Assembly: GCA_043753995.1 (NCBI GenBank) | Contig: JAYUVP010000249.1 | Location: 32,001-96,000, forward strand | Direction of reading: 5' to 3' | Origin: Fibrobacterota bacterium | GTDB taxonomy: Bacteria > Fibrobacterota > Fibrobacteria > UBA11236 | DNA length: 64,000 nucleotides | In this document: positions 1 through 64,000 of the stretch, piece after piece | Position numbering within the stretch: position 1 is the stretch's first letter | Layout of the letters: each line of letters opens with the position of its first letter | The notes under the pieces: model-generated | Databases searched by the model: none | What the model saw: the letters and a program-made list of their open reading frames with translations, nothing else | What the model was told of the DNA's origin: nothing | Position numbers and translations under genes: made by a program

Positions 1-1
1 T

Positions 2-1153
2 GGTTACAGCGGTATCTGCATTTACACTGCGCAATTGTGCAAAGGTCTGGCGAGTGCTGGGGTCCAAGTCTCCCTTGTTACGAGTCGACTTTATGATCCT
101 GCGGTCATGAAACCTGCTTACGGGTACCATGCAGTGTTGGGCGGTTGCGATCGTAAAACCTCCCGTATCCGCCGGGCCTTGGACTATATGCAAAGTTGGA
201 AGGCGCTCCCGGGAATTCTGAGATCGGAAAAGCCGGATGCGATCCATTTCCAGAATGCTCTAGTGCCCCCGCTCGATCTCCTCGTCCTCCTCTTTCTTCG
301 GTGGGTAGGGTATCCGGTCGTCTATACGGTTCATGATGTAGACCGCAGCGGCATGATGAGCCGTCAGCGGATGCGTGTACGCTTGAATCGCTTTGTCGAT
401 CGAGCTGTTTATCGCGCGGTTAGCCGCCTTATCGTGCATACCAAAGGCAGCGGCGAAGAATTGCAATCTCTCTATTCCATTCCTTCGCAGAAGATCCAAC
501 GTATCGAACATGGCAACCAAGCTTTCCACCTGGATGGGGTGGAGGTTCCTGTAAAGTCGGAAGCCAGGAAGCGCTTGAGCCTCGATCCCGATGCATTTAC
601 CGTTCTCTTTTTCGGAGACCGCCGGCCCTCCAAGGGCCTGGATTTGCTGCTACGAGCGCTGGCGAAGGCGCGTCAGAGTGCACCCGGGATGCGTCTGCTC
701 ATCGCTGGAGAGAGGCGGATGCTTGACACAACCGATTATGAAGGGCTCGCAGCGTCTGAAGGAGTAAGCGACCTTTGCGCCTTTCACGATCGCTTCATCC
801 CTAACGAAGAGGTTCCTGTCTTTTTTGTCGCCTGCGATATCGTGGCGCTTCCTTATCGGAAAATCTATCAGAGCGGAGTGGTGCATCTCGCCTTCGCCTT
901 TGCGCGTCCCGTGTTGGCGTCGCGGGTGGGCGGATTGCAAGAAACGGTGGAGGAAGGCAAGACGGGATTTTTTGTCGAAGATCCCGAGGATCTCGATCAA
1001 TTGGCGGCTGTCCTGCTGGAAGCCTACCGGAAGCGCGACTCCCTGCCCGCCATGGGTGCCGAAGCCCGCCGCATCGAAATGGAAGAGCATGGTTGGGAGG
1101 AAATCGCCAAAACCACGCTTAGGATGTATGAAGCCATCCAGGCGGAGCGATGA
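2..1153 (+). CDS. Glycosyltransferase family 4 (GT-B), 5'-truncated by the window edge
   Basis: Frame is open from base 2 (GYSGICIYTAQLCKGL). GT4 motifs YTVHD, FFGDRRPSKGLD, LPYRKIYQSGV and PVLASRVGGLQETV. Confidence 0.9.
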   Translation, partial: GYSGICIYTAQLCKGLASAGVQVSLVTSRLYDPAVMKPAYGYHAVLGGCDRKTSRIRRALDYMQSWKALPGILRSEKPDAIHFQNALVPPLDLLVLLFLRWVGYPVVYTVHDVDRSGMMSRQRMRVRLNRFVDRAVYRAVSRLIVHTKGSGEELQSLYSIPSQKIQRIEHGNQAFHLDGVEVPVKSEARKRLSLDPDAFTVLFFGDRRPSKGLDLLLRALAKARQSAPGMRLLIAGERRMLDTTDYEGLAASEGVSDLCAFHDRFIPNEEVPVFFVACDIVALPYRKIYQSGVVHLAFAFARPVLASRVGGLQETVEEGKTGFFVEDPEDLDQLAAVLLEAYRKRDSLPAMGAEARRIEMEEHGWEEIAKTTLRMYEAIQAER

Positions 1154-1941
1154 CCCCGGGAGTGGCCGAGCAAGCGCAGCAAAAAGTTTCCATTTTCGGG
1201 ATTCGCTTCCGAATTTTAACTGTATGTGATCTCATTGACTTTATTTTGAAATCAGCTGGCAAAAGCGAGCGTGTCATCATCGATTATGTGAATGTCCGCT
1301 CGCTCAATCTGGCATACCGAGATCCATGGTTGAAAAATTTCCTCAACCGTTGCGATATGCTCTTCTGCGACGGGATAGGTGTCGTGATCGGCGCCAACAT
1401 GCTGGGTTACCGTATGGGCAAGAAGCACCGGATGACCTGTCCTGACTTCCTGGATGGCCTGGCATCTCAACTGGCTGCAGAATCCCGCAGCTTGTACCTG
1501 CTAGCAGGCGCACCTGGAGTGGCCGCGCGCGCGGCCGAACTGTTGGTGCAGCGCCACCCTTCCCTCAAGGTGGCCCAGCATCACGGCTACTTCAAAAAAA
1601 CTGGCCCGGAGAATGAGCAAGTCTTGGAAGCGTTGGAGCGGTTCCGGCCCGACGTGCTGTACGTGGGATTCGGAATGCCCATTCAGGAACATTGGATCGA
1701 AGACAATCTCGACCGGTTACCGGCCAAGGTCATACTGCCCCTGGGGGCTTGCTTGGATTTCTACACCGGCATGGCCTACCGAGGCCCACGTTGGATGACC
1801 GACCATGGCTTGGAATGGCTGGGCCGGTTGTTCACGGAATCGCCCAAGCGCGTCTTTGGTCGTTATGTGATGGGAAATCCGTTATTCCTATTACGCGTCT
1901 TGATAGAAAGGCTCCGGGGGGGCGGAGCCTCGCGGGCTTAG
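1150..1941 (+). CDS. WecB/TagA/CpsF family glycosyltransferase (GT26)
   Basis: Motifs DGIGV, HHGYF, VGFGMPIQEHW, GACLDF and GLEWLGRL. ATGA overlap with the upstream GT4. Confidence 0.92.
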   Translation: MTPGVAEQAQQKVSIFGIRFRILTVCDLIDFILKSAGKSERVIIDYVNVRSLNLAYRDPWLKNFLNRCDMLFCDGIGVVIGANMLGYRMGKKHRMTCPDFLDGLASQLAAESRSLYLLAGAPGVAARAAELLVQRHPSLKVAQHHGYFKKTGPENEQVLEALERFRPDVLYVGFGMPIQEHWIEDNLDRLPAKVILPLGACLDFYTGMAYRGPRWMTDHGLEWLGRLFTESPKRVFGRYVMGNPLFLLRVLIERLRGGGASRA

Positions 1942-4385
1942 TTTTCCAATGCGGGGTCGTATTCCTCAACATCGTATTGATCTCCGTCCTGCCAATCCAT
2001 GAATCCGTTCCCGGTAGTAATCTTGCCCCCAAAGCAATAAATCTTACTCTTACTTTCAACGCATGCGGAATGGGTAATTGGAAGGAGGCGGTCACTCACC
2101 CTTTTAGAAGTTCCCAGCTCCAAGTTAAAGGCATCGACCCTCGTTTTTCCAGTTTTAAGGACACCATTCTCATACCACTCATTATAGCCGCCGATGGTAT
2201 AGACTAAATCATTCAGTTGCACCAATGAAAACAGTCGTTTGCTAGCAGGTTCTGGCCACTTCTTATTTTTAATCCACACCTTACTGGTAGTGTCATAAAT
2301 ATCAATAAACATAGGTAGATCGCGATATCCGTCTACTCCAAATACCGTATACAATTTTCCGTTTGACCAAAAACAAGTAGGAACTGAAATCGCATCGGAG
2401 TCTTGTTTGATGGTCCACGTTTCCTCGGTGGGCCTGTACTCAAATAGTGTTCTCTTATTCTGCTCAAAATCCTGTCCGACCATTAGGAATTTATCACCAG
2501 TATAAGATCCGGATAGGTTGTATTGTTGGATTTCAGTCGAAGCACCCAGACGCCATTTTGGAGAAATGGGGTCAAAGATAAAGGCCTGAGTTTTTCTTTC
2601 GCGTGGAGTATTCCCAAAGGCATAAATTAAGCCATTTCCCCTTTGGCAATAGGACAAGTAGGACATAACTGGAAGTTCATAATAAGTAGTATTTGACCAT
2701 TTATTAGTAGAGGGGAAATAATAAGCGTGTTGAGTGTAATCTGGATTGGAATGTTGCATTAAAAGAATGCTGTCTCCCATATTTATGGCAAATAGGCTGC
2801 GATACATAGATCCTCCAAAAGGCATTTTTGATTTCAATGACCAGCCATTGGGTTTTATAAAGATATCTACAGGCCCTAAATTTGCGCTACGACGACCATC
2901 GTTGACCGTGATCGAAATCCTTGAAACAAGTCCTTTATCGCTATTGGTTGGAGTTCCAGTCATTACTCCTGTCAGGGTGTCCAAAGTCATCCATTTCGGA
3001 AGGCCTGATGCGGTTATCCTAAGTTTATCTCCATCTGCATCGGAAATTTTCGGTCTCCAGGACACAAGAGAATTGGCCCAGATACTATCTGGCCAATTCA
3101 AGCTAATTTCTGGTCCTCTATTACTCATCACCCATACAGTCTTATTCCAAACCGTGCCGCCCACGTCTTTCACCTTGATGTAGACTCCATAGATGCCCTC
3201 TTTGGGCCAACCGAATTTCAACAGCGCGGTCGCTTGTCGCTGGCCTCCCAAAGTGGTCGTGGCAATGATGGAATCCGGACGTCCCAAGGCCCACGTAACC
3301 TCGGCAAGACCCCTTCCAGTGCTTTCCAACTGGGCGACCACTTCGGTGGAATCCACCGACTTCTCGGCATCCCATCTTACACTTGTGACGCTGGCATTGA
3401 TGGTGGTCGCTGCGGCAGAGGGAGGCGGTGCACTGACCTCCGCGAATTCATAACCAAGACCGATCTGATCGGAGCGGCTACGGATACGGACCCGATAGCG
3501 ATACCGCATTCCTGATGGGTCTGATTGGGAATACGGAAAGTTCAAAGTGGATCGAACCAAGGTATCTGCGTAGCTGCTATCGGTTGTAATTCCGATAGGT
3601 AGGTAAGAGAGACTGACGGCATTGGCGGGATCGCGATAAATCAGGTATTCCGAAAAATTGCGATAAGCGACCGGCTTCCAACTCAAATGCATAATGCCAT
3701 TCAGGGTATCATAGGAGGCGGCGATCTCCCGCACCACTGGAATGCCCGTGAATGGAAGCCACAGCGTGTCCTTCAGAGAGTCGACTTTCCCACCTTCGAC
3801 GCGGATCGTTTTGTAAAGGGGCGGGTACTCGAGTAAGGTGGTCAAAACGCGCAAGGTATAAGTTCCCCGTGCAAGATTGTTCAACCGGAAATGTCCATCC
3901 CCTTCCACATTGGCAAAGGCATTGGTTCCCATCACTTGCACGGTGGTCGTAATAGGGTCGTGGTTCGGCTGCAATCCAACAATTCCCGCAACCGAGCCGG
4001 GTGCTCCTAAGGTGTCATTGGAAATGGTTGTGGTTTGCTCCGAGATGAATACAGAGTCTGTAAAGGAATACTGGCCCTTCAATTCGCTCAGGACATTGTA
4101 TTCGCCACGGACCAGGGAGTCGACTTGGTATTTGCCCTGCTCATCGGCGAAGTCAGAAAAGGCTGGCGCGCCAGAGTCGGGCAAATGATCGACAGGGAAT
4201 AAGCGGACTCGTGCTCCCTTGGCGGGTGTGCCGTCGGCCAAGTAGACAAAGCCCACGCGGAGTTCATTGTCGACGATGGTGCCGCGCTTGGTTTCCTTAT
4301 CTGATTCGAAGAGGCAACCGGAACCCAAAAGGGTTGCCGATGCAAGCAGGGTTATCCATTTCTGTTTGATCACTTTGAGCCTCAT
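1938..4385 (-). CDS. Lipoprotein with N-terminal carboxypeptidase-regulatory-like beta domains, a putative Ig (He_PIG-like) domain and C-terminal Kelch repeats
   Basis: Lipobox-like LLGSG-C. DADGDKL...GLPKWMTLD..TG.MTGTP is Ig-like. Repeated Kelch features (VYTIGG, IYCFGG, YDP, W). Confidence 0.75.
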   Translation of the reverse strand: MRLKVIKQKWITLLASATLLGSGCLFESDKETKRGTIVDNELRVGFVYLADGTPAKGARVRLFPVDHLPDSGAPAFSDFADEQGKYQVDSLVRGEYNVLSELKGQYSFTDSVFISEQTTTISNDTLGAPGSVAGIVGLQPNHDPITTTVQVMGTNAFANVEGDGHFRLNNLARGTYTLRVLTTLLEYPPLYKTIRVEGGKVDSLKDTLWLPFTGIPVVREIAASYDTLNGIMHLSWKPVAYRNFSEYLIYRDPANAVSLSYLPIGITTDSSYADTLVRSTLNFPYSQSDPSGMRYRYRVRIRSRSDQIGLGYEFAEVSAPPPSAAATTINASVTSVRWDAEKSVDSTEVVAQLESTGRGLAEVTWALGRPDSIIATTTLGGQRQATALLKFGWPKEGIYGVYIKVKDVGGTVWNKTVWVMSNRGPEISLNWPDSIWANSLVSWRPKISDADGDKLRITASGLPKWMTLDTLTGVMTGTPTNSDKGLVSRISITVNDGRRSANLGPVDIFIKPNGWSLKSKMPFGGSMYRSLFAINMGDSILLMQHSNPDYTQHAYYFPSTNKWSNTTYYELPVMSYLSYCQRGNGLIYAFGNTPRERKTQAFIFDPISPKWRLGASTEIQQYNLSGSYTGDKFLMVGQDFEQNKRTLFEYRPTEETWTIKQDSDAISVPTCFWSNGKLYTVFGVDGYRDLPMFIDIYDTTSKVWIKNKKWPEPASKRLFSLVQLNDLVYTIGGYNEWYENGVLKTGKTRVDAFNLELGTSKRVSDRLLPITHSACVESKSKIYCFGGKITTGNGFMDWQDGDQYDVEEYDPALEN

Positions 4386-5206
4386 CGGGTCACGGGAAAA
4401 AATTGAATGTTGAATTGGTAGACGCGCTCCGGTGCCGCATCTTCTTCCATGAGGAGCATCAGCCGTTTCCGCAGGACTTCGATTTCGTTCACTGCGTTCT
4501 CAAACCCTTTTTTGGAGAATGAAAAAGTGATGGCGGAGATATGTCTTTCCTCTTTCTCCACCTCTTCAAGCGCGGTCATGGCGAGTTCCATGGTGGTACG
4601 CAAAAAATTTGCCACATACAGGGATTTGAAGCTGGGATCCTTTTTCAAGGTGGATTCCCTGGGCTTGTATTTACCCTGCGCGTTTTTGCGCACGAAACCC
4701 AGCTTTTCCAGCAGTGCCATGGCGTCACGAGCCTGAGATGGCTTGATAGGGGGCATCAGCTTTTTGGCTAAGGCGTCCACATCTCCCGAGAAATCATGGA
4801 TGAAAAGCAATTCCCGGATAACGGTGTTGTACCAACTGCTAAAGAATTCCAACTGCTCGCGCCCGACGAGGTCGACCCGTCGGTCCTTGAAGGAAACGAG
4901 TTTGCGGAAATGGCGATTCCGTTCCTCAAGCGTACTGGACTGGTTATAGAGCACCAGGGTTTCCAAGTAGTCGACTTCTTTTTCCCTCAACTCTAGGAGT
5001 TCGGCGAGTTTGACAATAGTTGCGCTCCCGAGATTTGCTCTTCCTTTTAGAACATCACCGAACCACCCGCTGGATGCAAATCCCAGTCGGGAGCTGATAT
5101 AGCGGTGTGAAAATCGAGGGTTTTTGGCTCTGGTATGGGCATAAAAATCTTTTAGGAAAAGGCGGAAATCGGTATAGGCGAAAATGGAGGGGGTTTGTGA
5201 TTGCAT
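4382..5206 (-). CDS. TIGR02147 family protein (Fibrobacter paralogous family, DUF4423-type C-terminus, N-terminal HTH-like)
   Basis: IFAYTDFRLFLKD..FSHR...LGFASSG..V.KG..NL, WYNTVIREL and VYQFNIQFFP. Start placed at MQSQTP (5206). Stop overlaps the lipoprotein start (ATGA). Confidence 0.85.
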   Translation of the reverse strand: MQSQTPSIFAYTDFRLFLKDFYAHTRAKNPRFSHRYISSRLGFASSGWFGDVLKGRANLGSATIVKLAELLELREKEVDYLETLVLYNQSSTLEERNRHFRKLVSFKDRRVDLVGREQLEFFSSWYNTVIRELLFIHDFSGDVDALAKKLMPPIKPSQARDAMALLEKLGFVRKNAQGKYKPRESTLKKDPSFKSLYVANFLRTTMELAMTALEEVEKEERHISAITFSFSKKGFENAVNEIEVLRKRLMLLMEEDAAPERVYQFNIQFFPVTR

Positions 5207-5351
5207 GGGCGTTGGTTTAGTATAGGTCGATATCCCGGTGACCTGATTGCCATAGAAGCAAGAAGCGCTCTTTTTTTCCGGACGGTTGGCTATGCGGAAC
5301 CTTCGGATGTTTTCATGACAAACCTTGCCGAGGCACCTACTTTCCAATGGA

Positions 5352-6074
5352 ATGAAAATCGTCATGACATCGGCTTGGAACCCCATCATCCCCAAGTCTG
5401 AAGCCGTCCTTACCGAACGCCGGAACAGGCTGCTGGCTAGTCTGAAGTTCTATCGCAAGTTCGAACCGATTACCCAGATCATTCTGCTCGATTCTACCCT
5501 GCTACCCCAGGACCGGGAGCAGCTTCGCGCAACCCATGGGGAAAGTCTTCAACTCCCAACCTTGAAAACGTATCCCGTTGGGGAATACCGAGGGCCAAGT
5601 TATTTGGAGTCTCTCCTCTACGCCCAATACCACCCCGATTTCGAGCCGGAAAAGGATTTCGTTTTCAAGATCACCGGTGGATATATCGTCAGGAATTTCG
5701 CCGCCATCCTTCAACGCGTGTCCGAACTACAGCTGTCGGCGATGGGGTTTCTCATCCAGCCGCCTTTGGATTTGCGGATGCACTATGCACTGACCGGTTG
5801 CCTTGGCCTACGCAGTGATTATTTCGCGGACTTTCTCCGGTTCGCATCCAGCCGCTCTGAGGAGCTGCGTACCGAACCGTTGGAGCGGATTTACTGCACC
5901 TATCTACGCAGTCTGGGGGGCAAACGTGGCGCGCGCATCCCTTATCCGGATATCGACGCCTATTTCTCCACATCGGGGTTTACCGACAAAGATTCTCGAT
6001 ACCGTAATCAATATTACGGCTGGAGGTTCTTCGCCGCCCTAGGCTTGAACACCATCACCTTAAGAAACCGCTGA
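5352..6074 (+). CDS. Hypothetical protein, possibly glycosyltransferase-related
   Basis: 240-aa ORF from MKIVMTS, with IILLDS and FVFKITGGY motifs. Lies within the polysaccharide locus. Confidence 0.6.
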   Translation: MKIVMTSAWNPIIPKSEAVLTERRNRLLASLKFYRKFEPITQIILLDSTLLPQDREQLRATHGESLQLPTLKTYPVGEYRGPSYLESLLYAQYHPDFEPEKDFVFKITGGYIVRNFAAILQRVSELQLSAMGFLIQPPLDLRMHYALTGCLGLRSDYFADFLRFASSRSEELRTEPLERIYCTYLRSLGGKRGARIPYPDIDAYFSTSGFTDKDSRYRNQYYGWRFFAALGLNTITLRNR

Positions 6075-7337
6075 AGTCGCGGCTCCCGTAGGAGCCCGGC
6101 AGCGAATGCGAGCGTACCAAAAATACGCTACGAACGAAGCAAAGGAGGCCGATAGCCCCGAGAGGGCCGCTCCGAAAAAGCTGATATGCGGGATAAGGAG
6201 TATGTTCAGTCCAATAGTGATTCCTGCTGTCGCCACCACCACCAGAATACCGATGTAGGTCTGTTCGAAATAGACTATGAAATTGGCGAATAAATGTTGG
6301 AGGCATTGGAACACGGTGCCGACTATCATGATGGGGAGCACCGGAAGAACGCTCCAATAGTCATGCTTGATGATGCCAATTTTCAGGCAAAACCAAAAGG
6401 TGACCCACTCGGCGACGCCCAGCAAGGTGAACACCAAGGCGACCACTTTCGCTGCCTTGACGACCTTGGCGAAGGCGGTAGATCGATCCTTTTCCTTGAA
6501 GAACATGGGTACCCACACGCCCTGGAACGAAGAGAAGGTCAGCATAATGACGCTGCAAATGGTCACACAAAGGTTCAACGTGGCCATCTCAGACAGGGGA
6601 TAGAACTTTTCCATAATGAACTTATCAGAAAAGCCGTAGGCGACCCCTATGACGGAAGACAGGGTGGTGGGCAATCCGATCTTAAGCGCCGTTCGTGCCA
6701 TATTCGCATCGAAATGAATACGCATCATCCGCACATAAGGGATAGCGAAAGTCAGGATGAGCAAGCCTTCGAAAATGGTAAGAGCCTTAAAACGGATCAG
6801 GGCCTTGTCGCCGGGTATCAGATAAAGCGTGGCCAAAATAAGGGGTGCTACGATGATCAAACGGCTCAGGTTGAATTTCTGTATCGTACGGATCTGGATG
6901 CTGTTGAAAAAGTGGGTCGTGACCATGGTCGAATAGATCGAGGAAGTCACGGCGGCCAGAAAGAACCATCGATACGCAGGGTAATCAATGGGATTATTCC
7001 GGAATAGGAATCCGGAAAGGCGGACATCGAGACCGGTAACTGCGATAAGTCCCAGGGCCCCCGCCAAGAAGCCTACCATAAGCAAGTTGATTGTAAATAG
7101 GAGCGCCCCTTTCCTTTCCGGAGGGAAATCATGGAACATCTTGCCCTGGGAAACGAACAGGCCGAAGTTGAGCATGGTTGCGTAAGCGCCAACGATCGAA
7201 ATCAGGTAGCTGTAGGTACCGAATTCCGATTTGCTCATTACCTTCAGGTAAAATGGGAGCAGGAATACGTTAGATGCCTTGACAATGGCATCGACACTGA
7301 GAACTCTGGAAAAACGCGATACCAACTCGGTCTTCAT
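6060..7337 (-). CDS. wzx: Wzx-type oligosaccharide flippase (polysaccharide biosynthesis protein)
   Basis: Many TM helices, with LLPFY..MS.SEFG.Y, SDKFIM and NILLIP...GAA motifs. Start placed at MKTELV. Confidence 0.85.
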   Translation of the reverse strand: MKTELVSRFSRVLSVDAIVKASNVFLLPFYLKVMSKSEFGTYSYLISIVGAYATMLNFGLFVSQGKMFHDFPPERKGALLFTINLLMVGFLAGALGLIAVTGLDVRLSGFLFRNNPIDYPAYRWFFLAAVTSSIYSTMVTTHFFNSIQIRTIQKFNLSRLIIVAPLILATLYLIPGDKALIRFKALTIFEGLLILTFAIPYVRMMRIHFDANMARTALKIGLPTTLSSVIGVAYGFSDKFIMEKFYPLSEMATLNLCVTICSVIMLTFSSFQGVWVPMFFKEKDRSTAFAKVVKAAKVVALVFTLLGVAEWVTFWFCLKIGIIKHDYWSVLPVLPIMIVGTVFQCLQHLFANFIVYFEQTYIGILVVVATAGITIGLNILLIPHISFFGAALSGLSASFASFVAYFWYARIRCRAPTGAATSAVS

Positions 7338-7395
7338 GAGAGACCGGATTCTTTCGCGGAGGGGAAGGGTTCTGGTGGGGATTTTCTTTCCCCTT

Positions 7396-9696
7396 TTACT
7401 TTTGAATTGCCTGTATTGACAAAATAACTGCCGCCGCAACTCCAAGCGTGCCCAACAAAGCATTTATGCCGACAATCCAATCCACCGGCTTGGGCTCTGG
7501 CCCCTGTGGCACATAAATCACGCTCCCCGCATCTGGCTTTCGGTTGAAGGCCCCTTCGCTAGAAGCTTCCCCGTTAGCATACTGAACCACAACCCTGCCC
7601 TTTTCGCTGCGTCTCGTAAACCCTCCGGCATGCTCGATGTAGTACCCGGTGGAAGCTCCTTCCTTGTACAATACACTGGTCTCAAACCCAACCTCGCCCA
7701 TCACCTTCACGGTGCTGGAAACCTCAGGTACAAACAAACTATCCCGGCCCACCAGTGAAATATTGCTCTTCTTCTTTGGGTGTTTCACCGCATAAGCCAC
7801 ATCCACGCCTACGCGACCAATGCTGTCTTTATGCCTGAAAAACCGAGCGCCTTCTACATAGGCCCCTTCTTTAAAACCACCCGCCCGCTCCACAACACTT
7901 GCCAATTTTTCTCCTGGATAAAGCAAAGCATATTTCCCTGGCCTATTGAACAAACCATTTAGTACCACGACTTCCTTGAGATACCAACGGGGGTCCACTG
8001 GGATATGCACCACATCATAGGGCTCCAGCCCTAGATTCTTTTCGTCCTTGTCTAAGCCGCCATCCATGGAAATTTCCACTTGCTTGACCTTGCGTTCGTG
8101 GGCATCGCCGCGAAAGACCAAGGCTTTCCCACTTTCGTGGTCGGGCAAGAACCCACCGGCTTGCATGACGAGGTCCTTCACGGTCATGCCTTTCCTGAAC
8201 TCGTATTTTCCTGGATTGAAAACTGAACCGGCGATTTCAACGCTGTCGGGTAAGAACATGTCTTTCACGCTATAGAGAATGACATTGTCCTTGGGCTCAA
8301 GATGAATAGAATCGGGTGATGTCTCTTGCACCCCATAGGCGAAAAGTTCGCTGGAGCCATCGGGATGAAAGCGCACCACGTGGACGCGACCCAGAAAGGC
8401 ATCTTCGCGCAGGCCACCGGCCTTTTGAATAAGCTGGGTGACCGAAGCAATACCTTCGCTTTGATAGGTGCCAGGGTATTTGACGGGGCCAGTGATGGTG
8501 AAATAGTTACGCGTAGGTTCGGTCGATTTCTCAATCAAAACCTTATCGCCGTCTCGCAACGTGAACGTTGCCTTGCCCGTCAAAAAATCCTGCGGCGGAG
8601 GTAGATCGATATAGTCCGATTTGCCGTCTTCAAAGACCCGCTGCAAAGTCATTTTCTGAGTCGCCGCCGTGGCATTCAAGCCGCCAGCATAGATCAACAA
8701 TTCCTTTATACCTTCGGTCTTTTTCATTTCATACATGGCGGGCCTTCCCACGTCACCGGAAATTTCCACCAGAATCTCCGCTCGCGCTGCAAAGACAATA
8801 TCGCCATCCTGCACCACGTCGGGCTTCAGGGTTTCGCCCCGTAGCAGATAATCGTATAAGTCGAGCGGATATTTTTTCCCGCCGCGATTCAGCACCAAAT
8901 TGCGAACCGTGCCGATGTCGGTGGGTCCTTGGGCAAAGTACATAGCGGTCAATATGCTGGTATGTCCTGTAAAGACATATCCGCCGGGGATTTTCACTTC
9001 TCCCAGCACGAATACTTTTTTCGGGCCGACTCGACCCACGGTGAGATTGACATTGGTGGTGCCGCGATTGATGCCTGAATAAATACGCGACAGGCGCTCG
9101 CGAACCCGCTTTTCAGCCTCGCCGACATTCAATCCAGCCAGGGGGATTTGCCCCACGCCTTCTAAGAAAATGGCGCCTTCGGCATTCAGGGTGAGCGGAT
9201 ATTCTTTTTCCTTGTCGCCCCAGAGCGAGACGGTCACGCCATCATTGGGACCGAGAATGTATTCCCGGCCAACGGCCCCAGTCGAACTGGAAAAAGCGCT
9301 TTTATCGACTGTTTGAAAAATTCTCTGTTCATAACGCTTGGCCAGGCGTTTTTTCTTCTTCCGTCCACCTTTGGTGGTATCGGCAGGGCCAGCCAGCGTG
9401 TCAAATTCCGATTCCAAGCTGTCCATGCTTTTCGGCCCGGCAATCAAGGAGTCGAGAATGGCTTCTTCAATAGCCTTGTCGGAGAGGCGTGAGTTTTCGG
9501 ATCCCTTGCGTCCGCCCGCTTGATTTTTCTTGAGCTGAACCAAGGAATCCAAGGTGGCTTGGTCCACGCCCATCATGCTTTGGGCCTGAAGCTGGCGGGC
9601 TTGCGAAACCTTGTCCTCCAAGCTTTGGCTATGGCTTGCAGAGCCCAAAGAAAAAACGAGGGCCGCCAAGGACCATCCGACATAAGATCTTGACAT
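7396..9696 (-). CDS. Polysaccharide export protein with multiple SLBB domains (Wza/KpsD-like)
   Basis: YILGPND poly_export motif, repeated GEV..PG.Y / AGG SLBB units and a C-terminal amphipathic/TM helix. Signal peptide. Alternative start at 9732. Confidence 0.9.
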   Translation of the reverse strand: MSRSYVGWSLAALVFSLGSASHSQSLEDKVSQARQLQAQSMMGVDQATLDSLVQLKKNQAGGRKGSENSRLSDKAIEEAILDSLIAGPKSMDSLESEFDTLAGPADTTKGGRKKKKRLAKRYEQRIFQTVDKSAFSSSTGAVGREYILGPNDGVTVSLWGDKEKEYPLTLNAEGAIFLEGVGQIPLAGLNVGEAEKRVRERLSRIYSGINRGTTNVNLTVGRVGPKKVFVLGEVKIPGGYVFTGHTSILTAMYFAQGPTDIGTVRNLVLNRGGKKYPLDLYDYLLRGETLKPDVVQDGDIVFAARAEILVEISGDVGRPAMYEMKKTEGIKELLIYAGGLNATAATQKMTLQRVFEDGKSDYIDLPPPQDFLTGKATFTLRDGDKVLIEKSTEPTRNYFTITGPVKYPGTYQSEGIASVTQLIQKAGGLREDAFLGRVHVVRFHPDGSSELFAYGVQETSPDSIHLEPKDNVILYSVKDMFLPDSVEIAGSVFNPGKYEFRKGMTVKDLVMQAGGFLPDHESGKALVFRGDAHERKVKQVEISMDGGLDKDEKNLGLEPYDVVHIPVDPRWYLKEVVVLNGLFNRPGKYALLYPGEKLASVVERAGGFKEGAYVEGARFFRHKDSIGRVGVDVAYAVKHPKKKSNISLVGRDSLFVPEVSSTVKVMGEVGFETSVLYKEGASTGYYIEHAGGFTRRSEKGRVVVQYANGEASSEGAFNRKPDAGSVIYVPQGPEPKPVDWIVGINALLGTLGVAAAVILSIQAIQK

Positions 9697-9774
9697 AAAA
9701 GGAAGTGTAAAAAATCCCATGATCGAAGCCAAAGAAGGAAGGCCAGCGCTAACCCTTTGCGCCTAGAGGCCCTC

Positions 9775-10710
9775 TTACATTCGCACCTTTCCGTTTAAAA
9801 AGTCTTGATAAGACTTGGCAATGCCGTCCCGCAAAGTAACCTTGGCCTTGAAGCCCAGCCCATTCAGCTTGCCCACATCGAGAAGCTTGCGCGGGGTGCC
9901 ATCAGGCTTGGAAGAGTCGAATACCAAGTCGCCTTTGAAACCCACGATATCACGCACGGTCTCGGCGAGTTCGCGAATGGTGACTTCCTGGCCGCTACCC
10001 ACATTCACTGTTTCATTCCCTAAATACTCATTCATCAAAAACAAACAGGCGTCGGCCAAATCGTCGACATAAAGGAATTCGCGCTTAGGCGAGCCTGTGC
10101 CCCAAACCACGAAATTCGGCTGCTTATTCGTTTTGGCTTCGTGCACCTTGCGCAATAAGGCTGGCAGCACATGCGCATTCATCAAGTCATAATTGTCATT
10201 CGGACCATACAAATTGGTCGGCATGCAGGAAATGAAGCTGGTGTGATATTGCTTGTTATAAGCTTCGCACATCTTGATGCCCGCGATTTTGGCGAGGGCA
10301 TAAGGCTCATTGGTAGGCTCTAAGGCGCCTGTCAGCAAGCTTTCCTCTTTCATAGGCTGCTCGGCGAATTTGGGATAAATACACGAGCTTCCCAGGAACA
10401 AAAGCTTTTTCACGCGAAATACATAAGCCGCATGAATGATATTGTTTTGAATGCAAAGATTGCTGTAAATAAACTGGGCCGGATAGGTGTTATTGGCATA
10501 AATGCCACCCACCTTGGCGGCCGCCAAAAAGACATAATCGGGCCGCTCTTGCTTGAAAAAATCATGCACGGCCTGTTGATTAGTGAGGTCGAGTTCACCG
10601 GAAGAATGCCCCTGAATATTGTTGAAGCCTTGGTCGCGTAAACGCCTGGCAATGGCAGCGCCCACCATTCCATAAAGACCGGCGACATAGATTTTTGCGG
10701 ATTTTTCCAT
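9775..10710 (-). CDS. fcl: GDP-L-fucose synthase
   Basis: [32 protein letters not shown] and [11 protein letters not shown]. Confidence 0.97.
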
Positions 10711-11010
10711 AATACCCTCAAATACGGGAGGTTAAAACTAGCTCTTCTTGGGGTTGAGACCCTTCTTTTTGAGGGAAAACCCTCATAGTGGAGGGGGCGA
10801 GACCGCGTATGGCCAAGGCGGCCCCGCCCCTCGCTGCGGCCTGGATTTCCCTGCTGGGCATGTCGGCCTCCGCGACCCCACCCATTGGAATATTGAAGTC
10901 AGAAGGGATAACCTAATGGCTCCGGTATCCTCGTCCCATCGGTTACCCAAGCCTATCGACCCAAGTCTAAACCTAGCGCCTGCGCGATAGGCAGGAGTTA
11001 AAGGCTGAAA

Positions 11011-13035
11011 ATGAAGCAGACCACGAATCGCCAGCCGAGCTCGTCGCCATCCCAAGGCGTTTTCCTTCAGCGTGAATGCGAGTCTTGCGGCAAGAAAAAA
11101 AAGCTGCAGCGCAAGGCCAGTTCATCGAGCCACTCCGAAGAGATTTCCCCTTTCGCCCGTGTCAATCAAGTCCTGGCTACCTCGGGGTCACCGCTCGACC
11201 CGGGGACGCGCGGTTTCCTGGAAACGGGGTTCGGGGATGCTCGCCCCCGTGTGGCGCCGGGCTTTGGCATGCAGGGCAAGCTCGCCATTTCTCCCACCAC
11301 CGATCCGGCGGAGACCGAAGCCGACAATTTCAGCGAGCGGGTCCTTTCGCGCCAGGGAGGCCGTCCGCATTCCGCCAAGGCACCCAACTTCGCTTCGATT
11401 CGCATTCATGACGACAGCGCCGCGCATGCTTCGGCGGCCGCCGTGGGCGCCCGCGCTTATACGGTGGGCCATCACATCGTCTTCGGGGCGGGGCAATTCA
11501 ATCGCCATTCGCATCAGGGCCGAGGCCTCCTTGCTCACGAAGCCACCCATGTTCTGCAACAATCGGTCGCCGCGCCGGTCCTGCAGCGGGACGCCTGTTC
11601 CACCCTTCGAGGTGAAATCGAGGCGCATCCCGTTTACAAAGGCGTGCAAGCCACGGGAGGAGACACCGCCACCGAAGCCAAGGACGTGCTGGACTTGTCG
11701 CAGGGCGGTAAATCTTGCGTGTCTGAACTCACGAAATACAAATTGCTCTACGATACCAAGGATTTGGCCAGCGGAGCGTCTTCCAGCGCTTCGACCGAAG
11801 CGGAGCGTATTCAGGCTATCAAAGATTCGCGCATCGCGGGAATCATCGCCAAGTCCAAGGAAAATACACGTCTATCCGCGGGGGAGGGCATGGGACGTAA
11901 GGGGGAAGAAGAGGCTGCGACGAGCGTGGCCGCTGGCTGGCGAACCGTCAAAAACAATGACAAACCCGTGGCCAAGGAATTTCAAATCAATACCGCCGAC
12001 TTCAAAAACATTATGGTGAAAGCGAAGGTAAAGCTCTCACCCGCCAATGCCGCGGGGGATGTCGGTTCCCTTCCCGCCGATGCAAGTGATGTCGGCCGTA
12101 TCGAAGGCCTGGAAGATGCGATTGAGAAAGTCGCCTCCACTCTGGGCTATTCGCTGAACCTGGAATTCGTGAAGGCCTCCGGCCCTGATGTCATGGAGGC
12201 CAATGTCGATTTGGGCGAGTGGATCAATTCCGGCAATTGGGTCGGCAAAGATTCCAAAGAGGATGTTGCGGCCGGTCTCGCTCATGAATTGCATCATCGC
12301 TTGGGCTTACGCGATCGCTACGACTACATGAGCCATGCGAGCAATGAAACCATGAGCATACCCGATCGCATTCATTGGTTTCATGTGCAAATGCTCAAAG
12401 GCGGCCTCGATCCCCTGGACAAGGTCTCGCTGATGGGAAGCGGGTCCGTGCTTCATCCCGATGACATTTGTCGCGTAGCGAACGGGCTGATGGGCGACCT
12501 GCCCAAGGATGATGAAGCCAAGTTAGCGGCGGATCCCGCCTTGAAGGCTCAATTCGAAAAATGCCTCAAGGAAAGAAGCGGGCTGACCGCCGAAAAAGCC
12601 AAGCCCGCTCAGGATGCGGCCGCCGCCGCCGTCACCACGGCTTGGACCCATGTCTTCTTGGCCCCATTGGCCATGGCTGATTTTGCGCCTTTAGCCTTGA
12701 ATTTGACGGGTGAAACCGTGACCCATTCTGACATCCGTACCCGCCTCACTAAAATTGCCGACAAGACACGGGCGGCGGTGCAAGTGATTTCCAATCGCGA
12801 TAAATCTTGCGATAACGAGGACGGTCGCACGGGTTCGGGAGCTTTCCCTATCATGCTGTGCCCGGCTTTTTTCAATAAGTCCTTGCCCGAACAAACCGAT
12901 GTGATACTACGGCATGCATCCGCCCTGACCTTGGGCACGCCCTTGAAACGCTCCGATATTTGCGCCAAATACGACTGCAAGACGCAATGCGGCAAACCCG
13001 CCGATCGCTGGGTGCATTTCATCAAATGCGCTTAA
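11011..13035 (+). CDS. DUF4157 (eCIS core domain) protein with a metzincin-like peptidase domain and a Cys-rich C-terminus
   Basis: LQRECESC..LQRK, GSPLD, IRIHDD..A...ARAYTVG.HIVFG and LLAHEATHVLQQ. Second motif HELHHRLGLRD...SLMG. Confidence 0.85.
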   Translation: MKQTTNRQPSSSPSQGVFLQRECESCGKKKKLQRKASSSSHSEEISPFARVNQVLATSGSPLDPGTRGFLETGFGDARPRVAPGFGMQGKLAISPTTDPAETEADNFSERVLSRQGGRPHSAKAPNFASIRIHDDSAAHASAAAVGARAYTVGHHIVFGAGQFNRHSHQGRGLLAHEATHVLQQSVAAPVLQRDACSTLRGEIEAHPVYKGVQATGGDTATEAKDVLDLSQGGKSCVSELTKYKLLYDTKDLASGASSSASTEAERIQAIKDSRIAGIIAKSKENTRLSAGEGMGRKGEEEAATSVAAGWRTVKNNDKPVAKEFQINTADFKNIMVKAKVKLSPANAAGDVGSLPADASDVGRIEGLEDAIEKVASTLGYSLNLEFVKASGPDVMEANVDLGEWINSGNWVGKDSKEDVAAGLAHELHHRLGLRDRYDYMSHASNETMSIPDRIHWFHVQMLKGGLDPLDKVSLMGSGSVLHPDDICRVANGLMGDLPKDDEAKLAADPALKAQFEKCLKERSGLTAEKAKPAQDAAAAAVTTAWTHVFLAPLAMADFAPLALNLTGETVTHSDIRTRLTKIADKTRAAVQVISNRDKSCDNEDGRTGSGAFPIMLCPAFFNKSLPEQTDVILRHASALTLGTPLKRSDICAKYDCKTQCGKPADRWVHFIKCA

Positions 13036-13094
13036 GCGGCCCTTGAGTCGACCAAAAGGCTCGCTCCTCCTCCTCATTCTTGAATTTCGGTAGC

Positions 13095-14075
13095 TTAACT
13101 TTGTTCTTCACATGTAATGCCGGGCGTAATGATTGTTGCGCCAAACCTCCGATGCAGCATCCAATAAGCATACCCCGGATGCCGTCGGGTCACCGCCTCC
13201 AGCCAGCGATGATAACGAGCCAGCACTCTCCCCTCCAATTCCGTCTTACGTGCCTCTATTTCCCGAGAACCGTCCGGCGTATGCAGGCAAAGCAATCTCA
13301 CCTTTCCATCGGGCTGCAAATACCCCGCATAGATCGCCAAGTCCGGCCCGAGATGCCCCATGAGCCAGCCCGGCAGGGGATCGCAAATCACCGCCTCGCC
13401 GAAAAAAGCCCCCGTCACGCCCGCGTTACCCGGCGGCCGCTGGTCCCAAAGCAAAGCCAAGCACCCCCCGGTTTGCACATGGCGCAAGGCCTCTCGCAAC
13501 CAAATCGCCGGCGCCGAGATTTTGCGGAGAGGTTCCGCGGTTTTATCTGAAAGTTGGGCCCGTGTCGACTCTGGTGTTTGGCCCGCCTCACGGGCCCCTC
13601 GGGGCCGCTTCTGTGGCCGAGCACTCCAGATCACCGGATTGCCGATGAGCTCCCGAAGCCTTACCAGCCACCTCTGCGCCCAAGCCCGACTCATCGGCCG
13701 CGCCACTGCGCGCAGGGGCACGCCTTCCGCCGCCAAAAAGGCCGCGAAAGCCTCAAAGTGATGCACATGGGCCGTGAGGAAAAGGCATTTACCCCGGCGC
13801 ATGTCCGCCAAATGACCGGCGCTTCGCTTCGCCACCACCATCTGCTTTGGATAGCTAGCGCTGAACAAGCCGAGCAAATCGCGCAGGGCATGATAGAGCA
13901 ATAGCCAACGTAAACCACCGAACCCCACCCGAACCAGACCCGCCCGGCGAGCATTTTCGGCCACCACACGACGGCGCCAGGGGCTCATCCAGAGCAAACA
14001 GGCCAGCAAAAAGGCCCAAAACGCCAAATTGGGGCGGGGGCCCGGCCGCAAGGAAGTCGAAGACTTGGCCTGCAT
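13095..14075 (-). CDS. Lysophospholipid/lipid A acyltransferase (LpxL/HtrB-like), divergent
   Basis: FLTAHxxxFE, LLWDQ, FFG and C-terminal [11 protein letters not shown]. Start uncertain (14075 or 14108). Confidence 0.7.
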
Positions 14076-14079
14076 GCCC

Positions 14080-14109
14080 TTGAATTTAAAGGGGTTGGGG
14101 AAGTACATT
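14080..14109 (+). promoter_or_regulatory. Candidate sigma70 promoter for the rpmH operon
   Basis: TTGAAT-N18-TACATT, about 35 nt upstream of the rpmH ATG. Confidence 0.35.
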
Positions 14110-14142
14110 GAATCCCCCTTATATCTAGCTCGGGAAGACTTT

Positions 14143-14304
14143 ATGAAGCGTACCTTCCAGCCCAGGAATCGCAAGCGCGTGAACAAACACGGTTTTCGCG
14201 CCCGCATGGCCACCAAAGACGGCCGCCAAGTCTTGAATCGCCGTCGTGCCAAGGGCCGTCATCGCCTGACGGTCAGCAGCGAAATGGCATTCAAGGATAT
14301 CTAG
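14143..14304 (+). CDS. rpmH: 50S ribosomal protein L34
   Basis: MKRTFQP...[24 protein letters not shown]. Confidence 0.98.
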
Positions 14305-14766
14305 TTGGGCTCCGGGCCATTGCCCCCCGGTAAAGCCCTGCCCAAGGTTTTTCAAAAGCCCCGACCCTCACATCGACTCACGCGGCCCTGGATGTTCAAG
14401 GCCGTGCTTGAGAAGGGGAAGTCGTTGAAATCTCCGCCTCTCAGTCTTCGGTATTTGCGTCGCTTCGACAAAGAGGGCGTTGAGGCGGTCGACATGACCC
14501 GCTTGGGTTTCATTGTGCGAAAAAAAACCGGTCACTCCCCCATGAGAAATGCTTTGCGTCGCGTCTTGCGCGAGGTCTTTCGCTCTCATGCCGAAAAAGT
14601 GACCGTTCCCACTTGGTTGGTTTTCGACATACTTCCCCAAGCAGCCAAGCTTACGCGCACGGCTTTTCGCCTCAAAGGCGAGGAATTGATGCAGCGTCTC
14701 TTAAGCCTACCTCCAGGCTTGCCTTCCGATTCGGCCTCCCAAGGTCGCATGGAGAACGCGGCGTGA
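14305..14766 (+). CDS. rnpA: Ribonuclease P protein component
   Basis: RLGFIVRKKTG..RN.LRRVLRE (RNR-like motif), in canonical position after rpmH. Start uncertain. Confidence 0.88.
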   Translation: MGSGPLPPGKALPKVFQKPRPSHRLTRPWMFKAVLEKGKSLKSPPLSLRYLRRFDKEGVEAVDMTRLGFIVRKKTGHSPMRNALRRVLREVFRSHAEKVTVPTWLVFDILPQAAKLTRTAFRLKGEELMQRLLSLPPGLPSDSASQGRMENAA

Positions 14767-15131
14767 AATTGCGTCCTCGGCATCTCTTGCGCGGCGGGGT
14801 GAAGGTCTATCAAGCCTTGCATCCCATGGTATTCAGCGGCTGCTGCCGCTTTTCGCCGTCCTGTTCGCAGTATGCCCTGCAAGCCCTGGAAACTCACGGC
14901 TCGCTCAAAGGCGCCATGTTATCGGCCGCGCGTATTTGGCGCTGCCAACCCCTGTATCCTGCAGGTTACGATCCCGTCCCCGAAGCCCATGTCGGACTGC
15001 GCGCGAGTTTGCGCGCTTGGTCTTATCTGGGTCCGGGACCGCTGGATCGCCTGCGTCACTGGTTTTTTAAACTCGCGGGCATTTCGCAAGAAAACCCGCC
15101 GCATGATTTGCAGAAAGCGAGGACGCTTTGA
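14763..15131 (+). CDS. yidD: Membrane protein insertion efficiency factor
   Basis: CRFSPSCSQYA..A...HG..KG...RI.RCQP...GYDPVP. GTG start overlaps the rnpA stop. Confidence 0.93.
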   Translation: MKLRPRHLLRGGVKVYQALHPMVFSGCCRFSPSCSQYALQALETHGSLKGAMLSAARIWRCQPLYPAGYDPVPEAHVGLRASLRAWSYLGPGPLDRLRHWFFKLAGISQENPPHDLQKARTL

Positions 15132-16966
15132 AGTTCAATCGTTGGAGCCTATTTGGCTGGATGGCCTTGATGGCCATGTTCATGTTCTGGACCCAGCTCA
15201 AAGGCAAGCAGGCCAAGGCTGCGCATGAAAAGGCCGTGGCCGATTCTTTGGCCCGCGTGGCTGCGATGCCGAAAACCCCCGTCAAGGGCGAAGCGTCCTT
15301 GGGCCCGGTTGCCGGCGATTCTATGCAGGCGACCCGCGAAGCCATCGGCGTAGCGAATGCTCCTGCCGAAAGCGGCATGGTGGCCGACAGTATTCCCCAG
15401 GTGGCACGCAAAAGCATCACGGTGAAGACTCACCGCTTCACCGCCGTGCTCGAAAATGAAGGCGCGCGCATTTCCGAATTGCGCATCGACAGTTTGCAGG
15501 GTCATGCCTTGCACAATCCGCTATTGATCGATCCTGCTCGCGGCGGTGCTCTCACCTTGAGCATCAATCAGCAAAGCCTGGCGAAAACGCTGTGGCGAAC
15601 CGATGCGGTGAAAGATGTCTATACGCTCGACCGAGATTCCTTGGTTCTCAGCTTCACAACCCGCCTCAATAGTGGCCGTGAAGTGACACGCCGCTACACC
15701 TTTTTCGCCGATAGCCCATCGGTGCATCATCGCGCCAAGGTTCCGAACGGCATTCAGAATTGGTCCATGGAATGGCCCGCCGGACTTTCTGAAAACGAAG
15801 ACATTCCCGAAGGCAAGGGCATTGGCCTGATGAGCAGCTATTTCAGCGAAGTGGTTTTCGACAATGGCAGCATGGCCAGCCGCGAAACCTTCGACGGAAA
15901 AAAGTCTTTCAATGCTGAAAGCGGCATTTTGCGCTGGGTGGGTTTACGTCGCAAATACGTAGCGGCCTTCCTCGACTTTCATAAAGAAACCGGCAATCGC
16001 GTTGACGCCGAAGGGTCTTTGCCGCAGGGACGCGAAAAGGGTTTTCCTCACGACTATCGCCTGAAAATCAGCAATGGCCAATGGGATGAAGGCGCTCTCG
16101 ATTTCGACTTCATGATTTTGCCGCTGCAATACGACAAGATCAAGGCCTATGGCCGCAATTACGAGCAAATCCTATTCACGGGTTGGGAGTCTTTCTTCCG
16201 CGCCGACATCTGGTATGTGAAGCTCTGCGGCTTGGTTTTGCATTTGCTGAATTTCTTCCACTCCATGATACCCAATTGGGGTATAGCCATTATCCTGCTC
16301 ACCTTGTTGGTGCGCTTCATCACCTTGCCGCTCACCTTGTCGCAGACGCGGCAAATGGCCCGCATGCAGGAGCACCAGCCCGAGATCAACAAGATTCGCG
16401 AGCGCAATAAAGGCGAGCCCGCCAAGGCTCAACAGGAAATGATGGCTTATTACAAGCAAGTGGGCATATCCCCGCTGGCTCCGGTACTTGGCTGCTTTCC
16501 CATGCTTTTGCAAATGCCGATTTTCATCGCCCTGTTCAATGTGCTGGGCCGCTCGGTGGAATTGAAGCAGGCTTATTTCTTCGGCTGGATACACGACTTG
16601 AGCCAGCCCGACGTGATTTTGCCCGCCCTCAAGGTGCCTTATCTGTTTCCTGTTGGTCTCACCGTGCTTCCCTTCCTGATGGCCGTGACCATGTATTTCC
16701 AGATGAAGCTCACCATCAAGGATCCGAATCAAAAGGCCATGGTTTGGCTCATGCCCATCATGATGTTCGTCTTCTCCTGCTCTTTCCCTTCGGGCTTGGT
16801 GCTGTATTGGAGCGTCTCCAATGTCTTCACTATCACGCAAACCTGGTTGCAGACCAGCAAGAAGCGCAAAGCCGAATCGGAGAAGGCCGCTGCCGCCATG
16901 GATAAGCCGGTGATCAAGACCAAGCCTATTGTCGGCACGCGTCCTAAGGACGGCAAGAAGAAGTAA
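15128..16966 (+). CDS. yidC: Membrane protein insertase YidC
   Basis: NWGIAIILLTLLVR, GCFPMLLQMPIF, WIHDLSQPD and GLVLYW. Confidence 0.97.
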   Translation: MKFNRWSLFGWMALMAMFMFWTQLKGKQAKAAHEKAVADSLARVAAMPKTPVKGEASLGPVAGDSMQATREAIGVANAPAESGMVADSIPQVARKSITVKTHRFTAVLENEGARISELRIDSLQGHALHNPLLIDPARGGALTLSINQQSLAKTLWRTDAVKDVYTLDRDSLVLSFTTRLNSGREVTRRYTFFADSPSVHHRAKVPNGIQNWSMEWPAGLSENEDIPEGKGIGLMSSYFSEVVFDNGSMASRETFDGKKSFNAESGILRWVGLRRKYVAAFLDFHKETGNRVDAEGSLPQGREKGFPHDYRLKISNGQWDEGALDFDFMILPLQYDKIKAYGRNYEQILFTGWESFFRADIWYVKLCGLVLHLLNFFHSMIPNWGIAIILLTLLVRFITLPLTLSQTRQMARMQEHQPEINKIRERNKGEPAKAQQEMMAYYKQVGISPLAPVLGCFPMLLQMPIFIALFNVLGRSVELKQAYFFGWIHDLSQPDVILPALKVPYLFPVGLTVLPFLMAVTMYFQMKLTIKDPNQKAMVWLMPIMMFVFSCSFPSGLVLYWSVSNVFTITQTWLQTSKKRKAESEKAAAAMDKPVIKTKPIVGTRPKDGKKK

Positions 16967-17029
16967 GCGCGGCCCTGGGCGCGGTCCCGGGAAGCGCAAT
17001 CCATCGCATTCGAGACGGCGGCGAAGGTC

Positions 17030-18460
17030 ATGGGGAAAGAAACCATCGCGGCCCCGGCCACTCCTCCGGGAATGTCGGGGCTGGCCATAGTCCGGCTTTC
17101 CGGACCGGATTGCCCCGCTGTTCTATTACACTGCCTGGGGCGTACTCTCGGAGTTACCGAAGCTCCGGAGTTACCCAAGGCCTCGCAGAAGCCGGTGCGC
17201 CCTCGGCATATGCATTATGGCGAGTTTCGCCATCCCGAAACCGGCGAAACGCTGGACCGGCTCACCTTCGTCTATTATCCCGCGCCTAAAAGCCCGACCG
17301 GCGAGGATGTGCTTGAGCTCTTCCCCCACGGCAATCGCCTGCTGGTCGAAAATATTCTGCATGCCTTATTGACCTTACCGGGCTTACGCTTGGCCGGCCC
17401 CGGCGAATTCACGCGCCGCGCCTGCGAGAATGGCAAGCTCGATTTGGTGCAAGCCGAAGGCCTCATGGCCTTGGTTCATGCCCAGTCGCAGGCCGCCTTG
17501 CGACATGCCGGACGCGTGCTGGACGGCGCCCTCTCGAAGCGCTTCTTGGCTTTACGGGGCAAACTGATTGACTTGCTGGTTCACCTCGAACTCGATGTCG
17601 ACTTCGCGGAAGAAGAGGCCGATCCCGACTATGCCTCTTGGCGTCCCCGCGTGCAAGACGCGCTCGCCGACATCGAAGCCTTGCTCCGCAGCCATGATCG
17701 CGGCGCCCGCCTGGAGCGCATCCCCCGCGTGGTCTTGCTGGGCGCGCCTAATGCGGGCAAAAGCAGTTTGATCAATGCCTTGCTGCGCGAGGAAAGGCTT
17801 TTGGTTTCCGACATTCCCGGTACGACGCGTGACTTCGTCGAAGTGCCTTTGCATTTGCCTTCGGGGCTAGTGCATTTGGTCGACACCGCGGGGCTGGGCG
17901 AAGCTGTCGATAGCCTGGACGCTCGCGCCCAGGGAAAAACACGCGAGCAAGCCGACAAGGCCGATTTGCGACTCTGGGTTGCCAATGGTAACGCACCGGT
18001 CGATGCGCTTGCGTGGGCGGGAGATCCGCTCCAGACACTTGCAGGGGACGTCACTCCAACCATACGGGTGCGCACGCGCCGTGATCAGCCTGGCTTTTGC
18101 TCTGAGGTCGGAGCCCTAGCCGTCGCCAATACCACCGGCGACGGTTTGCCTGAATTGATGGAAGCCCTGGAGACGATTTTGTTTGCGCCCGCCAAGGTTG
18201 TCAGATTAAAAGCTCCCGATGGGCAAGCAGGGGAAGGGGCCGACGAGGTTTTCCTCACCACGGAGCGTCAGCGAGAGGCCTTGGAAAAGGCCGCCGCGAA
18301 TTTGCGCGCGGCATTGAATCAGCTCGATGGCCAACCCGCCATTGAAATTCTCGCCTTCGAAGCGCGCGAGGCCGTGCAGGCACTGCGCGAATTGCTGGGC
18401 GAGGTGAGCGCTGACGATGTGCTCAATCGCTTGTTCTCAGGGTTTTGCATCGGGAAATAG
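17030..18460 (+). CDS. mnmE: tRNA modification GTPase MnmE/TrmE
   Basis: TIAAPATP, GEFTRRA..NGKLDL.QAE, GAPNAGKSS, GTTRD, DTAG and FCIGK. Confidence 0.96.
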   Translation: MGKETIAAPATPPGMSGLAIVRLSGPDCPAVLLHCLGRTLGVTEAPELPKASQKPVRPRHMHYGEFRHPETGETLDRLTFVYYPAPKSPTGEDVLELFPHGNRLLVENILHALLTLPGLRLAGPGEFTRRACENGKLDLVQAEGLMALVHAQSQAALRHAGRVLDGALSKRFLALRGKLIDLLVHLELDVDFAEEEADPDYASWRPRVQDALADIEALLRSHDRGARLERIPRVVLLGAPNAGKSSLINALLREERLLVSDIPGTTRDFVEVPLHLPSGLVHLVDTAGLGEAVDSLDARAQGKTREQADKADLRLWVANGNAPVDALAWAGDPLQTLAGDVTPTIRVRTRRDQPGFCSEVGALAVANTTGDGLPELMEALETILFAPAKVVRLKAPDGQAGEGADEVFLTTERQREALEKAAANLRAALNQLDGQPAIEILAFEAREAVQALRELLGEVSADDVLNRLFSGFCIGK

Positions 18461-18520
18461 TCCGATCGCAGTAGACCCAAACATATGGGCGAGGGAAAAT
18501 TCCGCGCTGGGTTCCGGGCC

Positions 18521-19441
18521 CTAATGGGTTGAAGCTGGCGTCGAAGTGCGTCCCGCTTGGGCTCGCTTCAATTGTCGCAGCATATAGTGCAAGGATTCCG
18601 AGGAATAGCCGTGCAGCAGCAATCGGAAACCTGCGCGTAAAGTGGAAAGCGGCAACATGGGGTGGCGATTGTTCACTCGCCACAAACGCGAATCGTCGTC
18701 TAGCAAAGTCGAGACATATATTCCAATTGTTTCGTCGAGTTGCAGGGAATTCGAAGCCCGCCAAAAGTCATTGTCGGAAAGTAGGAACTGGAAAATCGGA
18801 GTATAAATCTCGATGGCGGTTTCGACGTCCATGAAATTATGCCAGGAGTCGGGCAATTCTTCGAATTCGAAAGGCCCGTCGGTAATGGCTTGCAAGTTTA
18901 TCGTCGTGACGGCATGCAAAACCTTGCCTTCTTTCTGCAAGGTTTGATTCAGGCGAATGATGAAATTGAAGAGATTGATATCATGAAACAGGAAAAGGTG
19001 GTCTTTCACATCGGCCAGTCGCTTGGGCTTGAGTGGGTTGAGTGGAATATCGACCCCGCTATTGTCTCGAATGAATTCGAGAATTTCGGAACCAATGTGG
19101 AAATGCCTCATGATCAGCAAATTCGCTTCGCGGCTGGCAAAATACCGGAGTCCCAAATAAATGAGGTGATGCAAAAGCCGTGACGACTTGAAAGCAGAAG
19201 GAAAGGGTGTTTTCAGCACCATAATTAGGCAAATCAAGGTGCGCATGATGGGCCGGAGCAGGGGCAAAAGGAATTGCCGAGTCTTGGATTGCAGCCCAAA
19301 CAGCAAGGCGCCCTTCACTTCGGGATCTATGGGCGTAGAATTGTCGAGAAACAAAGCTTGGGTAGGCAGCGGATCTTCCGGATCATGCTTCAGCCCGTTG
19401 AAATAACTTTGATACCGGGTATGGCGCGTATTTTCAGTCAT
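18521..19441 (-). CDS. Conserved hypothetical protein, last gene of the lipid cluster (recalled as DUF6999-like, unverified)
   Basis: 306 aa, TAATG-coupled to the KAS III fusion. His/acidic motifs RHFHIGSE, FHD, LQLDE and LHG..SE.LH. Confidence 0.7.
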   Translation of the reverse strand: MTENTRHTRYQSYFNGLKHDPEDPLPTQALFLDNSTPIDPEVKGALLFGLQSKTRQFLLPLLRPIMRTLICLIMVLKTPFPSAFKSSRLLHHLIYLGLRYFASREANLLIMRHFHIGSEILEFIRDNSGVDIPLNPLKPKRLADVKDHLFLFHDINLFNFIIRLNQTLQKEGKVLHAVTTINLQAITDGPFEFEELPDSWHNFMDVETAIEIYTPIFQFLLSDNDFWRASNSLQLDETIGIYVSTLLDDDSRLWRVNNRHPMLPLSTLRAGFRLLLHGYSSESLHYMLRQLKRAQAGRTSTPASTH

Positions 19442-21318
19442 TAGTAATTGCCTATTTCTTCGAGTTGCAACCGGTAGAGGCGTGCCGTGGTTTTGGCTGC
19501 TTTTACGATTTCATCGGCAAGCATTGGGGTCAAGGGTAAAAGTTTCATCGCCGTATGCATTTCTTCGAGGTGATGCTCGTCATTGTGACCGTGATAGAGA
19601 AGAAAGGACACCGCATCGGAACTCAGTTGAAGGGCCCTTTGGATTTTCTCGCCCCAAGCCTTGGCCAGGTTTTTTCCAAGTCCTTCGATGATAAAAACCG
19701 AGCCTAGCATGTGAAAAGGATTTTCCCTTCCGGCCTGGTGAAACATATAAGCGGAAAAGGCCTCGGATCCAATATTCTTGGGATGGGAAAGTATGTCCCC
19801 GCGTTCGCCCCCGGAGGCGACATAGTTGGCTTCGAGCATGCGGAAATCGCGGTGCTCATCCCAGGAATGCTTGAGATAGAGAGAGCGCAATTCAAAATGC
19901 TCCGTGGTGATATTCGAGGCCGCTTTGGAAATCCAGCGACTGCCCTCCATGACTTGCTGGCGCAGGTTGAGAAGCAATTCCCTGTAGTCGGATCGGGTTA
20001 AGTTTCCGGTCTCGATTTTGTGGATGAGGGATAACTTGCTTAGTCCCAATTCGAAATCCGACCACACCAGGAAGAGGCGACGGAAAAGGGAGGCCAGTAA
20101 ATCCTCGCCCGGCTGAAGCGGGATGTCGCTCGGAGTGGCGGATATTTCTTGTTGCGCCGGTAACAATGATTTTTTTTCCGTTGGCGATTCGCCGACTACG
20201 GTCAATAGCATAAAACTGGTGATAAAGCGACCGCTCTCGGGGACTTGGCAAAGGATTTTCTGCCCGGATTGAAGCCGTCCCGATTGCCATAGTTCTTCGA
20301 GCATGATCAACAGGGAGGCCGCGCCTGTATTGCCCTTGTGATATAGGTTGGTGAACCACTTATGCGCAGGAATGTCGGCCAGGCATTTCTGCAATAGGTC
20401 GACGATTTGATCCTTGAAGACATGCGAGGAATAGTGACAAAGAAACCAGTCGAAATCGGGTTTGAGCTTGCCCTCTTCGATAAGCGAGAGATAATGCGAC
20501 ACACCCAAGGGGACGATTTTGTCGAGCATGGCGAGATCTTGTCTTAGGGTAAACAGACCTTGCCGAACGGCGTCACCATAATTCGCCATTTCTCCCGTGG
20601 TAACCCGTATGCTTCCGTCTTCGGATTTTTCACCGCCGGCATACATGCAAACATCCAGGCTATCGGCATGTGATTTCAAGTCTATCCACTCGATACGGAG
20701 GGATAGGCCACTTTCCTTGGGCCGGTCTTGCAGAAGCGCGGCGCCCGCACCATCCGACAACATCCAGCGTAAAAATTCGGTGTCGAGCGGTATGCGCTTC
20801 TCATTCTGAAAGCTGTCTAGTTCTTCGAGTATCGGGGCCCGGAATTGACGGCTGGGAAATTCGCTGCCGCAAACCATGCCGGTCTTGTGCTTGCCGCAGG
20901 CAATGGCGTGATAGGCCCCTTGAAGCGCGGACATGACGCTCGCGCAAACACCTTGAAAAGAGGCGACATCGCAGCAGGCGATCTTGGCTTCGCCTTGCAC
21001 CATGCTCGAAAAGCCGGGTACGAAGAGATCGCCTTGGGTGGTGGCGGTGGCCAAATAGTCAATACCCTTGGCGTCGATGGAGGAGTCTTTGAGGGCGGCG
21101 TGAATGGCGAGGGAAGCCATTTGCGCATTGCGATGTGTGGGTTTGCCATTTTCGTCGAGAGCATAATGGCGGGTTTCGATGCGATTGAGTTTGAGCACTC
21201 GCTTTTTCGCGATCGATGGCTTTCCTCCCACGAGTCCGAGTCGCTTCTCGGCGGCTTCGGAGTCTAGCGCGGGTCCAGGAAGAAAGGCTCCGAGCGAAGT
21301 GATATAAACGGGTCGCAT
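19441..21318 (-). CDS. StlD/DarB-like beta-ketoacyl synthase III fused to a C-terminal heme-oxygenase-like (iron-containing redox) domain
   Basis: Catalytic C/H/N in GVCAS, CHYSS and KGNTGAAS, plus VPESGRF. After a linker (near 20100), a helical domain with KHSWDEH, IIEGLG and HGHNDEHH. Confidence 0.85.
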   Translation of the reverse strand: MRPVYITSLGAFLPGPALDSEAAEKRLGLVGGKPSIAKKRVLKLNRIETRHYALDENGKPTHRNAQMASLAIHAALKDSSIDAKGIDYLATATTQGDLFVPGFSSMVQGEAKIACCDVASFQGVCASVMSALQGAYHAIACGKHKTGMVCGSEFPSRQFRAPILEELDSFQNEKRIPLDTEFLRWMLSDGAGAALLQDRPKESGLSLRIEWIDLKSHADSLDVCMYAGGEKSEDGSIRVTTGEMANYGDAVRQGLFTLRQDLAMLDKIVPLGVSHYLSLIEEGKLKPDFDWFLCHYSSHVFKDQIVDLLQKCLADIPAHKWFTNLYHKGNTGAASLLIMLEELWQSGRLQSGQKILCQVPESGRFITSFMLLTVVGESPTEKKSLLPAQQEISATPSDIPLQPGEDLLASLFRRLFLVWSDFELGLSKLSLIHKIETGNLTRSDYRELLLNLRQQVMEGSRWISKAASNITTEHFELRSLYLKHSWDEHRDFRMLEANYVASGGERGDILSHPKNIGSEAFSAYMFHQAGRENPFHMLGSVFIIEGLGKNLAKAWGEKIQRALQLSSDAVSFLLYHGHNDEHHLEEMHTAMKLLPLTPMLADEIVKAAKTTARLYRLQLEEIGNY

Positions 21319-21332
21319 GAATGTCCTGAGGT

Positions 21333-22265
21333 TTAGACGGGCGAAGGGGAATGGGCAGGTGCAGGAGCTTGCAAGGAATCGGATCGGCGAAAATCGAAAG
21401 TTCGATAGCGGCGAACGAAATGCTGTAAGACGAAAATTTTCAAGAAGTAAAAGGCGAGACTAGGCTCATTCAATTGGGGATGGATCCAATGACGTAGGCG
21501 ATCGTGTTCCTTAGGCCATTGCGACCAATGCATGTTGATATTGCGGTGATGGACAAGATGATAACCGTGATTAAAGGTGATGCGGTTCAGCCAAACGCCG
21601 ACGAAATTTCGGCTGGAATCATAGGGGTGATGGGGGGCTGTGTGATGATGTTGAAAATAGCCGGTGCCTACCATGGCCAAAACGCCGAAGGCTTGCGGCA
21701 AGAGTAGGGCATAGGCGGTGGTCTTCGCGTCGATTCGCCAGAGATAAAGGGTCAAGGTAAGCCAAGCGGCGATTTGCAGCGACCAAAAAAGGCCGAGCCG
21801 AAATCCCGAGGTGTTCCGAGGTTTCGCCATCAAGGAAAGCCAATAAAGGAAGCTTGCCCGAAAGTAAACCCTGACTCCATGCGCGAGATAACGAAAGAAC
21901 TGCAAAAAATTATTGTGATGGGAATAACGGTAGGTGTAAGTGTAATCGTCGCTGCTGTTGGCATAACGGTGGTGATTGGCATTGTGCGTCGCTTTCCAGG
22001 CATAGCAGCCATCAAAGCGGTAGAGGGTGAAGAGGAATTCGATGGCGCGATTGGCCAACCTGGAGCGGAAAAAGGGCCAATGGCCGTGACAATGCTGAAT
22101 GCAGCCGACCACATAGGTGATTAAAGCGGTGAGCACCGAAAGCCACAGGCGCGGCCCTATCAGGAAGTGCCAAGTCACGAGTAGCGGATAAACAGCCAAG
22201 ACGCCAAGGCAGCGAAGGTCTTGTTTGTTTCTAAGGCCTAGAACGGAAGAAGACGCCTGCGGCAT
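21333..22265 (-). CDS. Membrane-bound fatty acid desaturase
   Basis: His boxes HCHGH, HNANHH, QHHH and HGYHLVHH, with TM segments. Confidence 0.88.
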   Translation of the reverse strand: MPQASSSVLGLRNKQDLRCLGVLAVYPLLVTWHFLIGPRLWLSVLTALITYVVGCIQHCHGHWPFFRSRLANRAIEFLFTLYRFDGCYAWKATHNANHHRYANSSDDYTYTYRYSHHNNFLQFFRYLAHGVRVYFRASFLYWLSLMAKPRNTSGFRLGLFWSLQIAAWLTLTLYLWRIDAKTTAYALLLPQAFGVLAMVGTGYFQHHHTAPHHPYDSSRNFVGVWLNRITFNHGYHLVHHRNINMHWSQWPKEHDRLRHWIHPQLNEPSLAFYFLKIFVLQHFVRRYRTFDFRRSDSLQAPAPAHSPSPV

Positions 22266-22268
22266 GAC

Positions 22269-23033
22269 TTATTCCGCCGGGCTATGCGCGCGACGACGGT
22301 AGCCCGAGGCCAGCCAGCGGTCAAGCCAGGGCGTCCAGAAGCCGAAATTGCGTGTCGCCTTGCGGTGGTGGGTGCCATGGCGCCAATTGTTTTCCAGAAA
22401 ACTCGCGCCTTGAGTGTGGGTTGGCCAGGAGAAATTGGCATGCCCGAAAGTATTGGCAGTCATGCTGATAGCCGGCCAAAGCATGATGGCGAGGATGTCG
22501 AAGTCATGCACAAGCATGATGAGAATCATGGTTCCGCTATAGAGTAAGGCCTCGAACCAGTGAAAGCTAAGGCTACTGAAAGGCGTAGTGGTCACGCTGT
22601 AATGATGCACGGAATGCACACGACGAAAAAGGAAAGGTCTATGCAATAACCAATGGCAGGAAAAGAAATAAAGCTCATTCCAAGCGGCGAAGAGAAGCAA
22701 GTCGCCGAGTGCGCGTACTAGGGAAAAGTCTTTCCATAAAATGGTGAGCATTCCATGCTCTTCCAATTTGAGCGCTAAAACCGCGAAGAAACTGAGAAAA
22801 AGCATGGCACTCATGGACTTCCGAATTTCATGGCCTATTTGACCCGCCTTGATTGGGCGGTTGTCGATATAAAATCCCAGTTTCCGTTTGATCAGAACGT
22901 CACGAATGAAAAGGAAAGATATGGCGGACAAGGAAAAATAAGCCACCAAAAAACCCGCAATATGCCAGGCATAGTATTCGGGCCAACTCAGACTATGCGA
23001 CAGCGTTTGCAGGGCGCCGAAGTCGAGCATCAC
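22269..23033 (-). CDS. Sterol desaturase / fatty acid hydroxylase family protein
   Basis: His boxes HWLLH, HSVHH and HGTHH; TPFS..SFHWFEA; NFG. Alternative ATG at 23030. Confidence 0.9.
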   Translation of the reverse strand: MMLDFGALQTLSHSLSWPEYYAWHIAGFLVAYFSLSAISFLFIRDVLIKRKLGFYIDNRPIKAGQIGHEIRKSMSAMLFLSFFAVLALKLEEHGMLTILWKDFSLVRALGDLLLFAAWNELYFFSCHWLLHRPFLFRRVHSVHHYSVTTTPFSSLSFHWFEALLYSGTMILIMLVHDFDILAIMLWPAISMTANTFGHANFSWPTHTQGASFLENNWRHGTHHRKATRNFGFWTPWLDRWLASGYRRRAHSPAE

Positions 23034-23800
23034 GATTTCTCCAAGGGCTCGTCATAATTGAAGCGGGCCGAACGCGTCCGGAAAGTTTCGTCGAACCAGG
23101 GAAAGGCAAAACCGTAATTGCCCTTGATATGGGTGTGATGCAAGGTGTGTCGACGGCAAGAAGAGAAAAGATGATTCAAGGCGAGCTTGGGAAAAACGGC
23201 ATAATTCATATGGCCGATATTGTTCATGAAAAGACTCAAAGCCGGGAAGAGAATGATGGCTCCCATGCTCAGAGGCGCGAAGGCCATATAGGTCACCATG
23301 ACGCTGCTCAGCAAGACGGCTTCGAACCAGTGAAAGCTATAGGTCGAAAAGGGAGTGGGCACAACCGAAAGATGGTGATGCCGATGCACATGTCGGTAAA
23401 ACCAGGGTAGGTGCAAGAGATAATGCGAGGCATAGAAATGAACTTCATTCCATAAGGTGAGCAGAATGAGATCGAGGACTAGACGCCAGGGTGAATGAAT
23501 CCAATCGATGTGAATCAGGCCCAGCCGCTGCAAGCCCAAGGTCAATCCACCATAAGCGCCGAAGACGAGAATGGAGATTAAGGAAAGTCTCACTTCACGC
23601 GTGATTTGCCGGGGTGGAATGGGGCGTGAATCGATGACGCGGCCAATTTTGAAAGTCGGAAGGACTTTTTGGGTGAGCTGAAGCGTGATAAAAGCCAGGG
23701 CGAAGTAAATGAAAGCAAAACCGAGTGCAACTAAGGCGGCAATTTGCCAGAGCCTAAGTTCGAACATGAAATCGCGTAGTCCGATTTGCAAGGCCGTCAT
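23030..23800 (-). CDS. Sterol desaturase / fatty acid hydroxylase family protein (paralog of the neighbour)
   Basis: HYLLH, HRHHH and HTLHH; TPFSTYSFHWFEA; NYG. Confidence 0.9.
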   Translation of the reverse strand: MTALQIGLRDFMFELRLWQIAALVALGFAFIYFALAFITLQLTQKVLPTFKIGRVIDSRPIPPRQITREVRLSLISILVFGAYGGLTLGLQRLGLIHIDWIHSPWRLVLDLILLTLWNEVHFYASHYLLHLPWFYRHVHRHHHLSVVPTPFSTYSFHWFEAVLLSSVMVTYMAFAPLSMGAIILFPALSLFMNNIGHMNYAVFPKLALNHLFSSCRRHTLHHTHIKGNYGFAFPWFDETFRTRSARFNYDEPLEKS

Positions 23801-24039
23801 GCTGCGCTTTCTAGGCGAAGTATCACATCGCCAATGGTGGCGGCGGCCATCAATTCTTCCAAAGGGATTTCAGCCAGGCCGCTTTGATGCAGTTCATACT
23901 CCAATTCGAGAGCGCTTAAAGAGTCGAGCCCTAAATCCTTTTTCAAGGACATATCATGGCTCAGGGATTCGACTGGGCGATGGGAGACTCGGCTGATGGC
24001 TTGCATCACCTTGATTTCAATAGCAGGCATACGGGTCAA
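23797..24039 (-). CDS. Acyl carrier protein
   Basis: DLGLDSL phosphopantetheine motif, about 80 aa, acidic. Alternative ATG at 24030. Confidence 0.92.
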   Translation of the reverse strand: MTRMPAIEIKVMQAISRVSHRPVESLSHDMSLKKDLGLDSLSALELEYELHQSGLAEIPLEELMAAATIGDVILRLESAA

Positions 24040-25244
24040 TCTTGATGACGCGAAAAAAGGAGGGAAACATTATTCGAGCCGAAACCGAAAGAATTCTTGA
24101 GGATGTTTCGCAATGGCGCATGTTGATTCGCCGATTCAGTCGCTGTCATACCTTCCTGAAGGTGAAAGGCTTGCGGCAATTGCTGCTTCATCAAGGCTTG
24201 GACGCATAGAATGGATTCGAGGATACCACAAGCCCCAAGACTATGTCCGATTTGGTTTTTTGGAGCCACCACGAGCTTGCCGCCGAGTTCCTTGCCAAAT
24301 ACCGAATGCATGCCGAGATATTCGACTTCATCATTCTTCAGGGTACCGGTGCCATGCGCGCAAATGGCATCGATATCTTTGGCCTCTATTCCGGCGCAAG
24401 CTAAGGCTTTGTGCATGACGGCAATAATATCGCTCGCATCGGGCTTCGGTGCGACTGGATGATATGCACCTGAATTCTGTGCCACGCCGGAAAGCTTTGC
24501 CAAGATCGGTGCGCCACGCCTGCGCGCCGACTCTGGTGATTCAAGTATAAGGAAGCCAGCTCCCTCGGCGAGTATAAAGCCGTCGCGCTCCGGGTGAAAG
24601 GAGCGTCCCGGCTGCAGGGGATCGCGTTGGGCGCTGAGCACTTTCAATTGCTTATAAGCATGATAATTGAAGGGTGAAAGCGGGGCTTCTGCGCCGCCCA
24701 CCAAAGCGATGTCCCATTGCCCAGTAGCGATTTTCCAAAAGCCTTCAGCAAGGGCATTTGCGCTTGAGGAGCAGGCCGTAGAGATGCAGAGGTTCGGACC
24801 GGTAATGCCGGTTTGTTGGGCTATCCATGACCCCAGGGCACTGGGCATCACCTTGGGGACGGTGAAGGGATGTATCGCGCGCATGCCTTCTTGCAAGGCT
24901 TTGGCGATCATTTCTTCATGAAAGTCCAGACCACCGAGACCACTGCCCAGGCAAATGCCGATGCGATAGTCGGAAGTGTCGCCGGACAAGCCCGCTTGAT
25001 CCAAAGCCTCGCGGGCAGCGATGATACCTAAGTGTACGCAGCGAGCAGAGCGAGCGAGAATTTCGGGTGGTAGTCGCTTGGCGACATCGATATGGACCTT
25101 GCCAACCAAAACCGGATCGATAGCAAAACCGTCCTGAAATGAGAATTGGGCTTTGCCGGAAGACATTTCATCCCAAAAAGCATCTACTCCGCAGGCGCGG
25201 CCGACGAGCGCACCCAAGCCGGTGATGACAGGAAAGGTTACCAT
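24036..25244 (-). CDS. Beta-ketoacyl-ACP synthase II (FabF-like, cluster-dedicated)
   Basis: STACSSS, AHGTGT, IGHSLGA and NSFGFG. GAGGGG RBS precedes ATG 25244. Confidence 0.92.
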   Translation of the reverse strand: MVTFPVITGLGALVGRACGVDAFWDEMSSGKAQFSFQDGFAIDPVLVGKVHIDVAKRLPPEILARSARCVHLGIIAAREALDQAGLSGDTSDYRIGICLGSGLGGLDFHEEMIAKALQEGMRAIHPFTVPKVMPSALGSWIAQQTGITGPNLCISTACSSSANALAEGFWKIATGQWDIALVGGAEAPLSPFNYHAYKQLKVLSAQRDPLQPGRSFHPERDGFILAEGAGFLILESPESARRRGAPILAKLSGVAQNSGAYHPVAPKPDASDIIAVMHKALACAGIEAKDIDAICAHGTGTLKNDEVEYLGMHSVFGKELGGKLVVAPKNQIGHSLGACGILESILCVQALMKQQLPQAFHLQEGMTATESANQHAPLRNILKNSFGFGSNNVSLLFSRHQD

Positions 25245-25259
25245 CAACAACCCCTCAAA

Positions 25260-25841
25260 TCATTGCTCTTGCTCGGGCATATCGAATAAAAAACCGATCT
25301 GAAAAAACATCTCTAAGTTGGCTGACGCCCCACGCCTAACAAACGAGTTATTGTTCGATCCCATGGGAATAAAAATCTCGATAGCATTTCCGGCGGCCAT
25401 CTTAAAGTGACCCGCCTGAAAATGGAATTTGCCCCCTGGTGCAATGAGGGCGTCCTCGGATTTGAAGGAACCATAGTAGTCGCGCTCACGATAATACCGA
25501 TATCCGAATTCGATTTCAGGAGTAAAGCCCCAGCGGTAGCCCTGCCAAACGCTATAGCCAAAATAGATGGACGGGCTAAGGTATTTGCTTGTCTTCGACT
25601 GGGTCTGAATTTGAATCAAATTGATAATTCCCGGCTTTAAACCGAATTCAAAGCGATCCACATGTCTTTCCAAAAAAAGTTCGATGGGAAAAATGCCAAC
25701 CGTGCCTCCGCTATAGCTACGGTCAACCTGGGATTCTCCAGCGGAGGACAAAATGAAACCGACTTGATTATCATAGGCGCTTGCTCCAGAGTGAAACAAG
25801 GGCAAGGTGCTGAGCAGGAATAAAAACCGCGGTAGGAACAT
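25260..25841 (-). CDS. Secreted hypothetical protein, possible small outer-membrane beta-barrel
   Basis: Signal peptide (..GASA-Y), alternating aromatic/glycine beta strands and a near-terminal FQIGFLF. Confidence 0.55.
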   Translation of the reverse strand: MFLPRFLFLLSTLPLFHSGASAYDNQVGFILSSAGESQVDRSYSGGTVGIFPIELFLERHVDRFEFGLKPGIINLIQIQTQSKTSKYLSPSIYFGYSVWQGYRWGFTPEIEFGYRYYRERDYYGSFKSEDALIAPGGKFHFQAGHFKMAAGNAIEIFIPMGSNNNSFVRRGASANLEMFFQIGFLFDMPEQEQ

Positions 25842-25866
25842 GGGGTGCAAAGTAATATTCCCAATC

Positions 25867-26166
25867 ATGAGCCAGCCTTCGTCATCCCATGATTCTTGTC
25901 GCCAAAAGCCGGGTCTTTTCAAACCCATTGTCAATCATTCGCGCTGTGAAGGCAAAAGCGATTGCGTGGTGGTCTGTCCGGTGAATGTTTTCGAAGTGCG
26001 CCGCATCGAAGATTCTGATTTCGCGGCACTAGGCATACTGGCCAAGGTCAAAGTCATGGTCCATGGCAGAAAAACGGCCTATACGCCCCGCGCCGAGGCT
26101 TGCGAAGCCTGCGGCCTATGCGTCACGGCTTGTCCGGAAAAGGCGATTCGCCTGATGAAGGTTTAA
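25867..26166 (+). CDS. Ferredoxin (dicluster, probably 3Fe-4S plus 4Fe-4S)
   Basis: CEGKSDCVVVCP and CEACGLCVTACP. Confidence 0.9.
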   Translation: MSQPSSSHDSCRQKPGLFKPIVNHSRCEGKSDCVVVCPVNVFEVRRIEDSDFAALGILAKVKVMVHGRKTAYTPRAEACEACGLCVTACPEKAIRLMKV

Positions 26167-26172
26167 GCGGTT

Positions 26173-29100
26173 TTAATTCGGCGGGGTTCCCCATTTGAAC
26201 CAGGCATTCAAGGTGGCCAGTTCGGTGGGAGTGAGTTGCACACCCGAAGCGGGCATATATCCTGCGGATAGGAATGGACGATTGATGCGATCGTAAACCT
26301 TGCTTCGCGTCAAGGAGTCGGCGACAGTCGTGGAATCGCAAACCGCGGTGGCGTTCACCTTCCCGGGCCCGTGGCATGTCAGGCAGTAGGTGTTTAGAAC
26401 GGTGGAAACGCCGGAGTTAAAAGGCGGCAAAACCGTATTGCGAGCCAAGGCATGAATAGGCCCGTCCGTGGCGGTGGCCGTGATGGTTGTCGTGCCGGTG
26501 ATCATTTTCAAGACTTGAACTTGGGTGGAGCTCACCACTTTCAAAACCGCAGGATTGCTGCTGGTCAAGGCATAGGTCTTGAGCGTGGTGGAATCTGGCG
26601 CGAAAACCGCTGTGCTTTGCACCGTCGTTCCCACCACGAGCCGTGGCAGGGTTAGGGCGATTCCCGTAGCCACCACATTCCCCACGGTTACATTGAAATT
26701 CGCTGTTTTCGCCCCGTCGGTCGAAGTCACGCGCCATACCGAATTCCCCGCCGCTGTTCCCGATAATTGAGTTGTTCCTACCAGAGTGGCACCTGTACCT
26801 GACACCAAGGAAAGGGTATAGCCCTTATTTGTCGCCGATGACGGCGTCCAGGATAAAGTTGGCGCCTTGGTACTGCCAACAAAAAGGCTGAGGTTAGCCG
26901 CGCTCACGCTCTGCACCGGGACCGGGCCCACGACCACGGTGAAGGTGTCCTTGACCGTGGGATTTTGCACCGAAGTCGCGACAATCTTCACCGAGCCCAA
27001 TGCGGATGCCGTCACCTTGCCTCCGGGCAAAACCGTGACGCCCAAGCCCAAGGAGGTGAGGGTATAGCTCTTACTCGTCGCCTCCTCAGGAAAGGCGCCT
27101 ACCTGTGGAATCACGGTGTCGCCGACTTGAAAGGAAGTGTCTGCTCCGACCAAGCTGTCGACGGGCCACGGAATCACGGTCACTTTAAAGGACTTGGATT
27201 TCGCTCCTTCTTCGGTGGTCAATCCGACATTGGCCGATCCCACGTAGGCGCCATGAATTCGAATACCCGTGGGCGTGGTCACTGTGGTATCGAAGGAAAC
27301 CAAGCTATAGCCCTTATTGCTCGCATCCCCCGGCGCAAAAGTCACCTTGGGGAATTTCGTGTCGCCAAGCCTCACCGTGTCTTCCGCCACCGTCACGTTT
27401 TGCAAGGGGACGAAATGGGCATTGAGCCAGCCCAGTAAAATGCCCAGCTGGCTGGGAGTCAAGTCGCCTTCAGCCGGCATGCGATCCTTGTCGGTTTTCG
27501 CGAGTTGCAAGCGCCGTAGCGATTCCGCGCCCTTGATCAAGAAAACGCTGGAGTCTTGCAAGTTGAAAGTAATGGTGGGGCTATGGCATTTGCCGCATTT
27601 CTCGGTGGTGATGGGCTTAACATGCGCGTCGAATTGCGGCGTCACGGCCATAGCGGTGAAGGTGGCCGTCTTGTCTCCATCTTCGGCGCGCACCGTGATT
27701 TTTGCCGAGCCCAATACCCCGGCCACCAGGCGATTGCCGACCGGTTTGATGGCGGCGCTATTGTCGCTTTCCAAGGTGTAATTCTTATTGGTGGCGTCAT
27801 TCGGTAAGAAGACCACTCTGGGCGTGATGGTGTCGCCGAGGGCGATGGCGGTGTCCTTGGCAGAGAGGCTAAGCACCGTTTTCACATTGCGGCCCAACCA
27901 GAGCAGCATCAAATCGAGATCGCGCTTGTCCATGGTGGTGTCGGCAGGCATATGCGCCGTGTTTCCGAAAGGCAAGGACAATCGCGCGAGGGCCTTGCTT
28001 CCACGGCCGACGAGTACAGCCGAGTCCTGCAGATTGAAGGTAATGGTGGGGCTATGGCATTTGCCACACCACTTCTTGGAAATGGGTTGTATATCGGCAA
28101 AGGTTGGGCCTCGTACGGTCACCGTAAAGGTGTCCTTTGCTCCGCCGGCAGTTGCGGTAACCGTCACCTGCGCCGAGCCTTCGGCGCGCAAGGCGAGGCG
28201 CTTGCCGACGACACGGACTCGGGTGGTATCATCGCTTGCTATTTCAAATTCGCGCTCGGTGGCATTGGAAGGCATGAAGACGATGTTCGGTGTAAGGGTG
28301 TCATAAAGCAAACCCGTGGTGTCCACCGCGTCCAGCGCAGTCGGGGCGATGCTCTTGTCGCTAATCGAGAATGAGAAGGTGGCCTTGGCGCTGCCACGGT
28401 TGGCCTGCACCGTCACCTGGGTGCTACCTGCGGCGAGAGCGACGAGGCGAAGCCCGCTCAGCACCTTGGCCTTGGTGGTGTCCGCTACGATCAATTGCAC
28501 GCCCTTGTCGGTGGCGCCGTCAGGCTCCAAGGTCGGCGTGACTGTCACGGTATCACCGGTTTTGGCGCCGAGATTCGATACCGAGATGGAGCTAAGCAAG
28601 ATCACCTTTTCGGTGATGGTCACTGAGAAAGACATACGGGCCGTGTCGCGATGGGCTCGCACTTCGATAGTGACCTTGCCCGTATCACGGCATAGCACGG
28701 CATGGCCGCGCGTTCCCGCGCGCAAGGTGTCGACGGCATGCAGGCTGTATTCCTTGTCGGCGGCGGTGTCGGGACGCACGGTCACCCGGGCATTCACCGT
28801 GTCTCCCGCCTGGCAGTCCAGATCTTCGGCTGTCAGTCGCGTGCGCGCCCTGTCTACCTGCGCCAAGCTGTCTTGATGCGCGACACTATCGGCGAGGATG
28901 ACGCTGTCCTTGCGGGCCTTGACGTCCACCACGGCGCTGTCGCGCTTCTGTCCTTTTTCGGCATAGTCGAAGCGCTTTTCAAAGGCCACGGCATTGTCTT
29001 TCAGCCCCGTGATGACGGCCGAAAAATTGGGCGACACGTTTTCGGGCAAATCGAATTGCACCGTGCTCTGGCCCGGCTTCAAAACAAAGGTTTTGCTGAA

Positions 29101-29280
29101 CAGGGTTTTGCCCGTGTCGAGTCCCTTAGGATAAAGCGAAACCTTCACGCTGTCGAATTTCCCCACCAGAGTGGAATCGAGCTGGAATTGCAATTCGGTT
29201 TTTTCCTTGGGATTGCTCAGGCAGGAAAATAGCCCGAGCAAGACAAAGCCGAGAAGCGAAAGGGAAAGCAGGGTTTTCAT
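26173..29280 (-). CDS. Lipoprotein with about 8 Ig-like (Big_2-type) repeats and three c-type cytochrome domains
   Basis: Lipobox LFS-C. Repeats with P..AT.K..L...G...VTV. CGKCH (28054-28068), CGKCH (27583-27597) and CLTCH (26371-26385), each followed by an MP motif. Confidence 0.85.
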   Translation of the reverse strand: MKTLLSLSLLGFVLLGLFSCLSNPKEKTELQFQLDSTLVGKFDSVKVSLYPKGLDTGKTLFSKTFVLKPGQSTVQFDLPENVSPNFSAVITGLKDNAVAFEKRFDYAEKGQKRDSAVVDVKARKDSVILADSVAHQDSLAQVDRARTRLTAEDLDCQAGDTVNARVTVRPDTAADKEYSLHAVDTLRAGTRGHAVLCRDTGKVTIEVRAHRDTARMSFSVTITEKVILLSSISVSNLGAKTGDTVTVTPTLEPDGATDKGVQLIVADTTKAKVLSGLRLVALAAGSTQVTVQANRGSAKATFSFSISDKSIAPTALDAVDTTGLLYDTLTPNIVFMPSNATEREFEIASDDTTRVRVVGKRLALRAEGSAQVTVTATAGGAKDTFTVTVRGPTFADIQPISKKWCGKCHSPTITFNLQDSAVLVGRGSKALARLSLPFGNTAHMPADTTMDKRDLDLMLLWLGRNVKTVLSLSAKDTAIALGDTITPRVVFLPNDATNKNYTLESDNSAAIKPVGNRLVAGVLGSAKITVRAEDGDKTATFTAMAVTPQFDAHVKPITTEKCGKCHSPTITFNLQDSSVFLIKGAESLRRLQLAKTDKDRMPAEGDLTPSQLGILLGWLNAHFVPLQNVTVAEDTVRLGDTKFPKVTFAPGDASNKGYSLVSFDTTVTTPTGIRIHGAYVGSANVGLTTEEGAKSKSFKVTVIPWPVDSLVGADTSFQVGDTVIPQVGAFPEEATSKSYTLTSLGLGVTVLPGGKVTASALGSVKIVATSVQNPTVKDTFTVVVGPVPVQSVSAANLSLFVGSTKAPTLSWTPSSATNKGYTLSLVSGTGATLVGTTQLSGTAAGNSVWRVTSTDGAKTANFNVTVGNVVATGIALTLPRLVVGTTVQSTAVFAPDSTTLKTYALTSSNPAVLKVVSSTQVQVLKMITGTTTITATATDGPIHALARNTVLPPFNSGVSTVLNTYCLTCHGPGKVNATAVCDSTTVADSLTRSKVYDRINRPFLSAGYMPASGVQLTPTELATLNAWFKWGTPPN
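27551..28068 (-). repeat. Intragenic duplicated heme-domain segment (CGKCHSPTITFNLQDS twice)
   Basis: Near-identical nucleotide stretches at 27551-27597 and 28022-28068. Confidence 0.85.
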
Positions 29281-30101
29281 TATTTCACCTTGGTCACGAC
29301 GGTCGTCGTTTGCGTGCCGGGATCGCTCATGAGCATAATGGTGGTGATGCCGACTAGAGTCACCGCAGCTGCACCTCCCGCCACCCACAGCCAGGTTTTA
29401 TTGCCTTTGCCGTCGCCGGAGGTCGCAGCGGCGTTACCCCCCGCCTGAGATGCCGGATCCGAGGTCTTGGCACCTGCCGACCCAATAACCGCATTAGCTC
29501 CCGTGTCAGGCCTCACCTCGATGAGATTACGCCCGGTCGAGTCAATGGGATAGCCGAAAGTCTTCAAGTTCTTGCGTACGCGCTCGCGCTCGGCCACGCT
29601 ATCGCTGTCGCTGGCGGTGCGATCATAACGCTTGCGCACCTCACGAAACATGTCCAGAATGGCATCACCCACTTCGAGGTCTTCCAAATCTTGGCGCGGA
29701 TCGAGCTTAAGCATTTGATACAGAAAAGATTCTGCCTTGCGACGCGTTCCCATGTCGGCGCCATACACCACACCGAGGTATTTATAGATGAAAATGCTGT
29801 CTTCCTTGTCGCGAATGCGGCGATCGCGGCGCATGTTTTCCAAAAGGGCGATGAGTTGATCGAAGTCGCCGCCATGATAAAGCTCTTCCACCGTTTTTTT
29901 ATCGAGCACGGCTGATTTTTTCAACTTGGTCGCCGAGGTTTTCGCGGGCGACGCAGCGGGGGTGGCCTTGGTCGTGTTCGTTGAGTTCGCGGTCGTAGTT
30001 GCGGGCGTGGCTTTTTCGGGTTGCGGCGTTGCCGACCATGAAGTCATGACCCCAAAAACCGTAAGCGCGAGAAACCCGGCCAAGGTGCTGAAAAACCTCA
30101 T
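29280..30101 (-). CDS. Secreted TPR-like protein with C-terminal membrane anchor (paralog of 32951-33619)
   Basis: Signal peptide, Thr/Ala/Pro linker, Y..GDF...DSIF..YLGVVY..D.GTR helical domain and WLWVAGGAAAV TM. TAATG-coupled to the downstream lipoprotein. Confidence 0.75.
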   Translation of the reverse strand: MRFFSTLAGFLALTVFGVMTSWSATPQPEKATPATTTANSTNTTKATPAASPAKTSATKLKKSAVLDKKTVEELYHGGDFDQLIALLENMRRDRRIRDKEDSIFIYKYLGVVYGADMGTRRKAESFLYQMLKLDPRQDLEDLEVGDAILDMFREVRKRYDRTASDSDSVAERERVRKNLKTFGYPIDSTGRNLIEVRPDTGANAVIGSAGAKTSDPASQAGGNAAATSGDGKGNKTWLWVAGGAAAVTLVGITTIMLMSDPGTQTTTVVTKVK

Positions 30102-30265
30102 GTGTACACCCCTTTTCACTACGCAAAGGTATCAAAGCGATTCGAACGGCTTCAAAGCATGATACACTTGCGGGGGTGGCTTCTGCCTCCCCCGGCTTGG
30201 CCCGCAAATATCTCCAAGCCCGGTCGGCCTCGCCTTCCCCACCGGCGACCTACCTTTGCCTGCCT

Positions 30266-32833
30266 ATGTTCTCGCCAAATTCAAATGCGAAGCCCCGCCC
30301 CGAAGTGCTGGCTCCCGTCGCCAGCATGGAAATGGCTCAGGCCGCGGTGCAAAACGGCGCGAATGCCATCTATGTGGGCTTTCCCGGTTTCAATGCGCGG
30401 GGCCGCACGCCGGATTTGGATCCCACGGCTTATGCGGAATTGGCCCAGCTCTGCCGCTTTCACGGGGTCAAGGTTTATGTGGCCCTCAATGTGCTCGTTT
30501 TTGAAGACGAGCTCGCCTCCCTCCTCGACACGGCCCGCACCCTCATCGCCTTGGGCATCGATGCCTTCATCGTGCAGGATTTGGGGGTCGCGCGCCTGTT
30601 ACGTCGCCTGCATCCGGGCGTGCGCTTGCATGCTTCGACGCAAATGACGGTGACGGCTCCCGAGGCGGTGGCCTTGACCGAGGATTTGCATCTGGCGCGA
30701 TATGTCCTAGCGCGCGAGCTTTCCCTGCAAGACATCGAAGCGGTGCGCCTTGGCACCGATAAAGAGCTGGAAGTCTTCGTGCACGGGGCCTTATGCGTTT
30801 CCTATTCCGGGCAATGCCTCACTTCCGAAAGCTTCGGAGGACGGTCGGCCAATCGCGGCCAATGCGCGCAAAGCTGCCGGCTCGACTATGATTTGCTCGT
30901 CGACGGAGAAAAGCGAGATTTAGGCGAGAAGCGCTACTTGGTTTCCCCGCAAGATCTCTGCGGCCTCGACGAAGTGCCGGCTCTCGCCGAATTGGGTGTG
31001 AATAGCCTCAAAATCGAAGGCCGCCTCAAGACTCCCGCTTATGTGGCCGCCGCCTCCAAAGCCTATCAAGAGGCCGTGCAGCGGGCCATGCCTGCGAAGA
31101 GCGAGGACGGCATTCCCACCGTCGATGCCTTGTCCGCCAAGGAAGCTCGGCGTGATTTGGCCGTTACTTATTCGCGCGGCTTTTTCTCAGGTTGGCTTCA
31201 CGGCGTGGATCATCAAGCCTTGGTACCCGCTACCTTCAGCCATCATCGCGGCCTAGCCCTGGGGCCGGTGCTTCGGCGCGAAGGCGATGCCGTGCTGGTG
31301 GCCGGGCCGCGCCGGCCGCAGCGTGGCGATGGCGTTTTATTCGTGGCCACCGAAGGCATGCCTTCGGATGACGGCGTGGCGGGCCGGGTTTATGAGGTCG
31401 AGTTCGCCCGCGAGGGGAATTGGCTGCGCTTCGACCGTAACTTACCCGTGACGCGCATCGAGGCCGGCTGGGTAGCCTATCTCAATGATTCTCCGGCCTT
31501 AGAGCATGATCTTACCGCCTCCTGGCGGGATCGCGAAACCCAGACCCGAGTCCCAGTCATTGCCGCCGTGCAAGCCATTCCCGGCGAGCCCTTGCGCCTC
31601 ACTCTCGACGATGGTCTCCGGCAAGTGACGGTGACGGGCGAGGAACCCCTCCTGCCCGCGCGCAATGCCCCGCTCGATGCCGGGCAATTAAACGAAGAGC
31701 TGGAGCGCATGCAAGGCGAGGGCTTTCAGCTCGAAAGCCTCGACGCCCACATCGCCGGGCCCGTTTTCCTGCACGGCAAGGCCTTGCGCAAATTGCGCCA
31801 AGCCGCTGTCGCCGAATTAAAAGCGGCACGATCCCTGGCCGCTCCTGTGGCGCTGGCCGAGGACGCGGCCGTGCTGTCCTGGATGGAAGAACAAGCTGCC
31901 GAATTGCGTTCGTCGGCTTCCCTGCCTGCCTACGCCTCCGAGCCTGCACCCACCGCGGCCCCCCGCCTTCATGTGTTGCTGCGCGAAATCGCCCAGGTCG
32001 AAGCCCTGACGCGCTTGGCGGAGAGCGGCGTGCATACGGTTTATCTCGATTTCGAATATGGGCGCGACTATAAACCCGCCCTCGAAGCCTTGCGCGGCGC
32101 GGGAATTCGAGCGGCCTTGGCCACCACGCGCATCATGAAGCCGCTGGAAAAGCACAATCTCACCGTCATCGAAAAACTGCGCCCTGACGCTGTGCTAGTG
32201 CGCAACTTGGCAGCCTTGCAGGCCCTGCGTGCCACGGGACTACCCCTGATCGGCGACTTCAGCCTCAATGCCGCCAATAGCCTCACCTCGGGGTATTTGC
32301 TCGGCAAGGGTTTGCATCGATTGACGCCGAGCTACGATCTCAATCAGGCCCAATTGCTGGACTTGATCGGCGCGGCGGGGGGACGTCACTTCGAAGTGAC
32401 GGTGCATCAATTCTTGCCCGCCTTTCACATGGAGCATTGCGTTTTCGCGGCCTTCCTGAGCCAGGGGCATAGCTTTCGCGATTGCGGCAAGCCTTGCGAA
32501 CGCCATCGCCTGGCTTTGCGCGATCATACCGGCGCCGAGCACCCCGTCAAGGCCGATCAAGAATGCCGCAATACCATGTTTCATGGCCAACCGCAATCGA
32601 GCGCGCGCCTGGTGCCCCAGCTTTTGGCTGCCGGCGTGCGCGACTACCGCGTGGAATTGCTATGGGAAGGACCGGCCGAAATGGTACGGACCCTGGGGCT
32701 TTATCGCGACCTGCTGACCTCGGCTCGACCCGCCGCCGAGGTTTACGCCGAATTGCGCGTGGGCGAGCGCTATGGCGTGAGTGAAGGTCAATTACACCAA
32801 ACTTCGGTATGGAAAGACCGGAAAAAGAAATAG
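30266..32833 (+). CDS. U32 family protein with DUF3656, RlhA-like (23S rRNA ho5C2501 hydroxylation)
   Basis: EVLAP, HASTQM, HGALCVSYSGQC, RSANRGQCAQSCR and LKIEGR, with a long C-terminal extension containing MEHC/CGKPC. Confidence 0.88.
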   Translation: MFSPNSNAKPRPEVLAPVASMEMAQAAVQNGANAIYVGFPGFNARGRTPDLDPTAYAELAQLCRFHGVKVYVALNVLVFEDELASLLDTARTLIALGIDAFIVQDLGVARLLRRLHPGVRLHASTQMTVTAPEAVALTEDLHLARYVLARELSLQDIEAVRLGTDKELEVFVHGALCVSYSGQCLTSESFGGRSANRGQCAQSCRLDYDLLVDGEKRDLGEKRYLVSPQDLCGLDEVPALAELGVNSLKIEGRLKTPAYVAAASKAYQEAVQRAMPAKSEDGIPTVDALSAKEARRDLAVTYSRGFFSGWLHGVDHQALVPATFSHHRGLALGPVLRREGDAVLVAGPRRPQRGDGVLFVATEGMPSDDGVAGRVYEVEFAREGNWLRFDRNLPVTRIEAGWVAYLNDSPALEHDLTASWRDRETQTRVPVIAAVQAIPGEPLRLTLDDGLRQVTVTGEEPLLPARNAPLDAGQLNEELERMQGEGFQLESLDAHIAGPVFLHGKALRKLRQAAVAELKAARSLAAPVALAEDAAVLSWMEEQAAELRSSASLPAYASEPAPTAAPRLHVLLREIAQVEALTRLAESGVHTVYLDFEYGRDYKPALEALRGAGIRAALATTRIMKPLEKHNLTVIEKLRPDAVLVRNLAALQALRATGLPLIGDFSLNAANSLTSGYLLGKGLHRLTPSYDLNQAQLLDLIGAAGGRHFEVTVHQFLPAFHMEHCVFAAFLSQGHSFRDCGKPCERHRLALRDHTGAEHPVKADQECRNTMFHGQPQSSARLVPQLLAAGVRDYRVELLWEGPAEMVRTLGLYRDLLTSARPAAEVYAELRVGERYGVSEGQLHQTSVWKDRKKK

Positions 32834-32950
32834 CGGGAAGGAGATCACCTTTTTTCTTCTCAAATGTCAAAAGGGGATGTCCGTGTACACCCCGCAAATC
32901 GGCCCGAAATGGCTATCTCCAGGGCCTCGCCTTAGGTGGAGACTTAATAC

Positions 32951-33619
32951 ATGTCTAGTCCTATTTCCCCCGTTTCTGTCCTGCTCTTTGCCCTTGGCTT
33001 GCCCGTATTCGGTGCAGCTCCCCAGCCATCCTCGGCGACGACTTCGGCACCGATGGCGAAAACCACCTCGTCCCCGAGTGTCTTAGATACCGCGGTGATT
33101 CATGGCGCCTATGCCGACGGCGATTTCGAAAAGGTGACGAGTTCGCTAGAGCCCATACTCGCCGCGAAAACCGTTTTGCCCAAGGCCGACAGCATTTTTC
33201 TTTTTCGCCACCTGGGCGTGATTTATGCCAAAGACCCAGGCACGCGCGAAAAGGGGAAATACTGCTTTCGCAAATTGCTCGATGTCGATCCGCAAGCGCA
33301 AATTCTCGATCTCTATGCCACCGATGAGATCTATCAGGTCTTTCGCACCGTCCAGGCCGAATGGGACTTGTCTCATCCCAATGCCCAAAATCAAGCCGCC
33401 TCCTCCTCCAATCGCGTCTCCGCCGCTCCTGCTCCAGTCATGGAGCCCGCCGCTCCCCCTGCGGCCAAGCCCGCGAAGACGCAATCCTGGAAACGCTATG
33501 CCGCCGTGGGCGGAGCCGTTGCTGTCACCGCCGGGTTAACCACCTGGTATTTGCTTTCTTCCCAAAAAGCCGACAACAAAACCGTGACTGTGGAAGTCGA
33601 TCCCGCCCAGCCGAAATGA
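32951..33619 (+). CDS. Secreted TPR-like protein with C-terminal membrane anchor (paralog of 29280-30101)
   Basis: Signal peptide; VLD...Y.DGDF...DSIF..HLGVIY..DPGTR...LL..DP; C-terminal TM AVGGAVAVTAG. Confidence 0.75.
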   Translation: MSSPISPVSVLLFALGLPVFGAAPQPSSATTSAPMAKTTSSPSVLDTAVIHGAYADGDFEKVTSSLEPILAAKTVLPKADSIFLFRHLGVIYAKDPGTREKGKYCFRKLLDVDPQAQILDLYATDEIYQVFRTVQAEWDLSHPNAQNQAASSSNRVSAAPAPVMEPAAPPAAKPAKTQSWKRYAAVGGAVAVTAGLTTWYLLSSQKADNKTVTVEVDPAQPK

Positions 33620-36600
33620 ATAACATGAAAAAACTCTGTTTGCCCCAGTTTTTACGCCGCGCTGGCCTGCTCACGGGCATGGCTTTCGGTTTTGCCTTGC
33701 TGGCTTCTTTCGCCTTATTGCCCACCGCCTGCACCAGCACCGAGGGTGGCACTGATTTCGAAATTGCCTATGTCGATCGAGATAATCTCACGTCTTTCGA
33801 CTCCATTGTCGTGCTTCTCAATAAGGAGGGCTCCGAAAAGCCGGACACCCTTTTCAAGGGCAAGCTCACCGACAGCACGGTCTTGCGTCACTTGAAAGTT
33901 CCTGGTAACTTGCAAGGTACGGTGACTATTTCCGTGCAGGGCTTCAATCATGGCGAACTCGCCTTGGAACGCCATACCACGGTCGACGCGGACAAGCAAA
34001 CCGTCGCCGGCACCGATTTGAAGCACAGCTCCCAAGGTCGCATTCGCTTCGCCGAACCTTCCCTGAAAATGAAAATCGGCGATACCGCTGCCATTCCAGC
34101 ATTGGATATCGAGCCCTCCGAATGGAAAGACAAGGAAGTCACCTTCAGCTTTCAGGAAATCAAGGTGCTCGCTCTCATCGCCAAGAACAAGCTCGTGGGT
34201 TTAGCCCGCGGATCGGCGCGCGTGGTGGCCACCCTCGTCGGCGATAGCACCGTCACCGACACCCTTTTCGTGCAAGTCGTTGATCCCGAGGCCGATAAAA
34301 TCACCGTCCGCGTCTCGCCTGACACCTTGCGTCTCACCGCATTGGGCGCCTCGCTTTCCCTCAATGCCGAAACAACGCCTCTCTACTCGCCTCTCACCTG
34401 GAGTAGCGCCGATGATACTGTGGCCACCGTCGATGCCAATGGCTTGGTGCGTGGTTTGAAGGTCGGCAAGACTTGGGTTCGTGCCCGTTCTACTACCGAC
34501 AGCTCCGGCGCGGACTCGTCTTGGGTCGTCGTATCGGGAGCCGTGCCAGTGGAAAGTGTCCGTTTCGCCCGCTCCACCCTCAGCTTATTCGAGGGCGGCG
34601 CGGCCGACAGCGTCAGCGTTCAAGTGCTCCCGACCGACGCCAATCCCGCGACTGGCCTGCGTCTCATCGGCAAGGCCGTGACGCTCAATGGCCGCCGCTT
34701 CATTCCCGTCGATACGGGATCCGCCATCGCCATCGCTTATTCCCTGGTGGACACGACCAAGACCGACACCTTGCGCATCAGCGTGAAGCAAGCCTTGACC
34801 ATTCAATCCTTCCGGATTAAGCCGGACACCTTGCGTCTCTATCTCGGCGGGCCGGATAGCGCTTTCTCCATAGTTGTCGATCCTGCCTCGGCGGGCCTGG
34901 ACGCGGTATGGCATTTGGCCAAGCTTGGCATTGCCAGAGTTTCCGATTCTGGCTTGGTGAAAGCCATTGGCGAAGGCCAGGTTTTAGTCTTGGCCCAAGC
35001 CCTCGCCGACAGTAGCAAGCGCGATACCTCCCTGATTCAAGTCGTGCGCGATATGCCCAAGCTCTCCGTGGGCAATGCCGTGGTGGCCAGCCCGGAATCC
35101 ACGATCGATTTCGTGCCCAAGGTCGAGCAAGAATTCGGCGGGGTGACTCGGTTCTGGTGGGATCTCGATGGCAATGGCACTTGGGACGACAGCAGCGATG
35201 GCCTTAAAAACCTGAGCCGCAAATATGACGCCGTTGGCGAAACCACGACGCATTTCAAGGTGCGCGATGCCGAAGGCAATGAGGGAATGGCCGATCGCAA
35301 GGTGACCATTACCAAGGGGCCCCATGTAGTCATCCTGGTTCCTCCGGACGGCTTTGTCACCAATAAGAAAACCGTCGAGGTGAATTGGGAAGTCGACCAT
35401 GTCAAGCAAGACAAGCAAACTCAAGAGCAATTGACCCAAGAGGGCCCCAAGACTTTGGTGCGCTCCGCCAAGGATGCCAATGGCAATGAAACCGTCATTT
35501 CCATCACGGTATTTCTTGATACCAAGGCGCCCGAGCGACCCCTGGTGAGTTCGGTGTCGCCCACCAATAGCAAAACGCCGAACTTCAGCTGGCGCAGCGG
35601 CGGCGGAAAAGGTGCCGGACTCTATCGGTATCAAATCGACGCTGAACCCGGCGCGAACCAAAGCGAAACCGGCGACACCACCTTGACCTGGCCCGCCGAT
35701 TTGAATGCGGGCAGCCACACCTTGTTTGTACAGGAGCGCGACACAGCGGGCAATTGGTCGGCTAGCGGCAGCGCCAAGGTCATCATCGACTTGACCGCCC
35801 CGCCAGCGCCGACGGTAAGTGCCGTCAGCGGCCCGAATAGCACGAATCTCCAGGTGACCTTTGTCTGGAAAGGCGCCGAGGAAGGTGCCCTGCGCTATCG
35901 CTATCAAATCGATAAGGAAAAATTCGAAGGCGGTGCCGTCGAGGTAGGGGACACCACGGTGACGGTGATCTTGACCGAGGGGCATCATGCCTTTTATTTG
36001 CAGCAGCTCGACAGCGCCGGCAATGCTTCGACGCCGGGCAAGGCTTCGGTGAATGTGGATGTGACGGCCCCCAATAAGCCTTCCCTGCGTTCGCTCACGG
36101 GCGTCTGGTCCACGAATGGCAAACCCACTTGGATTTGGAAAACGGGTGGCGGCGCCGGCAATGGCAAATTCCGCACTCGCCTCGACACCGCCGACTTGAG
36201 CGCTAAGAGCTTTTTCACGGATACGTCCTTCACCCCCGCAGCTGCCATCGGCGAAGGCCCGCATCGACTCTTCGTGCAAGAAATGGACAGCGTGGGCAAT
36301 GTCTCACCTGCCGAATCTCTCACCATCACCGTGGACACCCAGGGGCCTTCAGCTCCGATTTGCCTTGAGCCCGCCGACAATGCCTGGGTCAATACGCAAA
36401 AGCCGACCTGGAAATGGAAAGGCGGCGGGGGCGGTGACGGACGTTATTATGCCTTCATCGCGGCAGCTTATACTCCTGACACCTCGACCCGGGTCACTGA
36501 CACCACCCTTACTCCGCCGGCCAATCTCCCCGAAGGCCAAAAAATTCTCGGAGTGAAGGCCTATGATGCCGCAGGCAATGTCTCGCCCCTTACTACTTGC

Positions 36601-38229
36601 CGCGTTCGCATCGACGTGACGCCGCCCGGCACACCCGTGAGCGATACCAGCAATCACTTTTATGTCACTTCCGTGTTACCTACGCGGAAATGGTCCCGCG
36701 TTGGCGGCGGCTCGGGCATGTATCGCTTCAAGCCCGATGATTCCACCTTGACTTCCGGCGCTACTTCCTTGGTCGGCCCAGGAAGCTGGACGGCACCTGC
36801 ACCGCTTCCAGAAGGCAATCACTTCCTCGGCGTGCAAGAAATCGACAGCGCAGGCAATGTGTCGGCGCCGCTTTTCATGCCATTCAAAATCGACACCACG
36901 GCTCCTGCCGCACCGGTCATCACCCAAGTGCAACCCGGTCCGTCTATCGGTTGCCCAAGCACGGTCGCTACGATCTGGAGCTACACAGTTGCGGCGGATG
37001 CCAAAACCAATTATTACCAAATCGACTCGGCTGCCTTGCCCAGCCCGGTAGCTTCTCCGGTGAGCATCACCAGCTATCAAATACCGACAAGCCCGTGCAT
37101 TGCTGAAGGAGCACATTCCTTTAATATTCGCACGGTCGACAGTGCCGGTTTGCAGTCGCCCATAGCCTCTTCGACAACGCGCTTCATCACTAGGCAAGAA
37201 GCGACGGGGTTAACAGGAACGAGTGCCACCGGGCTGAATCTGGGTGTTTATAAGACGCTCTATTATTTGGGATACATCCGCAGTGGCGTAGTCAACGTGC
37301 TCACCGGAAAAGAAGTGGGCGAGATCCCGCTAAATTCAGGCACTTTGTCCACCCTTGTCAATCCGAATTATTTGCGCATGGCCGTAGGCCCCGGTGGAGA
37401 GCTCGGCATCCTCGACGGCATTCAAACCTCGGAAGGCACGGGCAAGGATTATGAATTGCATGTTCTCCTTCCCAGTGGAGAAAATATTACCGTGGGCCTG
37501 CCCCGATGGCTGACCCTTCCCACCTGGTTCGCTTTGGATTTCAATGCCAAGGGTGATTTGTTTTTAGCCTACAATGACCTCGATAATGAGGGGCGACTTT
37601 CGATTTGCATGGCAGTAAATCCCACAGGAGGAAAATCCACTTGCGTGGAACAGGTCCAGGGCATCAGTTCGCCCGGTGCCAAGCACATATTCATGACGGC
37701 GCGTCCCGCCGTTTTGGTCACCCTCGTGACTGCCGAGGGTTACCCTGAGGTTTATGGCCAGACCTCGGTGGAAGAAACAAAATCTTATCCCCAAGTCATC
37801 ACCGGATTGGAAAAAACCCCCATCAATCACTTCGGCTTGGGCGTGGTGAAAAGCACGGCTTCCATCATGAACTTCTCGCCCACTGGTAGTCCGTTTTTTC
37901 AGGCCATCACCTTTAGGAATCTCACCGGCTGGACCGCAGGCAAGGTGCAAAGCACACCCGCTGCATTGGGCTCGGGCATGGGCGTCATGGATGTGGATCC
38001 CAGCGGCCGACCCTATGTCGTCATGGGGGGCAAAATGTGGGGTTATTCGGGCGGCAACTGGTATTCGGTTTCCACCAATGGCCATGATTTCTCCGCCACA
38101 CCCATGCTGGATTTGAAAGTGCGCGACGACGGCACGCCGCTGCTTTTCTATTCCACGGGCAATGCGGGCAAGCTCAATACCAATCTCTTACGCACCGGCT
38201 TTGAATTGCCAGCCACCCAGGCGAGGTGA
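33616..38229 (+). CDS. Large surface lipoprotein/adhesin with Big_2, PKD-like and repeated Ig-like domains and a C-terminal beta-rich domain
   Basis: Lipobox PTA-C; TWSSAD..VATVD..G; WDLDGNG (PKD); repeated EG.H...V.E.DSAGN.S...DTTAP units. ATGA overlap with the upstream gene. Confidence 0.85.
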   Translation: MNNMKKLCLPQFLRRAGLLTGMAFGFALLASFALLPTACTSTEGGTDFEIAYVDRDNLTSFDSIVVLLNKEGSEKPDTLFKGKLTDSTVLRHLKVPGNLQGTVTISVQGFNHGELALERHTTVDADKQTVAGTDLKHSSQGRIRFAEPSLKMKIGDTAAIPALDIEPSEWKDKEVTFSFQEIKVLALIAKNKLVGLARGSARVVATLVGDSTVTDTLFVQVVDPEADKITVRVSPDTLRLTALGASLSLNAETTPLYSPLTWSSADDTVATVDANGLVRGLKVGKTWVRARSTTDSSGADSSWVVVSGAVPVESVRFARSTLSLFEGGAADSVSVQVLPTDANPATGLRLIGKAVTLNGRRFIPVDTGSAIAIAYSLVDTTKTDTLRISVKQALTIQSFRIKPDTLRLYLGGPDSAFSIVVDPASAGLDAVWHLAKLGIARVSDSGLVKAIGEGQVLVLAQALADSSKRDTSLIQVVRDMPKLSVGNAVVASPESTIDFVPKVEQEFGGVTRFWWDLDGNGTWDDSSDGLKNLSRKYDAVGETTTHFKVRDAEGNEGMADRKVTITKGPHVVILVPPDGFVTNKKTVEVNWEVDHVKQDKQTQEQLTQEGPKTLVRSAKDANGNETVISITVFLDTKAPERPLVSSVSPTNSKTPNFSWRSGGGKGAGLYRYQIDAEPGANQSETGDTTLTWPADLNAGSHTLFVQERDTAGNWSASGSAKVIIDLTAPPAPTVSAVSGPNSTNLQVTFVWKGAEEGALRYRYQIDKEKFEGGAVEVGDTTVTVILTEGHHAFYLQQLDSAGNASTPGKASVNVDVTAPNKPSLRSLTGVWSTNGKPTWIWKTGGGAGNGKFRTRLDTADLSAKSFFTDTSFTPAAAIGEGPHRLFVQEMDSVGNVSPAESLTITVDTQGPSAPICLEPADNAWVNTQKPTWKWKGGGGGDGRYYAFIAAAYTPDTSTRVTDTTLTPPANLPEGQKILGVKAYDAAGNVSPLTTCRVRIDVTPPGTPVSDTSNHFYVTSVLPTRKWSRVGGGSGMYRFKPDDSTLTSGATSLVGPGSWTAPAPLPEGNHFLGVQEIDSAGNVSAPLFMPFKIDTTAPAAPVITQVQPGPSIGCPSTVATIWSYTVAADAKTNYYQIDSAALPSPVASPVSITSYQIPTSPCIAEGAHSFNIRTVDSAGLQSPIASSTTRFITRQEATGLTGTSATGLNLGVYKTLYYLGYIRSGVVNVLTGKEVGEIPLNSGTLSTLVNPNYLRMAVGPGGELGILDGIQTSEGTGKDYELHVLLPSGENITVGLPRWLTLPTWFALDFNAKGDLFLAYNDLDNEGRLSICMAVNPTGGKSTCVEQVQGISSPGAKHIFMTARPAVLVTLVTAEGYPEVYGQTSVEETKSYPQVITGLEKTPINHFGLGVVKSTASIMNFSPTGSPFFQAITFRNLTGWTAGKVQSTPAALGSGMGVMDVDPSGRPYVVMGGKMWGYSGGNWYSVSTNGHDFSATPMLDLKVRDDGTPLLFYSTGNAGKLNTNLLRTGFELPATQAR

Positions 38230-38310
38230 TTCTCATAAACCACCGACCTCTTATTTAGAGGCCCGGCGGCTGCCTTCAACCTGCCGCAAGGGAATTACTT
38301 TAAGCTCTCT

Positions 38311-38387
38311 GCACTCTTAGCTCAACTGGATAGAGTACCGGCCTTCGAAGCCGAGGGTTGGGGGTTCGAATCCCTCAGGGTGCACCA
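38311..38387 (+). tRNA. tRNA-Arg (anticodon TCG)
   Basis: Acceptor stem GCACTCT/AGGGTGC plus ACCA; D-arm GCTCAACTGGATAGAGT; anticodon loop CTTCGAA (TCG at 38345-38347); T-loop TTCGAAT. Confidence 0.95.
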
Positions 38388-38485
38388 AGTTTTCGCGGCA
38401 TTGCCTTCCATCCCGTTACGGATTAAATTCTTACACCTCGCATGACTTTAGTGAGAAAGCATGCACTCATCCCAAGAGGTGTCTA

Positions 38486-38710
38486 GTGGCTAAATATTGT
38501 ATTGAGAAATTCGAGAGCGATACCGGGCTTGAAAAAAAGGTCTGGTGGCGGCAGGACAAGCATGTCCATGACGCTGGCTTCATTTCCACCATTAAGCAAA
38601 GGCTAGGGACGCGCTATGGCGGAAATTGGGATGTGCGCGTGAATAGCTATGAGTCGAATCAGTCCTCGCCACCGGTGGGAGGCGTGGACTACCAAGAAGA
38701 ATTGGCGTGA
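38486..38710 (+). CDS. Small hypothetical protein (74 aa)
   Basis: GTG start with an AAGAGGT RBS, fills the intergenic gap, natural composition. No recognised family. Confidence 0.5.
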   Translation: MAKYCIEKFESDTGLEKKVWWRQDKHVHDAGFISTIKQRLGTRYGGNWDVRVNSYESNQSSPPVGGVDYQEELA

Positions 38711-38755
38711 CGCCAGGCCGATGCCCCCAAGCTTTGGGTCCCGGGGCTTCAGCCA

Positions 38756-39343
38756 TCACTCCTCCATAAATACCGGGGCCGCCAATTCCAAAACAAAGGC
38801 TTTCACGTCTTCCGGCCAAGCCCCGATTTGTTGCGTGAATTTTTTCTCTTCCTTTCGGTATAAGGCGCGCAGGGCTTCTTCATAGCCCGGCATGTCCCCC
38901 GCCATCACCGTTAAGAATTTGTAGGCCCTTTCCTGAGCCTGCTTCACCGCATTCCCTTCGGCCGATTTTTTCTTGGCTTCGTCCACCAGCCGACGCAGGA
39001 CGGCCGAGGCTCCGCCAGCCTGGGTGGCCAGCCATTCCCAATGCCGGGGCAATAAAGACACCTCGCGGGAAATCACGCCCAGCTTGGGCCGACCCGGCCC
39101 TGAATTTTCCAGGGGCGCGTCACTTACAAACACTTCCAAGCGTTTTTGCACGTCTTTTTCCGAGCCATGAAAATGGAAGTCGATAGCCTTGCCGGTGGCA
39201 TCGCTGAAAATCGTGCAAGGGTTGTGATCCGACTTGCCCAAACGTTTTTTGACCTTGAGGACGACCTCGGTCAACGACCCCCGAAACAGTATTTTGGCGC
39301 CTTCGAAAACCGTATAGGCCGTGCTGGTATTGGCTTTTTCCAT
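38756..39343 (-). CDS. DUF2239 family protein
   Basis: GPGRPKLGVISREVSLLPRHWEWL..Q.GGASA.LRRLVDEA and MAGD.PGYEEA.RALY. Start placed at MEKANT. Confidence 0.9.
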   Translation of the reverse strand: MEKANTSTAYTVFEGAKILFRGSLTEVVLKVKKRLGKSDHNPCTIFSDATGKAIDFHFHGSEKDVQKRLEVFVSDAPLENSGPGRPKLGVISREVSLLPRHWEWLATQAGGASAVLRRLVDEAKKKSAEGNAVKQAQERAYKFLTVMAGDMPGYEEALRALYRKEEKKFTQQIGAWPEDVKAFVLELAAPVFMEE

Positions 39344-39361
39344 GATAACCCCCTTGCCACT

Positions 39362-39408
39362 AATATTACCCGGGTTTAATTTGATTGTCAATATTACCCG
39401 GGTAAATT
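39362..39408 (-). promoter_or_regulatory. Sigma70 promoter of the DUF2239 gene overlapped by two palindromic operator-like repeats
   Basis: Minus strand TTGACA (39391-39386)-N17-TAATAT (39368-39363). AATATTACCCGGGT repeated at 39362 and 39390. Confidence 0.8.
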
Positions 39409-39475
39409 ATTTCGAATCGGAGCTGCCGGTACCCGTACCGACCCTTTCCCTGCCGACCCTGCTACTTTATGGGCT

Positions 39476-40456
39476 ATGCATATTCTCGTCACCGGCGGCT
39501 GCGGCTTTATCGGCAGCAATTTCGTGCGTCTTGTCCTCGCTCAACGTCGCGACCTGCGCATCACCAATCTCGACAAGCTCACCTATGCCGGCAATACGGC
39601 CAACTTGGCCGATGTGGCGCAGGACGCAAATTACCGCTTTGTGCAAGGCGATATTGCCGACGAAGCCGGCATGGAAGCCCTTTTCGCCGATGGGCGCTTC
39701 GATGCCATCGTGCACTTCGCCGCTGAGTCGCATGTCGACCGTTCGATTACCGGACCGGGCATTTTCGTGCATACCAATGTGTGGGGCACCCAGGTTTTAC
39801 TTGAAGCCTCTCGCCGCCACAAGGTGGGTCGTTTTCTGCATGTTTCTACCGACGAAGTCTATGGTTCGCTCGGCGCTACCGGCTTATTCACCGAAACCAC
39901 GCCTTATGCGCCCAATTCGCCTTATTCGGCCAGCAAGGCTGGGTCCGATATGTTAGTGCGCGCCTACCACCACACCTTCGGCATGGATACCGTCATCACG
40001 AATTGTTCCAATAATTACGGTCCTTATCAGTTTCCCGAGAAATTGATTCCCCTGCTCATCACCCATCTCATCGACGGTCTCAAAATTCCGATTTATGGCG
40101 ACGGGCAAAACATTCGTGATTGGCTGCATGTGGAAGACCATTGCCGGGGCATTTTGCTGGCCTTGGACAAGGGCAAGGCGGGCGAGACTTATAATATTGG
40201 TGGCCGTAATGAGCGAAAAAACCTTGAAATCGCCCATAGCCTACTGTCCCTTCTGGGACGCGATGCGACCTCCATCGAATATGTTCCCGATCGCCTAGGT
40301 CATGATCGGCGTTATGCCATTGACGCCGACAAGATTCGCCGCGATCTCGGCTGGGAGCCGGTGCACACCTTCGAAACCGGTTTGCCGGCCACCGTGAATT
40401 GGTATAAAACCCATGAAAGCTGGTGGCGTCCACTAAAGGTCCGTAAAAAGACCTGA
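39476..40456 (+). CDS. rfbB: dTDP-glucose 4,6-dehydratase
   Basis: GGCGFIG, DKLTYAGN, AAESHVDRSI, STDEVYG, YSASK, CSNNYGP and GHDRRYAID. Confidence 0.97.
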   Translation: MHILVTGGCGFIGSNFVRLVLAQRRDLRITNLDKLTYAGNTANLADVAQDANYRFVQGDIADEAGMEALFADGRFDAIVHFAAESHVDRSITGPGIFVHTNVWGTQVLLEASRRHKVGRFLHVSTDEVYGSLGATGLFTETTPYAPNSPYSASKAGSDMLVRAYHHTFGMDTVITNCSNNYGPYQFPEKLIPLLITHLIDGLKIPIYGDGQNIRDWLHVEDHCRGILLALDKGKAGETYNIGGRNERKNLEIAHSLLSLLGRDATSIEYVPDRLGHDRRYAIDADKIRRDLGWEPVHTFETGLPATVNWYKTHESWWRPLKVRKKT

Positions 40457-40485
40457 ATCTTTTTTGCCCGATTACCTTTTCCTGC

Positions 40486-43400
40486 ATGAGGAAGGGGTAT
40501 CTCCGAAAATCCGGGGTGGAATCGCTATTCCCCAATTCCGGAATTAGGCAGGGCCTGCGCCTGGCTTGGCTGGGCCTTTTTTTTGTTTTTGCCACTTCTT
40601 TGCGCGCCGGGAATGTGGTGGATACCATAGCCAAGGCCGGCGATTTGGCATCCATTGGAACTCGTTACAGTAATAAAACCTTGGCCGCCAGCGATACGCT
40701 TTTTTTGCGCTTTGCCATACGTAGCGGATTCGGGTCTCTATCCCTGTCGAATTTCTCCGCTGCCGCGGTGGTGCTTGAGCCGCTGGAGCCATTCGATTCG
40801 ACCTTGGCCTTGCATTTCACAACCGAATTCATGCGCATGGATTCGGTTGCGGCCACCGTGGTCATTCGCAATTTGAATATCATCGCTGATGGCGCCAATC
40901 CCCGCTGGATAGTAGGCAACAACAACTATCCGAATGGTTCCTTGCTGATCTCGAAAGTGCAGGTATCGGGTTCATCGAGTTGGCCTGAAAAATTCATGGG
41001 TTGGTGGGGCGACTCCACTTCAACGGTGACCTTTCGTCAATGCGCCTTGGTGGCGCCGGCGGCCACCGGGATTTGGCGGTTCCTCAATCTGGGCCGGTTT
41101 GAAATGAGCCGCACCTTGATTCGCGTTGCCGGGCAGTTCAAGGTAGAGGCCTATGATGCCGTGACCTTTCAGGGGAATACTTTGGTGGCTTGCGGTTTTG
41201 ATTTGGATGGATTGCCTACGGGCTATTCAACGGGTGTCGTGCAAGTGCAGAACAATCACTTTGTGCAAGCGGGCAAGGCGGCCACTGAGCCCATAAATGT
41301 GGTGTCCAGTTTCGCCCTGCTGGACCCTACCTTGCAAACCGGTAATGTCCGTGCTGGTTATTCGGCTATTTTCAAGCCGGGCAATGTCACTAATATTCTT
41401 GAGACGCCCAAAGACCGCTTCACTGCCGCCGACGGCGTTCCCGATTCCTCCGAAACCTGGCTGTGGCGTATCCCAGGCGATACCCTGCGCGGCGCCTTCG
41501 CCTCGGGCGGCCTCCCGGCTTGGAATACGCGCCCCGGGGAGACCTCGCGGATATTCTCTCCGGGACTTCCCGCCGATTCGGGCATCAAGCTGTCCTTCGC
41601 CGCCTGCGAAGTTCCCCGAAAGCTGGGATTGGTCTATGCGAAAGTCACTTATCCCCAGGAGTTGGTGTATCGTACGCGTTACCGTAGCGACACGGCTTTG
41701 CGGGTCACCGGCCCCGTCAGCGTCACCAAAATCCAATTCCCCGATGCCTTGCCCGTGGGCGACAATGCCGTCTTGCTTTTCGGGTCGAATCCCTTGCAAA
41801 TCAAGGCCAGCAGCGATTCGTCGCGAGCGGTGTATACCTGGCCTCTCGACTATGTCGAGCCCGTGGTACCCGCGGCGGCCTTAACCAGAGGAATTTCACG
41901 CGGTAAAAACATCGTTTTTCAGGCGGGAAATTCGGGCTCGGTGCAATGGCGCTTTCCGGAAGTGCAACGCGCCGGTCATGTGATTATTACCGCCGACCCT
42001 GCTAAGAATTTCACTCGCCCCAATTTACGCCTGCTGACTTTAGAGGCGGGCAATACCGCCATCACGCTTTCCGGTGATTTCGAACCGAAAACGGGCGACT
42101 CCATCACCTTGGGTCTCAAAGTGGTGAAAGCCTCTTGGCCATTCGATGCCGACAAAGTCGAACTGTGGCGGCAAACCGGTGGCGGCGATCCGGTTTCCCT
42201 GGGGCATTGTAAAGTGGATCCCGATTCGGGGCGATCCTTTTATCGCTGCGGTTGGGTATTGCCCCCCAAGGCGGGGCAGCCCTATGGCGATATCAATGGA
42301 GCCTATTCGCTGACCGAAAAGCTCGCCGTGCCGGTAGGCAAAAGCGCGATGACCCCGTTCTCTTCCGCGTCGCTCAATGGCATCAGCATGGAGTTCACCG
42401 CCAATCAAGGCTTTCAATTTTCAACCAGCTCGCAATTCCTCGATTCCCTGGCGTCGCCTTCCTTGGCCTACCTGTCCAACTTCAGCAAACGCGCGCTCTG
42501 GAAATGGCCGGGTCGCGAACAAGACTCTCTTTCCAAAGCGGTATTGAAGTGGACCGTGGCCGACTCGCAAGCGCAGCTCTTTCGCTTGAATTCGAAAACG
42601 GGCGAAGCCCTGCTTTATAAGGGCCAAGGTCGGCAGAATGGTGTCCTCTCCGTGGATTTGGGGCTGCATGATACCGATGTCTTTTTCGCCCGCAAATACA
42701 GCCTACCCCGCTATCTCAGCGGCGAAGGCTTTGACACGGCTTTTCGGGGTTTTGAGGTGAAGCATTTGCAGCTGCAGAATCCCTCGGATATGGCGATTGA
42801 CTCTTTTTCCGTGTCAGGGAAAAAGTGGAGAACCGAGCGCGACATACGTAAAGCCTTGCGACTTTCCGGGCGGGGCCTGATTGTCTTGAGGCCCTTCGAT
42901 ATGATTTTGCCGGCGGCGAAAGACACGGTGGATTCGGTTTATTGGGTTCGCAGCCTTGGAAATGAATCGGAGATTCTGGATTCCGCAGCGGCCAATTGCA
43001 GCGGAAATTCCTGCACGGTCAAGGTTCCCAAATTCAAGGATAGCCTTTGCCTAGTCATGGTCGGCAAGTGGCCTACGAAAAAGCCCATCGACACGTTACC
43101 GCCAATAGACACCACCCAGAAGGGTGATACGGCCATTGACTCTATTCCCAAGCCGCCGGATCCCCAAACCAATCCGACCCCCGATCCCCCTAAGGAACCC
43201 GAAATCAAGGTGGCCGTGCGTGATCAAGCGCAGGTCCTGGCCAACGGTACCATTCTCCTCATTCCCGGCATTCCCGATTCGCTGGCCAAGGCAACGAAGT
43301 CCATTACCGTGACTTGTTTAACCTTGAGTCCGCTCGGCGGGCCCCAGGCGGTGGCTTTGAAACCGCTAAAGCCAGGAGATTCGATTTTACTCCGGCAGGG

Positions 43401-44748
43401 CAAGGCATGGGACTTGGGGTATCGTCTCAGTTACCTAGACAAAAAAGCAACGGTTTTGGCCCAGTCCGCCGATTCGCTTTTGCATCAGCCTCTCAACTTG
43501 GTCATGAAGGAAATGAATGACACCTTGCCCAAATTGGCGAGACTGAATCGCCATTTAATGGGTTGGAGCTTGCCCGAAACTTCCGTCGACTCGGCCTTGG
43601 CCCTTTGGCTGGCAACGCCGAATCCGGCGGCCCGCGCCGATTCGCAATTGGAATTGCATGCCTTGAAGGCCGATGCGTGGAAGCCCTGGAGCCGCAATCA
43701 GCGGGTCAAGCCCGGCCTAGGGCTTTTGATGGCGTCGAAAAGCGAATTAAAACCTCGCTTTCCCGACAGTCTTCCCTTCCATGGAGAAGCGATTTCCCTG
43801 CCACTCGATAGCGGCTGGAATCTGGTCGCCAATCCTTTTCCTTTTCCCATAGCCCAAGCTTCCATCGTCGACACGACGCGACTCGATCGCTTTCAAGCCT
43901 TGAATACGAGTGAAGCCCAGCCCTGGCGGCAAGCCGACACGCTTTGGCCCTTTTGCGGCTATGCCGTATTCGCTACGCGCCGACAAAATTTGGTTTTCGA
44001 TCCGCTGAAATCGGCCGCGCCTCGCGCCGCCTCTAAAACCGCCGCCGCCGATGGCCGCGCCGCTGATTTGCTTTTGCGCATTGCCAGCAATGTCGGGGAT
44101 GAAGCGGACTTGCGAATCACGGCTTCGCCGCGCGGAGCCGGTCATCTCGACGGCATGAAAACCCAGGCCATGGAGGCTTGGTTCGATGGAGGTAGGCCTT
44201 ATCGCATTTTACCCGATCGCGACCCGTCGGCGACCCTAGCCGAACTGACTCTTCGATTGCCCGGAGCACGTCGCGTGCATGTTACGGTAGCGTCTCTATT
44301 ACCTGACGCCGCCGCCGGCACGGGCGCGGCTTGGCTTGACAAGCAAACCGGACTTTGGCGTATGCTTGAGCCGGATGCCTTTCTCGATTTGCCAGCTGGC
44401 CAATGGAGCTTTCAAATCAAGACGGGCCCTCCCGCCTCACTCCGGCAGCAATTGGCCCTCATGCAGCCGCGCGGGCCAGGTAGACTGGCCCTGGCGCCCA
44501 TGGGCCGCGATCGGGGCTTATGGCGCGTGGGTGTTCCTCCCGAATTGGGTTATGCGCGCTTGCGGGTCACGGTTTTTGATGGCATGGGACGCATGCATTG
44601 GCGACAAGCCTTGTCGGTCTCGGGAGCGGGTTGGCATGCCTTTGTCCTGCCCGCCTTGCCGCCCGGGGTTTTCGTGAGCGTGACGGCCGAACAGGCCGAT
44701 GGCCTGCGACAAAAAATCACTCGTCGCGTCGGGCTGGCGGGGCCATGA
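40486..44748 (+). CDS. Large secreted multidomain protein with a possible N-terminal beta-helix, Pro-rich linker and T9SS-like C-terminal tail
   Basis: Signal-peptide-like segment, PKPPDPQTNPTPDPPKEP linker, GWNLVANPFPF motif and C-terminal VTVFDGMGR...LPPGVFV. Confidence 0.7.
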   Translation: MRKGYLRKSGVESLFPNSGIRQGLRLAWLGLFFVFATSLRAGNVVDTIAKAGDLASIGTRYSNKTLAASDTLFLRFAIRSGFGSLSLSNFSAAAVVLEPLEPFDSTLALHFTTEFMRMDSVAATVVIRNLNIIADGANPRWIVGNNNYPNGSLLISKVQVSGSSSWPEKFMGWWGDSTSTVTFRQCALVAPAATGIWRFLNLGRFEMSRTLIRVAGQFKVEAYDAVTFQGNTLVACGFDLDGLPTGYSTGVVQVQNNHFVQAGKAATEPINVVSSFALLDPTLQTGNVRAGYSAIFKPGNVTNILETPKDRFTAADGVPDSSETWLWRIPGDTLRGAFASGGLPAWNTRPGETSRIFSPGLPADSGIKLSFAACEVPRKLGLVYAKVTYPQELVYRTRYRSDTALRVTGPVSVTKIQFPDALPVGDNAVLLFGSNPLQIKASSDSSRAVYTWPLDYVEPVVPAAALTRGISRGKNIVFQAGNSGSVQWRFPEVQRAGHVIITADPAKNFTRPNLRLLTLEAGNTAITLSGDFEPKTGDSITLGLKVVKASWPFDADKVELWRQTGGGDPVSLGHCKVDPDSGRSFYRCGWVLPPKAGQPYGDINGAYSLTEKLAVPVGKSAMTPFSSASLNGISMEFTANQGFQFSTSSQFLDSLASPSLAYLSNFSKRALWKWPGREQDSLSKAVLKWTVADSQAQLFRLNSKTGEALLYKGQGRQNGVLSVDLGLHDTDVFFARKYSLPRYLSGEGFDTAFRGFEVKHLQLQNPSDMAIDSFSVSGKKWRTERDIRKALRLSGRGLIVLRPFDMILPAAKDTVDSVYWVRSLGNESEILDSAAANCSGNSCTVKVPKFKDSLCLVMVGKWPTKKPIDTLPPIDTTQKGDTAIDSIPKPPDPQTNPTPDPPKEPEIKVAVRDQAQVLANGTILLIPGIPDSLAKATKSITVTCLTLSPLGGPQAVALKPLKPGDSILLRQGKAWDLGYRLSYLDKKATVLAQSADSLLHQPLNLVMKEMNDTLPKLARLNRHLMGWSLPETSVDSALALWLATPNPAARADSQLELHALKADAWKPWSRNQRVKPGLGLLMASKSELKPRFPDSLPFHGEAISLPLDSGWNLVANPFPFPIAQASIVDTTRLDRFQALNTSEAQPWRQADTLWPFCGYAVFATRRQNLVFDPLKSAAPRAASKTAAADGRAADLLLRIASNVGDEADLRITASPRGAGHLDGMKTQAMEAWFDGGRPYRILPDRDPSATLAELTLRLPGARRVHVTVASLLPDAAAGTGAAWLDKQTGLWRMLEPDAFLDLPAGQWSFQIKTGPPASLRQQLALMQPRGPGRLALAPMGRDRGLWRVGVPPELGYARLRVTVFDGMGRMHWRQALSVSGAGWHAFVLPALPPGVFVSVTAEQADGLRQKITRRVGLAGP

Positions 44749-45578
44749 ATAGGATTTACGACGCCTTCGCCTTAGGGCTTGCCGCCTTTGTCGTCCTGGT
44801 TTTGGCCACGCCTTTGCAAGCAGGGCAATGCTTGGGCGACAGCCTGCATTATCGCATTCTCTCTTACGAGGTGGGATATCCCAATGTGAAATCCATCACA
44901 CCCGTGCAAATGCCTTGCGATACCATGGTTGTCGAGGAAGGCAGAATCACGGAAATCTTTCCGGGTACGCTTTTGCATTTCGGCGACGACGCCCATTTCG
45001 ATTGCGTTCTGCAAGTGCGCGGGCAATTGGTGGCCAAGGGCACGCCCACCAGGCCTATTTACCTGGCGGGCAATTCGGTGAAAACCTCGGTCGGTGTCGT
45101 GCATGGAAAAGCGAAATGGGGCGGCCTGCAAATCGACAGTTTGGGTTCCCTCAATTTTCGCCATGTGCGAACCATGAATGCCTCGACGGCCATCACTTTT
45201 TTGGGCAAAGAAAGCCAATTGGACAGCGTTTTCTTTTCCGGTTGCTTTGGCCTCATTCTTCCCGGCGGACGCAATTATGCCCTGGATCCCCAGGGAAGCT
45301 TTTACCCCGAATTCGATATTCTTCGGCCGCCACGCAAGTCCAGTCCTTTGCCCATTTTCACGGTGGCCTCCCCCGTGGCAAGCAAGAAAGACAGCGCGGC
45401 CCATGCGCCTTTATGGGCTTGGGGAGCCGCGGCGGGAGTGTTTTTAGCGGGCGGTGCTGGGGCTTATGTTTGGTGGGAAAATCAGGATGGCGGCTTGGCT
45501 CCAACGACGGATAAGCCTGGGCCCGGGGAATCCTTTCAAAGCCTCCCTCCCACGCCGGGTTCCCTTCCCAGAAAATAA
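44745..45578 (+). CDS. Secreted hypothetical protein with a beta-helix-like segment and C-terminal TM anchor
   Basis: ATGA-coupled start MNRIY; L.V.G.L.A.GT...PI...WGGL beta-helix-type pattern; LWAWGAAAGV TM. Confidence 0.65.
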   Translation: MNRIYDAFALGLAAFVVLVLATPLQAGQCLGDSLHYRILSYEVGYPNVKSITPVQMPCDTMVVEEGRITEIFPGTLLHFGDDAHFDCVLQVRGQLVAKGTPTRPIYLAGNSVKTSVGVVHGKAKWGGLQIDSLGSLNFRHVRTMNASTAITFLGKESQLDSVFFSGCFGLILPGGRNYALDPQGSFYPEFDILRPPRKSSPLPIFTVASPVASKKDSAAHAPLWAWGAAAGVFLAGGAGAYVWWENQDGGLAPTTDKPGPGESFQSLPPTPGSLPRK

Positions 45579-45592
45579 AGCAGGAAAAAATC

Positions 45593-46543
45593 TTGGCCTT
45601 AAGCATTGTCTTCATGGGCACGCCGGAATTCGCTGCCCCTTATTTACCGGCTTTGATTGCCGATGGTCATAAGATTTCCTTGGTGGTCACTCAGCCCGAT
45701 AGGCCCAAGGGCCGGGGCCAGCAATTGGCGGCTTCGCCGGTCAAGCTTAAGGCCCTGGAATTAGGTCTTGAAATCGCGCAACCGGTTTCTCTGCGCACAC
45801 CCGAATTTCATGATTTGATCGCCGCGCAAAAAGCCGATGTCCTGGTGGTGGTGGCCTTTCGCATTTTGCCAGCCTCTCTTTTTCCTCTGGCGCGGTATGG
45901 CGCGGTGAATGTGCATGGTTCGCTTTTGCCCAAGTATCGCGGTGCCGCGCCGATACAGTGGGCCATCGCCGAGGGCGAAAGCGAAACCGGCGTGACGATT
46001 TTCCAGCTCGATGCCGAAATTGATCATGGCGCACTTCTAGCCTCGGCCTCCTTGCCTATCGGGCCCGATGAAAATGCCGGAGAATTATTCGCGCGCCTTT
46101 CGGCCCTAGGCTTGAATTTGCTGCGCGAGACCTTGCCCAAATTCGCCGCCGGCACCTTGCCGCCGCGAGAGCAAGCCCATGGTGAGGCGACGCCCGCGCC
46201 CAAGCTGAAAAAAGAGGACGGCCTGCTCGACTTTTCCAAGCCCGCCGCCTGGCTGCACAATCGCGTGCGCGCTTTGAATCCGTATCCGGTGTGTTACGCT
46301 ACCCTGGAGCCCTCCCACCGTAACCTGCGTGTTTATAAGACGGCGCGCCTCGCCGCGGGCGAAGCCCTGGCCTTGCAGCCGGGGGAATTGGCTGTGGATG
46401 CCACGCATTTCCCCCTCGTGGGCACCGGCGACGGCGCCTTGCGCCTCCTCGAAGTGCAGCTCGAAGGCCGCCCCCGCGTCACGGGCGCGGAATTCGTGAA
46501 TGGCTTGCGGGGCTTGGAAGGAATGCGCCTGCAGGGGGTTTAA
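45593..46543 (+). CDS. fmt: Methionyl-tRNA formyltransferase
   Basis: FMGTPEFA, VVTQPDRPKGRG and NVHGSLLPKYRGAAPIQWAI. Confidence 0.97.
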   Translation: MALSIVFMGTPEFAAPYLPALIADGHKISLVVTQPDRPKGRGQQLAASPVKLKALELGLEIAQPVSLRTPEFHDLIAAQKADVLVVVAFRILPASLFPLARYGAVNVHGSLLPKYRGAAPIQWAIAEGESETGVTIFQLDAEIDHGALLASASLPIGPDENAGELFARLSALGLNLLRETLPKFAAGTLPPREQAHGEATPAPKLKKEDGLLDFSKPAAWLHNRVRALNPYPVCYATLEPSHRNLRVYKTARLAAGEALALQPGELAVDATHFPLVGTGDGALRLLEVQLEGRPRVTGAEFVNGLRGLEGMRLQGV

Positions 46544-47295
46544 GGGTTCCGGCGCAGTTCGCCTACCCCCTCGATCCTCACCTCGATATGATTCCAATCG
46601 AGCCCGTCACGGAATAGACCAAGGCCGACTTCCACTACCCCGGCGGCACTGCGCTGCTTGCCTTCGGTGGTGTCCCCGTCGACGAGATTCCAAGCCCGAT
46701 TCATGGCCGCTTCCAGGTGAGAGGCTCCTAGCATGGCGGCGAGATTACGTATCACCGCGATATGCCCCAGGGCGCGGCGCGTCACTTCTTCGGATAGGGG
46801 TCCGCGTAAGAGGGCGATGGCCTCCTGGCCTTTGTGTATTAAGCCTTCGAGAGTTTCGCCATAGCGCTTCGGATCCAAGCCGAGTTTTAGGCGAGTGCGC
46901 GCTGGCGAAGCCACCAGGCTTTCTATGAAGGTATTCAAGACAGGAAAAACGCGCACGGTCACCTGCCGGCCTTCGACGGGTTTGACCAAAAGGCCTTCCA
47001 GCCCTAGGCCGCTGGCCTTCATCACCACCTCGCGTGCGGCTGTCGATGTGATCAACATCGCGGGTATTCCTAAAAATCGGGGATCCTTCCGGGCTTTCGC
47101 TAAAAGTGAGACTCCATCAATGCCAGGTAAGCGCACATCGAAGAGAAACAAAGCCGGCGCTAATCCTTCGTCTAGGGCTTTCCAAGCGGCCTCGCCGTTT
47201 TCGAATTCGGCGAATTTGAGGCGTCCTTGGGTGGATAATGGCTCGCGCAGGGCAGTGCGCGCAATGGCATCGTCATCGACTAGCATGACCTTCAT
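46540..47295 (-). CDS. Response regulator (REC domain plus helical, Hpt-like C-terminus)
   Basis: VDDD, DVRLPGIDG, LIT and KP. C-terminal helical domain without a recognisable HTH. Confidence 0.85.
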   Translation of the reverse strand: MKVMLVDDDAIARTALREPLSTQGRLKFAEFENGEAAWKALDEGLAPALFLFDVRLPGIDGVSLLAKARKDPRFLGIPAMLITSTAAREVVMKASGLGLEGLLVKPVEGRQVTVRVFPVLNTFIESLVASPARTRLKLGLDPKRYGETLEGLIHKGQEAIALLRGPLSEEVTRRALGHIAVIRNLAAMLGASHLEAAMNRAWNLVDGDTTEGKQRSAAGVVEVGLGLFRDGLDWNHIEVRIEGVGELRRNP

Positions 47296-49415
47296 GTCAG
47301 CGCCTCCATTTCCTTGAGCGATTCTGCGATAGCGGATTCAACGGCGGCCTTTAGGACTTCCAATTCCGTCCAAGTGGCGCCATGGGCTCCAGTCTCATCG
47401 GCAGCGCTTTCCAAGCGACTGGCCAAGGCAACAAGCTGCGGCAATTTCAAATAGCCAGCAGAGCCTTTGATATTGTGGGCCTCGCGGGCGAGGCTTTCGC
47501 GATTGCGGTTGCTTTGCGCGAGACTCAAGGCGGAGAGTCGTTTTTCGGCCTCTTTTGGCCATAACTTCGCTAAGGCGGTGGAAAGGGAGGAGTCTTCAGC
47601 ATTCGCCTTCTCGCTTTCGGAAGGTACGGCAGTCCAACCGGAGTCGCCGGTTTCATTTAAGGGCGGCAGAATAAAGCCTCGCAGCCTTTGACGGGTGGCG
47701 GTCTGTATGAGTTCCCGGCGTAAGTCGGAAGAGCGCAGAGGTTTGGTGAGAAATCCGCTCATACCCGCATCGAGGCAGGCTTGACGATCGGCTTCGCCGG
47801 CATTCGCGGTCAAAGCGATGATTTCGACTTCAGTGTCCAGCACGGGAGTGTCTGGAAAGCCGCCGCGCCTTATGCATTGGCTCGCATCAATCCCATCCAT
47901 CACGGGCATAAGCATATCCATAAATACCAGATCGTAACGAATTTCAGATAATTTACGGCAGGCCTCGGCCCCGTCTTCGGCCCAATCCACGGTTTGACCC
48001 AGCGCTTTCAACATGTGCAAGGCGATATACCGGTTGGTGGGGATGTCCTCCACCAGTAGGATTCTCAGTCGATAGTGCAATTCCTGCGGAGCTTCCGCAG
48101 GCGCGACGACCTTGGGAGGTTCGGACGCCACCAAGGGGAGATCGGCGGTAAATGCGCTGCCTCGCCCGACCAGGCTGTTCACGCTGAGGGTACCCCCCAT
48201 GGCAAGGACTAGGTTATGGGTGATGGAAAGGCCGAGACCCGTACCACCGAAATGACGTGTCGTCGAGGTTTCCCCCTGTTCGAAGGCCATAAACAGGCGG
48301 CCTTGGGCCTCGGTGGAAATACCAGGCCCAGTATCGGTCACGGTCAGTCGAATGCCTCCTTTGCCTGTGAATAAATCAGGCTTGGCTTCGAAGGCCACTT
48401 GAATCGATCCCGAGGTAGTGAATTTCACGGCATTGGAGGCGAGATTCAGTAGGATTTGGCGCAAACGCAAGGGATCCCCTTCGAGCCAGGCGGGGACGTT
48501 TTCTTCGACTTTCCAAGAGAAAGCCAGGCCTTTGCCCAGGGCCGTTTGATGCAGGGCATAAAGGCCTTCGGAGAGCAAGGTCCGAGGATCGAAAGCGATG
48601 CACTCCAGGGACAGTCGTCCCGCTTCGACTTTGGCTAGATCGAGTACGTCGTTGATCAAATCCAATTGCGCCTCAGCCTGTCTGAGCGCCTGCTCGATTT
48701 CGGTGCGCGCTTCGGCGGGCAATTCTCTTTTCAAGGTGAGGCCAAGCAGGCCAATCACTCCGGCCACGGGAGTACGTAATTCATGGCTCATTTGGGCAAA
48801 AAAACGGGACTTGGCTTGTAAACCCACCTCGGCCAGGTGGCGGGCGGCTTCCAGGCGAGACATGGTTTGAAGCAAAAAATGACGTAAGACACTTTGCAAT
48901 GCCAAGGCGACAAGGCCGTATAGCACAAGGTCGAGGGCATGGTTTGAAAAGGGAACAACGGGCTTTACCTGCTTTGAGAACAACAGATCGCCCCACCGTC
49001 CATAGGCCGACCACAAGACCAAGCTGAATAAGATGTGCAGCAAACCTTCGACGGGACCGAGCAGAATACCGGCGACCATGAAGACCAGCATGGCGCAAAT
49101 AGCCGGTTCGTAGAGGCTTCCGAAATAAAACATGGATGCCCCGAAAAGCGCCCCACTCAATAAGGCGCCATTGGCTGCGAGGCGATAGTGGCCCAGTCGA
49201 TTAGCTATAAACATGGTGGCGAGCAAGGTGTAAAGCGCGGCTTTGGGCTTCAGAGGCTCCCATGGCCTTTGCTCACTCTGAATAAATAAAAACGTGTCGA
49301 AAGTGACGCCGAGAATTATGGCAACCGCAAGCACTCCCCCGAGCACGCGCGCATTGTGATGATCCACGGCGGGACCGGGAGGCGGCAAAATCCAATGGGA
49401 AAGACGTTTTAGCAT
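47292..49415 (-). CDS. Membrane-bound hybrid histidine kinase (HisKA-HATPase-REC-Hpt)
   Basis: Multi-TM N-terminus; MSHELRTP, NLASNAVKFT, DTGPG, GGTGLGL, DMLMPVMDG and AHNIKGSA. Confidence 0.95.
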   Translation of the reverse strand: MLKRLSHWILPPPGPAVDHHNARVLGGVLAVAIILGVTFDTFLFIQSEQRPWEPLKPKAALYTLLATMFIANRLGHYRLAANGALLSGALFGASMFYFGSLYEPAICAMLVFMVAGILLGPVEGLLHILFSLVLWSAYGRWGDLLFSKQVKPVVPFSNHALDLVLYGLVALALQSVLRHFLLQTMSRLEAARHLAEVGLQAKSRFFAQMSHELRTPVAGVIGLLGLTLKRELPAEARTEIEQALRQAEAQLDLINDVLDLAKVEAGRLSLECIAFDPRTLLSEGLYALHQTALGKGLAFSWKVEENVPAWLEGDPLRLRQILLNLASNAVKFTTSGSIQVAFEAKPDLFTGKGGIRLTVTDTGPGISTEAQGRLFMAFEQGETSTTRHFGGTGLGLSITHNLVLAMGGTLSVNSLVGRGSAFTADLPLVASEPPKVVAPAEAPQELHYRLRILLVEDIPTNRYIALHMLKALGQTVDWAEDGAEACRKLSEIRYDLVFMDMLMPVMDGIDASQCIRRGGFPDTPVLDTEVEIIALTANAGEADRQACLDAGMSGFLTKPLRSSDLRRELIQTATRQRLRGFILPPLNETGDSGWTAVPSESEKANAEDSSLSTALAKLWPKEAEKRLSALSLAQSNRNRESLAREAHNIKGSAGYLKLPQLVALASRLESAADETGAHGATWTELEVLKAAVESAIAESLKEMEALT

Positions 49416-49609
49416 GTCGGTTTTGTTCAGTCAGCTAAAAAACCGTATCACGGCCGGGGGCAGACGCGATAGCCGGTTTTTCTAGATGCCCTTAAGCTTA
49501 TCCCCGGGCAGCGGTGACCATCAAGGCTGGAGTCATTTCGAGATCAGAATCACGGAATTGACGCATCCCAGACTTCGGAAAGGGGGTGGCAAGGCGCTAG
49601 AATGAGAAT

Positions 49610-51511
49610 ATGCCGACCTTGGGCCAAGAAGTGCTATGTCAAATTTTGACCGAAGCCCTGACCGCGGTCGAAGGTAAAGGGGTGGATGCGAATGCGGCCT
49701 TGCAGCGTCAAGGTTTGGATGCGGCCCAGATTCGTCAACCGAAAAACCGCATCGCATGGGAAACTTTTGCCCTGATTTTACGCGCTTTCGGCGATCATCT
49801 CCACGAGTCGGATTTTCGCGCTGCGGGTGAGAGATTTTGCACCCAGGGCGGTTTTGCTCTGAATGCCTTTCTCTTTCGGACTTTTTTCACGGTGCGTCAA
49901 GGCTATGCCGACTTTTTCGGTCATCCCGGCGCAGCGGGATCGGTCTGGAAGCGCCAAGTCGACTGCCTGGAAACCCGCTGCGAGGATCGTGGCGCGCGCG
50001 GATTACAAGTGACTTTGAAATTGTTGCCCGGCTATGCCATGTCGCGTGAGTTTTTTTGGTTGACACAGGGCATTGCCATGGGCTTTCCCCGCATTTGGGG
50101 CCTGCCTTCGACCTGGGCTGAAACCACTTGGCGTGGCGATGGCATTGTTCTCGATTTTGCCGTGCCCGAGAAAAGCCCTTGGTTGGCCTGGCTGGGACCT
50201 TGGTTGGGTTTGCGATCCGTGTCGCCAATACTTTCACGTGAAACGTTATTGGCGAATCAGGCCCTGCAGGAAAAAAACCGGGAATTGGAAATCTGCGTGA
50301 CGAATTTGAAAACTGCGTACGCAGCTTGTGAGGCCGAAAGGTTACGGGCTGAAATGGCAAATAAGGCCAAGAGTGATTTTCTTTCGGCTCTAAGCCATGA
50401 ATTGCGTACTCCTTTGAGCAATATCCTCGGCTTGTCGGACCTGCTCGCCGAGGCATTGCCGCAAGGCGAGGTTCGCAGCGATGCCCAGGCCATCGCAGAA
50501 TGCGGCGATACTCTGCGTAGCACCCTCGATCGCCTTCTCGAATATTGCCAAAAGGCCCAGGTTCAGGAAGCGGCGCAAAGCCATGAGGTCGATGTGCCCG
50601 CCTTGCTCAAAGAATTGGGCGAAGGGTATGCCCCCAAGTGTTATGCCAAGAATATGGATTTTCAATTGACCATACCCAGCACCTTGCCGCCCTTGTATGG
50701 TGATGCACGACGCATGCGCGGGATTTTGGCGGCTTTTCTCGACAATGCAATCAAGTTTACGGACAAGGGCAAGGTGTCACTCACCACCTACTTCGAAGGA
50801 CCGGCCTTGATCTTCACCGTAGAAGACACTGGGCCGGGAATGCCATCGCAGCAAATACCCCGTCTTTTCAAGCCCTTAGAAATGGGCGAGACTTCGCCGA
50901 ACCGATTCCTAGGCGGGACAGGCAAGGGCCTCGCTTTGGCGGCCAAACTTTCCGAATCCTTAGGCGGCGCCATCAGCGCTTCCAGTCGGCTTGGCGAAGG
51001 TGCAAGCTTCAGCCTGCGACTGGCTTTGAGCCGGCTGCCTCCCAAGGTCGGCGCGGCTTGGCCGGATTGGAACGCGGCAAGCCACGATAATTCCCCGACC
51101 CCATCGGGATCCATGAAGGTTTTGTTGGCCGAAGACAATGAGTTTAATCGAGATGTGACAAGACGTATTTTGGAAAAAGCCGGACATCGCGTCGATGTCG
51201 CCAAGCATGGACTCGAAGCCGCCATCTCCGCCAAGGCCCGGGCCTATGATGTCATCTTGCTCGACATACGCATGCCGGTCATGGACGGCCTCGCTGCCGC
51301 GAAATCCATTTTGAGAAGCGTCTCGGTAAAACCCAGGCTTATCGCCCTGACCGCCAATGCCGGCGAGGAGGATCGACAAGCTTGCCTCAATGCAGGATTT
51401 GAGCTTTTTTTGCCCAAGCCTGTGGCACCGCTGGAATTATTGGAAGCCTTGACGGGCAATCCAGGGAAAATCCAAAGGGGCAAGTCGGCCGATGGAGACG
51501 GACTCCGGTAA
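49610..51511 (+). CDS. Hybrid histidine kinase (HisKA-HATPase-REC) with an N-terminal AraC-ligand-binding-like domain
   Basis: LSHELRTP, DNAIKFT, DTGPG and DIRMPVMDG. N-terminus G.D...L...GL....P..RI.W resembles OruR-type AraC N-domains. Confidence 0.9.
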   Translation: MPTLGQEVLCQILTEALTAVEGKGVDANAALQRQGLDAAQIRQPKNRIAWETFALILRAFGDHLHESDFRAAGERFCTQGGFALNAFLFRTFFTVRQGYADFFGHPGAAGSVWKRQVDCLETRCEDRGARGLQVTLKLLPGYAMSREFFWLTQGIAMGFPRIWGLPSTWAETTWRGDGIVLDFAVPEKSPWLAWLGPWLGLRSVSPILSRETLLANQALQEKNRELEICVTNLKTAYAACEAERLRAEMANKAKSDFLSALSHELRTPLSNILGLSDLLAEALPQGEVRSDAQAIAECGDTLRSTLDRLLEYCQKAQVQEAAQSHEVDVPALLKELGEGYAPKCYAKNMDFQLTIPSTLPPLYGDARRMRGILAAFLDNAIKFTDKGKVSLTTYFEGPALIFTVEDTGPGMPSQQIPRLFKPLEMGETSPNRFLGGTGKGLALAAKLSESLGGAISASSRLGEGASFSLRLALSRLPPKVGAAWPDWNAASHDNSPTPSGSMKVLLAEDNEFNRDVTRRILEKAGHRVDVAKHGLEAAISAKARAYDVILLDIRMPVMDGLAAAKSILRSVSVKPRLIALTANAGEEDRQACLNAGFELFLPKPVAPLELLEALTGNPGKIQRGKSADGDGLR

Positions 51512-51731
51512 CTCTTTTCTTGATTTTGAAGTTGCTCTTGATCGGGTCAATTTGGCGGGATTCAGGCTTGACCCGTTTCGGCGAAGAGAAATTTTCAATA
51601 CCAAGCCAATCGTGAGTCGATGGCATCGTAACCGCTTGCGCAGCAATTGGTTATTAAGTTATTTTCAAGCAATCAGATCTCAATTATCGTCTCATTCCCA
51701 TAGTTACGCCTTCTATGCAGGAGAGCCCACA

Positions 51732-53225
51732 ATGCGGCAGCTTTTATCCTTTCGCGCTAAAACCCTAGCTCGGCCCATCGGTCTTCAGAACCGGATCCTC
51801 GCCACGGTGGCTGGCCTAGCTATGGCTGCCCAGTTTACTTCCGCTCAAATTGTGCCTGGCATACGCAATTTTGATGCTGACTCGATTGAAACCACCATGA
51901 CCGCCGTGCCCGCCCTTTTGTCCCAGACCGGCATTTACACCGGCATCGCCACCAGTGCCCGTAAAATCTCGGATACCAATTCCATCGTTTCTTTCGAAGT
52001 AAATAGCCCGCTTTGGACCGATGGGTCAAGCAAGGAAAGGTTTATCTCCTTGCCTCCTGGTGCAGCCAAGGTTATACCCACCGATACCTCCAACTATACC
52101 TTTCCCCCGAAAACGGTCCTAATCAAGAATTTCATGATAGACACGATATACGGCAATCCCGCCAGCCGCATTAATGTCGAAACACGAATATTGGTTTATC
52201 AATCGGGTCTAAAAACTTGGTCGGGTCTCAGCTATAAATGGCGACGGAATCAAACCGATGCCGATCTCATCCCCCCTGAAATTGACTCGACCTTTGTCCA
52301 CGGTGTTTGGTTGAATGGCACTCTGGTAGGCAAGCGTTGGCTCTATCCCTCCTCCTTTAGTTGCAAGGCTTGCCATCTCGGGAAAGAAGCCAATGGCAAA
52401 AGGGGAACCCTTGGATTCATCACGCCCCAGCTCAATCGCATTATCAATGGCACGAATCAATTGCAAAGGCTCGTCGACAAAGGCGTGCTTTCCGTCAACC
52501 CGGTAGCGGGCAAGCCGAATGCGCATCGCTGGTATGGCTTAAAAGAAACTTCGGCGACCTTGGAGCAAAGAGCCCGCTCCTATTTTGCCGCGAACTGCTC
52601 ACATTGCCATGGAAACAATAATGTGCTTACCGTCAATCATCGGTTTGATTATTTCAATCCAGCCAAGAAAATCACCACGGCCGATGACGAAGGCGGTTTT
52701 GTAGGCCTCCATCCCATGGGCAATACCCCGCTTATCACTCCCGGAAATGCGACCACAGACAGCTCGGTCCTTTTGGAGAAAATGATGTTTCGCGACGATC
52801 AGTTCAACTCCGTCGACAATAGACAAATGCCTCCTATCGCCACTTCCCAACCGGACTCAACGGCCATCCTCTTGATCAAGGATTGGATTTGCTCCATGAA
52901 GCCTAGCGCGACTTGCAATTTGTCCCCTTGGCTGCCGGACGAAACCTTTTGGACGGGAAAGGAGGAAATCACCGCAGGAATCGGAAAACGCTCCTTGGCC
53001 CATCACCAGGGCGCGGCCTTCCAGCCGCGAATCCTGAATCACCAGCTCTTTATTCCGGTCAATATCGCCGCCTCCAGCAAGGTGGTTCTGCGCGACTATA
53101 GTGGCCGTACCATTCCAATTCAATCCATGGGCAGCGGTTTTTACAAGCTGCCTGCTGGTTTGAAGCGGGGCGTCTATTTGGTCTCAGTCGGCACGGTTCA
53201 AGTGCGATTGAATTATTTGCCTTAG
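51732..53225 (+). CDS. Secreted diheme c-type cytochrome (SO2930/HNE_0200-like) with a T9SS-like tail
   Basis: LLSQTG, EVNSPLWTDG..K.R, CKACH, RARSYF..NCSHCH, MPP and C-terminal GVYLVSV. GGAG RBS precedes ATG 51732. Confidence 0.85.
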   Translation: MRQLLSFRAKTLARPIGLQNRILATVAGLAMAAQFTSAQIVPGIRNFDADSIETTMTAVPALLSQTGIYTGIATSARKISDTNSIVSFEVNSPLWTDGSSKERFISLPPGAAKVIPTDTSNYTFPPKTVLIKNFMIDTIYGNPASRINVETRILVYQSGLKTWSGLSYKWRRNQTDADLIPPEIDSTFVHGVWLNGTLVGKRWLYPSSFSCKACHLGKEANGKRGTLGFITPQLNRIINGTNQLQRLVDKGVLSVNPVAGKPNAHRWYGLKETSATLEQRARSYFAANCSHCHGNNNVLTVNHRFDYFNPAKKITTADDEGGFVGLHPMGNTPLITPGNATTDSSVLLEKMMFRDDQFNSVDNRQMPPIATSQPDSTAILLIKDWICSMKPSATCNLSPWLPDETFWTGKEEITAGIGKRSLAHHQGAAFQPRILNHQLFIPVNIAASSKVVLRDYSGRTIPIQSMGSGFYKLPAGLKRGVYLVSVGTVQVRLNYLP

Positions 53226-53258
53226 GTGTTCGGGCGCCCTTAACTACAGCGCCCTAAG
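53221..53258. repeat. Duplicated downstream hairpin-like element (second copy at about 54930-54967)
   Basis: GGGCGCC.TTAACTACAGCGCCCTAAG follows both cytochrome stops, with GGGCGC/GCGCCC arms. Confidence 0.7.
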
Positions 53259-53270
53259 ATGCGGACCTGA

Positions 53271-53301
53271 AACAGATGCCCAGGATAACTAGGCATCTGT
53301 T
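53271..53301 (+). terminator. Stem-loop between the tandem cytochrome genes (possible terminator or stabiliser)
   Basis: AACAGATGCC...GGCATCTGTT perfect 10-bp inverted repeat; no strong U-tract. Confidence 0.45.
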
Positions 53302-53422
53302 CTCGCCCTGGTTGTGCTCTTTCGGATGTCGCCAAGCGGATTTATTAGTTAAGTGCAAGTAGTCAGGTTTTATTTATCACGCGCGCTAATTTTTGTATGT
53401 CCGAAATGCAGGAGAGCCCACA

Positions 53423-54934
53423 ATGCTGCAGCCGATCTCTTTTCGCCCTAAGACCCTAGCCAGGCCCGCCGGTCTTCAAGGCCGGATTCTCGCGGTTATT
53501 GCCTGCCTGACTGTGGCTGCCCAGCTTACCTCCGCCCAAATTGTTTCCGGCATACGCAATTTTTTCTTTGACGAGATTGAACCCAATCCCGCCATCCTGG
53601 CTGCCGTGCCCAAGCTTTTATCCCAGACCGGCATTTACACGGGCATCGCCACCAGTGCCCGAAAAATTTCAGATACCAATTCCATCGTTTCCTTCGAGGT
53701 GAATAGCCCGCTTTGGACCGATGGGTCAAGCAAGGAAAGGTTTATTTCCTTGCCCCCGGGGACTGCCAGAGTCATTCCAACCGATACGGCCAACTATTCC
53801 TTCCCCGCGAAAACGGTTCTGATTAAGAATTTCATGATTGACACTATAGTCGGCAATCCTGCTAGCCGCATTTATGTTGAAACGCGAATCCTGGTTTATC
53901 AATCGGGGGCAAAAACTTGGTCGGGTCTCAGCTATCAATGGCGGCGGAATCAAAGCGATGCCGATCTCATTCCTCCCGAAAGTGACTCGACCTATGTCCA
54001 TGGTGTTAGGTTGAATGGGACTCTAGTAGGCAAGCGTTGGCTCTATCCCTCATCCAAAAATTGCAGGTCATGCCATATCGGAAATGAAGTCAATGCTAAA
54101 AGGGGAGCGCTTGGATTCATCACCCCCCAACTCAATCGTATCATTAATGGCGCGAATCAATTGCAAAGACTCGTCGACAAAGGCGTGCTTTCCAACAATC
54201 CCGTGGCTGGCAAACCAAATGCGCATCGTTGGTATGGATTGAAGGAGACTTCGGCGACCTTGGAACAAAGGGCCCGCTCCTATTTCGCAGCCAATTGTTC
54301 ACATTGTCATGAAAACAATCATGGGCTCACCGTCAATCATCAGTTCGACTATTTCAATCCGGCCAGGAAAATAACCACGGTCGATGACCCCATAGGTGGT
54401 TATTTGGGCCTGCATCCCAAGGGCAATACGCCACTCCTCACACCTGGGAATGTGACGTTTGACAGCTCAGTCATTTTGGAAAAAATGATGCATCGCGTGG
54501 ATCAGCTCCCTAGCACCTCGCTCGAAAATTCCCAAATGCCTCCCATCGCCACCTCCCAACCGGACTCTGCGGCCGTGCTCTTGATTAAGGATTGGATTTG
54601 CTCCATGAAGCCTAATGCGACCTGCACTTTATCACCTTGGCTGCCGGACGACACCTTTTGGGCAGATTCTTTGGAAATCTCCGTAAGTATCAGAAAACAA
54701 CAGCGGGCTCATCCCCAAGGCATGGCCATTCAGCCGCAAATTTTAAATCACCAGCTTTTCATTCCCGCCAATATGACCGCATCGAATAAGGTGGTTCTGC
54801 GCGACCATAATGGCCGCACCATTCCAATTCAATCCATGGGTAGCGGTTTTTACAAGCTGCCTGCTGGTTTGAATCGGGGCGTCTACTTGGTCTCGGTCGG
54901 CACGGTTCAGGTGCGATTGAATTATCTGCCTTAA
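53423..54934 (+). CDS. Secreted diheme c-type cytochrome, tandem paralog of 51732-53225
   Basis: Highly similar along its length; CRSCH and CSHCH; same GCAGGAGAGCCCACAATG start context. Confidence 0.85.
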   Translation: MLQPISFRPKTLARPAGLQGRILAVIACLTVAAQLTSAQIVSGIRNFFFDEIEPNPAILAAVPKLLSQTGIYTGIATSARKISDTNSIVSFEVNSPLWTDGSSKERFISLPPGTARVIPTDTANYSFPAKTVLIKNFMIDTIVGNPASRIYVETRILVYQSGAKTWSGLSYQWRRNQSDADLIPPESDSTYVHGVRLNGTLVGKRWLYPSSKNCRSCHIGNEVNAKRGALGFITPQLNRIINGANQLQRLVDKGVLSNNPVAGKPNAHRWYGLKETSATLEQRARSYFAANCSHCHENNHGLTVNHQFDYFNPARKITTVDDPIGGYLGLHPKGNTPLLTPGNVTFDSSVILEKMMHRVDQLPSTSLENSQMPPIATSQPDSAAVLLIKDWICSMKPNATCTLSPWLPDDTFWADSLEISVSIRKQQRAHPQGMAIQPQILNHQLFIPANMTASNKVVLRDHNGRTIPIQSMGSGFYKLPAGLNRGVYLVSVGTVQVRLNYLP

Positions 54935-54976
54935 GTGCACGGGCGCCATTAACTACAGCGCCCTAAGCTACGGACC

Positions 54977-55417
54977 CTATTGCGCCGATCCAAATTGGCG
55001 CACCAGGTTATCCAGGCATCCATTCCAGCCGCGATTGTGATTTTCCCTCTGTTCCACGGCTAAGAACTCGTGGGTCAAGGTCAATTCGGTCCCTTCTTTG
55101 ACCTTGCGAAAGTGCAAGGTCACCACACTTTCTTTTGCGTATGGGCTGTTCCAGGTGAAGACCAGCTTTTCACCTGGAATGATTTCCGTGTAGATGCCTT
55201 CATGGCGGACAATTGTATCCTTGTCTTTTCGCATTCCAATCACAAAGGCGCCGCCCTGGCGAAAATCATTGGTCACCTCGGATGACCAGCCTTGGTCGGC
55301 GAAGAACCAGCGGCACATTTCCTTGGCATCGGTGAAGGCCCGGAACACGACATCGGGCGCAAAGGGCAAAGTGCGCTTGACGACTAGGGCTGCGGTTTGG
55401 GTGGTTGTGCTTTCCAT
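54977..55417 (-). CDS. SRPBCC / AHSA1-like ligand-binding protein
   Basis: VFRAFTD...WF, DFRQGG, G.Y.EI.P.EKLVFTW, GTELTLTHE and GW..CLD.L. Confidence 0.92.
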   Translation of the reverse strand: MESTTTQTAALVVKRTLPFAPDVVFRAFTDAKEMCRWFFADQGWSSEVTNDFRQGGAFVIGMRKDKDTIVRHEGIYTEIIPGEKLVFTWNSPYAKESVVTLHFRKVKEGTELTLTHEFLAVEQRENHNRGWNGCLDNLVRQFGSAQ

Positions 55418-55421
55418 AACA

Positions 55422-55760
55422 TCATCCTTTGGATTGGGTTTCGTGCAAATACTTTTCCAGGGCGTCGAATTGGTTCTCCCAGAACCGTTTGTATTCCAGT
55501 AGGAGCTTGGCTACGCCTCCCAGTGGTTGGGGATTGAGGCGGCAGTGTTGAATGCGCCCTTCCTTTCTTTTGACCACGAGCTTTGCCTTTTCCAGCACCT
55601 GTATGTGCTTGGAGACTCCCGCTAGTGAAATGTCGTAGGGCTCGGCAATTTCATTGACCGTGTACTCCCGACGTGAGAGCTGCTTGAGGATGGCGCGGCG
55701 GGTGGGGTCGGCCAGGGCCATCAGAACCGTGTCTAGCGAATCGGCTTTATTATCAACCAT
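55422..55760 (-). CDS. ArsR/SmtB family transcriptional regulator
   Basis: ALADPTRRAIL..L, VSKHIQVLE.A.LV...GR and FW...FDAL. Typical ArsR-SRPBCC pair. Confidence 0.93.
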   Translation of the reverse strand: MVDNKADSLDTVLMALADPTRRAILKQLSRREYTVNEIAEPYDISLAGVSKHIQVLEKAKLVVKRKEGRIQHCRLNPQPLGGVAKLLLEYKRFWENQFDALEKYLHETQSKG

Positions 55761-55809
55761 GTGGTTGAATATATCACAGGAGCGAGGGGATTGTCAACTG
55801 ATTGGTTGA
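55753..55809 (-). promoter_or_regulatory. Promoter of arsR-SRPBCC with two TCAAC-N6-GTTGA operators
   Basis: Palindromes at 55753-55768 and 55794-55809. Minus strand TTGACA-N18-TATATT with a TG extension. Confidence 0.8.
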
Positions 55810-55892
55810 ATATTCGGGTTCGAGCCCACCGCCTCCTGGCTTTCTCGGCAGGGTTTTCATAGAATCGGCTTTGAAACCCATCCAGGCAGGCC

Positions 55893-57299
55893 GTGCTCTT
55901 TAACTCGCTGGAATTCGCCACTTTCTTCCTCGCCTTTTTCGCGATCTACTGGCTGGTGCCCGAGGCTTGGAAAAAGCCCTTACTTCTGGCTGCCAGCCTC
56001 TGGTTCTATGCCGCTTGGGATTGGCGTTTTCTTGGCCTTATTTTCATCTCGTCGGGAACCGACTTTCTTTGCGGACTCTATATGGCCGAGTCGGAAAGGC
56101 CTCGAGCGCGCAAAGCCTACCTGCTTATCAGCCTTGGGGTTAATCTCGGCATACTCGGCTTCTTTAAGTATTTCGGCTTTTTTCTTTCTTCCTTCCATGC
56201 CGCCTTTCCATCCGTGCCCGTGCCGGTACTCGAGATCGTCCTCCCGGTAGGCATTTCTTTTTTCACCTTCCAGAGCCTCAGCTATACCATCGACATTTAC
56301 CGGCGTCAGTTGCAGCCGGTGCCTGCATTGGACTTTTTTCTTTTCGTCACCTTTTTCCCACAACTCGTGGCAGGCCCCATAGTCCGGGCTTCCGAGTTTC
56401 TGCACCAGCTCAAAGCCCCGTTACCATGGCTCAATTGGGACTTGGTCTCGGAGGGGGCCCTCCTTTTTGCCCGAGGCTTTTGCAAAAAGGTTTTCCTGGC
56501 CAATACCTTGGCTCACTTCGCCGATCCCATTTTCGCCAATCCCAAAGACTACGGCGCCTGGGACTGCCTGCTGGCCACCTATGCTTTCGCCTTTCAGATT
56601 TATTGGGACTTTTCGGGATATACCGACATGGCCAAGGGATCCGCGCTGGCCTTTGGCTTTCGTTTCCCGGAGAATTTCAACCTTCCCTATTTGAGTGCCT
56701 CGCCACGTGAATTCTGGCGGCGATGGCATATCACTCTCTCCACCTGGTTGCGGGATTATCTGTATAAGCCCATGGGCGGGGATAGGGTTGGCCGAACGCG
56801 TACCCTCCTCCACCTTTTTCTGACCATGGCTCTGGGTGGCTTGTGGCATGGAGCGGGATGGACCTTTATTATTTGGGGCTGCTATCACGGGCTCTTGCTG
56901 GCTATCCAGCGCGTCATTTCCGGATCGAGAGGTTTGGACGAAAATAGGGGTAACACCTGGAATACCTGGCGCCCACTGAAAATCTTCGTCACCTTTCACC
57001 TGATTTGCTTAGGTTGGGTTTTCTTCCGGGCGGAAAACTTGGAAAAGGCCCTGGCCTTCCTGGAACGCTTGGCAAGTAGCGATTGGGGTTGGAGCCCGGG
57101 CCTGGGCGCGGTTGCCCTAGGCCTCCTCGCTTGTGCGGCTTGGCAAATCCTTTCTGGTCGAGTGCAGGCCCGACGTATTGCAGGGCATCCTGAGGGAGCG
57201 CTTTGGCAGGTTTTTCACCTGGCTACGACTGCCGCGGGTGTGGCCCTGGCCTTTGTCTTTTCCACTGAGAATGCCCCCTTCCTCTATTTCCAGTTCTGA
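55893..57299 (+). CDS. MBOAT family O-acyltransferase (AlgI/PatA-like)
   Basis: MLFNS..F, LPVGISFFTFQ, FFPQLVAGPI, DFSGYTDMA, FWRRWHITLS, GLWHGA and FLYFQF. Confidence 0.95.
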   Translation: MLFNSLEFATFFLAFFAIYWLVPEAWKKPLLLAASLWFYAAWDWRFLGLIFISSGTDFLCGLYMAESERPRARKAYLLISLGVNLGILGFFKYFGFFLSSFHAAFPSVPVPVLEIVLPVGISFFTFQSLSYTIDIYRRQLQPVPALDFFLFVTFFPQLVAGPIVRASEFLHQLKAPLPWLNWDLVSEGALLFARGFCKKVFLANTLAHFADPIFANPKDYGAWDCLLATYAFAFQIYWDFSGYTDMAKGSALAFGFRFPENFNLPYLSASPREFWRRWHITLSTWLRDYLYKPMGGDRVGRTRTLLHLFLTMALGGLWHGAGWTFIIWGCYHGLLLAIQRVISGSRGLDENRGNTWNTWRPLKIFVTFHLICLGWVFFRAENLEKALAFLERLASSDWGWSPGLGAVALGLLACAAWQILSGRVQARRIAGHPEGALWQVFHLATTAAGVALAFVFSTENAPFLYFQF

Positions 57300-57302
57300 G
57301 TC

Positions 57303-58328
57303 ATGGCCTGGTCTCCGAAAATCCGACTCGCCGCAGGCTGCATTATTTTGGCGGCCTGCCTAGCTATGGTGGAGGCCTTTGCACGGCGCATCGTCACCAC
57401 CACGCCCGCCCGCCAAGCCCTGGCGCGCTATGCCCCGGAAAGCAACAATCACGTGGTTTTCCTAGGCAGCTCCCTGACCGACGCCGCCGTGCGCACCGAC
57501 CACTTGGAAGGTCTCCTCAGCTCGCGATGGCCGGGTTTCAGGGCCTTCAACTTGGCTCTCGCCGGACTCAATGGAAATGAGAATGCTTACTTGCTCTACA
57601 AGCATTTCATCCTGCCGAGGTCACGTCCGCGCTACCTGGTGGTGGAAGCTTCGGGCATTCCCTTTCTTCCCTCTGGCGCGCCCTTCCGCCTCGAAGGCCA
57701 GGGGCTACGCGTGGAGTCTTTCCGGTCCGAATATATCGACTACCGTGACTTATGGTATTTATCGGATGGATTCCCGGGGATTGCCTCGTCCTTGTCCTAT
57801 TGGCTTCACAAGCATTGGTTCTCCTACCATTACCGCCTCGAAATTCAAGCACGCCTGCGCGAGAGGCTATTTCCGACGGCTAGGGCGGACCGGAGACTAT
57901 CGCGGCCAGGGAATCCCTACCGAATGGTGGACGAGGCCGCGAGGAGATTCACCGATATGGCTCGGAAGGATTTGCATCGCCTGGAAAGTATGCCCGGTAG
58001 AAACGAGGCCATGCGCCAGCGAGAGGCTCATTTCTTGGACCTCGCCACCCTGGCTCGCCAAAACGGCGCCACCTTGGTCGTTCTGAAGCCGCCGCTTCCT
58101 CCTTCAGATTCCCTGCTTGCGGCCTCTCCGGTCTTCGCGGAATACCAGCGCGCCTTCACTAGGCTTTGCGATTCCTTGGGTGTGCTGTATTTGGATTTGA
58201 GTCGCAAGGCGGACTATTCCCAGCTCTATACCTATTCCGATGGCATACACCTGGACTCGGCAGGCGCCAGGGAATTCACTTTATGTCTAGCTGCCCGGCT
58301 TGGGGAAGGCATGGCACGGAAGCCCTAA
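57303..58328 (+). CDS. SGNH-like periplasmic partner of the MBOAT (AlgJ/DltD-like)
   Basis: N-terminal TM, FLGSS, FNLALAG and DGIHL (DxxH). Confidence 0.75.
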   Translation: MAWSPKIRLAAGCIILAACLAMVEAFARRIVTTTPARQALARYAPESNNHVVFLGSSLTDAAVRTDHLEGLLSSRWPGFRAFNLALAGLNGNENAYLLYKHFILPRSRPRYLVVEASGIPFLPSGAPFRLEGQGLRVESFRSEYIDYRDLWYLSDGFPGIASSLSYWLHKHWFSYHYRLEIQARLRERLFPTARADRRLSRPGNPYRMVDEAARRFTDMARKDLHRLESMPGRNEAMRQREAHFLDLATLARQNGATLVVLKPPLPPSDSLLAASPVFAEYQRAFTRLCDSLGVLYLDLSRKADYSQLYTYSDGIHLDSAGAREFTLCLAARLGEGMARKP

Positions 58329-58334
58329 AACCGA

Positions 58335-59771
58335 CTACACGGTGATTTGCAAGAACTTGAGTACACCCGGGCAGAGGCCCAGGGCCAGGAGGAGAATGGC
58401 TAGCACAGCCATGGCAGCCTTTGAAGCGAAAGACAAAACGATGGCCGGTCGATCGGGCTCCGAGGGGGTCAGGTAGGCCTCCTTGACCAGCATCATGTAG
58501 TAGTAGAAAGAGACCACGGCATTGAGGACGGCTAGGGTAACGAGGATGTAACGTCCCTCCGCAGCAGCGGCGGAGAAGAGCAGGAATTTGCCGAGGAATC
58601 CGGCCAGGGGCGGAATGCCCGCCAGGGAAAACATGCTTAGGGCCAGCAGCGCCGCCAAGGCGGGATTGCGGCGGCCGAGGCCGCGCAGAGAAGCCATAGT
58701 CTCCGGGCCTTCGCGGCCGATAATGCCGATGACGAAGTATAAAGCCACGCTGGTGGCACCATAGGCCACCATATTGTATTGCAAAGCGACCCGAGCGGAG
58801 GTCGCTTCGCCAGTCAAGCCCACGAGGATATAGCCCACCTGGGCGATGGAAGAATAGGCCACGAAGCGCCGCAAATGGGTTTGCCGCATGGCGCCCAAAT
58901 TGCCAACGACCATGGAAAGCACAGCCGCAACGGAAAGCACAAAAGTCAGAGAGGGACGAAGGGGGTCGAGCGGTCCCAGGAAGAGGACAGCCACGGCCGC
59001 CACGGCGGTGGCCTTAGAGCCAATGGACAGAAAGGCCATCACCGGAGTGGGCGAGCCTTGATAGACGTCAGGGGCCCACATATGCAAAGGGACCATGGCC
59101 AGCTTGAAGCCCAAGCCACCCAGAAGCAGGAAGACACCAGCCTGAAGCGGACCACTGCCTGGATTCATGGTGACGGCTTCCATTAAGGCGGGGAAACCCA
59201 GACTACCGGCCGCGCCATACAGGAAGGACATACCGAAGAGAGTTAGGGCCGAGGAGAATCCGCCCATAAGCACATACTTGGATCCCGCCTCGATGGAATC
59301 GCCATCCTTGGGTTGGAAGGCGGCTAGAGCATAGAGCGGCAAGGTGGCCAATTCGATACCGATATAAAGCGTGAGAAGATCCTGGGCCGAGACCACGGCG
59401 AACATGCCGAAGGTGCAAAGCAATAGCAAGGCATAAAAAGTGCCGGGACGGGTCAGCAATCCCCGGGCGCTACCGCCTTCGCGGAAATATCCGGGGGATA
59501 AAAGCACGGTCGCAAAGGTCGCGAGCAGGAAGATTTGCTTCCAAAGGCCCGCTTCCGGGGAAATACGATAGCTTCCAACCACGGTCGTTACGTCCATAGC
59601 AATCAGGACTCCCTGAAGCACGAAAACGACGACAAGCCCTAGCCAGGCGACATGGAAAATCCCGCGACCGGACTGGTGGGCTGCCTTCCCGTCTTGACCC
59701 ATTTCCAGGGCTAAAACGAGAATAGACAAAGCCAGCATGGCTATCTCGGGAAGGAAGGGCAGAAAATCCAT
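58335..59771 (-). CDS. nuoN: NADH-quinone oxidoreductase subunit N
   Basis: EAGSKY, FKLAMVPLHMWAPDVYQGSPTP, AYSSIAQ and SLAGIPPLAGF. Start placed at MDFLPF. Confidence 0.95.
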   Translation of the reverse strand: MDFLPFLPEIAMLALSILVLALEMGQDGKAAHQSGRGIFHVAWLGLVVVFVLQGVLIAMDVTTVVGSYRISPEAGLWKQIFLLATFATVLLSPGYFREGGSARGLLTRPGTFYALLLLCTFGMFAVVSAQDLLTLYIGIELATLPLYALAAFQPKDGDSIEAGSKYVLMGGFSSALTLFGMSFLYGAAGSLGFPALMEAVTMNPGSGPLQAGVFLLLGGLGFKLAMVPLHMWAPDVYQGSPTPVMAFLSIGSKATAVAAVAVLFLGPLDPLRPSLTFVLSVAAVLSMVVGNLGAMRQTHLRRFVAYSSIAQVGYILVGLTGEATSARVALQYNMVAYGATSVALYFVIGIIGREGPETMASLRGLGRRNPALAALLALSMFSLAGIPPLAGFLGKFLLFSAAAAEGRYILVTLAVLNAVVSFYYYMMLVKEAYLTPSEPDRPAIVLSFASKAAMAVLAILLLALGLCPGVLKFLQITV

Positions 59772-59778
59772 GAAGGTC

Positions 59779-61299
59779 TTACCGGTGCAGATTGTTGAGT
59801 ATGGGCTCAAGAGCTTGATCGACCAAGGAGACGATGGGGCCTGGGTAAAGACCCATGGCAAGGATGCAGAGGAGCAGTAATACCACCGGTACCTTTTCGA
59901 GAAAGGTGGCATCTGTGAGATGGGAGTTCTCTTCTCGCTCGGGGCCATGCAAAATGGAATTGGTGGCGCGCAGCACATAGACCGCCGCCAACACGATGGA
60001 GCCGATGGCCACTGCCGTTCCCAGGCGGGATAGCAGGCTTTCGGAGGCGAAGCCTCCCAGGAAAATATTCAGCTCAGCCGCGAAGCCCGCCATGCCTGGA
60101 AGGCCTAAAGCGGCGAAACCGGCGATGGCAAAGGTTACGCCGAGAAAGGGCATTTTCGCCATGAGCCCACCCATGTCCGGGATATGCCGAGTATGAGTGC
60201 GGGAATAAATCATGCCGATGAGGCAGAAAACGGTGGCCGTGATAAAACCGTGGGCCAGCATTTGCAGCACGGCTCCTCGCAGGCCAATGGTGGTCATCAC
60301 CGCGAGACCGACGAAGACTAAACCGCAATGGCTTACCGAAGCATAGGCATTCAAATACTTGAGGTCCTTTTGCTTAATCGCCACCACGGCGCCCCAGACT
60401 GTGCCCGCAACAGCCAGGACGAGGAAGACGCTCATCCATTGGCTGGCGCCTTCGGGCAGCAAATACATGGCAATGCGCAGGCAGCCATAACTGCCCAATT
60501 TCATATGCACGCCGGCCAGGAGCATGGAAATGGCCGTGGGTGCGGAGGCATGGCCGTCAGGCGACCAAATATGGAAGGGGAACATATTCCCGAGTATGCC
60601 GAAGCCCAGGAATAGGGCGGGGAAAGCCCACATCTGAAAAGAGCGATCGAAAGGGATTTGCGAGAGTTCGAGTATGTCGAAGCTGCGAATGCCGCTCTGA
60701 AAGAAAAGCCCGAGTATGCCCACTAGGATGAGAGCGCTTCCGCCCATGAGCATGAGGTTCAACTTCATGGCGGCGTATTCTTTGCGTCCGCTGCCGAAGA
60801 GTCCGATGAGGAGATAGGTGGGAATGAGGGTGAGCTCATTGAAAACGAAAAAGGCGAAAAGATCAAAGGAGATAAAGCTCCCGAAGACGCCTGCTGCGAG
60901 AACCTGGAAGAGGATGAAGAATTCCTTGGTCTTGTCCGTAATATTCCAGCTGGCTATAGTGCCTGTGAAAACAATCACGGCGGCCAAAACCATGAGGGTC
61001 ATGGAAATCGCATCCACGCCGATCTGATAATAGATGTTTAAAGACGTGAACCAGGGAAGCTTGGTGGCAAAGGCCAAGGCCGATCGGGTCGATCCCACTT
61101 CGGCGACAGGCGGATTCATCGCGAAGGCGATGGCCAGAAAGACCACGAGGGCGAGAACGGCAGCATTGGCGGCGAGGCTAAAGCGGCGAATGGCCTTGGC
61201 ATTGCCAGCGGGCATGGCCATGAGCACCAAGGCCGAGGCCAGGGGTAATACCCAGGTGAGGGTCAGGAGCGAGCTTCCCATGGAACCCAATGCGTCCAT
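59779..61299 (-). CDS. nuoM: NADH-quinone oxidoreductase subunit M
   Basis: GVDAIS, FPFHIWSPDGHASAPT, MKLGSYG and GLPGMAGF.AE. Confidence 0.95.
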   Translation of the reverse strand: MDALGSMGSSLLTLTWVLPLASALVLMAMPAGNAKAIRRFSLAANAAVLALVVFLAIAFAMNPPVAEVGSTRSALAFATKLPWFTSLNIYYQIGVDAISMTLMVLAAVIVFTGTIASWNITDKTKEFFILFQVLAAGVFGSFISFDLFAFFVFNELTLIPTYLLIGLFGSGRKEYAAMKLNLMLMGGSALILVGILGLFFQSGIRSFDILELSQIPFDRSFQMWAFPALFLGFGILGNMFPFHIWSPDGHASAPTAISMLLAGVHMKLGSYGCLRIAMYLLPEGASQWMSVFLVLAVAGTVWGAVVAIKQKDLKYLNAYASVSHCGLVFVGLAVMTTIGLRGAVLQMLAHGFITATVFCLIGMIYSRTHTRHIPDMGGLMAKMPFLGVTFAIAGFAALGLPGMAGFAAELNIFLGGFASESLLSRLGTAVAIGSIVLAAVYVLRATNSILHGPEREENSHLTDATFLEKVPVVLLLLCILAMGLYPGPIVSLVDQALEPILNNLHR

Positions 61300-63353
61300 C
61301 AGTGAATCGCCCTTCCGAGGAGATAAAGGAGAATGAGACCTAACATGGCGACAGCGATATACCGTTGCACTTGTCCATTCTGGAAACGGCATTGGAAGGC
61401 GGCGAAGCGCTTGAGCAGGCCGCTGCCGGCATCGAAAGAGCCATTGATGAGGGTGCGCTCGATACGATTTAATGGCGAGGCAATCAGGCGACCCCCGACA
61501 ACTCGAACCACGATCAGATAAAGCTCATCGATAAAAAACTTGTTGTGGATGAGGCGAAACCAGGCCGGTGATTGGCCCTCGGGATAGCCCACCTTGCGGT
61601 TTTTTCCGGCGTAGAAAAACCAGCCTACTCCCGCACCCACAACTGCGAGGCCAATGGCCACTAGCGGCAGCCAAGCGAAGTGCGCGCCATGGCCTTCCGC
61701 TGCCGCCAGGAAGGAGGGAGGAATCACATTCGCGACGAAGAAATCTTTGGCGAACCAGCCGATGAGGGCGCTGGGCAAGGCCAAAATAAGGATGGGCAAA
61801 ACCATCAGCAAGCCTTCGTGGGTCTTGGGCGCATGGGCAGAGGCATGTGACGCGGAGTGAGAATGTTCCTTGGCATGCGCCGTCTCATGGCCAGGGCCAT
61901 GAAAAACGAGGAGGAAATAGCGGGTCATGTAAAAGGCGGTGAGGCCGCCCGTGAATAGGCAAGCCAGGAAAGAAGCGTAATGACCATTGGCCAAGGCGGC
62001 TGTCATGATTTCTTCCTTAGAGAAAAAGCCCGAAAAGGGTGGGAAGCCCGCGAGAGCCAGCACAGCGATGAGGGTCGCGCCATAGGTCATGGGCAACCGC
62101 TTGCGCATGCCACCTGCGTCACGAATATCATTGCTGTGAATGGCATGAATGATGACGCCCGCCGAAAGGAAAAGCAGGCATTTGAAAAAGGCATGGGTGA
62201 AGACATGGAACATGGAGGCCGTGAAGGCAAGGGGACTCGCAGCATGGGCCGCCGCACCGATGCTGGCTTCGGGGGCCCCGGCTCCCAAAGAAGCCATCAT
62301 GAGGCCAAGTTGAGACAAGGTCGAGAAGGCGAGTATGCGCTTCAAGTCGGTTTGGGTGCAGGCGATGACGGCGGCGAAAACCGCCGTGAAGGAGCCCGTG
62401 ATTTCCACCACGCTCAAGGTGCCTTGCGCCGCTGAGAACAAAGGATAAAGCCTTGCGGTGAGGAAAATTCCCGCGACCACCATGGTGGCCGAATGAATTA
62501 AAGAGGAAACGGGAGTAGGCCCTTCCATGGCATCGGGCAACCAACCATGAAGCGGGAACATGGCTGACTTTCCCCAGGCTCCAGCATAGATGAGTACGGT
62601 CCCCAAGGTGAGTAGGTTCACGGTAAAGAGCCCCACGCTGGCGCTGTGATTGAGGGCCGAGGCGGCGCCGTGACTATTCACCAACAGGAAGTCGAAGCCA
62701 TTCGCTTGCAGGCCGACGAGGAGCACGCCCATGAGGAAGAAGGCATCGGCGAAGCGAGTCATGATGAAGGCTTTTTTGCTGGCGGCCACCGCCGAGGGCT
62801 TTCGATACCAAAAACCGATGAGCAGATAAGAGGCGACGCCCACCAGTTCCCAGAAGAAAAAAGTCTGAATGAGATTACTGGCGACCACGAGACCGAGCAT
62901 GGCGAAGGTGAAAAAGGAAAGAGTGGGAAAGAAACGTCCGGCTGCGGGATCACCGTGCATGTAACCGATCGAATAGACATGCACCAGGAAGGAGATGAAG
63001 GAGACGACGAGGACCATCATCACCGATATGGGATCGAGGTAAAAGCCGAGCTTGGCGGCCTGGGCCGTGCCTGGGCCAAAGGACATCCAGACATGGTCGA
63101 AGGCCACCGCGATATTGCCGGGGAAATTCGCATTGCCCAGGATCTCGGAGCGATAACCCAGGGCGAGAATCACAGCCATGACCAAGGTCACACCCATGAG
63201 AATGGCGGCAGTCCAACCCGAAGCCGTGGCATTCTTACGCCCCAGCCAGAGGCCATTGAACACGAAGGAAAGCAGGGGCAAAGCCAGCACGCCATAAGCG
63301 GCTAGAGTCATAGTCCCCGCCGAAGCGAGAGAGGAGAAGGGCGTATCAACCAT
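61299..63353 (-). CDS. nuoL: NADH-quinone oxidoreductase subunit L
   Basis: YSIGYM, WELVG..SYLLIGFW, KSAMFPLHGWLPDAMEGPTPVS and THAFFK. Confidence 0.96.
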   Translation of the reverse strand: MVDTPFSSLASAGTMTLAAYGVLALPLLSFVFNGLWLGRKNATASGWTAAILMGVTLVMAVILALGYRSEILGNANFPGNIAVAFDHVWMSFGPGTAQAAKLGFYLDPISVMMVLVVSFISFLVHVYSIGYMHGDPAAGRFFPTLSFFTFAMLGLVVASNLIQTFFFWELVGVASYLLIGFWYRKPSAVAASKKAFIMTRFADAFFLMGVLLVGLQANGFDFLLVNSHGAASALNHSASVGLFTVNLLTLGTVLIYAGAWGKSAMFPLHGWLPDAMEGPTPVSSLIHSATMVVAGIFLTARLYPLFSAAQGTLSVVEITGSFTAVFAAVIACTQTDLKRILAFSTLSQLGLMMASLGAGAPEASIGAAAHAASPLAFTASMFHVFTHAFFKCLLFLSAGVIIHAIHSNDIRDAGGMRKRLPMTYGATLIAVLALAGFPPFSGFFSKEEIMTAALANGHYASFLACLFTGGLTAFYMTRYFLLVFHGPGHETAHAKEHSHSASHASAHAPKTHEGLLMVLPILILALPSALIGWFAKDFFVANVIPPSFLAAAEGHGAHFAWLPLVAIGLAVVGAGVGWFFYAGKNRKVGYPEGQSPAWFRLIHNKFFIDELYLIVVRVVGGRLIASPLNRIERTLINGSFDAGSGLLKRFAAFQCRFQNGQVQRYIAVAMLGLILLYLLGRAIH

Positions 63354-63669
63354 GCAGCCCGTCCAAATCCACGATGTCGAGGCTGCGGCGATAGCGATGC
63401 AGGGCGATGACGATGGCGAGGGCCAAAGCCATTTCCGCTGCGGTGACGGCCACGGCGAATAAGGCGAAGATGGGCCCGGCTTCGCTGTCTCGGCCTGCCA
63501 CACCAATACTCGTGCCGAAGCGGGCGAAAGCGATGAAGTTGATCAAGGCCGCATTCACCATGAGCTCCAGGGACATGAGGGCGGCGATCATATTGCGCCG
63601 CGTGAGAAGGCCGTAGGCGCCGATGGCGAAAAGCAAGGACGAAACGACGAGACAAACCGTGAGATTCAT
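63346..63669 (-). CDS. nuoK: NADH-quinone oxidoreductase subunit K
   Basis: LFAIG..G...RRN...MSLELM.NA and AAE.A.ALA. Confidence 0.96.
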   Translation of the reverse strand: MNLTVCLVVSSLLFAIGAYGLLTRRNMIAALMSLELMVNAALINFIAFARFGTSIGVAGRDSEAGPIFALFAVAVTAAEMALALAIVIALHRYRRSLDIVDLDGLHG

Positions 63670-64000
63670 GCGCTCGGCTCCGATCCAGGCTTGCTCGGGG
63701 CTTCTACTCGGCCTTGCCGGGCAATGGCAATGGCGCCGACCATGGCGGCTAGAAGCAAGACGGAGATGAGCTCGAAAGGCACTAGGAATCCGTTGGGTCC
63801 TGGGTCCAGAAGGCGGAGGCCCAAGGATTTCACCGCAGCAATATTCCCTTGAGCAGATTCCGAACTAGGACCAGTCCCTCGGGAGACCCCGGCGAGTACG
63901 GCCAGGGTCGCCAACGAAAGCCCCAGGGCGGCCCAGGCCTTGGGGCGGGCAGGGGAGGGCATTTTCCCACCGAGCTCCGAGGTCAGGAGCACGGCATACA
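63666..64000 (-). CDS. nuoJ: NADH-quinone oxidoreductase subunit J (C-terminal part, truncated by the window edge)
   Basis: PFELISVLLLAAMVGAIAIAR, immediately upstream of nuoK. Confidence 0.9.
   Translation of the reverse strand, partial: YAVLLTSELGGKMPSPARPKAWAALGLSLATLAVLAGVSRGTGPSSESAQGNIAAVKSLGLRLLDPGPNGFLVPFELISVLLLAAMVGAIAIARQGRVEAPSKPGSEPSA

What the first reader, a model, noticed from the sequence alone, without database searches (positions are those of the whole stretch)
18521..25244. Candidate undescribed lipid/polyketide cluster: FabF + ACP + three membrane desaturases + KAS III-diiron fusion + unknown protein
Seen: seven co-oriented genes with overlapping or near-abutting start/stop codons and intact catalytic motifs. 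Established: DarB/StlD-type KAS III enzymes condense two acyl chains in dialkylresorcinol/stilbene pathways together with a DarA/StlC cyclase, and membrane His-box enzymes desaturate or hydroxylate acyl chains. Here no DarA-like cyclase is recognisable, while four to five putative diiron oxidases are packed around a dedicated ACP and KAS II. Inference: the cluster makes an unusual, highly oxidised lipid (polyene, alkyne, hydroxy-ketone or hydrocarbon) that I cannot match to a characterised pathway.
Basis: partly seen in the sequence, partly recalled or inferred. Interest (0 to 1): 0.82.

Follow-up and report, generated by a model that had tools for sequence, protein, structure and literature searches.

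The report
DarA-less ketosynthase–dimetal oxidase lipid cluster
These seven tightly packed genes are an unusually complete copy of a widespread but uncharacterised bacterial module (a ring-forming type of fatty-acid-joining enzyme fused to a predicted two-metal oxidase, plus a protein with no structural match), here with its own carrier protein, chain-extending enzyme and three membrane oxidases, and they likely make a two-tailed, oxidised ring lipid not yet identified.

Summary
The seven genes are real, coupled and intact. The conserved unit is smaller: a StlD/DarB-like ketosynthase, a heme-oxygenase-like (HDO) domain and DUF6999. HDO lay upstream of DUF6999 in 46 of 46 and the ketosynthase in 38 of 38 metagenome loci long enough to tell. 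Membrane His-box oxidases are variable extras (21 of 29 loci). FabF and ACP were in 0 of 80 loci; this FabF forms a small clade that probably travels with the module. No DarA-like gene was found in the genome or the 80 loci. DarA is an aromatase, not a cyclase: DarB closes the ring itself. The HDO has Asp where the usual first His ligand sits (55 of 55). The confident DUF6999 model has no structural match, so a fifth diiron enzyme is unsupported. Best reading (about 0.4, inferred): the ketosynthase joins two acyl chains into a cyclohexanedione, the HDO replaces DarA by oxidising it to a resorcinol, and the membrane oxidases modify the tails. Six literature searches found no product. This scan met the three-gene core before in other genomes; the FabF–ACP version appeared in none of the notes returned.

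The parts
24036..25244 (-). FabF/KAS II, lineage-specific chain-extending enzyme; member of a small clade (11 clusters at 62-90% identity, then 45% or less)
   Evidence: Pfam PF00109/PF02801; TIGR03150 305 bits, below cut-off 494; C158, H297, K329, H334 invariant in 14 of 14; clade and contig-length match with the module; other FabF-like genes of the genome are about 30% identical
23797..24039 (-). Dedicated acyl carrier protein, Ser40 in GLDSL
   Evidence: PF00550; one of 6 PP-binding matches in the genome; no tblastn hit to the others at E 1e-3; a conventional AcpP-like gene lies on contig C166 near a FabH-like gene
23030..23800 (-). Membrane His-box oxidase 1 (sterol desaturase / fatty acid hydroxylase family)
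   Evidence: PF04116 E 2.5e-20; three predicted hydrophobic segments; His boxes conserved in 16 sequences
22269..23033 (-). Membrane His-box oxidase 2, paralog of oxidase 1 (38% identical)
   Evidence: PF04116 E 3.8e-18
21333..22265 (-). Membrane fatty acid desaturase family protein
   Evidence: PF00487 E 3.2e-19; His boxes conserved in 11 sequences; found directly upstream of the KS in 6 of 29 related loci and in L001
20194..21318 (-). StlD/DarB-like ketosynthase domain (residues 1-375 of the fusion)
   Evidence: NF005293 388 bits (cut-off 450), NF053539 348 (cut-off 550); PDB StlD E 2e-81; model vs StlD Z 52.6, rmsd 1.6 A, next 38.4; C125/E153/H295/N330 invariant 46 of 46
19441..20103 (-). 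Heme-oxygenase-like dimetal (HDO) domain (residues 406-625) with a non-canonical His-to-Asp ligand change
   Evidence: PF14518 above cut-off; fold match 3DDE Z 25.6, CADD 8VA9 Z 23.2; H484, E488, D491, E545, H576, D580, H583 invariant in 55 of 55; D491 aligns with His of 3DDE
18521..19441 (-). DUF6999 protein, all-helical, constant third member of the core
   Evidence: PF22523; 3000 relatives; model pLDDT 90.5; no Foldseek hit at E 0.001, no VIA match at Z 5 or more; H113, H153, D154, D205, D236, H277, E282 invariant in 79 of 79
25260..25841 (-). Co-oriented protein with a signal-peptide-like start, 15 nt upstream of FabF; possibly in the operon, not shown to belong to the pathway
   Evidence: no Pfam hit of note; in 0 of 80 related loci

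Best explanation
The cluster likely makes a two-tailed ring lipid by a DarA-independent version of the dialkylresorcinol route, in which the fused HDO domain is predicted to do the oxidation that DarA does elsewhere. Step 1 (inferred): FabF extends acyl chains on the dedicated ACP, loaded by the host PPTase, with host reductase and dehydratase giving 3-oxoacyl and 2-enoyl thioesters. Step 2 (inferred from fold and residues): the StlD/DarB-like domain joins the two chains head to head into a carboxy-dialkylcyclohexanedione. Step 3 (inferred, the new step): the HDO uses O2 and a carboxylate-rich dimetal centre to remove two electrons from the ring, either by UndA-like loss of CO2 with C=C formation or by desaturation after decarboxylation; either gives the resorcinol after tautomerisation. 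Step 4 (inferred): the PF00487 and two PF04116 membrane enzymes desaturate or hydroxylate the tails or ring. DUF6999 is an obligate partner of unknown role (second catalytic step or substrate-handling protein). Shown here: gene content, coupling, conserved residues, folds, co-occurrence. Not shown: any activity, metal binding, product or expression.
For: KS is far closer to StlD than to any other solved KAS III and keeps its catalytic residues in 46 of 46. DarB makes carboxy-CHDs and DarA aromatises them with decarboxylation (PMC6836626 passages). HDOs do oxidative decarboxylation and desaturation (PMC13108848 part 1). HDO and DarA-like genes did not co-occur: DarA-like in 0 of 80 module loci and not in the genome, while HDO is in 46 of 46 and fused in frame in 29 of 29. 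A Streptomyces KS whose neighbour is DarA-like, with FabF and ACPs in its cluster (L088), falls on the HDO side of the KS tree (100/100 split from four DarB-like rows), which suggests that this KS clade can work with either oxidase. The putative microcarbonin cluster is a precedent for DarB plus desaturases. The host has three heme-copper oxidase subunits and a PPTase.
Against: The KS scores below both curated DarB/StlD cut-offs and sits in a clade apart from DarB proper; PMC6836626 warns that DarA-less DarB homologs may not make CHDs. The nesting of L088 is not significant: holding the 21 HDO-linked KS together without it is not rejected (AU p 0.136). The HDO lacks the canonical first His, so its metal site is unproven. 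No characterised HDO aromatase turned up ('aromati' has 0 hits in the review). One paper describes decarboxylation as spontaneous before aromatisation (PMC13748660 passages). The reading does not explain why DUF6999 is always present. The DarA-like queries were identified by gene position and recall, with no library hit.
Confidence: 0.42

Rival explanations
1. The KS makes the cyclohexanedione ring, but the HDO does something other than aromatise it (ring or tail hydroxylation, quinone formation, ring cleavage); DUF6999 is the aromatase or the product stays non-aromatic.
For: DUF6999 is as constant as the HDO, about the length of DarA-like proteins (306 vs 318-321 aa), and has 7 invariant His/Asp/Glu residues.
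Against: DUF6999 has no sequence likeness to the DarA-like proteins and no known fold; the HDO, not DUF6999, is the part fused to the KS.
Confidence: 0.2
2. Linear head-to-head route: the KS does an OleA-like Claisen condensation without ring closure and the HDO decarboxylates the acid as UndA does, giving a long-chain enone, ketone or olefin that the membrane enzymes unsaturate further.
For: UndA is the fatty-acid HDO precedent; OleA is among the fold neighbours (Z 36.7); no DarA; the KS is below the DarB cut-offs.
Against: The KS is much closer to StlD (Z 52.6, 40% identity) than to OleA (18%); no OleBCD-like genes in the cluster (OleBCD requirement recalled).
Confidence: 0.2
3. The KS is an acyl-transferring or pyrone-forming enzyme (PpyS-, CerJ- or tetronate-like) and the product is a pyrone, ester or amide lipid oxidised by the HDO.
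For: KAS III folds do many such reactions; AbyA1, MxnB and CerJ are in the fold list; DarA-less clades may differ in reactivity.
Against: All score far below StlD; no acceptor-supplying gene is conserved in 29 loci.
Confidence: 0.1
4. One reading: the dedicated ACP, FabF and several diiron enzymes build a polyyne or polyene fatty acid, and the KAS III only primes or releases it.
For: Dedicated ACP and FabF, three His-box enzymes; an HDO can form an alkyne (MboA, PMC13185094 passages); desaturases form alkynes in microcarbonin and jamaicamide.
Against: No acyl-AMP ligase or thioesterase among the proteins scanned at 17-29 kb; ACP and FabF are in 0 of 80 loci and 7 of 29 loci show no membrane oxidase, so the core does not depend on them. 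Alkynes in the tails of a ring lipid remain possible.
Confidence: 0.08

Closest known systems
DarABC / StlCDE / BrtCD dialkylresorcinol, cyclohexanedione and stilbene pathways
   Same: StlD/DarB-type KS with Cys-His-Asn triad and the Glu matching StlD's; an ACP in the cluster, as in darABC.
   Different: No DarA-like aromatase detected; KS below family cut-offs and in its own clade; fused HDO and DUF6999 have no counterpart; own FabF and three membrane oxidases.
Putative microcarbonin A cluster of Microcystis (darA, darB, two desaturases, oxygenase, exporter; PMC6836626, unproven)
   Same: DarB-type KS with desaturases that could unsaturate the tails.
   Different: That cluster has DarA and an exporter and lacks an ACP; this one has HDO, DUF6999, ACP and FabF.
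HDO superfamily (UndA, CADD, BesC, MboA; closest structure 3DDE, Sden_3740, unassigned)
   Same: Seven-helix fold (Z 25.6 and 23.2); five of six canonical ligand positions kept.
   Different: Helix-1 His is Asp in 55 of 55, with an invariant His one turn earlier; fused or adjacent to a ketosynthase; no such member in the review parts read.
Bacterial polyyne clusters (caryoynencin/cepacin type; recalled)
   Same: Dedicated ACP and several membrane desaturase-family genes.
   Different: No acyl-AMP ligase, thioesterase or rubredoxin seen; two of three oxidases are PF04116; a DarB-like KS is the conserved centre.

Membership tests
DarAB/StlCD dialkylresorcinol pathway | KS passes curated StlD/DarB family cut-off | tested here: not met
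   NF005293 388 vs 450; NF053539 348 vs 550. The score was taken on the 625-aa fusion, but an unfused relative also falls short (372 and 331), while darABC-type L094 scores 600.
DarAB/StlCD dialkylresorcinol pathway | StlD fold and catalytic Cys, Glu, His, Asn | tested here: met
   Z 52.6, rmsd 1.6 A over 370 residues; C125, E153, H295, N330 in 46 of 46; H295 aligns with StlD H302.
DarAB/StlCD dialkylresorcinol pathway | Adjacent DarA/StlC aromatase | tested here: not met
   Two DarA-like queries (L094:5030-5986, L088:10157-11122; identified by position and recall) gave no tblastn hit in the genome (97% complete) or in 80 loci.
DarAB/StlCD dialkylresorcinol pathway | Forms carboxy-CHD from 3-oxoacyl and 2-enoyl thioesters | not testable with these tools
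   Needs an enzyme assay.
HDO superfamily | Heme-oxygenase-like helical fold | tested here: met
   PF14518 33 bits vs cut-off 28.9; 3DDE Z 25.6, CADD Z 23.2; Atlas 0.96.
HDO superfamily | Canonical 3-His/3-carboxylate ligand set (E-x2-H, E, H-x3-D-x2..4-H) | tested here: not met
   E488-x2-D491 replaces E-x2-H in 55 of 55; E545, H576, D580, H583 kept; invariant H484 may be an extra ligand. Canonical set from PMC13108848 and PMC13185094.
HDO superfamily | Binds a dimetal cofactor and activates O2 | not testable with these tools
   Needs metal analysis and spectroscopy.
Bacterial polyyne cluster (features recalled) | Acyl-AMP ligase, thioesterase and rubredoxin beside ACP and desaturases | tested here: not met
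   None among the proteins scanned from 17030 to 29388.
Ferritin-like or HO-like diiron protein (for DUF6999) | Four-helix or seven-helix diiron fold | tested here: inconclusive
   No such family listed; best VIA Z 4.4, rmsd 5.7 over 159; best Foldseek E 0.11.
FabF (KAS II) | Cys-His-His site with conserved Lys | tested here: met
   C158, H297, K329, H334; below the housekeeping equivalog cut-off, so a specialised paralog.

The most novel reading that the evidence does not exclude
KS-HDO-DUF6999 is a second, unrelated and very widespread route to bacterial ring lipids, in which an HDO with a new carboxylate-rich ligand set is an O2-dependent decarboxylating aromatase replacing DarA, and DUF6999 is an enzyme with a new fold; this copy, with its own FabF, ACP and three membrane oxidases, makes a polyunsaturated or alkyne-bearing member of an undescribed lipid class.
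Probability: 0.3. Interest if true: 0.85.

Novelty: new variant of a known kind. Interest (0 to 1): 0.64.

Why it matters
Two reviews name DarB homologs without DarA as an open question (PMC6836626, PMC10088813, passages). This module is a common form of it: thousands of proteins, with named hits in Acidobacteria, Archangium, Paenibacillus/Cohnella, Pseudoalteromonas, Nostoc and a DUF6999 match in Caulobacter vibrioides. It offers a testable new HDO reaction (aromatisation), a new HDO ligand arrangement and a protein with no structural match. The window's copy adds a dedicated carrier and elongase, which argues for ACP-bound acyl substrates and makes it a largely self-contained 6.7-kb target for expression.

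Tried and rejected
Literature: DUF6999 0 papers; five-term search 0; 'iron-containing redox enzyme' with StlD, sterol desaturase or beta-ketosynthase 0; some searches gave reviews and canonical DarAB papers only. Listianol (PMC13192835, passages and outline) and the HACEK resorcinols (PMC13748660, passages) use DarA plus DarB and are not this module. The KAS III review PMC6786007 is not held; subscription papers and supplements (for example the gene maps in Fig. 10 of PMC6836626, and HDO network tables) were not seen and could show this module unnamed. No MIBiG or antiSMASH tool was available. The genome-contig scan with the single protein found only L001. Viral scans gave one DarB-like locus and one blank. 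Two guessed NCBIfam accessions for DarA were other families. DUF6999: no PDB sequence match at E 10, no fold match, Atlas hits under 0.9. The membrane oxidases have no PDB sequence match; the desaturase has no plasmid match. Apparent FAH-KS or FAD-KS fusions in L011, L033, L049, L050 were long open frames in another frame and were rejected. Promoter and terminator scans were uninformative. No RNA holder listed. No repeat of the mnmE 3' end of 12 bases or more in the window.
Full report
Observation. The seven ORFs lie on the minus strand between 18521 and 25244, with gaps of -4, -4, -4, +3, +14 and -1 nt. In order of transcription: FabF, ACP, two PF04116 proteins (38% identical to each other), one PF00487 desaturase, a 625-aa KAS III-HDO fusion, and DUF6999. 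The cluster ends 60 nt from the stop of a convergent mnmE. Its genes have GC3 0.54-0.61 against 0.68-0.70 in four flanking genes. It is patchy among kin: DUF6999 in 2 of 251 genomes of the phylum sample, own included; the fusion in 2 of 32 of the family; the FabF clade in 1 of 39 of the order. The one relative with the module (G152) has a split KS and HDO in another part of the tree. This fits horizontal gain (inference). The nearest named locus is a Fibrobacterales MAG (L001, 62%). The host has three heme-copper oxidase subunit matches and one PPTase match, so O2 chemistry and ACP loading are plausible.

What is conserved. The fusion has 7709 relatives among 8000 candidates scored, a count that includes plain DarB-like KS; nearly all of the best 120 are full-length KS-HDO fusions. 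DUF6999 has 3000 among 3916 candidates. A metagenome scan with the DUF6999 alignment confirmed at least 574 places and returned the best 80, 56 distinct at 90% identity; the set leans toward the window's own clade. HDO lay upstream in 46 of 46 loci with at least 1.8 kb of upstream DNA, the KS in 38 of 38 with at least 3 kb. Among 29 non-redundant loci with at least 1.5 kb upstream of the KS, KS and HDO were joined in frame in 29 (L082 appears frameshifted at the end of its KS); 7 had a PF04116 gene, 7 a delta-9-like desaturase, 5 PF04116 plus PF00487, 1 PF00487, 1 PF04116 plus delta-9, 1 a 186-aa membrane protein, and 7 none, three of these with short downstream flanks. DarA-like, ACP, FabF, ferredoxin and the upstream secreted-type protein were in 0 of 80 by tblastn at E 0.001 (four ACP queries; short divergent ACPs could be missed). 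Pseudoalteromonas has the split three-gene core; a Nostoc plasmid has a P450 before an apparently broken copy. So KS-HDO-DUF6999 is the unit and membrane oxidases are exchangeable tailoring genes.

What is special here. The FabF has 11 relatives at 62-90% identity, then a drop to 45% or less. This is indirect, since I did not see those contigs, but it indicates a small lineage in which FabF travels with the module; the ACP was not searched this way. By inspection the window is the only locus with two full PF04116 genes. A dedicated ACP and FabF point to ACP-bound acyl chains as substrates (inference). Bartoloside and putative microcarbonin clusters lack an ACP and are thought to draw on primary metabolism (PMC6836626 passages), as the other module loci presumably do.

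Ketosynthase. The model (pLDDT 91) matches StlD at Z 52.6, rmsd 1.6 A, the next entry at 38.4 (Foldseek agrees). C125, E153, H295 and N330 are invariant in 46 of 46. It scores below both curated cut-offs and all module KS split 100/100 from four DarB-like rows (midpoint root only). It works like DarB by fold but is not a member by score. A Streptomyces plasmid cluster (L088: ACP, KS, DarA-like, monooxygenase, FabF, P450, ACP, FabG) has a KS on the module side of that split. Its position inside the clade is not significant (AU p 0.136, run without the mixture model on 26 rows, 21 of the 46 module KS), but it shows a KS of similar score (382 bits) paired with a DarA-like gene.

DarB closes the ring and DarA/StlC is the aromatase; decarboxylation occurs during aromatisation according to PMC6836626 (passages), while PMC13748660 describes it as spontaneous (passages). 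The missing function is a two-electron oxidation. My DarA-like queries were recognised by position (hypothetical-darB-acpP) and by recall of the family's start; neither NCBIfam nor Pfam names them. They are 35% identical to each other and hit nothing in the genome or module loci.

HDO domain. Residues 406-625 match 3DDE (Z 25.6) and CADD (Z 23.2). H484, E488, D491, E545, H576, D580 and H583 are invariant in 55 of 55. Most HDOs use three His and three carboxylates (PMC13108848, first of six parts plus passages; MboA ligands in PMC13185094 passages). Here the His of the first E-x2-H is Asp (aligned to 3DDE), and both ligand helices show an i, i+4, i+7 spacing. I could not inspect coordinates, so the site geometry is inferred. 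UndA removes CO2 from a fatty acid to leave a C=C; the same chemistry on a carboxy-cyclohexanedione would give the resorcinol after tautomerisation. That is my inference; no HDO aromatase appeared in what I read.

DUF6999. The model is confident (pLDDT 90.5), all-helical, with no Foldseek hit at E 0.001 and no VIA match at Z 5 or more among 48,161 chains. Seven His/Asp/Glu residues are invariant in 79 of 79, which would suit a catalytic or metal site, but nothing ties it to a diiron family. Its role is the main gap.

Prior knowledge. Searches found no description of the module or a product; DarA-less DarB homologs are named as unresolved in PMC6836626 and PMC10088813 (passages). Five earlier notes of this scan describe the same three-gene core in other genomes; I stated my reading before seeing them, and they are not independent evidence. 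A word search adding ACP and FabF returned none.

Verdict. A real, intact, orphan pathway: a new variant of the DarB-type condensation system with an unassigned HDO and a protein of unmatched fold. The mechanism is a committed inference at about 0.4; the ring-forming step alone I put near 0.6. Interest 0.64.

Noticed in passing
window 14029-18460: rpmH-, rnpA-, yidD-, yidC-like ORFs and mnmE (names of the first four recalled from the translations; mnmE by Pfam); the lipid cluster converges on the 3' end of mnmE.
   Followed up: partly
window 25260-25841 (-) and 25867-26166 (+): A 193-aa protein with a signal-peptide-like start and no family, and a 2x[4Fe-4S] ferredoxin, start back to back about 25 nt apart; neither was in the 80 related loci.
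   Followed up: partly
L088:8709-18285 (Streptomyces sp. NBC_00008 plasmid): Cluster of ACP, DarB-like KS, DarA-like protein, FAD monooxygenase, SCP2, FabF, P450, ACP, FabG and LLM oxidoreductase; the same KS occurs on two more Streptomyces plasmids (H7, H8). Possible resorcinol pathway, not checked against literature.
   Followed up: partly
L093:5983-7143: A StlD/DarB-family KS above the family cut-off lies directly behind terminase- and portal-like genes in a viral contig, with no DarA-like gene in the locus.
   Followed up: partly
L087:4989-6131 and L089:5995-7131: Stand-alone DarB-like KS behind a TetR/HTH regulator on Bacteroides and Prevotella plasmids, with neither DarA nor HDO: a second kind of DarA-less context.
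   Followed up: no
L004:9684-10241, L042:10883-11443, L031, L065, L067: A 185-190-aa His-containing membrane protein with no Pfam or NCBIfam hit sits beside the module in 6 loci, in place of the desaturases.
   Followed up: partly
L005:3958-8534 (Nostoc flagelliforme plasmid): P450 followed by an unannotated, apparently broken KS-HDO-DUF6999.
   Followed up: no
control genomes: Caulobacter vibrioides has a DUF6999 match over the cut-off, so a laboratory host may carry the module; its neighbourhood was not seen.
   Followed up: no
window 11011-13035: 674-aa protein with an eCIS core domain (PF13699).
   Followed up: no
window 26173-29388: Large Ig-domain lipoprotein with cytochrome c motifs, already noted by this scan (e1-944280).
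   Followed up: no

Follow-up and report, generated by a model that had tools for sequence, protein, structure and literature searches.

A Fibrobacteria lipoprotein with three predicted monoheme cytochrome domains set apart by folded Ig-like spacers

The window, a 64,000-nucleotide stretch of contig JAYUVP010000249.1 from a Fibrobacterota bacterium, carries on its minus strand the gene of a lipoprotein, P0001, together with an upstream partner gene:

26173..29280, minus strand: Ig-spaced three-heme lipoprotein gene (P0001), translated as 1035 residues plus stop
29221..29280, minus strand: signal peptide and lipobox with Cys20, from sequence, the Cys being conserved in the aligned rows
28906..29220, minus strand: N-terminal non-heme domain, about residues 21–125, 40% mean identity across orthologues
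28111..28845, minus strand: Ig repeats 1–3 (Big_2 fold), from Pfam, repeat comparison and the fold match of the Ig3 model
27886..28110, minus strand: heme domain 1, CGKCH 405–409 and Met444, from motif, alignment and model
27643..27885, minus strand: Ig repeat 4, the sole spacer between hemes 1 and 2, from repeat comparison and model
27415..27642, minus strand: heme domain 2, CGKCH 562–566 and Met601, from motif, alignment and model; 45% identity with domain 1
26431..27414, minus strand: Ig repeats 5–8, from repeat comparison
26176..26430, minus strand: terminal heme domain 3, CLTCH 966–970 and Met1009, from Pfam, motif and alignment
29280..30101, minus strand: upstream partner gene of 273 residues, with signal peptide, helical domain and C-terminal hydrophobic helix

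The upstream gene ends in a stop codon that shares bases with the ATG at 29280 (TAATG), which favours this ATG as the start of P0001 over a GTG at 29388. The chain runs from lipobox and N-domain through three Ig repeats, heme, one Ig, heme, four Ig and heme (3-H-1-H-4-H) and is fully accounted for by N-terminal, Ig and heme domains; the earlier note had proposed this layout, and translation, motif positions and repeat comparison bear it out. The eight Ig repeats, of ~80 residues each, share 20–37% identity with one another. Pfam recognized Big_2 (27.5 bits, cut-off 22.8) and Cytochrome_CBB3 (36.9 bits, cut-off 27) in P0001, and no Pfam family was found for its N-terminal domain. Cys20 of the lipobox is invariant in all 16 aligned full-length rows, and Asp at the +2 position is absent from the same 16. 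The +2 Asp sorting rule is that of E. coli and may not hold in Fibrobacterota; the source genome encodes LolA.

The three CXXCH motifs, at residues 405, 562 and 966 (chance expectation from the composition of P0001, ~0.001), are each followed by a Met-Pro motif, HMPA (M444), RMPA (M601) and YMPA (M1009), as had been read from the sequence earlier. Met-Pro lies behind CXXCH in 38/38 aligned heme domains and in a further 12/12; as heme domains were selected by CXXCH, the independent tests are Met-Pro and Asp only. The distal Met sits 35–47 residues past the N-terminal CXXCH and ahead of the C-terminal helix (38/38 domains), and Cys, His and Met are retained although domain identity is only 25–55%. 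The heme-domain model (pLDDT 95.2) has helices at residues 3–14, 30–44 and 62–75. Its profile search returned CcoP (E 3.9e-6) and many cytochromes c6, and fold comparison returned PccH (4RLR; Z 6.4, r.m.s.d. 3.1, 77 aligned) and FoxE (Z 5.6), matches that with Z below 8 are middling and say nothing on function; Foldseek alone gave no match for the heme domain at E ≤ 0.001. The nearest neighbourhood is that of class I cytochromes c6/c551/CcoP, PccH and the Pfam families Cytochrome_CBB3, PSCyt1 and Haem_bd, with PccH the nearest solved fold; PccH, c6, c551 and CcoP are themselves carriers that are either soluble in the periplasm or bound to an oxidase. Both sequence and predicted fold mark each heme domain as a putative class I His/Met-type cytochrome c, in support of the ligation suggested by the earlier note. 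Heme domains 1 and 2 show mean identities of 48 and 47% in the orthologue alignment, against 32–41% for the Ig repeats, and heme domain 3 forms a branch separate from the other heme domains.

A check for ccm/ccs genes, proposed at the outset, returned Ccs maturation genes (CcsA-type and ResB) in the source genome, where CcmE was not found; the CcsA family was present in 39/39 genomes. Motifs and genes together suggest that heme would be covalently attached to P0001 by the Ccs system.

The Ig3 model matches the Big_2 domain of 7quz (Z 12.7, r.m.s.d. 2.0, 84 aligned) as well as LigA (Z 10.1) and intimin (Z 8.3), which, with the Pfam score above cut-off, confirms the assignment of Big_2 spacers. 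In the AlphaFold model (pLDDT 91.3, never under 50 in any segment; pTM 0.68 for the five-domain model), Ig strands are joined to heme helices by links of 3–5 residues, and Pro-Thr runs are absent from 14/14 proteins of the family. Because these short links enter folded domains and Pro-Thr tethers are lacking, tethered heme-to-heme hand-over in P0001 is unlikely. The modeled heme domains may nonetheless act as hinge points at which the stalk bends. A Big_2 domain is ~3.5–4 nm long; at this length, an extended stalk would hold hemes 1 and 2 roughly 4 nm apart and heme 3 roughly 14–16 nm further. The Big_2 chain of LigB forms a kinked rigid rod, 16% below full extension (PMC5749957). Fast tunnelling requires less than 15 Å between hemes (PMC11520253), and since the spacing in P0001 would lie past this range, electrons would travel by collision. 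With CXXCH motifs 157 and 404 residues apart, one per His/Met-type domain, and hemes that are not stacked, the earlier view that they are too far apart for a simple wire is supported. The heme 1–2 spacing is constant in sequence (157–170 residues in 14/14 proteins), so that this pair could interact, which counts against independent sites.

Separated monoheme beads are known from PgcA of Geobacter sulfurreducens, the type of the ‘microbial heme-tethered redox strings’ and, in reports of 2023–2024, the first of a class whose hemes lie nanometres apart and make contact by tethered diffusion (PMC10570954, PMC11520253). P0001 resembles it in its lipobox, non-heme N-terminal domain and three distant monoheme domains, the first two duplicated and of His/Met type, with no packed chain. 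However, PgcA linkers are unstructured (PT)n segments with freely tumbling domains (Dmax 180 Å), whereas in P0001 the hemes are spaced by folded Big_2 domains; domain III of PgcA has a bis-His heme, whereas all three P0001 domains keep Met-Pro; and the host of PgcA is Geobacter, whereas P0001 belongs to Fibrobacteria, no known metal reducer. The fold match of the P0001 heme domain to PgcA is weak (Z 3.5 to 8qjg; Foldseek E 5.3 to 8qj6), and PgcA domains are not in the best 60 of 85 heme-domain profile matches. Because its 3–5-residue joints lead into folded domains rather than Pro-Thr tethers, P0001 is not a member of the PgcA class but probably a rigid equivalent of that flexible ‘hemes on a string’ protein. 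The earlier note knew of no characterized protein of this architecture; its beads-on-a-string concept is already established by PgcA (PMC10570954, PMC11520253), and what is new here is the rigid-spacer form. No description of the Ig-spaced three-heme architecture was found in open-access papers.

Other known systems share single elements. Cbp2D of Cellvibrio japonicus and TERTU_2913 of Teredinibacter turnerae are, like P0001, exported, modular and built with small class I c-type domains (three X183 domains in TERTU_2913), and their hosts degrade polysaccharides (PMC8981238, PMC10916295, PMC12542752). Both are secreted, with CBM, YceI-like X158, X122 or X132 domains, and TERTU_2913 has long flexible linkers, whereas P0001 is predicted to be lipid-anchored, has Ig spacers only and lacks such linkers. 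None of these accessory domains was found beside the P0001 cytochromes, with no CBM or YceI match, and its occurrence is untied to the presence of LPMOs, unlike that of Cbp2D and TERTU_2913. Leptospira LigA/LigB, intimin and further Big_2 stalk proteins likewise form rods of tandem Big_2 repeats (PMC5749957), but without inserted cofactor domains. MtrC, OmcS and similar multiheme wires also carry several c-type hemes on one exported chain, but these are mostly bis-His and packed at 5 Å or less (PMC11520253), whereas P0001 hemes are placed in separate His/Met domains.

Orthologues of P0001 occur in 12 published relatives, every titled one belonging to Fibrobacteria. Full-length homologues share 32–54% identity with it, and all four close ones carry three CXXCH motifs. 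The three-heme frame is intact at the loci of 8 of the 12 relatives; of the rest, one has two hemes, two are split and one runs off the end of its contig. Some orthologues have nine to ten Ig domains, and as many as 13 occur in Fibrobacteres relatives of the stalk that lack heme; three matches to shorter homologues all lie on contigs under 5.5 kb. Comparable cytochrome stalks with other spacers (Fn3, Big_1, Big_7, ASH/HYDIN) and up to seven hemes occur in other lineages, and an atlas search with residues 391–625 (top score 0.88) yielded leads only. No RNA run was listed among the sequencing data carrying the sequence; the two DNA runs listed may be its source. The upstream 273-residue protein has no Pfam or PDB match, and its gene is one of a family whose members lie ahead of giant-lipoprotein genes in the source genome: 17 of 28 profile matches precede frames of at least 700 residues, and 12 of 13 scanned downstream proteins contain Ig, PKD or cadherin-like domains, with one LamG tip. 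The neighbourhood comparison found no conserved redox gene beside P0001 orthologues; the adjoining fatty-acid/desaturase cluster and ferredoxin were not among the shared neighbours listed and are treated as unrelated.

We then compared candidate partners and outer-membrane conduits between carriers and non-carriers. AA10 LPMOs occur in 3/13 published carriers and in two family members without a P0001-type protein, Cyc2-like proteins in 7/13 carriers versus 16/18 non-carriers, the DUF5777 barrel in 3/13 carriers, and the multiheme-cluster barrel in 3/11 carriers tested plus two non-carriers of the family (38 relatives compared); this distribution rules out each as an obligate partner. With the queries used, none of the three candidate outer-membrane conduits was found in the carriers G002, G011, G013 and G017, which are 95–98% complete. 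Secreted SO2930-like dihemes occur in 13/13 published carriers and 11/18 non-carriers, an apparent association that is not specific to P0001 and is confounded with genome size. The source genome encodes three heme-copper oxidase-family subunits, two AA10 LPMOs, a Cyc2-like protein with a one-heme lipoprotein from the P0001 domain family beside it, and a multiheme-barrel cluster; MtrB was not found there. Judged from its genes, the source organism looks aerobic.

P0001 is best read as a cytochrome-bearing member of the giant Ig-stalk lipoproteins of its lineage, its surface class being assigned by association with the upstream-gene family and with giant adhesin-type lipoproteins. Our leading, still tentative, proposal is that it forms a stiff surface stalk on which each predicted His/Met heme is a separate one-electron site that meets outside partners and not the next heme. 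As read from the motifs and genes observed, P0001 would undergo Sec export, lipidation at Cys20 and Ccs-dependent heme attachment in the periplasm. It would then move to the outer membrane and be exposed on its outer face, as would the many other giant lipoproteins of the source genome that have Ig, PKD or cadherin-like domains. In the Ig rod, a single domain would separate hemes 1 and 2, and four more would place heme 3 at the tip. Electrons would pass by collision: between neighbouring stalks, with the secreted diheme cytochromes of which the lineage encodes several copies, or through contact of the tip with minerals, humics or plant matter. P0001 would serve as a redox-active brush or buffer in the contact zone rather than a wire. 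Against this proposal weigh the four near-complete carriers in which the queries used found no conduit, the unspecific diheme association, the absence of a conserved redox neighbour and the possible bending of the stalk. Redox sensing, also suggested earlier, finds no support, P0001 having neither a transmembrane nor a cytoplasmic output.

The default orientation of lipoproteins is towards the periplasm, and a periplasm-facing relay or electron store, trading electrons with soluble cytochromes placed between respiratory chain and cytochromes of the outer membrane, is an unlikely though reasonable alternative. The oxidase subunits, the Cyc2-like protein with its one-heme neighbour and the multiheme-barrel cluster would suit it, as would the periplasmic location of the top fold match, PccH (PMC13591261); however, the periplasm is 20–25 nm wide, and stalks with the 9–10 Ig domains of orthologues or the 13 of heme-free relatives would outreach it if extended, and sister proteins bear adhesin-type domains.

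A tethered shuttle of the PgcA kind is improbable. In this reading a porin-cytochrome conduit would feed the stalk, which would bend at its heme domains, pass electrons along its hemes and reduce Fe(III) or Mn(IV) oxides with its tip. The shared outline of lipobox, non-heme N-domain, duplicated His/Met pair and divergent third domain (PMC11520253) and a weak structural similarity to domain 2 of PgcA (Z 3.5, r.m.s.d. 3.5, 62 aligned) speak for it, but flexible Pro-Thr linkers are absent, heme 3 retains Met-Pro where the mineral-reducing domain III of PgcA is bis-His, no MtrB was found in the source genome, and the multiheme-cluster barrel is sporadic among carriers.

Slightly less credible is a role without net electron transport, in which the hemes would act as a sacrificial shield (redox or NO/peroxide) or would give an adhesin binding surfaces that depend on redox state. 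The aerobic-looking source organism has LPMOs, which can make peroxide (PMC8981238). No cognate redox gene lies near the orthologues, and the adhesin-like scaffold has common heme-free relatives. An invariant sixth Met ligand, however, marks electron carriers rather than ligand-binding or catalytic hemes, and Met is invariant across the family domains.

A dedicated electron supply to AA10 LPMOs in cellulose attack, after the X183 domain of Cellvibrio Cbp2D, is very unlikely, and the exchange with secreted enzymes suggested by the earlier note is disfavoured in this form. The two AA10 genes, a weak structural similarity to TtX183A (Z 3.3) and the in vitro activation of LPMOs by CjX183, a class I His/Met domain (PMC8981238), are set against the scarcity of AA10 among carriers, its presence in family members without the protein, the lack of any CBM, YceI or dehydrogenase match in P0001, and the failure of the three TtX183 domains to drive their LPMO (PMC10916295). 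That the motifs are relics binding no heme, as split genes in two relatives and loss of a module in one might hint, is scarcely credible against Cys, His and Met kept in divergent domains, the presence of Ccs genes and the better conservation of heme domains 1 and 2 than of the spacers.

Fibrobacterota are known mostly from fermentative gut species, and the surface-stalk reading of P0001 would place exported redox chemistry in uncultured Fibrobacteria. The bead layout of this conserved family, the same as in PgcA but with folded spacers, can show whether a flexible chain is required; if it is not, electron exchange in trans at the cell surface is indicated. The heme domains are small and confidently predicted, which opens them to direct expression and titration. 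More speculatively, and on balance doubtfully, P0001 could be one of several cytochrome stalks with rigid spacers that were built independently (Big_2 in P0001; Fn3, Big_1, Big_7 and ASH/HYDIN elsewhere) and form a redox-active surface brush. Electrons would be moved or stored there by hopping between neighbouring stalks and particles, without a packed heme wire or a known porin-cytochrome conduit. If so, such stalks would represent an undescribed form of extracellular electron handling in aerobic-looking polysaccharide degraders.

The stalk cytochrome is encoded by a single open frame:

29280-26173, minus strand: stalk cytochrome gene, 1035 residues (translation)

Its signal peptide ends at Cys20, and three CXXCH motifs lie at residues 405, 562 and 966 (chance expectation from composition, ~0.001), each with a Met-Pro 35–39 residues past the His. 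Eight repeats of ~80 residues are arranged as three, heme, one, heme, four, heme, so that all sequence features listed in the earlier note are present. Pfam matches above cut-off were Big_2 and Cytochrome_CBB3, and an NCBIfam scan assigned no family. No clear transmembrane helix follows the signal peptide (one borderline window falls in Ig8); a signal therefore could not be passed into the cell through the protein, which leaves the redox sensing proposed before without support.

Whole-chain search returned 47 proteins: the query, four full-length relatives (32–54% identity; three CXXCH in 4/4) and 42 Ig-only matches, several named as Fibrobacteres proteins. By heme profile, the stalk cytochrome occurs in 13 of 31 same-family genomes (12 without unpublished G021, which was excluded from counts on carriers, loci and partners) and is absent from 22 genomes of two more distant families; all eight stalk loci recovered from the genome collection bear the title uncultured Fibrobacteria or Fibrobacterota. 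Among 12 relatives' loci, the three-heme frame is intact in eight, two-heme in one, split in two and contig-cut in one. One split orthologue (locus L023) carries four hemes in two frames, broken near 9181 at ten consecutive T; slippage, phase variation or assembly error may be the cause. Another (L018) is likewise in two frames, with its break near 8589-8715. Orthologues have one to five Ig repeats ahead of heme 1, the heme 1–heme 2 gap always holds one Ig (157–170 residues, 14/14 proteins), and the heme 2–heme 3 gap holds four in 12/14. Conservation of heme domains 1, 2 and 3 is 48, 47 and 34%, versus 32–41% for the spacers; domains 1 and 2 are better conserved than the spacers, and domain 3 is not. 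Domain 3 forms a separate branch of the heme-domain tree (13/14 rows). Within the window's subgroup, domains 1 and 2 pair together there (support 96/99, on 82 columns only) and a 47-base stretch is 89% identical between their units, pointing to duplication or gene conversion. The stalk cytochrome is a real, conserved and uncharacterised protein.

An AlphaFold model of the Ig3-H1-Ig4-H2-Ig5 core, built on a 12-row alignment (mean pLDDT 91.3, pTM 0.68), contains no disordered segment, and in it the terminal strand of each Ig is joined to the adjacent heme-domain helix by 3–5 residues. The modelled Ig matched a Big_2 domain (Z 12.7), LigA (Z 10.1) and intimin (Z 8.3). The heme domain modelled alone (pLDDT 95.2) gave middling scores with its top match PccH (Z 6.4, rmsd 3.1, 77 aligned) and with FoxE (Z 5.6), followed by PgcA domain 2 (Z 3.5) and TtX183A (Z 3.3); Foldseek returned no match at E ≤ 0.001. 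In the PDB, a profile from 38 heme domains matched CcoP (E 3.9e-6) as well as numerous c6 cytochromes. Sequence and predicted fold together make the heme domain a small cytochrome c of class I. The 38-domain alignment shows no variation at Cys, Cys, His, Asp, Met and Pro, the first three by selection of domains; the invariant Met and Pro agree with the His/Met ligation suggested earlier, which is predicted.

An Ig domain spans 3.5–4 nm. At this length, heme 1 and heme 2 would lie ~4 nm apart and heme 2 and heme 3 ~14–16 nm. Both estimates are well above 15 Å, which PMC11520253 gives as the upper bound for rapid tunnelling, in keeping with the previous view that the hemes are too distant for a simple wire, and favour independent one-electron sites. 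Each heme would trade electrons in trans, be it with other stalks nearby, with secreted cytochromes or with particles, a reading that we prefer to all rivals, if tentatively.

For maturation, where ccm/ccs genes had been the point to check, the window's genome (G000, 97% complete) gave three hits to the CcsA family, two to ResB and none to CcmE; the CcsA family occurs in 39/39 genomes searched, and heme attachment is accordingly expected. LolA is also encoded. Asp follows the lipobox Cys at +2 in 0/16 rows, which under the E. coli sorting rule, unvalidated in this lineage, means outer membrane. Three further genes of the window were noted:

29280-30101, minus strand: upstream (partner) gene, family by profile match
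32951-33619, plus strand: partner-gene paralogue, same family by profile match
33361-38229, plus strand: second giant lipoprotein-like gene behind the paralogue, with Big_2, PKD-like and Big_13 repeats and a divergent tip

The partner gene, whose stop overlaps the cytochrome ATG, is the only cytochrome neighbour common to more than one genus. It is found in 5/12 relatives' loci, the other seven carrying a thiolase gene upstream instead, and is therefore not essential in cis. Of its 28 profile matches in the window's genome, 17 precede frames of at least 700 residues, mostly with lipoboxes, and 12 of 13 scanned giant proteins behind such homologues carry Ig, PKD or cadherin-like domains. The cytochrome thus belongs to a large group of stalk lipoproteins, with heme domains inserted into the stalk, and by this membership surface display is likely; a periplasmic relay, the foremost rival, is unlikely. 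Family members have 200–280 residues, a signal peptide, a helical domain and a C-terminal hydrophobic helix opening with a WxWxAGG-like stretch, match nothing in Pfam or the PDB, and are possibly dedicated export or anchoring helpers of giant lipoproteins.

According to PMC11520253 and PMC10570954, Geobacter sulfurreducens PgcA combines a lipobox and a non-heme domain with three monoheme domains strung on (PT)n linkers. The duplicated domains I and II have His/Met ligation, ferric oxide is reduced by the bis-His domain III, and the domains move freely, up to 180 Å apart by SAXS. Its authors named the class, whose homologues are said to have unstructured linking motifs. The stalk cytochrome shares this layout but lacks both the defining unstructured linker and the bis-His tip; it is therefore not a PgcA member and resembles PgcA in working at most. 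A hinged, PgcA-like shuttle is accordingly rather improbable. The Big_2 chain of LigB is a rigid, kinked rod (PMC5749957, in part), and the stalk would likewise be rigid; next in rank, and improbable too, comes a role outside transport as redox shield or adhesin. The earlier note could name no characterised protein with this architecture; for the Ig spacers this agrees with the open-access literature searched, which yielded no Ig-spaced monoheme protein, but a characterised protein with the bead layout exists. The stalk cytochrome is a rigid-spacer form of the hemes-on-a-string design, new in its spacers and known from PgcA in its layout.

Candidate redox partners were tallied as plain counts over related, non-independent genomes; their loci, together with two genes next to the cytochrome gene, are:

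L055 (G000:C62) 5948-7689, contig numbering: tandem AA10 LPMO pair with short C-terminal tails
L034 (G000:C9) 3424-17349: multiheme cluster with probable beta-barrel, 9-, 4- and 6-heme cytochromes and a ResB/CcsA pair
51453-53222 and 53390-54931, plus strand: two tandem secreted SO2930-like dihemes (TIGR03806 147–154 bits, under cut-off)
25260-25934, minus strand: small family-less gene with an outer-membrane barrel look
25807-26166, plus strand: 4Fe-4S dicluster ferredoxin, convergent on the cytochrome gene

The secreted modular proteins Cbp2D and TERTU_2913 carry small cytochromes (parts of PMC8981238, PMC10916295, PMC12542752) similar in kind to the stalk's, and LPMOs were activated by CjX183, not by the TtX183 domains (parts of PMC8981238, PMC10916295). 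The two AA10 genes of the window's genome indicate that this lineage of Fibrobacteria attacks polysaccharides oxidatively; AA10 occurs in 7/61 genomes and 3/13 published carriers. That genome also encodes three heme-copper oxidase-family subunits and a protein that we take to be Cyc2-like from its motif (7/13 published carriers; barrel in 28/61 genomes). At L035 (G000:C77, 5829-14175) this monoheme barrel adjoins a one-heme lipoprotein that shares the stalk's domain family. Several cytochromes also lie there, as does a fusion of a cytochrome bd subunit I-like protein with cytochrome c. The L034 cluster is a candidate porin-cytochrome conduit whose distribution among relatives is patchy (8/39 genomes; barrel in 3/11 published carriers tested). 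It additionally encodes a molybdopterin oxidoreductase with NrfD and 5-heme subunits; no MtrB was found in the genome. DUF5777 barrels occur in 3/13 published carriers. Stalk-type heme domains also occur in a five-heme Fn3/Ig-spaced protein before a DUF5777 barrel (L032 8036-12019, minus strand, G034) and in operons that each join a one- or two-heme lipoprotein gene to YceI and a DUF5777 barrel (L038 6851-11038, plus strand, G043). Four carriers (95–98% complete) lack the Cyc2-like, DUF5777 and cluster-barrel candidates with the queries used. This distribution disfavours a dedicated role with LPMOs or any one listed conduit, and an LPMO electron donor is quite improbable. SO2930-like dihemes (seven matches in the window's genome, up to nine in relatives) occur in 13/13 carriers but also in 11/18 non-carriers; the window's pair ends in short C-terminal sorting-like tails. 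Neither the small barrel-like gene nor the ferredoxin was seen among neighbours shared with relatives' cytochrome loci. Window 18521-25250 (minus strand) holds a fatty-acid tailoring cluster with FabF, an acyl carrier-like gene, DUF6999, three desaturase/hydroxylase-like genes and a fusion of ketosynthase III with a heme-oxygenase-like iron enzyme.

The heme profile matched 9174 representatives at E ≤ 0.001. The best 150 comprised 147 new proteins, of which 127 have at least three CXXCH and 34 have all CXXCH at least 150 residues apart. Among 28 proteins chosen from the best matches for Pfam scanning, six pair a stalk-type heme domain with other beta-sandwich spacers:

P0063: Fn3/Big_7 spacers, five hemes ~300 residues apart
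P0087: ASH/HYDIN spacers, seven hemes 328 residues apart, of which just the first showed Met-Pro
P0093, P0111, P0121: Fn3 spacers
P0190: Big_1 spacer, cluster named Planctomycetota

That the stalk's heme motifs are a relic is extremely improbable. The design of heme domains set apart by folded spacers has been arrived at several times; this argues that it has a function and that the window's gene is not unique.
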